DNA of 34,127 nucleotides, taken from sequence record SRR31156797_2062; one strand, given 5' to 3'. The notes under the pieces are model-generated. The model did not search any database. It worked only from the letters and a program-made list of their open reading frames with translations, and was not told the origin of the DNA. This document shows, piece after piece, positions 1-34,127 of the stretch. Within the stretch, counting starts at the first letter, position 1. Each line of letters begins with the position of its first letter. The translations under genes were made by a program, and so were the position numbers.

Positions 1-307
1 TTCTTAGACAAAGCGCACTATTCCCGCTTAAAACGACCTCTTATTCCTCGATTCTCGCCCTTCGAGTGCGATTGCATGCACAAGCCAGAAAAGTAAACCG
101 ACGTTGATTTCGCCCTAAGTGTCAGAAAAAGAACAGAGTATTAGAAAATGATGATTTCATCTTAATTCCCTTGCAAGACTTTGAACAAACAAGCTACTTG
201 CGTATGATGTCACCTGAAGAGACGCACGAACATCACAGATCATTTTGATGCGACGACAGAAGAAAAGAGTTGATGAATTAAATGCAGTTTTTACCCAATT
301 CAAAAAG

Positions 308-369
308 TGCTTAAAAATGTCTCAATTAGTATATTATAAATTATATACAAAATGAGACATTTTTAAGCA
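308..369. repeat. AT-rich palindrome (17-bp perfect arms); candidate replication origin or terminator
   Basis: tgcttaaaaatgtctca (308-324) / tgagacatttttaagca (353-369), plus inner gtatat/atatac; ends about 20 bp past the primase-helicase stop. Confidence 0.75.
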
Positions 370-388
370 ATTTAACGTATACCAGCTC

Positions 389-3300
389 TTATACCATCTC
401 CACTTTCTTAATTTTTTCGTCGAATGAGACGAGACTCTTACAGATGTCGCCTTTAAAATCTTTTGAAACGAGATATTCCCTGATGCCTGTGTTCCTCGAA
501 GTTGTAGTAACCTTTACCACAACGATCTTGAATGAATTTCTCCACCCATTGTGCCTTGAATCGAAATTGACAACATCCTTACTTTTCGCTCCGATCGCTT
601 TCGCTATCGCACCAGCCTTATTCTGAATAAAACCTTCCGTCTCAACTACTTTGATAATTTTCGATTTAAGCTCGCTCGACTTCGAATAGCCACCCGCAAG
701 CTCATGCCACTTGACAGTCTTGTCGATCATTATGTCCGAAACTGCATTCGACAAGATGAAAATATTCTTTTTCTTGTCCCCGTGTACATACCGAATCCTT
801 GCATCAGCCTGATAATTCTCACTCATGTCAGAGTGTTCCGATAGAGCTGCCAAAGAAGCGTCGTTGTACCGTAAATTATTAACAGTCACGTTTTCCTGCT
901 TACCAGGTGTCTCAATCACTACTTTCCTGTATGCCATATCTTCAATTGCGACACCTTTCCTTTCGTCGATGCTAAAGTCGTCCATCGACTTGATATGATC
1001 AAAAAGCAGCATAGCTTTATTCTTCAAAACGCCTGAAGCCAATTGATACCGTCCAACCCTCACGATGTTATCGTAATCAGAGAACCTATCAATACCCCTT
1101 AGCTTCCCAAACCAGATGAAATCATCTTCATGAACCCCCATAGCAAGAAATTTATCCTTGTATTTCATATACGATACTACACATGTTCTACCTTTGAGCT
1201 GGCTGATAAAGTTCTCAATCTTTTTCCAAGTTTCCTTGATACTCTCCTTGTATTTCCCATTGTCCTCATCAAGAGAAATTTTTGAGAAAGATTTGTCAAC
1301 CACCTGAGTTACCGTAATATTTTTACTGTAATGAGTCCTGACTTTATCAACACTGACCTCGTTTCCAACAAAAGCCCTCATTACAGATTCATTTCCAGAA
1401 GCATCAAGAAAAAGTTTTGCTGTATCCTTCCATTTAAAATTAATTTTTGCTCGATTTCCTACAAATATTTTGTCACTTACTAAGCCTGTTTTGCTATCTT
1501 TCACAGTAGAAATGAATTTTTTAGAATATTTTTCATTCATTTTTATTGAAAAATTGATTAAGTCCTCAGTTTTGTCGATTTTTTGTGATAAGTTTAAGAA
1601 CTTTCCCTCTCCTGCTTCGCCAAGAGTTATCTGTTCATTTTCAAATAATAATTCTTTTTCACTTTTAAGTCTATTTACTTCTTCTTTAAGATTTTTTATG
1701 TAATTTTTATCTACATTAACTTTGTTACCTTTTTTAACATCGTCCCAGACATGAATCAAGTCTTTAGTAAGCTCATTTTTAGTATATGAAATTGTATTTT
1801 TATCTAAATCAATAGCATTAGACAAACAATCTTCATCAACAATAACATAGTCAGCCTTGAATCCATCATCGTATCTAGCCGTATGGAACAAGTGATTATG
1901 AGTGTATATCCTAATTCTGTTCATAAAAATCATATCGTATTGTGATATGTAAGAACATTTTTTATATAACGATCTCATAGCTATTTCATTAAACTTTGAA
2001 TCGTCATCTTTATAGATTTTTTCTGACCCATGATTGCATTTTGAACACAATTCATTTCCAAGTTTTTTGAATACTTTCTCTGAATATTTATCTTTTTTCA
2101 AACACAACCTATCCATACCCTTAATTATTGCAATTTTGTCACGAATATTATAGTTGTCTTTTTTGTCTGTGCCAAGAGCTTCGCAAAGTTTAGCCTCAAT
2201 CTCATCAGCAAGAGCGTAATCTTTTACAAAAATAGCAATATTTTTTCCTATATTTGTTATACCTCTATTGAATTCAGCTACTCTTTCAATCATTTTAGCC
2301 GTTTTACCAGCCCCAGCTTCGTAAAATATGACCTTGTCCGTCTTATTATCAAAGTAGTCATCAATCAATCCAGCAAGCCTTTCGCTTGCTTTCTGAACAC
2401 TGACCCTGTCTGTTTGATATGTACCATTGTTTTCTGTTTTCCTTATTACTGCATGCCTACCTGTTAAAGCACTCCGCTTCCATCCATAATGTGTCGCTTC
2501 TTTGTATAGGGTACCAATAGTGAATTTGTTTCCAGATGCTTTGGCCTGACTCCTAACATCACTTTGCAGCTTCCTCTTGTCAGAATGAGTCCAATGCGCC
2601 AATAAGAGATTTACAGCAGAAGAACCAAGTTCAGAACCTACAGACCTGTTTACCTCGAACCTTCCACACCGACCGTTCCCTTGTCTCGCTGAACTGTATT
2701 TTAAATCTCGCGGAATATAGCCCAGAGCCTCTCTGATTGTTTCAATATCTGCTTTCCCATAATGAGCAGAAGACACTTTGTCCTTTACAGCCTCTTCCTC
2801 CGCCTGTCGCTTTTCTTCCATCAACCGAAACGCTTTGTCATTCAAGGTGATCATTTCAGCTTCGGTGTTCAGATACGCATCCTCGTCATGAGACAAGTAA
2901 CAGCCAAGCGAGATGCTTGCAGTGCTATCATCTAGAGTGATGTCCAAGCCAGAGTTGAACACAGATTCTTTTGCAATGCTGTAAGCCTGTACATAAGCAT
3001 CACTAATAGCACTCATGTCCTCACACTGAAAATCAGAAATCAGAGCAAACTTAACCCCACCAGACGGAGACAAAAAAGCGTAATACAAGCAAGATAAAGA
3101 CTTTAGCTGTTCAATAATCTTTCTACTTTCTTTTTCACTGTATTCATCTATATCAAATTGAATCAAACCTGTAGCCTTGACCCATTTGTTGTTATCGAAT
3201 ACTCCGTATTTTTCAAATTCGATACCCGGATAGAACATTCCCAAGTTTTGCTTTTTAAGTGCAGTTCTCTTTTCCTTTACTTCATTCCGAATTTGTTCGA

Positions 3301-3415
3301 CTGCTATTTTATAAGCCCCAGATGAAACTTTTTTTATAATATTTTCGACAGAAGCCCTCTGAACTTCTCGATCAAAAGTGCTGCCCTTAATGCTTGTATA
3401 AATAGTACTAGACAT
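389..3415 (-). CDS. Primase-helicase fusion: VirE_N/BT4734-like AEP domain, PriCT-2-like domain, SF2-like helicase, possible C-terminal HTH
   Basis: TGLIQFDID and AFLSPSGGVK (BT4734-type motifs); IREALGYIP...FTIGTLYKEATHYGW (PriCT-2-like); EAGAGKT Walker A, YVIVDED Walker B, FLDAS, GKLRGID, QADARIR. ATG at 3415 preferred over TTG at 3439. Confidence 0.8.
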   Translation of the reverse strand: MSSTIYTSIKGSTFDREVQRASVENIIKKVSSGAYKIAVEQIRNEVKEKRTALKKQNLGMFYPGIEFEKYGVFDNNKWVKATGLIQFDIDEYSEKESRKIIEQLKSLSCLYYAFLSPSGGVKFALISDFQCEDMSAISDAYVQAYSIAKESVFNSGLDITLDDSTASISLGCYLSHDEDAYLNTEAEMITLNDKAFRLMEEKRQAEEEAVKDKVSSAHYGKADIETIREALGYIPRDLKYSSARQGNGRCGRFEVNRSVGSELGSSAVNLLLAHWTHSDKRKLQSDVRSQAKASGNKFTIGTLYKEATHYGWKRSALTGRHAVIRKTENNGTYQTDRVSVQKASERLAGLIDDYFDNKTDKVIFYEAGAGKTAKMIERVAEFNRGITNIGKNIAIFVKDYALADEIEAKLCEALGTDKKDNYNIRDKIAIIKGMDRLCLKKDKYSEKVFKKLGNELCSKCNHGSEKIYKDDDSKFNEIAMRSLYKKCSYISQYDMIFMNRIRIYTHNHLFHTARYDDGFKADYVIVDEDCLSNAIDLDKNTISYTKNELTKDLIHVWDDVKKGNKVNVDKNYIKNLKEEVNRLKSEKELLFENEQITLGEAGEGKFLNLSQKIDKTEDLINFSIKMNEKYSKKFISTVKDSKTGLVSDKIFVGNRAKINFKWKDTAKLFLDASGNESVMRAFVGNEVSVDKVRTHYSKNITVTQVVDKSFSKISLDEDNGKYKESIKETWKKIENFISQLKGRTCVVSYMKYKDKFLAMGVHEDDFIWFGKLRGIDRFSDYDNIVRVGRYQLASGVLKNKAMLLFDHIKSMDDFSIDERKGVAIEDMAYRKVVIETPGKQENVTVNNLRYNDASLAALSEHSDMSENYQADARIRYVHGDKKKNIFILSNAVSDIMIDKTVKWHELAGGYSKSSELKSKIIKVVETEGFIQNKAGAIAKAIGAKSKDVVNFDSRHNGWRNSFKIVVVKVTTTSRNTGIREYLVSKDFKGDICKSLVSFDEKIKKVEMV

Positions 3416-3426
3416 ATATTTTTTTC

Positions 3427-3461
3427 GACGAGTAAGCAATCACCCCGACCGCTTACTCGTC
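3427..3461. promoter_or_regulatory. 11-bp perfect hairpin just upstream of the primase start codon
   Basis: gacgagtaagc (3427-3437) / gcttactcgtc (3451-3461); followed by a T-rich run on the + strand. Confidence 0.6.
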
Positions 3462-3499
3462 TTTCCTTTTTTCTTGTTGTTATTAAATTTATCGAATAA

Positions 3500-3548
3500 C
3501 GCAAAAAAGAGCGATAAGTCAAAAACAGACTTATCGCTCTTTTTTGCG
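3500..3548. terminator. Bidirectional intrinsic terminator-like hairpin (21-bp perfect inverted repeat)
   Basis: cgcaaaaaagagcgataagtc / gacttatcgctcttttttgcg with a 7-nt loop; T6 follows the core stem on either strand. Confidence 0.75.
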
Positions 3549-3586
3549 CTGTACAAACGCCTACCTAAGCCCAAGTGCACAAAAAA

Positions 3587-3614
3587 ATTGTATCACTTCG
3601 AATTATATAATCAA
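3587..3614 (-). promoter_or_regulatory. Candidate primase promoter (TTGATT-16-TACAAT with extended -10 TG)
   Basis: Minus strand reads TTGATT atataattcgaagtga TACAAT; AT-rich context lowers specificity. Confidence 0.45.
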
Positions 3615-3631
3615 ATTTTAATTAGACCTTT

Positions 3632-5425
3632 CTAAAGCTTGACCTCATGATCTTTCACTAAATCGTAATGCTCATCCGATATATTCGGGTTGTTTCTGAA
3701 CATTTCAAGAGACTCCTCAGTAAGCCTATTATCTGCATTCGTCTCCATGCGATACACTAGCTTATTTTCCTTAGCATTATTACCTAAGACCAGAACACCA
3801 CCACCCTTGAAAAATATTTCTATTTCCCTGAACTGCGTCATTTTATTACCAGCAGAAAGTACCTCATCTCTATCAAGCTCTAACCACTCTTTGTAATGCT
3901 TTCCAGCAGCATAAACTTTTATGACATCTACCAACTTCCTGATCGCCAACTGCACTCTGCGCCTACAGTCCAGCCTGATTTCATCGTCATCAGAATTCAA
4001 GTCAGATATCACCTCCAACAAAGAATCCAGTGACCGCTGAGTATTTTCATGAACACTTATCAGCCGTAGAAGCTCATTTTCAAGCGCCTCCTTTTCCTTC
4101 TTTAGTTCCCGCTGTGCTTCATGCTCTGCATCAATACGCTTTGTGAACAGCTTTACCGTGTCTGCACTCCCTTCCAAAAGAGCATCTGTCAACCGCTGCA
4201 CAGCTTTTTCGGACACATGTGTCTTACTTTCTAGGGTACAGATAGAAGCTTCCAAGTTCTTAATCTTTTGTTGATTTTCATCGTACCCATGACTCACGAT
4301 GTCGCTCACATCAAGCCGCTTGCAGAGAAGCAAAAAAGCTTCCTCAAAATGATCATACCGAAGCGAAAACATGTTCGGTATTTCACAAGTTTTTCTCCTA
4401 GCATTCGAGCAAGAGAGATACCGAAGATTTTTCTTTCCTCTTGATGAATAATACATCGAAGCACCGCAGTACCCGCATTTCACGACTCTTGAGAAAAGAT
4501 TTTTCATCTCTCCTACTTTTCCATATCCACCGCTTTGTTCTTTCTTTAAAGCGATTAATCTTTGGACTGCATAAAAATCTTTTTCGGAGATAATAGGCGG
4601 GTAGTAATCAGGTATTACTTCATGGACTTCTTTTGTGATCTTTCCATCAGCTTTGTTCTTGATTTTATTACTGAATGCTATTTCACCCAAGACTGATCTT
4701 GAAGTCAGAACCAACTTGACACTAGCTGACCGCCACCCGTTTTTGCAATTCTGAAACGTCTTTCTCTTTTCTTTGTTGAGTACCCTGTAAATTGACATCG
4801 TGCCATGACCATCAAGATACATTTTGAATATTTTACGAACAGTATCAGCATGTTCCGGTACTTCTACAAAACGATTATTCCTTTTGTCCAGTTTAAGCCA
4901 AGCAACGCACCTCGCATTCATCTTGACGCCGTTTCGTGCACCTTCACGGGCCTTGTCCCATGCATATACGCGTCTATTCTGTTTTGTCAGAGACTCTTCA
5001 TGAGCACGAGCCATTACTAAAATTGAAATTATGAGCTGACTTGTATCTTTACTCAGAGACTTCTTGTCGTATATTTGCTTGTCCATCAAAGTAACAATTG
5101 TGATGCCAGCATTGACGATTCCAAGAAATTCTTGCAACGCAATCGATACAGATTCTCTTGATAAGCGATCTAAATTTTCAACTATAAGAGCTGACGGCGT
5201 TTGTACCTGCCCTTGTTTAACTGCCTCTAAGAAAGCGCCAAGACTGCCTTTCCATTTATGTTCACCACGAAAACCGCTGTACCCCAGATCGTACATGCAA
5301 AGCGACTCATCGAGAACCCAGCCTTTCTTTGATACGAATTCCCTAGTCTTTTCCATCTGTCTTTCATAAGATCTACCAGCAGCCTGCTTCTTCGAGCTAA
5401 ACCGTATGTAACTATAGCAATTCAT
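3632..5425 (-). CDS. Large serine recombinase (integrase)
   Basis: YSYIRFSS catalytic Ser motif, VENLDRLSR, recombinase domain, zinc ribbon CGYCG...C...C, coiled coil; 597 aa. Confidence 0.95.
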   Translation of the reverse strand: MNCYSYIRFSSKKQAAGRSYERQMEKTREFVSKKGWVLDESLCMYDLGYSGFRGEHKWKGSLGAFLEAVKQGQVQTPSALIVENLDRLSRESVSIALQEFLGIVNAGITIVTLMDKQIYDKKSLSKDTSQLIISILVMARAHEESLTKQNRRVYAWDKAREGARNGVKMNARCVAWLKLDKRNNRFVEVPEHADTVRKIFKMYLDGHGTMSIYRVLNKEKRKTFQNCKNGWRSASVKLVLTSRSVLGEIAFSNKIKNKADGKITKEVHEVIPDYYPPIISEKDFYAVQRLIALKKEQSGGYGKVGEMKNLFSRVVKCGYCGASMYYSSRGKKNLRYLSCSNARRKTCEIPNMFSLRYDHFEEAFLLLCKRLDVSDIVSHGYDENQQKIKNLEASICTLESKTHVSEKAVQRLTDALLEGSADTVKLFTKRIDAEHEAQRELKKEKEALENELLRLISVHENTQRSLDSLLEVISDLNSDDDEIRLDCRRRVQLAIRKLVDVIKVYAAGKHYKEWLELDRDEVLSAGNKMTQFREIEIFFKGGGVLVLGNNAKENKLVYRMETNADNRLTEESLEMFRNNPNISDEHYDLVKDHEVKL

Positions 5426-5465
5426 TATGATTTTTCTCTTCGCTTATATTAATGTCTCGTAGCTT

Positions 5466-5494
5466 ATTATACCTCCGTCCTAGATGTATGTCAA
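5466..5494 (-). promoter_or_regulatory. Perfect consensus sigma70 promoter of the recombinase
   Basis: Minus strand TTGACA (5494-5489) - 17 bp - TATAAT (5471-5466), 40 bp upstream of the ATG. Confidence 0.85.
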
Positions 5495-5530
5495 ATAGTG
5501 CATCTTGTCTATATCGGTTACCTGCTCCTG
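5475..5530. other. Putative hybrid att site (element/lysE junction, crossover near 5501-5503)
   Basis: LysE-like reading frame begins abruptly at H-L-V-Y-I-G, where G-x-x-Y-L-x-Y-I-G is expected; upstream sequence is the recombinase promoter, with an in-frame TAG at 5495-5497. Confidence 0.65.
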
Positions 5531-5878
5531 CGGGCACCCAAAAGACCTATAACACAAAATAAAGGGGGAGGGATCCTGCGCCAGCAATCACTTATCCGCC
5601 AATTTGCTCTTGGGTTTGCTTCAGCATGTCTCAACCCTAAAAATGCTATCTTTTATCTTTCCCTGTTCACCGTTATGGTATCGACAGAAACACCTCTTGC
5701 AATACGCACACTCTATGCCATCTGGATGACCAGTATCGTCTTTATCTGGGATATAGGGATAGCTGCAGTGATTGGAAACAAACGAGCCAAAAACTACCTG
5801 GAAAAATGGATATTCGGATTGGAAAAACTCTCAGGCCTGATGCTCTCCCTGTTTGGAATTTTGCTCTGCCTGGATTGA
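5501..5878 (+). pseudogene. 3' half of a LysE/RhtB-family exporter gene, interrupted by the element
   Basis: LVYIGYLLLR, GF...LNPKNAIFYLSLF and EKLSGLML are C-terminal LysE motifs; the N-terminal PGP-containing part (roughly 75 aa in typical members) is missing. Confidence 0.85.
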
Positions 5879-5992
5879 TAACTCCAGCTCAAGACAAAGC
5901 TTTTTGTGAAAAGGGCAAGCCGCCTCCCTTTATTTAAGGTAAAGGTTTTTCAACCTCTGTTTTTTCAATTTACTTTTCAAAGAGAGGAAAAG

Positions 5993-6361
5993 ATGAGTGA
6001 ACAAATAAAAAAAAAGGAATTCTATTTCCGCGAAGGCTGTTTTATCACCGAGCTATACAACACCGTACATGATCCAGCATGCTCGGTTGCACAAGCCAGA
6101 GTTCTTCCCGGCACAACCACCAGATGGCACAGTCTTGACGGAATCATTGAACGCTACCTTATCCTTGAGGGACAAGGGGAGGTGGAAATCGGCGACACAC
6201 CTCCACAAAGCGTGAAGACAGGGGATACAGTAATCATACCAGGTGGAACACGGCAGCGTATCCGTAATACTGGCAAGGTGAACCTGCTCTTCCTTGCCGT
6301 GTGTACGCCCAGGTTCACAGAAAATAAATACAAAGACCTTGAGCAACAGTGTATTGGATAG
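5993..6361 (+). CDS. Cupin domain protein
   Basis: PGTTTRWHSL...ERYLILEGQG...GDTVIIPGG motifs; GAGAGG RBS before ATG 5993. Confidence 0.9.
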   Translation: MSEQIKKKEFYFREGCFITELYNTVHDPACSVAQARVLPGTTTRWHSLDGIIERYLILEGQGEVEIGDTPPQSVKTGDTVIIPGGTRQRIRNTGKVNLLFLAVCTPRFTENKYKDLEQQCIG

Positions 6362-6391
6362 GGGTTACGGTTTTCGTGCTGAGCACCACCT

Positions 6392-6553
6392 TTATTTCCT
6401 GCGGAGCTGCAGCACCCCTACAACAATCAGAATAAGCGGCCACCATTCCCGTAAAATGGCTTTGACCTGGCCCATGGGCAGAAAATTGAGATTAGAGAGC
6501 AGAAAAAACGCTCCTACTACGATCAGAATAATCGGAAAGACCTGTGAACCCAT
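6392..6553 (-). CDS. Small membrane protein, DUF5668/LiaF-like (53 aa; absent from ORF track)
   Basis: Hand translation MGSQVFPIILIVVGAFFLLSNLNFLPMGQVKAILREWWPLILIVVGVLQLRRK; AAAGGGA RBS; WPLILIxxG motif. Confidence 0.8.
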   Translation of the reverse strand: MGSQVFPIILIVVGAFFLLSNLNFLPMGQVKAILREWWPLILIVVGVLQLRRK

Positions 6554-6628
6554 ATAGTCCCTTTATTATAAAAAAACGTGTGATTTTGTATCCGCTCTCA
6601 CGATGACTCCTCTCACCAAGGCTACCTG

Positions 6629-7225
6629 CTACTGCTGCTCTGCGTTATCCCTGTCAGTTGATCCAGGAAGCAACCGTATCCGCTTTGCTTCATACACAGA
6701 AAGAACAAAGAGGGTTGCCATGGGGGTGGTGAACAAAGAGCCCAGTCCAGTGGAACTCCCGAGCGAAGTAAGCACCAAGTAGACTGCGACAACTGCAAGA
6801 TGTTCCGTAATCGGCTTTTGCATGGCCATTCTGGAACTTTCCTGCAATGCCTCGAAAAGGCCAAACTGCTGATCTGTCATCAGCGGCAACATATACATGC
6901 AGAAAAAAGCAACAGCAAGAATAACGGCCAATCCGGGCAGAACCAGCATCGCCAACCCAAAAAAAACAGCAATCCCTATCAGAATCCCAAAGCCAACCAG
7001 CGGTAGAAAAAGACGCATTTCAGCAAACAGGTCTTTTATTTCCGGTTTTCTTCCCTCCCGTATTGCCAGCAGGAGCGACTGCATGTATCCCGCGGTCAGG
7101 ACCGGAGCCAGAATGCCAAGGGTCAGCATGGAGGCACCGAGTAGAATAACGGTGGAAATGAGCAGAGAAGGGAGAAAGGACGTAAACACCTGCCACGATT
7201 TCTCAAAATGTTGTTTAAAATCCAT
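6629..7225 (-). CDS. Hypothetical multi-pass membrane protein
   Basis: Several hydrophobic segments; AAAGAGGA RBS before ATG 7225. Confidence 0.8.
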   Translation of the reverse strand: MDFKQHFEKSWQVFTSFLPSLLISTVILLGASMLTLGILAPVLTAGYMQSLLLAIREGRKPEIKDLFAEMRLFLPLVGFGILIGIAVFFGLAMLVLPGLAVILAVAFFCMYMLPLMTDQQFGLFEALQESSRMAMQKPITEHLAVVAVYLVLTSLGSSTGLGSLFTTPMATLFVLSVYEAKRIRLLPGSTDRDNAEQQ

Positions 7226-7484
7226 ATAATCCTCTTTTTCCATTTATAAAATTCAGAATCACCATAAACAACAGGGGGATATGAAGCAAGCACAATGGCT
7301 TGTCAGGAGCTGTCTGCAAATAAGTTGGAAAATATCGCGCTCATAATTAGGTTAGATTTGGGTGATCTAATTGAACAAAGCCGCAGGGGTAGTTGTGCTG
7401 CGTTGAGGACTTTGTGATTGAAGATCTGCCAAAGATGACCTGAATATGCAATGCGAGATATTCAAGTTATTTCCGGACACCTCC

Positions 7485-8855
7485 TTACTCTCCCTGGAAG
7501 AGATGATCGGCAAGTTCATCCACAGTGCGGACCGGCACACATCGCATCCCGGCTTTTCCCGCCCCTTCCACTTGGCGTATGCAGGACTCAGGCATGATAA
7601 AGGTGGAAAACCCAAGCCGCTCAGCTTCCCGCAACCGCATTTCCATCTGGCCTACCGCCCGAATTTCTCCGGCAAGCCCCACCTCGCCGCAAACAACAGT
7701 TGTAGGGGCAATGGTCTTTTCAAAGAGGCTTGACAACAACGCCACCACCATGCCCAGATCCAGTGCGGGTTCATCAATACGTATCCCACCGGCTATATTT
7801 AAAAAAATATCATGATCAAAAAGAGTTACGCCCAGTTTTTTTTCCAAAACAGCGGTCAGCAGTGCCAAACGCTGCGGATCAGCACCAATGGCTGTTCTGC
7901 GAGCGTTTCCGGGGCTGGATCTGCTTACCAGCGCCTGAACTTCAACCAAGATCGGCCGCGTCCCCTCAATGGAAGGCATCACCACTGATCCCGGCACATT
8001 AACGGGTCGTTCTGCAAGAAATAAAGCGGAAGGGTTGGCAACCTCAGCCAGTCCGTTCTCCTTCATTTCAAACACGCCGATTTCATTGGTTGAGCCGAAC
8101 CTGTTCTTGACCGTGCGTACAATCCGAAACACCTGGCCCCGGTCACCCTCAAAATAAAGGACCGTATCAACCATATGCTCCAACACTCTGGGCCCAGCAA
8201 TGGAGCCATCCTTGGTCACATGCCCAACCAGTAAAACCGGTAGGTCACGACTTTTGGCAAGGGTCAGAAGCCGGGCAGTTGACTCCCGTACCTGGGTGAC
8301 AGAGCCTGGAGCTGAACCGACCTCTTCGCTGTACATGGTCTGAATCGAATCAACAGCCAAAAGCACCGGCTGCATATCGCGAGCCAAATCAATAATGGAT
8401 TCGACACAGTTTTCAGTTGATATATAGATATGGGGACTGTCAATCTTGAGCCTTTCTGCCCGCATACGAATCTGCTGCGCGGATTCTTCACCGGTCACAT
8501 AAAGCACATGTTTATCCTGCCCACTGAGGGCAGCCAGCAACTGAAGGATCAGAGTGGATTTACCTATCCCAGGGTCACCACCGATCAAAATCATAGAGCC
8601 GGGAACAATTCCGCCGCCAAGCACCCTGTCCATTTCATTAATGGACGTCACCAATCGTGCAAGTTCTTTGTCCTTTACAGCCTGGAGTGACTCCGGTTTA
8701 CTAGCTGTTGCTCGTGAAGCCTTTTCCTGAACCTGCTTCTGTTCGCTCAAAGTGTCCCAGGCTGAACAATCTGGGCACTGCCCCAGCCATTTTCTGCTCT
8801 CATGTCCACATTGAGAACAGACAAAAACGGTCTGTATCTTTTTTTTAGGGGGCAT
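7485..8855 (-). CDS. radA: DNA repair protein RadA/Sms
   Basis: N-terminal C4 zinc finger, GDPGIGKST, KNRFG motif, Lon-like C-terminus. Confidence 0.98.
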   Translation of the reverse strand: MPPKKKIQTVFVCSQCGHESRKWLGQCPDCSAWDTLSEQKQVQEKASRATASKPESLQAVKDKELARLVTSINEMDRVLGGGIVPGSMILIGGDPGIGKSTLILQLLAALSGQDKHVLYVTGEESAQQIRMRAERLKIDSPHIYISTENCVESIIDLARDMQPVLLAVDSIQTMYSEEVGSAPGSVTQVRESTARLLTLAKSRDLPVLLVGHVTKDGSIAGPRVLEHMVDTVLYFEGDRGQVFRIVRTVKNRFGSTNEIGVFEMKENGLAEVANPSALFLAERPVNVPGSVVMPSIEGTRPILVEVQALVSRSSPGNARRTAIGADPQRLALLTAVLEKKLGVTLFDHDIFLNIAGGIRIDEPALDLGMVVALLSSLFEKTIAPTTVVCGEVGLAGEIRAVGQMEMRLREAERLGFSTFIMPESCIRQVEGAGKAGMRCVPVRTVDELADHLFQGE

Positions 8856-9732
8856 CTTTTTGATCTGCCTGCAAAAAAATCATTTTATACATCCTTCTGT
8901 ACTCGGCAATACTGCTTTGATCGAGCCACCTTTCATAGGCGGCTCGGTACCTTTCTGTGGGTCGTTGTTCTTGTAGAACCTTATTGATGACCGTGATGGC
9001 TTTTGCTCCCCAAGAATTTTTAGAACAGGCAACATAAGTCAGCATGGCATCATGATCATCAAGATTTTCCTCCACAGACAGGGTCATAATCTGATCCTTG
9101 ATTCCCATTTTTTCAGCAAGATACATGGCCTCCTCTGGGAGTCCAGGCATTGCTTGAATACGCCCAGCCAAAAGCATCTTGAAAAGATTTAAGGACAATT
9201 CAGGCCCTTCATAGGAAAAAAGGTTGTCCTGATTACCAAAGGTGTTCAGGAGTTCATCGAAGGCACCCCCGTAGGAACGTTTGGCTGCCCGGCCAATGAT
9301 AAAGTTATTGCTGGTAAGCACACCCTTAAGGCTCACGACCTTCTTTCCACCAAAAGCAGCAAAATGCTCTTTTTTTATAATCAGTACCGCTGGCAAGGTA
9401 AAAACACTGGAAATAGAAAACAGGGCAATCTCCTCCCTTTCCGGTGTTTTATACATAGCCAGACTGCAGGCAGGTTCACCTTGTTTCCACTGCTGATAGT
9501 GACGGGAAATATTGGCAGGCATGGATATATGGTCATATTGGGGCATGTTCTCCTTGAGAATATCAGTAATAAGATCTTCATACCCCTGCCCTTTCAACTC
9601 GCCCTCGTGGATAAAAAAAGGTGGCGCAACAGCCTCCATCCAATACATTTTTTCCTTTGCCATAAGGACTGCAGGAATCAGTAGGATGCCCACCGCTAGT
9701 ATGTATGATACGATTCTTTTTTCACGTTGCAT
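8845..9732 (-). CDS. TIGR02285-like periplasmic solute-binding protein
   Basis: Signal peptide, PPFFIHEG, KTPERE, YVACSKNSWG; start 9732 preferred (ORF extends to 9777). Confidence 0.8.
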   Translation of the reverse strand: MQREKRIVSYILAVGILLIPAVLMAKEKMYWMEAVAPPFFIHEGELKGQGYEDLITDILKENMPQYDHISMPANISRHYQQWKQGEPACSLAMYKTPEREEIALFSISSVFTLPAVLIIKKEHFAAFGGKKVVSLKGVLTSNNFIIGRAAKRSYGGAFDELLNTFGNQDNLFSYEGPELSLNLFKMLLAGRIQAMPGLPEEAMYLAEKMGIKDQIMTLSVEENLDDHDAMLTYVACSKNSWGAKAITVINKVLQEQRPTERYRAAYERWLDQSSIAEYRRMYKMIFLQADQKDAP

Positions 9733-9784
9733 AAAGTCCACACTTTTACATATTATCCGGTGCCATTTCGCTATCAATTAAATA

Positions 9785-11830
9785 TCAAGAGAATAGTACA
9801 GTTTGTATTGTCGTCCCCAACTGCTCCAGGGTATACGGCTTTCCAATGAACCCTCCTGCTCCCAACTCAAGGGCAGCACGAACATCTTCATTCTCAGCAT
9901 AGCCACTAGTAATGATCGCTTTCTGCCCTGGATGTATCTTCAACACCTTTTCATAGGTCTGCCTGCCGCTGTATTGGCCGGGTACCATTAACATATCCAG
10001 CAGCAGCAAATCCACCGGATTGCTTGCCAAATATTCCAGACCCTCTTCTCCCGATCCTTCAGCACAGGGAGCGTAGCCCAAAGTTCGTAACAACTGAGTT
10101 GCCAAATCTCTTTGCCGAGGCTCATCGTCAATAACCAGAATTACTTCACCGTTGCCCTTTAACTCCCGCCAGTCTTTTTCTTCCTCAGCAGGTGCTTGCG
10201 GCATAGCAGCACTTGGGAAATAGACATCAAAGGTCGTTCCTTCAGAGGAACTCTGCACATTAACAGTGCCACCATGGTCACGAACAATATTCCAGACAAC
10301 CGCCAATCCAAGCCCGGTACCACTCCTGCCCATGACTTTTTTTGTAAAAAACGGCTCAAAAATTTGCTGAACTTCATTTTGAGCTATGCCAACACCGGTA
10401 TCACTGACAGTTATCTTTGTATATTGCCCTTGAGCAGGCAGGTCCCATTGCCCCATTTCCTTTGCAGTAACACTCAGGTTATGGGTTGCGATACGTAAAG
10501 TCCCATGCCCACTTATGGCTTCGACACCGTTAGTTACCAAATTCATCAAACATTTACGTACATGAATGGATGAACATGCAATATTATGCAGTTCTGGCTC
10601 AAGGGCAGTTTCAATGGAAACTAGAGGGTACCTGGTATACAATTCCTGGAGATCAGGGGAAGTAAGATACTCGCGAATCAACTCGTTCGGAGCAACAATA
10701 TCTCTTTCTGCAATCACCCCCCTGGCAACCGTTAATAAATCCGAGACCACATCACTTGCATCCATACCTGCCTTGCGGATGACCTCAAGAGGTCCCCTCA
10801 AAGGACTGTCCTCACCCTGATCCAGTAGTAACAGCTCAGGGTAGCTGACAATACCGGACAAAATATTATTGAGATCATGGGCAACCCCACCAGCCATAAG
10901 CCCAATGGTCTTCATTTTCTGGTCTTTAAGAAGTTGTTTCTCCAAACGATGCCTTTCGGTGATGTCGATACCAATAACCCGAGCGCCAGTGATATGCTCA
11001 CCGTCCTTGATGGATGCAGCACACATAAGAAGCGGAAAACAGTTCCCGTCGCCCCCCTTCGCGCTGAACTCCTTGAGGGTGGCATCTCCATTCTGCAACG
11101 CCTTTTGGAAACTTACCCTGGCGGAAGCACCTCCTTTGTCTCTGATACGGGTAAAGAGGTTGTTTTTTTCAGTGCCCTCCCCATTGAACCCGAAACGAAA
11201 CTGCGCCTCTTTGTTGGCATAGATTATGTTTCCGTCTATATCTGTTTCAAAAATCATCTCTGGAAGGAGATTAACCAAATCGTGAAAACGCCTCTCGCTG
11301 TCCTGCAGGTTCTGCGTTCGTTCGCGGACCAAATCCTCAAGGATAGCCCTGCGCCTGAGAAGAGAATCTATAATAATAGCAATCAGCAACAGCAACAGGT
11401 GCAAACAAAAAATATTCAAAAGCGGAAAGACTACTCGCACATACTTCACGCCATGCAGCTTGCCAATGACCATGCCGCGATAGGTGATACTGTGTTCCAG
11501 CTCCTTGACCCAAATGATTCCGAGCTGGAAAAACAAACCTGAAATACCTTCCAGCGGCTGAGCAACCACCTCCAGAGCCTCACTTTCTCCTGAGATAATA
11601 ATAGAGAGGGATCGGTAATGCTGGGCTTTCAGTGCCAATTGTAAATATGCTGTAGCACCGTTGGCATTCAGTGCCCATATATCGTCGGCAAGAAAGACTG
11701 TATGTGTTTTAAATTCCTCCTTATCGACGTGACTTTTGTTCATTATATACCCTATCCCACTGATGCAAAATGAAATTGCAACAAGGAAAATGATCATATA
11801 GTGGTGACGATTCAGGTGAAAGTGAGTCAT
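9785..11830 (-). CDS. Membrane-bound PAS hybrid sensor histidine kinase/response regulator
   Basis: Two TM segments, PAS, AHDLNNIL H-box, N/G1/F/G2 boxes, C-terminal receiver (IDDE, LLDM, KP). Confidence 0.95.
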   Translation of the reverse strand: MTHFHLNRHHYMIIFLVAISFCISGIGYIMNKSHVDKEEFKTHTVFLADDIWALNANGATAYLQLALKAQHYRSLSIIISGESEALEVVAQPLEGISGLFFQLGIIWVKELEHSITYRGMVIGKLHGVKYVRVVFPLLNIFCLHLLLLLIAIIIDSLLRRRAILEDLVRERTQNLQDSERRFHDLVNLLPEMIFETDIDGNIIYANKEAQFRFGFNGEGTEKNNLFTRIRDKGGASARVSFQKALQNGDATLKEFSAKGGDGNCFPLLMCAASIKDGEHITGARVIGIDITERHRLEKQLLKDQKMKTIGLMAGGVAHDLNNILSGIVSYPELLLLDQGEDSPLRGPLEVIRKAGMDASDVVSDLLTVARGVIAERDIVAPNELIREYLTSPDLQELYTRYPLVSIETALEPELHNIACSSIHVRKCLMNLVTNGVEAISGHGTLRIATHNLSVTAKEMGQWDLPAQGQYTKITVSDTGVGIAQNEVQQIFEPFFTKKVMGRSGTGLGLAVVWNIVRDHGGTVNVQSSSEGTTFDVYFPSAAMPQAPAEEEKDWRELKGNGEVILVIDDEPRQRDLATQLLRTLGYAPCAEGSGEEGLEYLASNPVDLLLLDMLMVPGQYSGRQTYEKVLKIHPGQKAIITSGYAENEDVRAALELGAGGFIGKPYTLEQLGTTIQTVLFS

Positions 11831-11991
11831 TGTTCCGGCACGTTACACTGCTTTAAAAAAATCCAAACGTTTATGAACGCGTTAAAAAACCATCACACTT
11901 CAAAAAATGCCGCAACGCTCGAAACCTTTTTTCGACGCCATCAACATTAACGTTTCTCAACAATCTATCTTCCTCAATACTCTATTATTCA

Positions 11992-12771
11992 CTATCGCAC
12001 TACAGGATTGGGAGCTTTTATCATTTGCCTGTACTTATCAGATACCTGCAGCCGGACAAAAGCCTTTTTAAAAGATTCGACCAAGTCTTTATCTGATTCT
12101 TTTGAAAAAGCTAAATAACCATCAAGTTCAATGTTCAAAGCAAACTGCCGCTGTATAAGTCGACGAGGGTCATACCCCATCAGGGAGAGGGTATGATACG
12201 CTGTAGCTTCATCTACAGCCCAGAGATCAATCCAGCCCAAGAGGAGCTTTTTGGCACTTGCACGAAGGGAGGTATCTTCTATAATTTTTGAAAATTCCAT
12301 TTTTTTGAGGTAGCTAAAGCGGACACTGCTGCGCAAAACGCCTATGGATTTCCCTTTTGCATCATCCAAATTAGAAAGATTGATGTCATTTCTACTCTGC
12401 AGGGAATAGATGTATGTTTTTCCAATTGCGACAACGCCGATCCACTCGAAAACATCCTCGCGCTCAGGTGTCCTGACAAGAGGATAAATAAGCGTATTTT
12501 TTTCTTTCAATGCCTTTTTATAGGATCTTGCCCAAGGGTATGAGATGATTTCGGCGTTGATCTTCATAGTATCGAGCAACGACCTGACTATTTGAGTTGC
12601 CTGCCCCTCTACAGTTCCCTTTTCGGTATAGGTGAAGGGCGGATATTCAGTTGTAACAACAGCCACTTGCTGGCAAGATGCCTTGCCATAACCTACCAGA
12701 AAACATATTACAGCCAGGATTCCCGCCTTCAACAGTATTGATTGCCTGTAAGCAAACACCACCACCTCCAT
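11992..12771 (-). CDS. Periplasmic substrate-binding protein (family 3-like)
   Basis: EYPPF, YPWARS, RTPERE, YLAFSK motifs; start may be a GTG a few codons downstream (GGAGG RBS). Confidence 0.88.
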   Translation of the reverse strand: MEVVVFAYRQSILLKAGILAVICFLVGYGKASCQQVAVVTTEYPPFTYTEKGTVEGQATQIVRSLLDTMKINAEIISYPWARSYKKALKEKNTLIYPLVRTPEREDVFEWIGVVAIGKTYIYSLQSRNDINLSNLDDAKGKSIGVLRSSVRFSYLKKMEFSKIIEDTSLRASAKKLLLGWIDLWAVDEATAYHTLSLMGYDPRRLIQRQFALNIELDGYLAFSKESDKDLVESFKKAFVRLQVSDKYRQMIKAPNPVVR

Positions 12772-12865
12772 TTAAATGCCATATCCCCCTTTCCACTGCA
12801 GGCACTATACAAGATACAATGTAATTATACAGCGAGTAACAAATAACCTCGCCTTTACCTCAACT

Positions 12866-12989
12866 TGTGACTGTTCAACAGTGCTCCAGATGCGTACAAG
12901 CAGGCTAAAACTATAGTAATTCTAATTTTCCTGCCTGATTGTGCGTAGAAGTAAGTGCAAACTCCGTAGGGTGCTGCTGAACAGTTACG
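12866..12989 (+). repeat. ~124-nt extended hairpin (structured RNA or decayed MITE)
   Basis: Outer 21-nt arms pair 20/21 with 5 G-U; inner 9-bp and 5-bp stems. Confidence 0.55.
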
Positions 12990-13367
12990 ATACAATCTTA
13001 TCTGATCGTAGTTCAAATAGAAGGCACCGTCAATCAAGGGCCAACTTAAGAAACGAAAACCCACCCAATCCGGTTACGTCTTATTAATACATGGATCGAT
13101 TATGCTGGTATTGTCAAAAATGGTAATTATTGTGTATCAGAAAATATGTACCTGTGACCAAAATCTGTTACCGAACAGACAGTTTCCAACCTTTTGCTCA
13201 TCATCGTTTGAAGAGTAAAAAGTTTTTTCATTACGAAATCATAACTAACTTTAAATTTTGCTGTGGTGTAATGCCGGTGCATAAGAAAAATTGTCAAGGT
13301 GCAGGCATAACCATACATCCGGCATTCTCTACAACCCATTTTTGCTTTCCATAATATGGAGAAACAC

Positions 13368-14810
13368 ATGATCCACACTTATTTGCCAAACAATAAAACC
13401 AAAATCGTCTGTACCATTGGCCCGGCATCCGACTCTCCAGCAATGCTCGAAAAAATGATAAAAGCAGGTATGAACATCGCCCGGCTCAACTTTTCACATG
13501 GCGACTTTTCAAATCATGGAAAGATTATCCGCAGAATAAGAGCTGCCGCTGAAAAAACAGGACGGCGTGTTGCCATCATGGCGGATCTCCCTGGCCCTAA
13601 AATACGGATCGGCAACTTGGTGAAAGAGCCTGTTGAGGTTAAAATAGGTGCTCGCTTCACCCTGACAACAGAAGATATCACAGGCAACTGGGATGAGGTT
13701 TCCGTTACCTTCAAAAAACTGCCCAAGGTCGTTACCCAAGGCGACATCATATTCCTTAACGACGGCCTTATCCAGCTGAGGGTGGAAGAGATCGAAGAAA
13801 ACAAGGTACACTGCATTGTATCGGTGGGCGGCAAGCTCCGTTCCAAAAAAGGGTTAAATCTTCCAGGAATCGACCTCGGAGTATCTGCGTTTACCGAACA
13901 TGACCGAGCATGCATGCAATATGCGCTTGATAATGGGGTGGATGCTATCAGCCAATCCTTTGTTAACGATGCCGCCGACATTGAAGCGGTGAGAAAAGCC
14001 GCCACAGAAATGGGTTACGCCCCTTTTATCATTGCTAAAATTGAAAGGTCATCGATTTATCATAAAATCGATGAAATACTGGACGCCTCTGACGGAGTAA
14101 TGGTTGCACGGGGCGACCTTGGGGTGGAAATCCCCATTGAAGAAATCGCCATGATTCAAAAGAAAATTACGGTTAGAGGAAACCTGTTTGGCAAGCCAGT
14201 CATCACCGCTACCCAGATGCTGGAATCCATGACCAATAACCGTCGCCCAACCAGGGCCGAGGCAACAGATGTTGCCAATGCTATTTTGGACGGGACAGAC
14301 GGAGTAATGCTTTCAGAAGAATCCGCAATGGGTAACTATCCGCTGGAAGCAACCAAAATGCTGGTCCGCATTGCCGTTGCCACAGAACCCCACCGCACAA
14401 GCCTTAGCTACACCAGGGTTCCGGACAAACCCATCTACAACCATATCAAAGAGGTGGACTACATTGCCACCAGCGTCAAAAGTATTGTCAGTCAGACAGA
14501 TGACGTTGCAGCCATTTTATCACCTACAGACAGTGGATTGACTGCACGAAGACTCTCCCGGTTTCGGCTACCTACATGGATACTGGCAGTCAGTTCCAAC
14601 AAAAAAACCATTAAGGAGCTTATTTTCAGCTATGGTGTTTTCCCCATTTATGAACTTAACCACCCCACAGATTGGACAGACTATGCCCGTGACTATTCGG
14701 TCAAGTATGGCTTAAAGGGGAGTTGTATTATTCAAACCGAAGGCCCTTCCCCGGAAAACCCGAATCGTAACCATAAAATGGAGATCATCGACCTTCGCGA
14801 GTTGCAATAA
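13368..14810 (+). CDS. pyk: Pyruvate kinase
   Basis: KTKIVCTIGPAS, ARLNFSHG, IAKIE, MVARGDLGVE, TATQMLESM; GGAG RBS before ATG 13368. Confidence 0.98.
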   Translation: MIHTYLPNNKTKIVCTIGPASDSPAMLEKMIKAGMNIARLNFSHGDFSNHGKIIRRIRAAAEKTGRRVAIMADLPGPKIRIGNLVKEPVEVKIGARFTLTTEDITGNWDEVSVTFKKLPKVVTQGDIIFLNDGLIQLRVEEIEENKVHCIVSVGGKLRSKKGLNLPGIDLGVSAFTEHDRACMQYALDNGVDAISQSFVNDAADIEAVRKAATEMGYAPFIIAKIERSSIYHKIDEILDASDGVMVARGDLGVEIPIEEIAMIQKKITVRGNLFGKPVITATQMLESMTNNRRPTRAEATDVANAILDGTDGVMLSEESAMGNYPLEATKMLVRIAVATEPHRTSLSYTRVPDKPIYNHIKEVDYIATSVKSIVSQTDDVAAILSPTDSGLTARRLSRFRLPTWILAVSSNKKTIKELIFSYGVFPIYELNHPTDWTDYARDYSVKYGLKGSCIIQTEGPSPENPNRNHKMEIIDLRELQ

Positions 14811-14821
14811 TTTTCATCCAA

Positions 14822-14848
14822 AGGGCGACAGTAAGTCGCCCTCTCTTT
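14822..14848 (+). terminator. Hairpin after pyk (weak U-tract)
   Basis: agggcgac agtaa gtcgccct followed by ctcttt. Confidence 0.55.
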
Positions 14849-14959
14849 ACGTAACAGGCAGGAGAGTCGTGTCATTCTGTTGATGTTTATATGTCTGCGT
14901 TACACGCAGCCAGGGCCGTAAAACCGCCTATTATGAGCAGTTAACCGAGTCTTTATCCT

Positions 14960-17503
14960 ATGAACAACAAACACAAATACCATTTTCCACAGCTGCTGCC
15001 TGCTCCCAACAACCACAACACGGGAATTAACAAACTCAAACGTGCCCTTGCGTACAAACTTTTTTACCAAATGGGCAAAACCACCCGCTCTGTTTCTCTC
15101 AATGATTACTACCTGGCAGCAGCCTATACACTCAGAGACAGGATGCAGCCCCTCTTTATCAACTCATCAGAACTCTACCTTGAGGGCAGTTCCCGCATCG
15201 TTTCCTACCTCTCTGCTGAGTATTTACCTGGACCACACCTGCATAACAACCTGATCAACCTCGATCTTCTGGACCCAATGCGCCAGGCTGTTGCTGAAAC
15301 GGGCCTGGACCTTAACGCCATTATGGAGGTTGAGGAAGAACCGGGCCTGGGCAACGGCGGCCTTGGAAGATTGGCGGCCTGCTTCATGGACTCCCTGGCA
15401 ACCCTTCAAATACCTGCGATCGGCTATGGCATACGTTACGAATTCGGCATGTTTGATCAGGAACTGGAAAACGGCTGGCAAGTTGAGCTCAGCGACCGCT
15501 GGCTCCAGGGGGGAAATCCCTGGGAAATAAAAAAAGCAGATCTTGCCCAGGAAGTCGGCTTCGGAGGCAGCACATCCCCCTATCATGATCAAAACGGCGA
15601 CCTCCGCATGCGTTGGTGGCCAGCCCGTGTCATCAGCGGCATCCCTTACGATACCCCTATTCCAGGGTACAGGGTCAACACGGTTAACACGCTGCGCCTC
15701 TGGAGTGCAGAGGCACCGAAGTCCTTTGACTTTGAAGATTTTAACGTTGGCGACTACATTGGCGCTGTTGCTGAAAAAATTAGCGCAGAAAACATTACCA
15801 AGGTCCTCTATCCCAACGATAAACAATATGCAGGAAAACTGCTTCGCCTGGAGCAGCAATATTTTTTTACCAGCTGTTCCCTGCAGGACATGCTCCGCAT
15901 CCATCTTTTCAACCATGACAGCCTGAGCAATTTTCACCAGAGCTTTGCTGTGCAGCTCAATGACACCCACCCGGCCATAGCCGTCGCGGAACTGATGCGC
16001 CTGCTTGTTGACGTGCACCTCATGGAATGGGAGCAAGCGTGCTATGTCACCACCAGAACATTTTCCTACACCAACCACACCTTGCTTCCCGAATCGCTTG
16101 AAAAATGGCAGCTGGCAATGTTCTCATCACTGCTGCCGCGTCACCTTGAAATTATCTTTGAAATAAACCGTCGCTTCCTTGACCTTGTGCGGCTCAAGTT
16201 CCCTGGTAACCAGGAAATAGTAGCCCAACTCTCCATTATTGACGAAACTGGTCCCCGGTATGTACGGATGGCCAATCTGGCTTGTGTAGGCAGCCATACT
16301 ATTAACGGAGTTTCGTCCCTTCATACCAGATTATTAAAAGAAAAAACCCTGGCACCCTTTGACCGTCTATGGCCAGAAAAAATTATAAGTATCACCAACG
16401 GGGTAACACCAAGAAGATGGATGCTGGTGACGAACCATCGCCTCTGCACTCTGATCAGCAAAACAATAGGAGAGGGCTGGACAACAAACCTGGAGGATCT
16501 TGCGCAATTGGCACCTTTGGCTGACGATGCCAGTTTCAATGAAGCATGGCATGATGCCAGGCTGGAGAATAAAAAAGATTTTGCAGAATTGGCCAAAAAA
16601 CAGCTGGGGACTACCCTCAACCCGTATGCCCTCTTTGACGTGCATGTTAAACGCATCCATGAATACAAACGTCAGCATCTCAACCTGCTCCACATAATCA
16701 CCCTGTACAACCGTCTTAAGGAGAACCCTGAACAATGCTTTCCACCACGGGTTTTTATCTTTGGCGGCAAAGCTGCTCCAGGATACCGGATGGCAAAACT
16801 GATCATCAAATTGATCACGTCAGTTGCTGCTGTCATCAATAACGATCCTGATGTAAGAGGCAGACTCAAAGTCATATTTATCAGTAACTATAACGTAAAA
16901 ACAGGCCACATCCTTTTTCCGGTGGCCGACCTGTCCGAACAAATATCTCTTGCTGGAACAGAAGCTTCAGGAACCGGCAATATGAAATTTTCCATGAACG
17001 GTGCTCTGACCATCGGCACCCTTGATGGAGCCAATGCAGAAATCTGTGCAGAGGTTGGCGCTGAGCAGTTTTTTCTATTCGGACTCAACGTACAGGATGC
17101 TGCCGCTCTTACGCAAAGCAGTTACCGCCCCCTGGACTTTTATACTCGAAACCCGGAGCTTAAAAAAGCCATTGACCTTCTCAACAGCGGGCACTTTTCC
17201 CATGGTGACCAACAACTTTTCAAACCGCTCATCGATGAACTGCTCTACCGCGACCGGTATCTTCTCATGGCAGACTATGCGTCTTATATTGATTGCCACG
17301 ATAAGGTCGGGAATGCCTTTGAAAATCGGCAAGTCTGGAGCCGCATGTCCATTCTTAATGTGGCGCGCATGGGCAGGTTTTCTTCAGATCGAGCAATTAA
17401 AGAGTATTGCCGCAGCATATGGCACGTTGATCCATTTCCAGTCGACTTAAAATGGAAGCGTATCCCTGAAGGAGGCATTATCTTTCCTACTGTTGACGAA
17501 TAA
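14960..17503 (+). CDS. glgP: Glycogen/starch phosphorylase
   Basis: GLGNGGLGRLAACF, QLNDTHP, KRIHEYKRQ, EASGTGNMKF PLP site. Confidence 0.97.
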   Translation: MNNKHKYHFPQLLPAPNNHNTGINKLKRALAYKLFYQMGKTTRSVSLNDYYLAAAYTLRDRMQPLFINSSELYLEGSSRIVSYLSAEYLPGPHLHNNLINLDLLDPMRQAVAETGLDLNAIMEVEEEPGLGNGGLGRLAACFMDSLATLQIPAIGYGIRYEFGMFDQELENGWQVELSDRWLQGGNPWEIKKADLAQEVGFGGSTSPYHDQNGDLRMRWWPARVISGIPYDTPIPGYRVNTVNTLRLWSAEAPKSFDFEDFNVGDYIGAVAEKISAENITKVLYPNDKQYAGKLLRLEQQYFFTSCSLQDMLRIHLFNHDSLSNFHQSFAVQLNDTHPAIAVAELMRLLVDVHLMEWEQACYVTTRTFSYTNHTLLPESLEKWQLAMFSSLLPRHLEIIFEINRRFLDLVRLKFPGNQEIVAQLSIIDETGPRYVRMANLACVGSHTINGVSSLHTRLLKEKTLAPFDRLWPEKIISITNGVTPRRWMLVTNHRLCTLISKTIGEGWTTNLEDLAQLAPLADDASFNEAWHDARLENKKDFAELAKKQLGTTLNPYALFDVHVKRIHEYKRQHLNLLHIITLYNRLKENPEQCFPPRVFIFGGKAAPGYRMAKLIIKLITSVAAVINNDPDVRGRLKVIFISNYNVKTGHILFPVADLSEQISLAGTEASGTGNMKFSMNGALTIGTLDGANAEICAEVGAEQFFLFGLNVQDAAALTQSSYRPLDFYTRNPELKKAIDLLNSGHFSHGDQQLFKPLIDELLYRDRYLLMADYASYIDCHDKVGNAFENRQVWSRMSILNVARMGRFSSDRAIKEYCRSIWHVDPFPVDLKWKRIPEGGIIFPTVDE

Positions 17504-17579
17504 AAGTTAATCCGAAGCAGTCGAAAACAAGGTTTCCCCCCACCACACCTATAAAGACCCAACAGACCACTAAATATCC

Positions 17580-18740
17580 ATGAAAATTGTCGTTGCCCCC
17601 AATGCTTTTAAAGGTTCCCTTTCTGCACCTGCTGCTGCCGCTGCAATAACCAGCGGCATCCGGCGCGTTTTTGCTGATGCGAAAATTATCCAAATTCCAG
17701 TTGCAGACGGCGGCGACGGACTCGTTAATGTTGCCCTGGACATTTTTCACGGAATCAGTACGGATGTGGAGATAACCGGCCCTGATTTCACCTCCATTAC
17801 AGCCCCCTATTGCCACTGCCCTGACCGTAAGCTGGCAGCTATCGAAATGGCGCTGGCAAGCGGGCTTGCTCTCCTCCCAACTTCACGGCGTGACCCGACC
17901 CAAACAACCACTCTGGGCACGGGTGAACTTATTTGTGCGGCGCTGGATTCCGGGGCTTCTCATATTTTGGTTGGCATTGGTGGTAGTGCTACCAACGATG
18001 GAGGTATTGGTGCGGCAGCAGCACTAGGAGTAAAATTTATTGATCTGGAGGGCATGCCGGTTCCGCTCACAGGCGGGAACCTTTCATCCATTGCCCATAT
18101 TGACTGCAGCGCTCGGGATTCCCGCCTGGAACATATCCAGCTGGAAGTTGCCTGCGACGTAACCAATCCCCTGACCGGCCCAACGGGTGCTGCCAGGGTC
18201 TATGCGGCTCAAAAAGGGGCGAGTTTTGAGCAGATAGAACAACTCGAAAATGGACTAGAGCATCTTGCAACCTGCGTTAAACGAGATCTAGGGATTGAGA
18301 TTCGGTCCCTTGTCGGCGGCGGAGCAGCCGGCGGGCTTGGCGCTGGGCTACACGCTTTTCTGGGAGCTGCATTGCGGCCGGGAGTGGACCTTATTCTCGA
18401 CCTGGTTGAATTGGACAAAAAGCTTGTCAATGCAGATCTGGTTATAACCGGTGAGGGCCAAATAGACTTCCAGACAATCTTTGGCAAAGCCCCTGCAGGG
18501 GTTGCAGCAAGAGCTCAAGCACAGGGCGTACCATGTATTGCCCTGGCCGGATCAATCGGCGAAGATCTCGGCAACCTGCACCAACGGGGAATGGAAGCGG
18601 TCTTTTCCATTTGTCAAGGGCCACTGTCTCTGCAGCAAGCCATGGAGGCAAGTGAAGCCCTTCTTTCGCAGACTGCTGAGCAGGCAGTCCGCTGTTTCTT
18701 TGCTGGTCACAATAAAGGAAAAAAATGCTCTCCAGCCTGA
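17580..18740 (+). CDS. Glycerate kinase (GlxK/GarK family)
   Basis: MKIVVAP..FKGSL, ADGGDG, GIGGSATNDGG, TGEGQID. Confidence 0.95.
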   Translation: MKIVVAPNAFKGSLSAPAAAAAITSGIRRVFADAKIIQIPVADGGDGLVNVALDIFHGISTDVEITGPDFTSITAPYCHCPDRKLAAIEMALASGLALLPTSRRDPTQTTTLGTGELICAALDSGASHILVGIGGSATNDGGIGAAAALGVKFIDLEGMPVPLTGGNLSSIAHIDCSARDSRLEHIQLEVACDVTNPLTGPTGAARVYAAQKGASFEQIEQLENGLEHLATCVKRDLGIEIRSLVGGGAAGGLGAGLHAFLGAALRPGVDLILDLVELDKKLVNADLVITGEGQIDFQTIFGKAPAGVAARAQAQGVPCIALAGSIGEDLGNLHQRGMEAVFSICQGPLSLQQAMEASEALLSQTAEQAVRCFFAGHNKGKKCSPA

Positions 18741-18937
18741 CGCTACTTGCCCGGTTGCTTGCCGTCCTTTAACAAAATTCCCTTCTTGAACGCATTTGTA
18801 TACGAAAATTCAGGCTTTTATTCAATTGACCGGTGAAAAAAATGTTTTTTTTTTGTACAGTGTAATATTCATATAATTTTTGCATTAGATTTCAGTTATG
18901 CATCTCGAAATAACACTCTACATATCAACACATTATC

Positions 18938-20932
18938 ATGAATACTAAAATAGCCGACACTGGCCACAAAAGACACACAATGGATGTAGATATCTCGCGG
19001 TTGGAAATGATGAGAACCTACCTCATCAGCTTAATGGATGAACCCAACCAAAAAAAAATGAAGGAATGCAGCTCCGAGGTTCTTGTACCTATTTATAATG
19101 GTGCGACCCGGATGAGTCCTACCTCCATTTTTATCAATACCGGATCAGCAGAAGATATCGACTATATCCGTAACAAGGCGCTGGAGATCGGTGAAGAATT
19201 CCAGCTTGCCAAACAAAATCATACCTGCCACTTTGACGGTCCCAATGACCAGGGCCGAGATACGGCGAACACCAAATACCTGGCCTATGCAGATACGGAA
19301 ATCAGTTCACTCCAAAAGAAAGAAGAACTCCAGGCAGGAGTGGTTGAAGCCCGTAATATCATAACCGATATCATGAGAAGCAAGGAGATGATAATCTCCT
19401 TTATCTCTCGTGGTCCCATAGGGAGTCCGGTATCAGATCCGACCCTGCAGGTAACAGATTCCTTCTATGTTATCCACAGTGAATTTTTGCTCTACCGCAT
19501 GATGGGCCCTGCTGCTTTTTCAAAGGATGTTGCCGAAAAAGGGTACATGTTCGTTAACTACCACAGTGCAGGCCGACTCACAGAGACCAATGTATCAGCC
19601 GATTTGAACAACAGACGTATTTATATGGATGTCGAGCGTTTCCGCTCCTACAGTTCCAACAATCAATATGCAGGCAACTCCATTGCTCCTAAAAAAATCA
19701 ACCACCGATTTGCTAATATGAACAATATTCGCAACTATTTCGGTGAACGGCTTGACGAACACATGTTCATTGCCGGGTTTGAAATGGAAGACGAAGTTGT
19801 CTATTTTGGAGGTGCCTATCCATCTGGTTGCGGCAAGACCGGAACAGCCATGACAGGGACCCATTTGGTTGGTGATGACCTTGCAAAAATTTTCATCGAC
19901 TCCGAAACCGGTGAGGTACGGGCAGTCAACCCTGAAAAAGGCATGTTTGGCATCATCGATGGAGTAAACCAGGAAGATGATCCAGAAACATTGAAGGTTC
20001 TCGAAGGTGAAGGAAATGAAGTAATCTTTTCCAACCTGCTGGTCTCTGATGGCAGGCCTTACTGGAATGGCATGGGAGAAACTTTCCCAGCAAAAGGAAT
20101 CAACTATTTAGGGGACTGGTCTTCACAGTCAGGTACCTTGGCATCTCACAAAAATGCACGATTTACCATCACCCTCGATTCCCTTGAAAATTACGACACT
20201 GCCACTGAAAAACCTGAAGGAGTGAAACTGAGCGGCCTGTTGTTCGGTGGTCGTGATTACACGACCATGCCAACTATCGTCATGGCCCACGACTGGATGA
20301 GCACCGTTGTCCATGGCGCAATTATCCGCTCTGCCACCACCGCTACAGAGATCGGCGCAGACGGCAGCGAAAAACGATCCCCTTTTGCCAACGAGGCATT
20401 TTTTCCTGGTCCGCTCGCCCATTACATCAATCACTATAAGGCGTTTGGCGAGAATCCAGCCATTAACGAAGACAACTTACCTTCCGGGTTCCAGGTCAAC
20501 TACTGGTTGCATAAAAGTGGGCGAGGAAGCCTGGCACCAGGTGAGTCAGATGGGCTTATCGGTGAAAAACGTGATACCAAGGTATGGATGCGCATCATGG
20601 CATTGATGCACCAGGGCAAGGTGGAATCAATATGGACTCCGATTGGCCGTATTCCCAAATATCAAGACCTGAAAAAACTCTTTACCGAGATTATCGGCAA
20701 GGAATACAGCAAAGAAGTGTACACTAAGCAGTTCTCACTTTATACTGTTAACCTGATTGAACGGGTTGACATGTCCATAACAGAATTTTCCAAAGAAAAG
20801 GATATGAACGACGCCTTCTTCCGGGTACTGATGACCTGGAGGCGGGATCTTATTGCCTTGAAAGCTACCGTGGGAGCGATTGTAACCCCGGATCAGATGA
20901 TTGAATATGTAGCTGCCAATCAGCCGCGCTAA
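18938..20932 (+). CDS. pckG: Phosphoenolpyruvate carboxykinase (GTP-dependent)
   Basis: GAYPSGCGKT P-loop, VGDDLA, NPEKGMFG, HKNARFT, FGGR; start may be 18980. Confidence 0.88.
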   Translation: MNTKIADTGHKRHTMDVDISRLEMMRTYLISLMDEPNQKKMKECSSEVLVPIYNGATRMSPTSIFINTGSAEDIDYIRNKALEIGEEFQLAKQNHTCHFDGPNDQGRDTANTKYLAYADTEISSLQKKEELQAGVVEARNIITDIMRSKEMIISFISRGPIGSPVSDPTLQVTDSFYVIHSEFLLYRMMGPAAFSKDVAEKGYMFVNYHSAGRLTETNVSADLNNRRIYMDVERFRSYSSNNQYAGNSIAPKKINHRFANMNNIRNYFGERLDEHMFIAGFEMEDEVVYFGGAYPSGCGKTGTAMTGTHLVGDDLAKIFIDSETGEVRAVNPEKGMFGIIDGVNQEDDPETLKVLEGEGNEVIFSNLLVSDGRPYWNGMGETFPAKGINYLGDWSSQSGTLASHKNARFTITLDSLENYDTATEKPEGVKLSGLLFGGRDYTTMPTIVMAHDWMSTVVHGAIIRSATTATEIGADGSEKRSPFANEAFFPGPLAHYINHYKAFGENPAINEDNLPSGFQVNYWLHKSGRGSLAPGESDGLIGEKRDTKVWMRIMALMHQGKVESIWTPIGRIPKYQDLKKLFTEIIGKEYSKEVYTKQFSLYTVNLIERVDMSITEFSKEKDMNDAFFRVLMTWRRDLIALKATVGAIVTPDQMIEYVAANQPR

Positions 20933-20948
20933 ATATAATTCATCACTC

Positions 20949-20977
20949 AGGTTGTCCGGTTAACAGTCGGACAACCT
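20949..20977 (+). terminator. 3' stem-loop after pckG
   Basis: aggttgtccg / cggacaacct 10-bp perfect stem, no U-tract. Confidence 0.5.
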
Positions 20978-20986
20978 ACAAGCCAT

Positions 20987-21025
20987 AAAAAAACGGAGCC
21001 TCCTTTAGGGAGACTCCGTTTTTTT
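20987..21025. terminator. Bidirectional intrinsic terminator between convergent pckG and transketolase genes
   Basis: A7-cggagcctcc...ggagactccg-T7. Confidence 0.9.
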
Positions 21026-21050
21026 GTTACTTTTCCCAGGGTACTGAAAA

Positions 21051-22937
21051 CTATTTCATCAGTTCCATAACCTTTTCACGGATATCATTGTTGGACATTC
21101 CTTGATAAGGAATCTGCTCAGACAGGCCGCCAGCGCCGTCTTTCCATGTTCCCATATACCCATAGCGAGGGGTGAAGCCGCGCTCAAGCAGCCAGGATCC
21201 GTAACGACTTCCAAGTCCTGTTTTGCTATTTTGGGTCTCAACCACAAGCACAAATGGGCTGTTGCCGAGCTTGGCCACCATTTCCTCATCAACCACGTTG
21301 AGGACAGGCTTGTTTATCAGGCCGACATTAATTCCTTCCTGCTTTAAACGCTCCACCACGTCCAAACAACGATAGAGCATCTCACCATAGGCTACAATAT
21401 AGCCCTGATCTCCTTCTCGGATAACCTCGTCCTTGTCTGGAGTAAAGCTGTAGTTTTCATACAGTCTGTTGCCTGCTTCATCCAGAATAAACGGTGTGGC
21501 TGAGCGAGTGGAAAAAACAAACCGCAACCCACTATCATGAAAAACCTTACCAAGCAGTGCCTTCAGCTGCAGCGGGTCTGCAGGGAAGTAGAGCCTTGTA
21601 TTATCGTGTTCAGCCAGTCCGTTGTCAGCAAAAAAGTTGTTGATTCCAAAGTGGCAGGTATTGTCTGCCATATCGTCAACCCCGGAATGAGAGAAATGGG
21701 CTAGCACATTGGCCTGATTGAGCCTGGCCATGGTAATTTCCGAGATCACCATTTCCTGGAATGCAGCAAAGGTACCGAAAATTCCTTGTTTACCTGGCGT
21801 GGAGCCAAATCCTGCTGCAACGGAAAAATTATTTCGCTCCATGATGCCCCCATGGACATAAACCTGGGGAACATTTTTACGAATATGGTGCAGCCCACAC
21901 GACCCTTCCAGGTCGGAATCGACCACCAGTACACTGGATGCCGGATCTTCCACATCCTCAAGAAGCTCGCAGATAACCTTACCGAAATCATCACGGTTCT
22001 TCCCGGTTTCCGGAGTACTTCCAAGACATATGGTCTTCTCTTTTTTCTCAACTTCCTGACCAAGAATGGCAACTGCTGCATCTTGCGCCCTTCCTTTCAG
22101 GTAATCAATAGCCATTGGCACAGGAATGACATCATGTCCCTTGGGAAGGCCCTCAATACCTACAATGCCTACAGCCATCAATCGCTTGGCAACAACAGCA
22201 ACAGGCCCATCATTGGCGATGGCCTTTTGGACGAGCGCAAAAAGGGCGTCAATATCCTCCCCAGGGCATTCATCAACACTCAAACCATGCCCGCCAAGAG
22301 TTTTTACTACGTCATACCCCTGCATGTATTCAGTGGGATGCCCTGCAATGGTGACATCATTGTCATCAATAAGCAGCTTAACATTCAGTTGACGGGCAAC
22401 TGCGTACCGAGCTGCCTCGGCATCGTCTCCTTCTTGCTGCGAACCGTCACTGCCAAACATAAACACTGTCTTGTCCGGATTGGCTTCCGCAATACCATTA
22501 ACATAACTCCACAGGTGACCGAGGCGACCAGAGCTAAAAAAGACACCATCTTTTTCATTACGCTCGGGGTGACCGTATAAGCCCTTGTTAAATTCACGAT
22601 AATGGAGCAGGGTTTCTGGTGCGGCATAACCGTTCAGCACGGCCATAATGTATTGTATCGCCACCCGATGCCCGGCCTCATCAAAATACACAGGATAACA
22701 TGAGTCAGAGCCTTTCATGAATCCATCAACAATCAACAATTCTGGGACAATGTCAAAAGCTCCACCAGTATGCCCACCGAGTCCTTTGGTATTTGCCAGG
22801 GCGGTAAAAAACACAATGCTGTCGCGGACAATGGAAATATTCTTTTCCAGGGTTGCTCTCTGCTCAGCACTCAACCCTTCCTGGGTAAGGGTAAATTTGA
22901 GAGGGGTATACTCTGATAAGTCGATGGGAAAAGTCAT
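21051..22937 (-). CDS. Transketolase-like ThDP enzyme (divergent, single chain)
   Basis: GGHTGG, GHPE, SGRLG, GSDGSQQEG...DDN ThDP motif, SDLEGS, transketolase C-terminal domain. Confidence 0.85.
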   Translation of the reverse strand: MTFPIDLSEYTPLKFTLTQEGLSAEQRATLEKNISIVRDSIVFFTALANTKGLGGHTGGAFDIVPELLIVDGFMKGSDSCYPVYFDEAGHRVAIQYIMAVLNGYAAPETLLHYREFNKGLYGHPERNEKDGVFFSSGRLGHLWSYVNGIAEANPDKTVFMFGSDGSQQEGDDAEAARYAVARQLNVKLLIDDNDVTIAGHPTEYMQGYDVVKTLGGHGLSVDECPGEDIDALFALVQKAIANDGPVAVVAKRLMAVGIVGIEGLPKGHDVIPVPMAIDYLKGRAQDAAVAILGQEVEKKEKTICLGSTPETGKNRDDFGKVICELLEDVEDPASSVLVVDSDLEGSCGLHHIRKNVPQVYVHGGIMERNNFSVAAGFGSTPGKQGIFGTFAAFQEMVISEITMARLNQANVLAHFSHSGVDDMADNTCHFGINNFFADNGLAEHDNTRLYFPADPLQLKALLGKVFHDSGLRFVFSTRSATPFILDEAGNRLYENYSFTPDKDEVIREGDQGYIVAYGEMLYRCLDVVERLKQEGINVGLINKPVLNVVDEEMVAKLGNSPFVLVVETQNSKTGLGSRYGSWLLERGFTPRYGYMGTWKDGAGGLSEQIPYQGMSNNDIREKVMELMK

Positions 22938-23233
22938 AATATGATCCTACAGGGTAGTAAAAATAGAAAGGGATAGAGTGAATTTAATAGAGGAAGTTCG
23001 CTTCCTGACCAATAGATATGCACTGATACCAGAATTGACAAAATCCGCAATAAGGATTTTATCCCCATTCAAAGAGAGTTACACCAAAGTGTGGTGAGAT
23101 CCAGGTTACGCACATCAATATGCATCTCTTGCGACATAAGTTGAATTAGCCGGTGCAATCACCTACTACTTTCTGGTATAGACTACAAAACCGTGCAATT
23201 TTATAAAAAAAATTTCAACCACTCTATCGACAA

Positions 23234-23518
23234 ATGAAAACAATCCGTAGATACCATCTTCAGCCAACCAAGACTCAAGCCGTTCAAATACCTGCAGGCA
23301 GTGAAATTCTCAGTGTCCAGGCAAAAGGTGATGACTCACCCGTTCTCTGGGCATTGGTTGACCCGGAAAAGGATGAAGAAGAGCGCACTGTCACCCTCTA
23401 CGCAACAGCCACTGAGATGCCAGACAACCCAGGCAGGTACTGCGGCAGCTTTCAAATATATGACGGCAGCCTAGAATTTCACGCCTTTGAATCTGTTGTT
23501 GCCGACAATCAGGAGTAA
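23234..23518 (+). CDS. Small hypothetical protein (DUF7352-like)
   Basis: P.G.EILSVQ...LWALVDP...Y.GSFQ...FH.FE pattern. Confidence 0.75.
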   Translation: MKTIRRYHLQPTKTQAVQIPAGSEILSVQAKGDDSPVLWALVDPEKDEEERTVTLYATATEMPDNPGRYCGSFQIYDGSLEFHAFESVVADNQE

Positions 23519-23557
23519 TAAACGCCGTAGAGGAATCTACTTATAATCCGGGATAGC

Positions 23558-24439
23558 TTAGGTAAAGACAACAGTTCGATTCTGATAGATCAATGTTTGT
23601 CGTTTCAAATGATGCCAGATGGCCCGGGCAAGGATCACTTTTTCCAGGTCACGCCCCTTCCGCACCAGATCCTGGACCGCATCAGCATGACTGACCTGAA
23701 TAACATCCTGGGCTATGATTGGCCCGCCATCAAGATCTGCGGTTACATAGTGACTGGTTGCTCCAATAATCTTGACCCCTCGCTCGTAGGCAGAGTGGTA
23801 TGGCTTAGCTCCGGGAAATGCGGGAAGAAAGGAGTGATGAATGTTGATGAGTTTCCCTTGGTAATGATCAACAAAATCACCGGAGAGGATCTGCATGTAC
23901 CGGGCAAGCACTATAAAATCTATCTCGTGCTCAGCGAGCAATTCAAGTTGCTCTTGCTCTTTTTCCTTTTTATTCTGGGCAGTAATGGCAAAATGGTGGT
24001 ACGGAATTCCAAACTGATCAGCGACAGGCCGCATATCTTCATGGTTGCTGATAATAAGCGGAATTTCGACTTCAATTTCCCCGGACTTCCAGCGAGAAAG
24101 CAGATCGTACAGGCAATGGGGCAGCTTTGAAACAAACAGTGCCATCTTGGGCACATATTGAGAAAAATGCAGGTCCCATTGCATATTGTACTTTTGAGCA
24201 ATCAGCGTATCAAAATACTCCCCTATTTTCTCATCAGGAATCGTAAAATTTTCCAACTCCCACTCAATACGCATAAAAAAAACGCCCTGGGATGTATCTA
24301 CATGCTGGTCGAGATACATTATATTGCCATTGTTCTTAAAAATAAATTCGCTCACCGAAGAGACGATCCCTTTACTGTCTTGGCAGTGGATCAATAAAAT
24401 AGCAGAAGAGGGCTTGAGGGCGTTTTTTATGGGATTCAT
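23558..24439 (-). CDS. purU: Formyltetrahydrofolate deformylase
   Basis: N-terminal ACT domain, LARYMQIL, INIHHSFLPAFPGAKPY, GVKIIGATSHYVT. Confidence 0.97.
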   Translation of the reverse strand: MNPIKNALKPSSAILLIHCQDSKGIVSSVSEFIFKNNGNIMYLDQHVDTSQGVFFMRIEWELENFTIPDEKIGEYFDTLIAQKYNMQWDLHFSQYVPKMALFVSKLPHCLYDLLSRWKSGEIEVEIPLIISNHEDMRPVADQFGIPYHHFAITAQNKKEKEQEQLELLAEHEIDFIVLARYMQILSGDFVDHYQGKLINIHHSFLPAFPGAKPYHSAYERGVKIIGATSHYVTADLDGGPIIAQDVIQVSHADAVQDLVRKGRDLEKVILARAIWHHLKRQTLIYQNRTVVFT

Positions 24440-24612
24440 GGTATTCTTATATCAATTCGAAAAAAAGCCGCGTTACAATCGGCAGCAACGATAATTATGC
24501 AAAAACGGACATACTAAAAGAAAAAACCGTTATATGCAAGAACTGGTGGCGGAGATGAGAGCCCCTGTCCGGGTGAAATGAGCCGGACAGAGGAAAAGAG
24601 AAGGGGGACTAG

Positions 24613-25053
24613 TTACAAACTGCACATTTTTGATACTCGGTCAAGGAGCATATCCCACTGACTGCTTTTACCACCCAGCCACTGAACGGCTTCCTGCTTA
24701 GTGGTAAAAATTTTCATATCGCCTTTACGTTCGTGGGACTGAGTACTTTCCAGGTATACCCTTGCAAGGTTAAAGGAAAGCGAATCAGGGGCAATAAAAG
24801 CCACTTTTAACTCCGGAAACTTCTCAATATGCTCCTTATTAATTTTAACAATATCAGCAAGCCGTTCCATGTCGACATCCGGAGCAAAACTCTCTACCTC
24901 CGCAAAACTGACTAACTCCTTGGTGCTTGCACTGAAATCGGGATGAGAGAGAACAGACACAGCTTGCAGTTCCAAATCACTGGCAGTCACATTCCCGAAA
25001 AAATGGACGAGTAACATCTGATGTTCCTGACTGAATATGTTACATCCTGGCAT
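24613..25053 (-). CDS. Hypothetical protein, STAS/SEC14 (SpoIIAA-like) fold
   Basis: KVAFIAPDSLSFNLAR and IFTTKQEAVQWL pattern; AAGGAG RBS before ATG 25053. Confidence 0.7.
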   Translation of the reverse strand: MPGCNIFSQEHQMLLVHFFGNVTASDLELQAVSVLSHPDFSASTKELVSFAEVESFAPDVDMERLADIVKINKEHIEKFPELKVAFIAPDSLSFNLARVYLESTQSHERKGDMKIFTTKQEAVQWLGGKSSQWDMLLDRVSKMCSL

Positions 25054-25300
25054 AGAGTTCTCCTTTTCACTGATACAACACTTTTTGTGAAGCATGGCCA
25101 TTATCGATAAAAACCTTTCTATTCAACCTAATGCGAGCTACTAAAAAAAGCAACACATGACACTTCCTGCTGCCCTTCCTCCCTGCAACGGCCAGTAACA
25201 ATACACATGCCAGTCACCCTAGACCACTCCCCGCGCATCACATCACACAAACCGGAAACACGAAAAAACACAATTTAGCACGCAGGAGAGTGCTTTCAGG

Positions 25301-25329
25301 TTGACAGGCCACGACAACACCCTTACCAT
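25301..25329 (+). promoter_or_regulatory. sigma70 promoter TTGACA-17-TACCAT
   Basis: ttgaca 25301-25306, taccat 25324-25329; AGCAC-N8-GTGCT inverted repeat just upstream. Confidence 0.65.
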
Positions 25330-25406
25330 CTGTCGCTATCGGCAAACACTTTTTTATTTTTTTTCAGATAACCGAAGCGACACCTCAATTCTTTGCGCCC
25401 TCAGCT

Positions 25407-25580
25407 ATGAATATTATCCACTTGTTTTCCCGCACCAAGAAACAGCCTGACAACAAGTCTAGTATAAACAGAAAAAACAGAAAAAAACGATGCATGAACT
25501 GTTACCATGTATTGGAAACAGAAAAGGTACTTTGTAAACCGTGTCAGGAAAAAATGCTTGGACCTGTTGCAGGAATATAA
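25407..25580 (+). CDS. 57-aa basic zinc-finger microprotein (CxxC-x10-CxxC; absent from ORF track)
   Basis: Hand translation MNIIHLFSRTKKQPDNKSSINRKNRKKRCMNCYHVLETEKVLCKPCQEKMLGPVAGI; lies downstream of a promoter; no clear SD. Confidence 0.55.
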   Translation: MNIIHLFSRTKKQPDNKSSINRKNRKKRCMNCYHVLETEKVLCKPCQEKMLGPVAGI

Positions 25581-25653
25581 GGGACTGATACAACAAGGAT
25601 AAAACACCTTGAACAGGGTCGTTATTGTCTTTGACACCATTTATGCTCGGAGA

Positions 25654-26079
25654 CTATCTAGCACGGGCGAAGGTAAAATTCCCTTTTGCCACCAGATGCT
25701 CGCCAGCACTATCGGTATAAAACACTTCCGCCACTGTAAAAATAAGCAATGCACCGCCTTTGACGACCTCAGCTTTTGTCTGAAGCAAGCCTGACTCCAC
25801 ACCACGAAACATCTGAAAGGTAAATTCCGGAGCTACCAACACATCACCTTCCGAAGCAACCGATATGGCAGCCCCCAGAGCGGCATGCCCCGCAAGGGAA
25901 GAAATAACCCCGCCGTGTACGCGATTAAGGTGCTGCAAGTGTGCCGGGATAACCTGCACCTCAGCTAGACACTGCCCAGGCTTAACATCGACGAGTTGAA
26001 TACCCAGTTCCCGGATAAAGGTCGCCTCTCGAAAGACCGCTTCCACTTCTTTTTTATAGTTGTTATTCCTGATCTTCAT
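25654..26079 (-). CDS. PaaI family thioesterase
   Basis: HLQHLNRVHGGVISSLA hot-dog fold motif. Confidence 0.88.
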   Translation of the reverse strand: MKIRNNNYKKEVEAVFREATFIRELGIQLVDVKPGQCLAEVQVIPAHLQHLNRVHGGVISSLAGHAALGAAISVASEGDVLVAPEFTFQMFRGVESGLLQTKAEVVKGGALLIFTVAEVFYTDSAGEHLVAKGNFTFARAR

Positions 26080-26106
26080 CTTTCGTTCTCATTCATTTAC
26101 GATTTT

Positions 26107-26382
26107 TCACATTCCCAGCGAGAACATACGCTCTAGATCATGCCGGGAAAAGGCTTTGAAGGCGAGCATCGTTTCTGTTTTTTCGATTCCCTCCAGCCCA
26201 TACATCTTGCTCGTCACCAGCTCTGCCAGGTCGTCATTTGTAGCTATGCGAGCAATGGCTACCAGGTCATAGGAACCGCTGACAGAATAAACCTCAGAAA
26301 TACCTTTCACCTCCGCCAGTTGCTCTGCCAGTACATTTATCTTCGATCTTTCTGCATTAATAAGTATTATTGAGGTAACCAT
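26107..26382 (-). CDS. Lrp/AsnC ligand-binding (RAM) domain protein without HTH
   Basis: EVYSVSGSYDLVA, GIEKTETM; 91 aa; AAGGAG RBS. Confidence 0.9.
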   Translation of the reverse strand: MVTSIILINAERSKINVLAEQLAEVKGISEVYSVSGSYDLVAIARIATNDDLAELVTSKMYGLEGIEKTETMLAFKAFSRHDLERMFSLGM

Positions 26383-26433
26383 TGTTTCTCCTTAAAAAAG
26401 CTTGCTCCAACAAATTGCATTGCCAATCGGTCG

Positions 26434-27405
26434 CTATATCTGCTGGGGATTATAGTATTTAAAAAAATGATCCATTATAAACTGCACTGTTTCCCGGTTG
26501 ACGTGAAAATTTTCTTTCCCATCTGAAAAGTAGGATTTACCCTGCAGCATGGTATAGATAGTCGCCATTTCAAAGGCCGGAAAATAGAAAACATTGTCAT
26601 GCCTGGCGACAAATTCGTCGGCAACGGCGCGCAGGGTCGACTTAGAGTTACAACTTGCACTGATCACATCCAAATCGTTGCGAAAAGTGGCCCACAGGTG
26701 CACAGGCGAAACAGTGAGAATAATCTTACACTCCGGATTATGGACTGCCATTAAAGAATGAATATATTCCAGGTTATCTAAATTTTCCTGATAGCGTGAT
26801 ACCCTGAAACGATATCGTGACATATCACCACCGTTGTTAGGGTATGGTCCCGAAGGAAGACAGATAACACTGCCGTCTTCAGTATCTTCCCATATTTCAG
26901 TCAACCCCAGGGTGAGAATAAGCACCTCCACCCTTTTCAAGACCCGCTGTGACGCTGCAATATGAGCAGCAAAATCTCGTTCTGCGTCCCCAAGAGAATC
27001 ATAGAGCATTATCCGCCGGTAAGGATCCTGCACCCTTTTTTCTCCAGGTATTTCCCACCACCTGAACTGCGGCGAAAAATTAGAAAACGTATAGGCAAAA
27101 ATCTGCCGCATGGAAAAAGTATTATAAGTGCGCTCCCATGCCGCACTTGCATGAGCTGAGGCAGGGTTATCTCGTTCCTCCACAATATAATTGTACTCCT
27201 GCTGCACCAGAACCTTCTTGATCTCGCGGGCAAAGCAGGAGCCCATGGACCCAATGACCGTTTCTTTATCTATCTGCAGAGTTATACCATCCGGACAGGG
27301 GAAATTACCGTCCACTGGCGGGTTTTTATATGACCCCGGCCAAACCTGCCACTGTGAAAAATCATGAAAAGGGTGTACCTCAGAACGTGCCATGCATAAT
27401 ACCAA
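26434..27405 (-). CDS. GSCFA domain protein
   Basis: GSCFA motif, ILTLGLTE, LTVSPV, SKSTLR, YFPAFE. Confidence 0.92.
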   Translation of the reverse strand: MVLCMARSEVHPFHDFSQWQVWPGSYKNPPVDGNFPCPDGITLQIDKETVIGSMGSCFAREIKKVLVQQEYNYIVEERDNPASAHASAAWERTYNTFSMRQIFAYTFSNFSPQFRWWEIPGEKRVQDPYRRIMLYDSLGDAERDFAAHIAASQRVLKRVEVLILTLGLTEIWEDTEDGSVICLPSGPYPNNGGDMSRYRFRVSRYQENLDNLEYIHSLMAVHNPECKIILTVSPVHLWATFRNDLDVISASCNSKSTLRAVADEFVARHDNVFYFPAFEMATIYTMLQGKSYFSDGKENFHVNRETVQFIMDHFFKYYNPQQI

Positions 27406-27415
27406 AAGTTACCCC

Positions 27416-27934
27416 TCAGTGAGGGAAGGTCCCAACTCGGGCAGAGCGAGCAATATAGTAACGGTAATAACCGACTATATTACTACTAAGAAAAAGACAT
27501 TCAAGGAGTACTGCGGTGGGGGAATGGGCAAGAACATTATGCACCAGCCAGAAGCCGGTACCCAGAAACATCATTTCACGCATGCGACGATCTGTACTGC
27601 AAAAGGACCCCACTGTATTGCAAATTGCGCCGGTACAACTCAACAAACTGAGCACCCCGCTATACGTACCGAGCCCCATGAGCAGTGAGCAACAAATAAA
27701 AATCGACATCGCCTTCTTTGAAGTCGTAAAATAACTGGTAACAAAACGCACTCCTGCAAGAAGTCCTAGCCCCGCAGCAGTCCAGTGACCCAGCAGAACA
27801 AAATGGAGGGAAATTAAGGACGAAGAAATGATCAGGCAGCCAAGGATATGTTTCCTCTCTTTACCTTGAAAGGAAAGCAGGTCTGTACATATCGCTATCC
27901 CGACCAATATCTGCGACAATATAAAAGGTGTCAT
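27416..27934 (-). CDS. YgjV family inner membrane protein
   Basis: HFVLLGHWTAA and WLVHN..AHS motifs; hydrophobic. Confidence 0.85.
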   Translation of the reverse strand: MTPFILSQILVGIAICTDLLSFQGKERKHILGCLIISSSLISLHFVLLGHWTAAGLGLLAGVRFVTSYFTTSKKAMSIFICCSLLMGLGTYSGVLSLLSCTGAICNTVGSFCSTDRRMREMMFLGTGFWLVHNVLAHSPTAVLLECLFLSSNIVGYYRYYIARSARVGTFPH

Positions 27935-28184
27935 GGAGTCTCAAAAAATAAACAAAAACTTTTTTCCAACTGTTATCTCAAGTATATGAAACAACAAACA
28001 TCAACCCAGCGTACTCTTTTTTCCCTGTTCAAGCAAAGTGAACCGAATGCATCCTCCTCTCCAGCACCCTATTCCCGGAAGCACCTTGCACACTTTTTGA
28101 GAAATACGTTGCCAGCTATGTTACATTGCATGGTCACCTTTGCTCCATCAATATCACTTAAACGCCATCAAATAGAAAACGTTT

Positions 28185-29456
28185 ATGACAGAAAAACTGC
28201 GAATTACACGAGAAGAGCGAAGCTGGATACTCTACGATGTCGGCAACTCTGCCTTTGTTTTAGTGATGGTTACCGCCATCATGCCGTTGTTTTTTAAAGA
28301 GTTTGCCGCAGTAGGCCAAACGGATGCGGTGGCAACCGCCAACTGGGGTTTTGCCAATTCCGCAGCGTCACTGATCCTGGCCCTGCTTGCCCCAGTCCTG
28401 GGTGCTCTGGCGGATTACCGTGATCGGAAAAAATTATTTTTCACCTCTTTTCTGTTCCTCGGTTTTTTCTTTACCCTGAGCCTGCCATTTATACAGGAGG
28501 GACAATGGCTCCTCTGCCTGGTCCTTTTTATAGGTGCTCGGGTCGGTTGGGCCGGGGCAAATATTTTCTATGATGCCTTCCTCACAGATGTCACCTCTCC
28601 CCAGAGAATGGATAGTATTTCGGCAAAAGGATTTGCCTGGGGCTATATAGGCAGCGTGGTTCCTTTTCTTGCCATTATCGGCCTGATATTTTACGGTACT
28701 GATGCCACAGGAGCCTTACCGCCGCAGGAAACAAAAATTGGATTTGTAATAGTCGCCCTGTGGTGGCTGCTGCTTTCTGTACCTGCTTTAAGATATCTTC
28801 GCCAAACCCATTACCTTCCGCCGGTTGCTGCAGCAGTAACAGATAGCTTTAAGCGCCTGATGCAGACATTTCGCCAAATCCGCCGTCATCGACAGATTTT
28901 CCTTTTTTTAAGCGCCTATTTTTTCTACATAGATGGTGTCGGTACTATTATCAGCATGTCAACCGCTTATGGCAGTGACCTTGGCTTCGGACCAACGATG
29001 CTGATTTTGATGCTGCTTTTCATCCAGATTGTGGCCTTTCCCTTTACCTTACTGTACGGCAGACTTGCCGAACATTTCTCTGCTAAAACGATGCTGCTCG
29101 CGGGTATCAGTGTCTACATTCTGGTCACCCTGCTCGCCTTTTTCCTCCCGGATATACATAATCTTTTCTGGAAGACCGCAACCTTTTGGTGTATTGCTTT
29201 TTTAGTTGCCTCTTCCATGGGCGGCATCCAGGCACTCAGCAGAAGTTATTTCGGAAAGCTGGTCCCAGCAAAGCAAAGTGCAGAATTTTTTGGTTTTTAC
29301 AATGTCTTTGGTAAATTTGCCGCGATTAGCGGCCCTTTCTTAATGGGCCTTACAGGCCGCTTGACGGGCGACACCAGGTGGGGACTGCTGTGTATTATGG
29401 CACTCTTTGTGATTGGAGGACTGCTCCTCAAGCAGACCCAAGAACAACCTGCCTAG
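28185..29456 (+). CDS. MFS transporter (UMF1/Atg22-like)
   Basis: SWILYDVGNSAF, NIFYDAFL, GGIQALSRSYF, AEFFGFY; ~12 TM segments. Confidence 0.92.
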   Translation: MTEKLRITREERSWILYDVGNSAFVLVMVTAIMPLFFKEFAAVGQTDAVATANWGFANSAASLILALLAPVLGALADYRDRKKLFFTSFLFLGFFFTLSLPFIQEGQWLLCLVLFIGARVGWAGANIFYDAFLTDVTSPQRMDSISAKGFAWGYIGSVVPFLAIIGLIFYGTDATGALPPQETKIGFVIVALWWLLLSVPALRYLRQTHYLPPVAAAVTDSFKRLMQTFRQIRRHRQIFLFLSAYFFYIDGVGTIISMSTAYGSDLGFGPTMLILMLLFIQIVAFPFTLLYGRLAEHFSAKTMLLAGISVYILVTLLAFFLPDIHNLFWKTATFWCIAFLVASSMGGIQALSRSYFGKLVPAKQSAEFFGFYNVFGKFAAISGPFLMGLTGRLTGDTRWGLLCIMALFVIGGLLLKQTQEQPA

Positions 29457-29664
29457 TTGACAACACGTTAATAATTCCCTCGTACCATTTAATACATAAG
29501 GATATCTTGAAAAATTAGATATTTCGTTCAAAATCAAGTAAGCGAAGCCTCCGGGAGATTGCGCAAAAAAGCAATTTTTCAAGATGGCCACAACAAAATT
29601 GTCACCGAAAGAGTATATGGTGTAGTTAGTATTACTGCCAACAGGTATCTTTTCAGAACCATCA

Positions 29665-32067
29665 GTGAGGAAAAGAGCATTGACCGCCCCTACAAAACTA
29701 TATCTCCCATACATATATTTTCTTACCCTGCTCACGGGTATCCTTTTATTGCCTTACCAACAAGGGACGGCGGCTCCACTAGAAAATACTCCACAAAAAA
29801 CAGTATCCCAACCAGTGACAACCACGGACAATGCCACCATAACAAACATGATGGCTGGCCTCAGCGACGAACAGGTAAGAAAGCTGCTTATCCATGAACT
29901 TCAGCAAGATGCTCAGCACCTGCAACCTGAAGGAAAACAAATAAAAGGCCCAGCAAGCCTGTTCCATCACACCCTTAAGGCACTTTCCCAAAAGCATGAC
30001 AAAGAGGAGAGCCAGTTCAGAATGCTCTGGTCTGGCGCCCCAAACATCCTCCCAGACCTGGAAAACGTCTTTATCAAGCTGTGTCCTTTTGGAACTGTTC
30101 AAGGTGCATGGCAAAGTGCTCTTTGGGTGCTTTTCTTTATCTGCATAGGGTTTGCAACGGAAGCAGTCTTTAGGTATTTCTTCATCTCAAAATACTTCAT
30201 AGCTACACCTGAGGTGAACACTGCAATCATCAAAGGGGTTGAAAAACTCATTGCCGCCATCCTACTCGTACTTCCCAACATACTGGGTCTACTCTTTTTT
30301 TTCGGTGCATCTTACTTTTCTTTCATGTTCTTCATCTGGACGGATTCCCCTTATGTCCAGTTCTTTTTTCTTGCCACCTTGCTTACGATTACCACCATCA
30401 GGACAATCAATATCCTCTCTCACATCATTTTTTCTCCCCAGTATAAAATATTTCGTATATTTCCTGCTGACTGCGGGGCAGCAAAAACGGCCCACCGCCT
30501 TACGACGGGAGCCTTCAGTTATATAACCATCACCCTGATGCTGGTAACCACACTTCGTCGGCTCGACGCAGATATAGCAACGGTAAGACTCCTACAGCTC
30601 TTTAGTGTCAGCCTCCTGCTCTTCATAACTGCTGCTGCCATTGTTGTTATCAGAAAAAATGTCCGTGCCCATATCCTCGCAAACAGCAACCACCAAAGCG
30701 GCCACCCTTCCTGGGGACGCAAACAATTCGCTTCGCTCTGGCATATTTTGGCCATCACCTACCTCATCCTGCTCTGGTTTCTGCTCCTTAATGACCTGGC
30801 CGACCCAAGCTACAGCCGAAGAGGTGCGTTTATTCCCAGCTTTTTCATTTTTCCCCTGTGGATAGTAGCAGACCGCTTTGTCCAGTGGCTGGTCCTTTAC
30901 ACTATGAAGACACTTCATATTCACGAGGATGGTGACCTACCAGCCCCCAAAATAACCGATGAAGAAATCCTTCGGCACCAAAAGGGGCTGGAACTGTATC
31001 AAAAAACCAAAACCGTCGCTCGGGTTGGCTTGGTACTCCTCATGATGGTTTGGATAGCAAACCTCTGGGATATCCGCATTCCTCTTTTTTCTGAGCTTGC
31101 TGCCATCCTTATGGACACCATCGTCATCGTGGCGCTGGCAATTTTCATGTGGCAGCTTATCAGCAGCTGGATTGAGCGTAAAATTGAAGAATCACTTCCA
31201 GAGGGAGAGGAAGACGCAGAAAAGAATGATGACGAGTGGGGGAGTGCTGCATCACGCGGCCGCGCCTACACCCTACTGCCCATGGTTCGTAAGTTTCTCG
31301 GCACTATCCTGATCGTAATGGTAACCATGACAATGCTCTCGTCATCCGGGGTAGACATCGCGCCTCTGCTTGCCGGTGCTGGAGTAATCGGCCTTGCAAT
31401 CGGTTTTGGTGCTCAAAAACTGGTTGCCGACATGTTTTCCGGGTTCTTTTACCTGCTTGATGATGCATTTCGGGTGGGAGAATATATTGAGGCGAACACG
31501 GTCTCTGGTACGGTGGAAACGATAACCTTACGCAACGCCATGATAAGGCATCACAGAGGCATGCTGCAGATTGTTCCCCACTCTGACCTTGGAGCCATCA
31601 CCAACTATATGCGCGGCGGCATAATCGTCAAATTCAACCTTGATTTCCCCTATGATGCGCCAATAGACAAAATACGTAAAATTATTAAAAAGGTCGGCCA
31701 GAAAATGCTCCAAAACGAAGAATACGGCAAGGACTTTATCAGACCGCTAAAATCGCAGGGGGTACGAGAGATAACCAATTCTGTGATGACTATCAGGGTC
31801 AAGTTTACCGCCCAGCCAGGTACCCATTTTGTGATTCGACGAGAAGCCTTTCGTCTTATCACCGAAGCACTCACTGCTCAGGGGATACACTATGCCCACC
31901 GCAAGGTCATTGTTGATTTACCAGAATTTACCCAGGAAAGAGAGCAGATACCCCCAGAGGCTCAAGACAAAATTTCCAGGGCCGCCGGCGCAGCTGCCAT
32001 GCGCTCTGCAGAAGATATTGAAAAAGTCCCCCAGCAATCCAGACAAGAGACTTTTGACGATTTATGA
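29665..32067 (+). CDS. Large MscS-family mechanosensitive channel
   Basis: LLAGAGVIGLAIGFGAQ..D.FSG, FRVGEYI, GTVE.ITLR; long N-terminal TM region. Confidence 0.92.
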   Translation: MRKRALTAPTKLYLPYIYFLTLLTGILLLPYQQGTAAPLENTPQKTVSQPVTTTDNATITNMMAGLSDEQVRKLLIHELQQDAQHLQPEGKQIKGPASLFHHTLKALSQKHDKEESQFRMLWSGAPNILPDLENVFIKLCPFGTVQGAWQSALWVLFFICIGFATEAVFRYFFISKYFIATPEVNTAIIKGVEKLIAAILLVLPNILGLLFFFGASYFSFMFFIWTDSPYVQFFFLATLLTITTIRTINILSHIIFSPQYKIFRIFPADCGAAKTAHRLTTGAFSYITITLMLVTTLRRLDADIATVRLLQLFSVSLLLFITAAAIVVIRKNVRAHILANSNHQSGHPSWGRKQFASLWHILAITYLILLWFLLLNDLADPSYSRRGAFIPSFFIFPLWIVADRFVQWLVLYTMKTLHIHEDGDLPAPKITDEEILRHQKGLELYQKTKTVARVGLVLLMMVWIANLWDIRIPLFSELAAILMDTIVIVALAIFMWQLISSWIERKIEESLPEGEEDAEKNDDEWGSAASRGRAYTLLPMVRKFLGTILIVMVTMTMLSSSGVDIAPLLAGAGVIGLAIGFGAQKLVADMFSGFFYLLDDAFRVGEYIEANTVSGTVETITLRNAMIRHHRGMLQIVPHSDLGAITNYMRGGIIVKFNLDFPYDAPIDKIRKIIKKVGQKMLQNEEYGKDFIRPLKSQGVREITNSVMTIRVKFTAQPGTHFVIRREAFRLITEALTAQGIHYAHRKVIVDLPEFTQEREQIPPEAQDKISRAAGAAAMRSAEDIEKVPQQSRQETFDDL

Positions 32068-32151
32068 TTAAATGTCGGCTGTAAGGGGCATGCTCCTAAA
32101 AATCACCCCTCCGACGACCGACTTTCTTCCAATGCCTGTAGACGTGGATCT

Positions 32152-32400
32152 TTATCGCGTAGCCAAGGTCGTCTTTATCTCTTCGTAACTGATAACCTGA
32201 ATCTCAGCCTCGCTGTTTTTAGACTTCACCCTGACAGGCACCATGCTGTCTTTGTCCAATGGGATCATTTGCGGCTCTTTTTCATTCACAAACAGTATAA
32301 TAACCGGAGCTTTAACGGTATCCTCCATCCGAAATCCTTCCAAACGTGTGGTTTCCTTGTCGACAAAAACGGTATCGCCCTGTATTTCAATCATATCCAA
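32152..32400 (-). CDS. Hypothetical protein (~80 aa)
   Basis: GGAG RBS, protein-like composition, no recognised family. Confidence 0.6.
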   Translation of the reverse strand: MDMIEIQGDTVFVDKETTRLEGFRMEDTVKAPVIILFVNEKEPQMIPLDKDSMVPVRVKSKNSEAEIQVISYEEIKTTLATR

Positions 32401-32609
32401 AGTCTCTCCATATAAAATTCAAAATATTTTTACTGCCCGTTACCCGCATCCCACACTTTATCGAGCAGTACTATAACCGATTAAAAACCTTCCCCTTATC
32501 AAGAGGAAGTGTCAGATCGAATCACAGCTCAGACACCCCTATCCGTCTTAATTCACCGGATGTCGGCAATAGCTTTTTTTTAGTGAGATAATCTGCACTG
32601 AACTGACTG

Positions 32610-33407
32610 TCAGTGAATTATCGTTATCAATCCAGCAAAATACTCACTGGCTTTGAGTAAGTGTGATTCGTACCAGGAAAACATTTCACCATCTACCAAT
32701 TCAATTTTTGCGTTGGGAACAATCTGCTGAAACTCTTCTTTATTTACTTCTGCAAACGGAAAAGGTTCCGACGAAAGCAAAATGAGCTCTGGGTTCAATT
32801 CCTTAATTCTTTCAACAGTTAAAACAGGATACCTCTCCTCTGTATCAGTGATACTATTTTCGAGACTACACATTTCAAGCATCGAGTTGACAAAAGTATC
32901 CTGACTAACACACATGTAAGGGTTTTTCCAAATAAAATATAAAGCTTTAACCTTGTTTGCTTTCTTAGGTATTATAGCAAAATCAGCTTTAATCGTATTG
33001 GCCATTTCAAGCGCTTCAGACTCGGTCCCAGTCATCTTACCCGTTTGCAAAATATTGTTTAATGCATCTCCCAGGTTTCTTATTTTTGATACATAAACAT
33101 TATACTTATCCATTAAAGATTCAATTTGCGCCTTATCGTTTTCCTCTTCATTCGCCAAAATTAAATCAGGATTTAACAATGCAATTTCCTCTTCGTCTAA
33201 ACTTTTAGGTCCTCCAATATTGGGTAGGGAGTTTATTTTTCCCTCGGGATATATGCAAAATTCAGTACGCGAAACCACCCTACTTCCTATTCCCAAATCA
33301 AATAAAAATTCGGTAGTTGACGGAACAGCCGAAATAATTCTTTGAGGGGGAAAAGGAATGCTCATTTCTCGCCCTAAATCATCGGTTACTTTTATAAAAT
33401 TTCTCAT
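32610..33407 (-). CDS. BtuF/TroA-like helical-backbone metal-complex binding protein
   Basis: PPQRIISAVPSTTEFL, GGPK, PDLILANEEEN, LLSSEPFPF, DGEMFSWY. Confidence 0.88.
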   Translation of the reverse strand: MRNFIKVTDDLGREMSIPFPPQRIISAVPSTTEFLFDLGIGSRVVSRTEFCIYPEGKINSLPNIGGPKSLDEEEIALLNPDLILANEEENDKAQIESLMDKYNVYVSKIRNLGDALNNILQTGKMTGTESEALEMANTIKADFAIIPKKANKVKALYFIWKNPYMCVSQDTFVNSMLEMCSLENSITDTEERYPVLTVERIKELNPELILLSSEPFPFAEVNKEEFQQIVPNAKIELVDGEMFSWYESHLLKASEYFAGLITIIH

Positions 33408-33866
33408 AATGTAATACTCTTTTATCGAGCTGGTGAGAAATCCGGGCTAACCCTGCATAACCATCTGGTTACATTCGCACAATTAGCATGAATCATACCT
33501 CAATTTAGTTCAGAGAAAAGGCTAATAAACCAAACTTAATTAATGCTCACAATTTCTGCGTGATAGGGGAAAAAATCATTTAAGTTCGACGCCCCTTCCG
33601 TTCTTACACGTAATAATATGAATATGTAATCTCGACAACCCCGCCCGATCCAAAAAAGCGCTAATTAACAGCCCTTTGGTATCATCTTGCCAAAGCCGAG
33701 CTGCCTCTTAATTGTCACTGTACCGCCACGTGGACGCGCCATTCTTCTACACAGAGTAAACAATATTAGTCTATATCAAAACACAACTTCGCAAATCGAA
33801 AACCCACCGCAACTTTTACTATATTTCAATTTGTTGTATTCTATGCAATAACACCTCCAGAATTAT

Positions 33867-34127
33867 ATCCTCGAAAAAAAGCTTTAAAGCCGGCGACGAA
33901 ACGAAAGTTGGTTGATTATATCAGACATACGTTTGGGTTGAGTGTTCGCGCGATTTGTCGGCTTCTGGGGCTGAGTCGAACCGTATATGCTTATAAACCG
34001 AACATCCATGAAGATGATGAAGTGGTCATCACTTTGAGTGAATTGGTCGGAGATTAAACGAGATCTGGTTTTCAAAAGCTGTTCCAGGTGCTGAGAAAAA
34101 AGGACATGGCTGGAACCATAAACGGGT
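33867..34127 (+). pseudogene. Degenerate IS3-family transposase fragment (end of orfA and start of orfB), runs off the window
   Basis: ILEKKL* over an A7G slippery site (33874-33881); -1 frame KPATKRKLVDYIRHTFGLSVRAICRLLGLSRTVYAY; in-frame TAA at 34055; further frameshift before GHGWNHKRV. Confidence 0.88.

Follow-up and report, generated by a model that had tools for sequence, protein, structure and literature searches.

Genes at the left end of the window

At its left end, the window (the whole 34,127-nt stretch of DNA analyzed, from sequence record SRR31156797_2062) takes in one edge of a mobile island, which splits a lysE exporter gene; the remainder of the window carries housekeeping genes. 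The G+C content is 0.32–0.42 over positions 1–6000, compared to 0.43–0.52 over most of the remaining window, and it falls to 0.39–0.41 in the last 2 kb (32001–34000); no tRNA genes were found in the window. The only genes visible in the part of the island that the window covers encode a large serine recombinase, or integrase (P0001), and a primase-helicase fusion (P0002), and the lengths given for both proteins in a preliminary description of this DNA (597 and about 1008 aa) agree with our results.

The integrase gene (3632..5425, minus strand) encodes 597 aa with three Pfam domains, Resolvase (PF00239, residues 4–162, E 3.1e-15), Recombinase (PF07508, E 1.1e-19) and Zn_ribbon_recom (PF13408, E 4e-10), and the protein matches the integrase family PHROG 95 with an E value of 1.5e-74. 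In an alignment of 19 sequences (A1), R8, S10 and Q14 were kept in at least 90%, and the DRLSR stretch (D86, R87, L88, S89, R90) and the zinc-ribbon cysteines C317, C320, C339 and C347 were invariant. P0001 combines an N-terminal resolvase-type catalytic domain, including the serine nucleophile Ser10, with C-terminal recombinase and zinc-ribbon domains. Its best NCBIfam matches, CcrB, XisF and CcrA, fell far short of the family cut-offs, with CcrB at 58.7 bits (cut-off 900) and CcrA at 40.2 (cut-off 700). No phage integrase in the phage collection was more than 32% identical to it, and comparison with solved structures gave no match at E 0.001 or better. A sigma-70 consensus promoter agreeing at 12 of 12 consensus positions lies upstream (5494 to 5466, minus strand), facing the integrase gene.

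The stretch from the recombinase stop to the primase-helicase start contains a perfect 21-nt inverted repeat (3500..3548) flanked by A and T runs. Its predicted fold is a 23-bp stem with an energy of −36.7 kcal/mol (z −9.8; none of 200 shuffles was as good). The repeat has the appearance of an intrinsic terminator acting in both directions, which would split the two genes into separate transcription units; a simple terminator scan did not list it. The non-coding island tail 3' of the primase-helicase gene (1..388) contains no ORF, closed or open-ended, that reaches 50 aa, and has a 34-nt inverted repeat at 304–373 that folds at −29 kcal/mol (z −8.9). This region is a candidate terminator and/or origin; repeat searches found no iterons or other origin signature.

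Insertion into lysE and the att junction

Next to the integrase gene lie the 3' two-thirds of a gene for an RhtB/LysE-family exporter (5498..5878, plus strand). The frame is 126 aa long and covers Pfam LysE profile positions 69–191 of 193, the first third of the domain being missing; TIGR00949 matched it under the cut-off. As the preliminary description had noted, the frame begins in mid-protein, at 73 nt from the recombinase start codon (about 75 bp in that account), and true lysE sequence starts within it at about 5508–5512. In both of the closest relatives, G113 and G230, whose RadA proteins are 94% and 96% identical to that of the window, lysE is intact (~202 aa) rather than truncated in the same way, and these genomes represent empty sites. 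The fragment has ~78% DNA identity to their lysE genes, and DNA similarity and synteny with the window resume at 5508. Neither relative contains a close relative of the primase-helicase or of the recombinase, and the same was found in all five genomes searched. The primase-helicase gave no match, and the recombinase gave a single weak partial one, in G113 (E 5.2e-7; 123 residues at 27% identity). The empty lysE sites, together with similarity that starts at 5508, show a true insertion, as had been proposed.

Contigs from two runs of one other marine sample (13,168 and 11,503 nt) provide a second view of this site. They align to window positions 3638–5511 with 157 differences in 1874 nt, corresponding to a ~92% identical integrase and att arm, and match the window up to 5511, after which they continue into the reverse complement of the 5' half of lysE. 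The 30-letter loose end agrees at 29 of 30 positions with the plus strand of L153 (the G230 lysE 5' half in reverse complement) and at 28 of 30 with L083, and the equivalent lysE stretch is preceded by TA in both relatives. A related integrase thus occupies the same position in lysE in the opposite orientation. Large serine recombinases use short att sites that recombine at a central dinucleotide and involve no long direct repeat. At the junctions of these two related elements, the overlap with host sequence is TCTA and TA only, which points to TA at 5510–5511 as the crossover dinucleotide, as judged from one junction of each of two ~92% identical elements and no attP or attR. The element-side att arm adjoining the integrase gene, which includes the promoter, would then extend over 5426..5511. 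The central dinucleotide alone has been described as setting the orientation of serine-integrase integration (PMC3783163, citing Ghosh 2003). TA is self-complementary, and a site lacking polarity for that reason would explain the opposite orientation of the relative.

The contigs from the other sample extend 9.4 kb beyond the integrase and diverge from the window directly after the integrase stop. A search for the gene pair elsewhere, which the preliminary description had suggested as a check, found the primase-helicase at 0 of 79 loci with related integrases; the pairing of integrase and primase-helicase is not conserved.

A contig from the likely source run reaches 625 nt to the left of window base 1, and the island is therefore at least 625 nt longer than the part seen here. 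This contig ends at that point on the left and ~34 nt to the right of the junction on the other side, and these ends would fit breaks at both att junctions, which we regard as a hint. Because the left end of the island lies off the window, with at least 625 nt more, the terms "minimal" and "self-replicating" of the preliminary description can be applied to it only tentatively.

We considered whether the island is a dead remnant, an old insertion past excising or replicating, and find this very unlikely. Such a reading would be in keeping with the visible part of the island (1–5511), where we found neither a candidate directionality factor nor a second att site or origin, and with the window giving no sign of a circular form; read mapping listed no joints. 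Against it, both long ORFs are open and have kept their conserved catalytic residues, a perfect consensus promoter precedes the integrase gene, the site is empty in the two closest genomes, and the ~92% relative, which holds this site in inverted orientation in another sample, implies recent activity of the integrase lineage.

The primase-helicase and the islands that carry it

The primase-helicase gene (389..3415, minus strand) encodes 1008 aa from the first ATG at 3415; the open frame (389–3439) would give 1016 aa from a TTG. Its assignment as a fusion rests on Pfam, on motifs conserved in an alignment of 40 relatives (A2), on the helicase families matched by those relatives, and on the predicted fold. 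Residues 63–189 match BT4734-like_N (PF08800), an AEP primase-polymerase family, with E 2.1e-11 and 44.5 bits against a cut-off of 22.4, and 39 of the 40 relatives match as well; the NCBIfam PrimPol_Db model remained under its cut-off. In the AEP definitions of PMC5862659, motifs I (DxD/E) and III (hD/E) bind metal and motif II (sxH) binds nucleotide. D96 and D98 of motif I were invariant in the alignment and D185 of motif III was present in at least 90%, and S124 was invariant within a conserved SPSGG stretch, with no conserved histidine after it; BT4734-like PrimPols have been described as having their own conservation pattern (PMC11724360).

The part that follows the AEP domain has the motifs of a helicase. 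Walker A residues G376, G378 and K379, E536 of Walker B, and Q877, R881 and R883 of motif VI were all invariant, and D535 of Walker B was present in at least 90%. Four cysteines, C446, C465, C468 and C495, each kept in at least 90% of the sequences, lie between K379 and D535, with a spacing that we take to resemble that of XPD. No Pfam helicase family matched P0002 itself; among the 40 relatives, ResIII matched 28 and DEAD 21, and these were their only helicase matches, with no XPD/DinG-specific Pfam family found in P0002 or any relative. An AlphaFold model (pLDDT 85.7, with low confidence in the cysteine region, where residues 471–479 and 481–490 are under 50) gave XPD and DinG as the best PDB folds in Foldseek (E 6.7e-13 to 1e-9, TM by target 0.4–0.5, rmsd about 10 Å). 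The model suggests that this part is an SF2 helicase of XPD/DinG fold, and the cysteines that it probably carries an Fe-S cluster.

The Atlas cluster containing P0002 is named "hypothetical protein", and our literature search found no paper describing this fusion. BT4734-like PrimPols have been reported to show primase and polymerase activity and to pair with helicases in the replication of mobile genetic elements (PMC11724360), and a fused primase and helicase is the standard replicase architecture of such elements (PMC5862659, PMC7581432). By its domain content, P0002 is probably the island's own replication enzyme.

P0002 could instead serve in defense or repair, traveling as cargo on a defense island that a recombinase moves and, for example, attacking invading DNA in the manner of CRISPR-associated PrimPols, CasDinG or DdmD. 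PADLOC returned matches to DRT-associated VirE-PriCT2 (E 8.6e-17) and CRISPR-associated PrimPol (1.5e-14) and a weak match to typeIV_DinG (E 0.004), DdmD and CasDinG were also among the fold matches, and BT4734-like PrimPols are known from defense contexts (PMC11724360). DinG-type helicases are likewise found in defense systems, and the loci of the P0002 family are rich in defense-like neighbors, namely type I restriction-modification, AAA_15/21, TIR, reverse transcriptase, PIN and FRG genes. We nevertheless consider this role improbable, given that the architecture is that of a mobile-element replicase, that P0002 is the sole gene visible besides the integrase in the window, and that the family remains constant beside changing recombinases and cargo, which is the behavior of a core maintenance module.

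This constancy was apparent in 20 metagenome loci containing family members. A site-specific recombinase lay beside the family member in 13 of them and none was seen in the other 7; by type, a tyrosine recombinase was present in 6 loci (counting one DUF6538 protein), a small resolvase in 8 and a large serine recombinase in 3, and one locus (L140) had the integrase-then-replicase order seen in the window. Both ends could be placed for one example, L102, where 25-nt direct repeats enclose an entire island of about 11.2 kb at tRNA-Phe, and two further loci lie at tRNA-Arg (L098) and near tRNA-Phe (L094). Among the 238 ORFs of the 20 loci we found no capsid, terminase, portal, relaxase or type IV secretion families, and no regulator, excisionase, small terminase or capsid-redirecting genes. 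The P0002 family is rare: no full-length relative was found in 50,697 phage records (five records matched, each over 19% of the query only), there was no full-length copy in the plasmid collections, and IMG/VR viral contigs contained no relative.

These data bear on the possibility that the 5.5 kb seen here represents no more than one end, with the integrase, of a much larger element (an ordinary prophage or an integrative conjugative element), with the primase-helicase as an early replication gene. The window stops inside the island, with more DNA to the left. Phage integrases of the large serine class normally lie at one end of the prophage, adjoining attP. The closest named relatives of P0001, from Desulfopila (47% identity), lie in comEC, where a neighboring gene encodes a phage tail lysozyme domain, so the integrase lineage serves prophage-like elements too. 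A viral structure library, in addition, gave primase-helicase-like (about 950–1085 aa), DinG-like and origin-binding-protein matches to P0002. The lack of full-length relatives in the phage and IMG/VR collections and of phage structural or conjugation families in the 20 loci, the size of the sole bounded family island (about 11 kb), and the hint from the contig ends all argue against a larger element, and we regard it as unlikely.

Relationship to known islands and proposed mechanism

The preliminary description recognized no named family for this combination of genes. This is true only in part: islands with an integrase and a replicase are a known kind, represented by SCC elements, PLEs, tycheposons, VEIMEs and satellites, while the P0002 replicase family as a hallmark of such islands seems to be undescribed. 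Staphylococcal SCC/SCCmec elements (Ccr recombinases and a Cch/Cch2 helicase-primase operon) are likewise chromosomal, with a large serine recombinase, their own helicase and primase genes, no transfer machinery of their own, and a conserved host gene as target; replication of SCC after excision has been proposed and not shown in vivo (PMC7581432). The target here is lysE rather than the 3' end of rlmH, P0001 does not reach the Ccr equivalog cut-offs, the host is Desulfobulbia-like, and the replicase is an AEP fused to an XPD/DinG-like SF2 helicase, whereas SCC has an MCM-like or SaPI-Rep-like helicase and an A-family polymerase primase. Tycheposons and VEIMEs are described as small islands with a tyrosine-type or, in a minority, large serine integrase, genes for autonomous replication and variable cargo (bioRxiv 10.1101/2020.12.28.424599, PMC9618062), and loci with P0002 relatives, such as L102 at tRNA-Phe, look the same. 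Tycheposons, however, were defined in Prochlorococcus and mostly occupy tRNA genes with a partial tRNA repeat, whereas this copy lies inside protein-coding lysE in a window with no tRNA gene, and VEIMEs are defined by their presence in virus particles, in contrast to the absence of P0002 relatives from IMG/VR.

The Vibrio cholerae PLE, which uses a large serine recombinase (PMC6002521), and PICIs (int plus pri-rep; satellite features from PMC9618062) also have an integrase at one end adjoining a primase/helicase module, a likeness that here extends to domain content only. In contrast to PLE, PICI and P4-like satellites, genes for helper sensing and packaging hijack (regulators such as a repressor or AlpA, excisionase, small terminase, and capsid-size or packaging-redirection genes) were seen neither in window 1–5511 nor in the 20 related loci; the part of this copy that lies off the window to the left may carry some. 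There is no known helper phage, and no sequence relationship to PLE or PICI past shared superfamilies. The AEP domain belongs to the same family (PF08800) as BT4734-like (VirE-N) proteins such as the pAgo-associated AgaPP, a family reported to act with a 5'-3' helicase as a replication module derived from mobile elements (PMC11724360). The AgaPP partner helicase AgaPH is a separate PriCT-DUF3987 protein and the partner domain of BT4734 is VirE, whereas in P0002 the AEP is fused to a four-cysteine SF2 helicase. Phage AEP-SF2 fusions (the All3500 family; pVOG1685/9714, UL9-like origin-binding proteins) share the order of an AEP followed by an SF2-like domain, and the viral library gave origin-binding-protein and helicase-primase matches; All3500-type proteins have a domain remotely like SF2 helicases and a predicted role in replication (PMC5862659). 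The AEP of P0002 is instead BT4734-like, and the phage collection contained no full-length match.

Our favored reading, which we hold to be reasonably probable, is a small integrative island in the chromosome of a Desulfobulbia-like bacterium, inserted into lysE by its serine integrase and replicated by P0002. P0001 would have joined the island attP to an attB within lysE near codon 70, cutting at TA 5510–5511 and leaving the 3' part of lysE on the right, with the 5' part presumably beyond the far end of the island, off the window. The integrase would be transcribed from its own strong promoter, which lies in the att arm and could be repressed by bound integrase, with a putative strong terminator hairpin following the gene. 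On the excised circle, the AEP domain of P0002 would make primers, and opening and unwinding of the DNA would fall to the XPD/DinG-like SF2 helicase, which probably bears an Fe-S cluster, with a likely origin in the non-coding DNA just 3' of the P0002 gene. The data show the insertion itself, the domain composition and conserved catalytic residues of the two proteins, and the recurrence of the replicase family in similar islands. We infer the steps of excision and replication and the position of the origin, as well as the mode of transfer from cell to cell and how large this copy is and what cargo it has.

It is conceivable, as a tentative extension that we would not presently favor, that the ~1000-aa fusion of a BT4734-like primase-polymerase and an Fe-S XPD/DinG-like helicase is the signature replicase of unnamed, widespread, ~10-kb self-replicating integrative islands. 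These would freely swap integrases (tyrosine-type at tRNA genes or guaA, small resolvases, large serine recombinases in protein genes) and ferry defense genes without phage or conjugation genes, and P0001 would naturally use TA, inserting or flipping in place either way. If true, the loss of polarity that has so far been made only by att-site mutation would have a natural counterpart in its use of TA.

The concept of an integrase and replicase island is already established, and this copy is half visible. If confirmed, it would provide a serine integrase whose natural attB is defined, being part of lysE that is conserved, and its apparently non-polar TA core is relevant to the use of serine integrases as integration tools. 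The primase-helicase would join two activities in an arrangement that, within the searches made, seems uncharacterized, and P0002 would be a candidate for a compact replication initiator made of one protein. The islands marked by it appear to carry anti-phage defense genes in marine and sediment bacteria.

Insertion into lysE and the probable crossover site

ORF and Pfam calls confirmed the three features of the preliminary description and their coordinates: a large serine recombinase (P0001), a primase/helicase (P0002) and a LysE frame that begins mid-protein. The last of these, a lysE 3' part at 5498-5878 (+ strand, 126 aa), covers only positions 69-191 of the 193-position LysE profile. Using the neighbouring gene radA as a marker, we looked for relatives of the host in 401 genomes from the class containing a named Desulfobulbaceae MAG, and two of them, G113 and G230, encode RadA proteins 94% and 96% identical to that of the window. 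Both have an intact lysE of ~202 aa (L083:8805-9413 in G113 and L153:1695-2336 in G230), and their DNA similarity to the window begins at 5508 and extends across the cupin gene, radA and further on. Because these relatives do not share the truncated gene, the proposed insertion into lysE stands. P0002 had no match in G113, G230 and three further relatives, and P0001 had a single weak partial match in the same genomes (in G113, 27% identity over 123 residues, E 5.2e-7).

G+C content is 0.32-0.42 over positions 1-6000 of the window, compared with 0.43-0.52 over most of the remainder, and it also drops to 0.39-0.41 in the last 2 kb (32001-34000). The remainder is ordinary chromosome, encoding a hybrid histidine kinase, pyruvate kinase, glycogen phosphorylase, glycerate kinase, PEP carboxykinase and others. 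Beside radA, and within the stretch syntenic with G113, lie two host ORFs with no Pfam match at the thresholds used (6629-7243, - strand, 204 aa, and 8845-9777, - strand, 310 aa), the first of which is also without an NCBIfam match. A DNA search recovered the lysE attB stretch from only three of the 41 genomes in the family sample around G113, one of the three matches being weak.

Among public sequencing runs, the likely source run, X1, contains the whole window stretch, and X2 and X3, two runs of one other marine sample, contain part of it; run X4 gave no matching contig. Compared with positions 1-7500, the X2 and X3 contigs (13,168 and 11,503 nt) match the window at 3638-5511 only, that is, over the integrase gene and an 86-nt arm, with 157 differences in 1874 nt. 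Past 5511 they carry a 30-letter loose end that agrees with the plus strand of L153 at 29 of 30 positions and with that of L083 at 28 of 30, which identifies it as the reverse complement of the 5' half of lysE that abuts the site; TA immediately precedes this stretch in both loci. To judge from these alignments, a close relative of P0001 is seated at the same lysE position in the opposite orientation, consistent with P0003, a protein 89% identical to P0001 whose gene lies on a 40-kb contig.

Element and host sequences overlap at their junction by TCTA (5508-5511) in the window, and by TA alone (5510-5511) in the X2 and X3 contigs, so that the crossover would be TA if both elements cut attP at the same place. 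This fits the 2-bp crossover of serine integrases. The relevant passage of PMC3783163, citing Ghosh et al. 2003 and Smith et al. 2004, states that the orientation of serine-integrase integration is set only by the central dinucleotide. TA is self-complementary, and with such a palindromic core integration, or inversion in place, could therefore occur in either orientation, as the two junctions lead us to infer. Alignment of the contigs to the window revealed no joints, and so gave no sign that a circle or a restored attB was present. The X1 contigs break at 5518-5545, just to the right of the junction, and a 169-nt contig over 5518-5686 has a depth of 29.2, compared with 22.5 and 22.4 in its neighbours; these breaks and the extra depth might stem from the presence of a second lysE allele, either differently occupied or empty.

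The serine integrase and its putative control region

The P0001 reading frame (3632-5425, - strand) encodes 597 aa with the Pfam domains Resolvase (E 3.1e-15), Recombinase (1.1e-19) and Zn_ribbon_recom (4e-10), and it matches PHROG 95, 'integrase', at E 1.5e-74. Searched by sequence against the PDB, it gave no matches. Alignment with 18 relatives showed that R8, S10 and Q14 of the nucleophile region are kept in at least 90% of sequences, and that the DRLSR motif (D86-R90) and the four zinc-ribbon cysteines are invariant. Set against these conserved residues, the idea that the element is a dead remnant, in favour of which the missing joints of a circular form speak, appears very unlikely.

An exact-peptide scan of species-representative genomes for relatives of P0001 returned 81 stretches, none of them confirmed, and an alignment-based scan of such genomes found 136 relatives, of which 79 loci were kept, with a best identity of 47%. 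The nearest named relatives, at that identity, come from two Desulfopila genomes (L001:9084-11803 and L043:9125-11845), where the integrase gene directly follows a ~270-aa ORF located after kdtA. The domain scan, run on the L001 copy, identified it as a DUF4131 (comEC N-terminal) fragment; the counterpart in L043 is 269 aa long. The arrangement in L001 suggests comEC as a further target of the P0001 lineage. Downstream of the L001 integrase gene lies one whose product has a phage tail lysozyme domain.

A sigma-70 promoter with 12 of 12 consensus positions (TTGACA, 17 nt, TATAAT; 5494 to 5466, - strand) faces the integrase gene from a position inside the att arm and 16 nt away from the putative crossover. 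This layout suggests autoregulation, in which the integrase, once bound to its att site, could block transcription of its own gene. Between the two genes, a perfect inverted repeat with A/T-run flanks (3500-3548; -36.7 kcal/mol, z -9.8) looks like a terminator, so the P0001 and P0002 genes are probably separate transcription units. A second hairpin (3427-3461, within 3412-3470, - strand; 15 bp, -24.3 kcal/mol, z -7.4) stops 11 nt ahead of the P0002 ATG with no obvious Shine-Dalgarno sequence between, and translational control of P0002 is possible. These strong hairpins came from a repeat search and folding rather than from the terminator scan, which found four candidates compared with 3.4 expected, none of them convincing.

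Downstream of P0002, region 1-388 contains a 34-nt inverted repeat (304-373, -29 kcal/mol) and no ORF of 50 aa or more. The pertinent part of PMC7581432 places the origin of SaPIs immediately downstream of rep, and on that model region 1-388 is where an origin would first be sought. No iterons or notable tandem repeats were found in positions 1-5600. A 62-aa ORF at 3334-3522, which runs across the start of P0002 and matches no known family, was considered as a directionality factor and dropped.

The primase-helicase and its family

The P0002 reading frame (389-3439, - strand) opens with a TTG codon and spans 1016 aa; similarity to its relatives sets in at the first ATG (3415), which gives a protein of 1008 aa. 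It matches the archaeo-eukaryotic primase (AEP) family BT4734-like_N, a primase-polymerase model, at 44.5 bits (Pfam cut-off 22.4) and, below cut-off, a CRISPR-associated PrimPol type B model, PADLOC PrimPol and VirE-PriCT2; PHROGs held no family for it, and a sequence search of the PDB gave chance-level matches only. A word-index protein search retrieved one relative. An exhaustive HMMER scan of 1.84 billion representatives retrieved 543 at E<=0.001 and 72 at E<=1e-30, with a best identity of 43%.

We aligned P0002 with 40 mostly full-length relatives, and in this alignment the AEP metal-binding residues D96 and D98, the Walker A residues G376, G378 and K379, E536 of Walker B and the motif VI-like residues Q877, R881 and R883 are invariant, while D535 of Walker B is kept in at least 90% of sequences. 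So is each of four cysteines between Walker A and Walker B (C446, C465, C468 and C495), a placement that we take to be that of the Fe-S domain in XPD-family helicases. P0002 itself has no helicase match in Pfam; among the 40 relatives, BT4734-like_N was found in 39, ResIII in 28 and DEAD in 21. An AlphaFold model built from the same alignment has a mean pLDDT of 85.7 and a pTM of 0.80, the cysteine region not being confident. Against solved structures it scored best with XPD and DinG helicases (E 6.7e-13 to ~1e-9), with CasDinG and DdmD lower down. The best matches in a viral structure library include unnamed proteins of 953-1085 aa aligned over ~810 columns, as well as 'DinG Rad3-related' helicases, VirE-N primase-helicases and a 'replication origin-binding protein'. 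The preliminary description of a primase/helicase fusion is thus right as to the fusion, but the helicase appears to be of the SF2 XPD/DinG type, a fold for which 5'-3' polarity is predicted, whereas fusions of this kind usually carry an SF3 or DnaB helicase.

Full-length relatives of P0002 were absent from 50,697 phage records, in which five partial matches each covered 19% of the query (the AEP part only), and from 72,556 plasmid records, in which five records matched at 30% coverage or less. In IMG/VR viral contigs, searches with the single protein and with the alignment returned 7 and 83 stretches, none confirmed in either. In JGI metagenome contigs the single protein returned 82 stretches, again none confirmed, and neither the window nor a near-identical copy was present there; an alignment-based scan of metagenome contigs found 68 family loci. 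We predicted 281 ORFs in 21 of these, which were chosen by eye as non-redundant and more than 8 kb long, and scanned 238 of them, from 20 loci, against Pfam. The 34 far-flank ORFs were left out, as were all nine ORFs of L104, because its left flank repeats L111.

A site-specific recombinase lies near the family member in 13 of the 20 scanned loci: tyrosine integrases in L092, L094, L098, L111 and L142, a DUF6538 protein in L102, small resolvases in L100, L102, L114, L121, L127, L131, L137 and L140, and large serine recombinases in L114, L127 and L140. The gene order of L140, large serine recombinase then family member, is that of the window. The other seven (L085, L109, L116, L117, L125, L139 and L143) had none. 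L102 holds a complete island of ~11.2 kb at a tRNA-Phe gene (L102:4791-16027), with 25-nt copies of the tRNA 3' end at its borders. It encodes an integrase-like DUF6538 protein, a Sel1 protein, the family member, a resolvase and a restriction-modification (R-M) pair (C5 methylase with HNH). The tRNA gene extends to 4866, and further copies of its 3' end occur at 15833 and 16003 (25 nt, 80% and 96%); of the three copies, one lies 170 nt from the last, as if two successive insertions had occurred.

The typical cargo of family loci is defence-like: type I R-M systems, a cytosine methylase with HNH, methylase-Mrr and AAA_15/21 ATPases, as well as TIR, PIN and NYN proteins, reverse transcriptases and FRG-domain proteins. 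Such company, together with the sub-threshold PrimPol matches, might point to P0002 as a defence or repair effector instead of a replicase; as the family gene stays constant while the recombinases and cargo around it change, we regard this as unlikely, and favour a replicase.

Three of the 20 loci have an FRG-domain protein (PF08867) encoded divergently just upstream of the family gene (L121:8826-9545, L125:2710-3429 and L131:8833-9612), and it may be a conserved partner in one P0002 subfamily. In L127, the large serine recombinase (673 aa) is encoded directly next to a comM-like (Mg-chelatase family) gene (L127:15481-18953) and 2.6 kb from the family member, with a type I restriction enzyme and a resolvase on the other side. 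Two same-strand IS (rve) transposase ORFs with identical Pfam scores (L117:83-1252 and 8694-9863) flank a truncated family member of 730 aa and a Rep_1 rolling-circle replication gene, an arrangement that resembles a composite transposon.

Extent, proposed mechanism and affinities of the element

The X1 contig over positions 1-5545 continues 625 bases further leftward and stops ~34 nt to the right of the crossover, and the X2 and X3 contigs both end 9.4 kb beyond the integrase stop. Breaks in either set could mark an att junction; the element is at least 6.1 kb in size, and contig ends prove nothing more. A larger prophage or integrative conjugative element could extend beyond the visible part, and a phage-type protein does lie beside the L001 integrase, but no capsid, portal, terminase, tail, relaxase or type IV secretion family occurred among the 238 ORFs of the 20 family loci, and we think such an element improbable.

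Taken as a whole, the evidence somewhat favours an integrative island with a lysE-targeting integrase and with P0002 as the replicase of the excised circle. The integrase would recombine attP with the lysE site at TA, and excision, which would need a directionality factor not seen here, would give a circle whose replication starts at an origin close to the replicase gene. The AEP domain of P0002 would prime, its XPD/DinG-like helicase would unwind, and host polymerases would finish. Transfer would depend on outside help, for instance from phage particles, vesicles or transformation.

Elements with an integrase and their own primase/helicase, without transfer genes, are an established kind. SCC elements combine serine recombinases with a helicase-primase operon, in the portion of PMC7581432 devoted to them; PLEs have a large serine recombinase, and VEIMEs, from what their accounts describe, are another instance. 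The pertinent sections of PMC5862659 treat integrated elements carrying an AEP as known in general, and record AEPs fused to remote SF2 helicase domains for another AEP family. The preliminary description did not recognise the combination as a named family; the general kind is known, but an island core made of a BT4734-like AEP and an XPD/DinG-like helicase with four cysteines seems undescribed. We found no account of this fusion as a recurrent island core, although supplementary tables of the cited papers may list such proteins. The Atlas cluster with the domain content of P0002 is labelled 'hypothetical protein'.

The preliminary description had suggested a search for the gene pair in other genomes, and there the pairing with this particular integrase proved not to be fixed: the 79 loci with P0001-type integrases held no P0002 homologue, bar one weak partial match in L052. 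The X2 and X3 contigs depart from the window immediately past the integrase stop. Together with the Desulfopila setting, these observations indicate that integrase and replicase modules are exchanged independently. The element is half visible and its biology is inferred; it offers, as candidates worth a bench test, an integrase with a mapped natural target and an apparently non-polar core, and a compact replicase.
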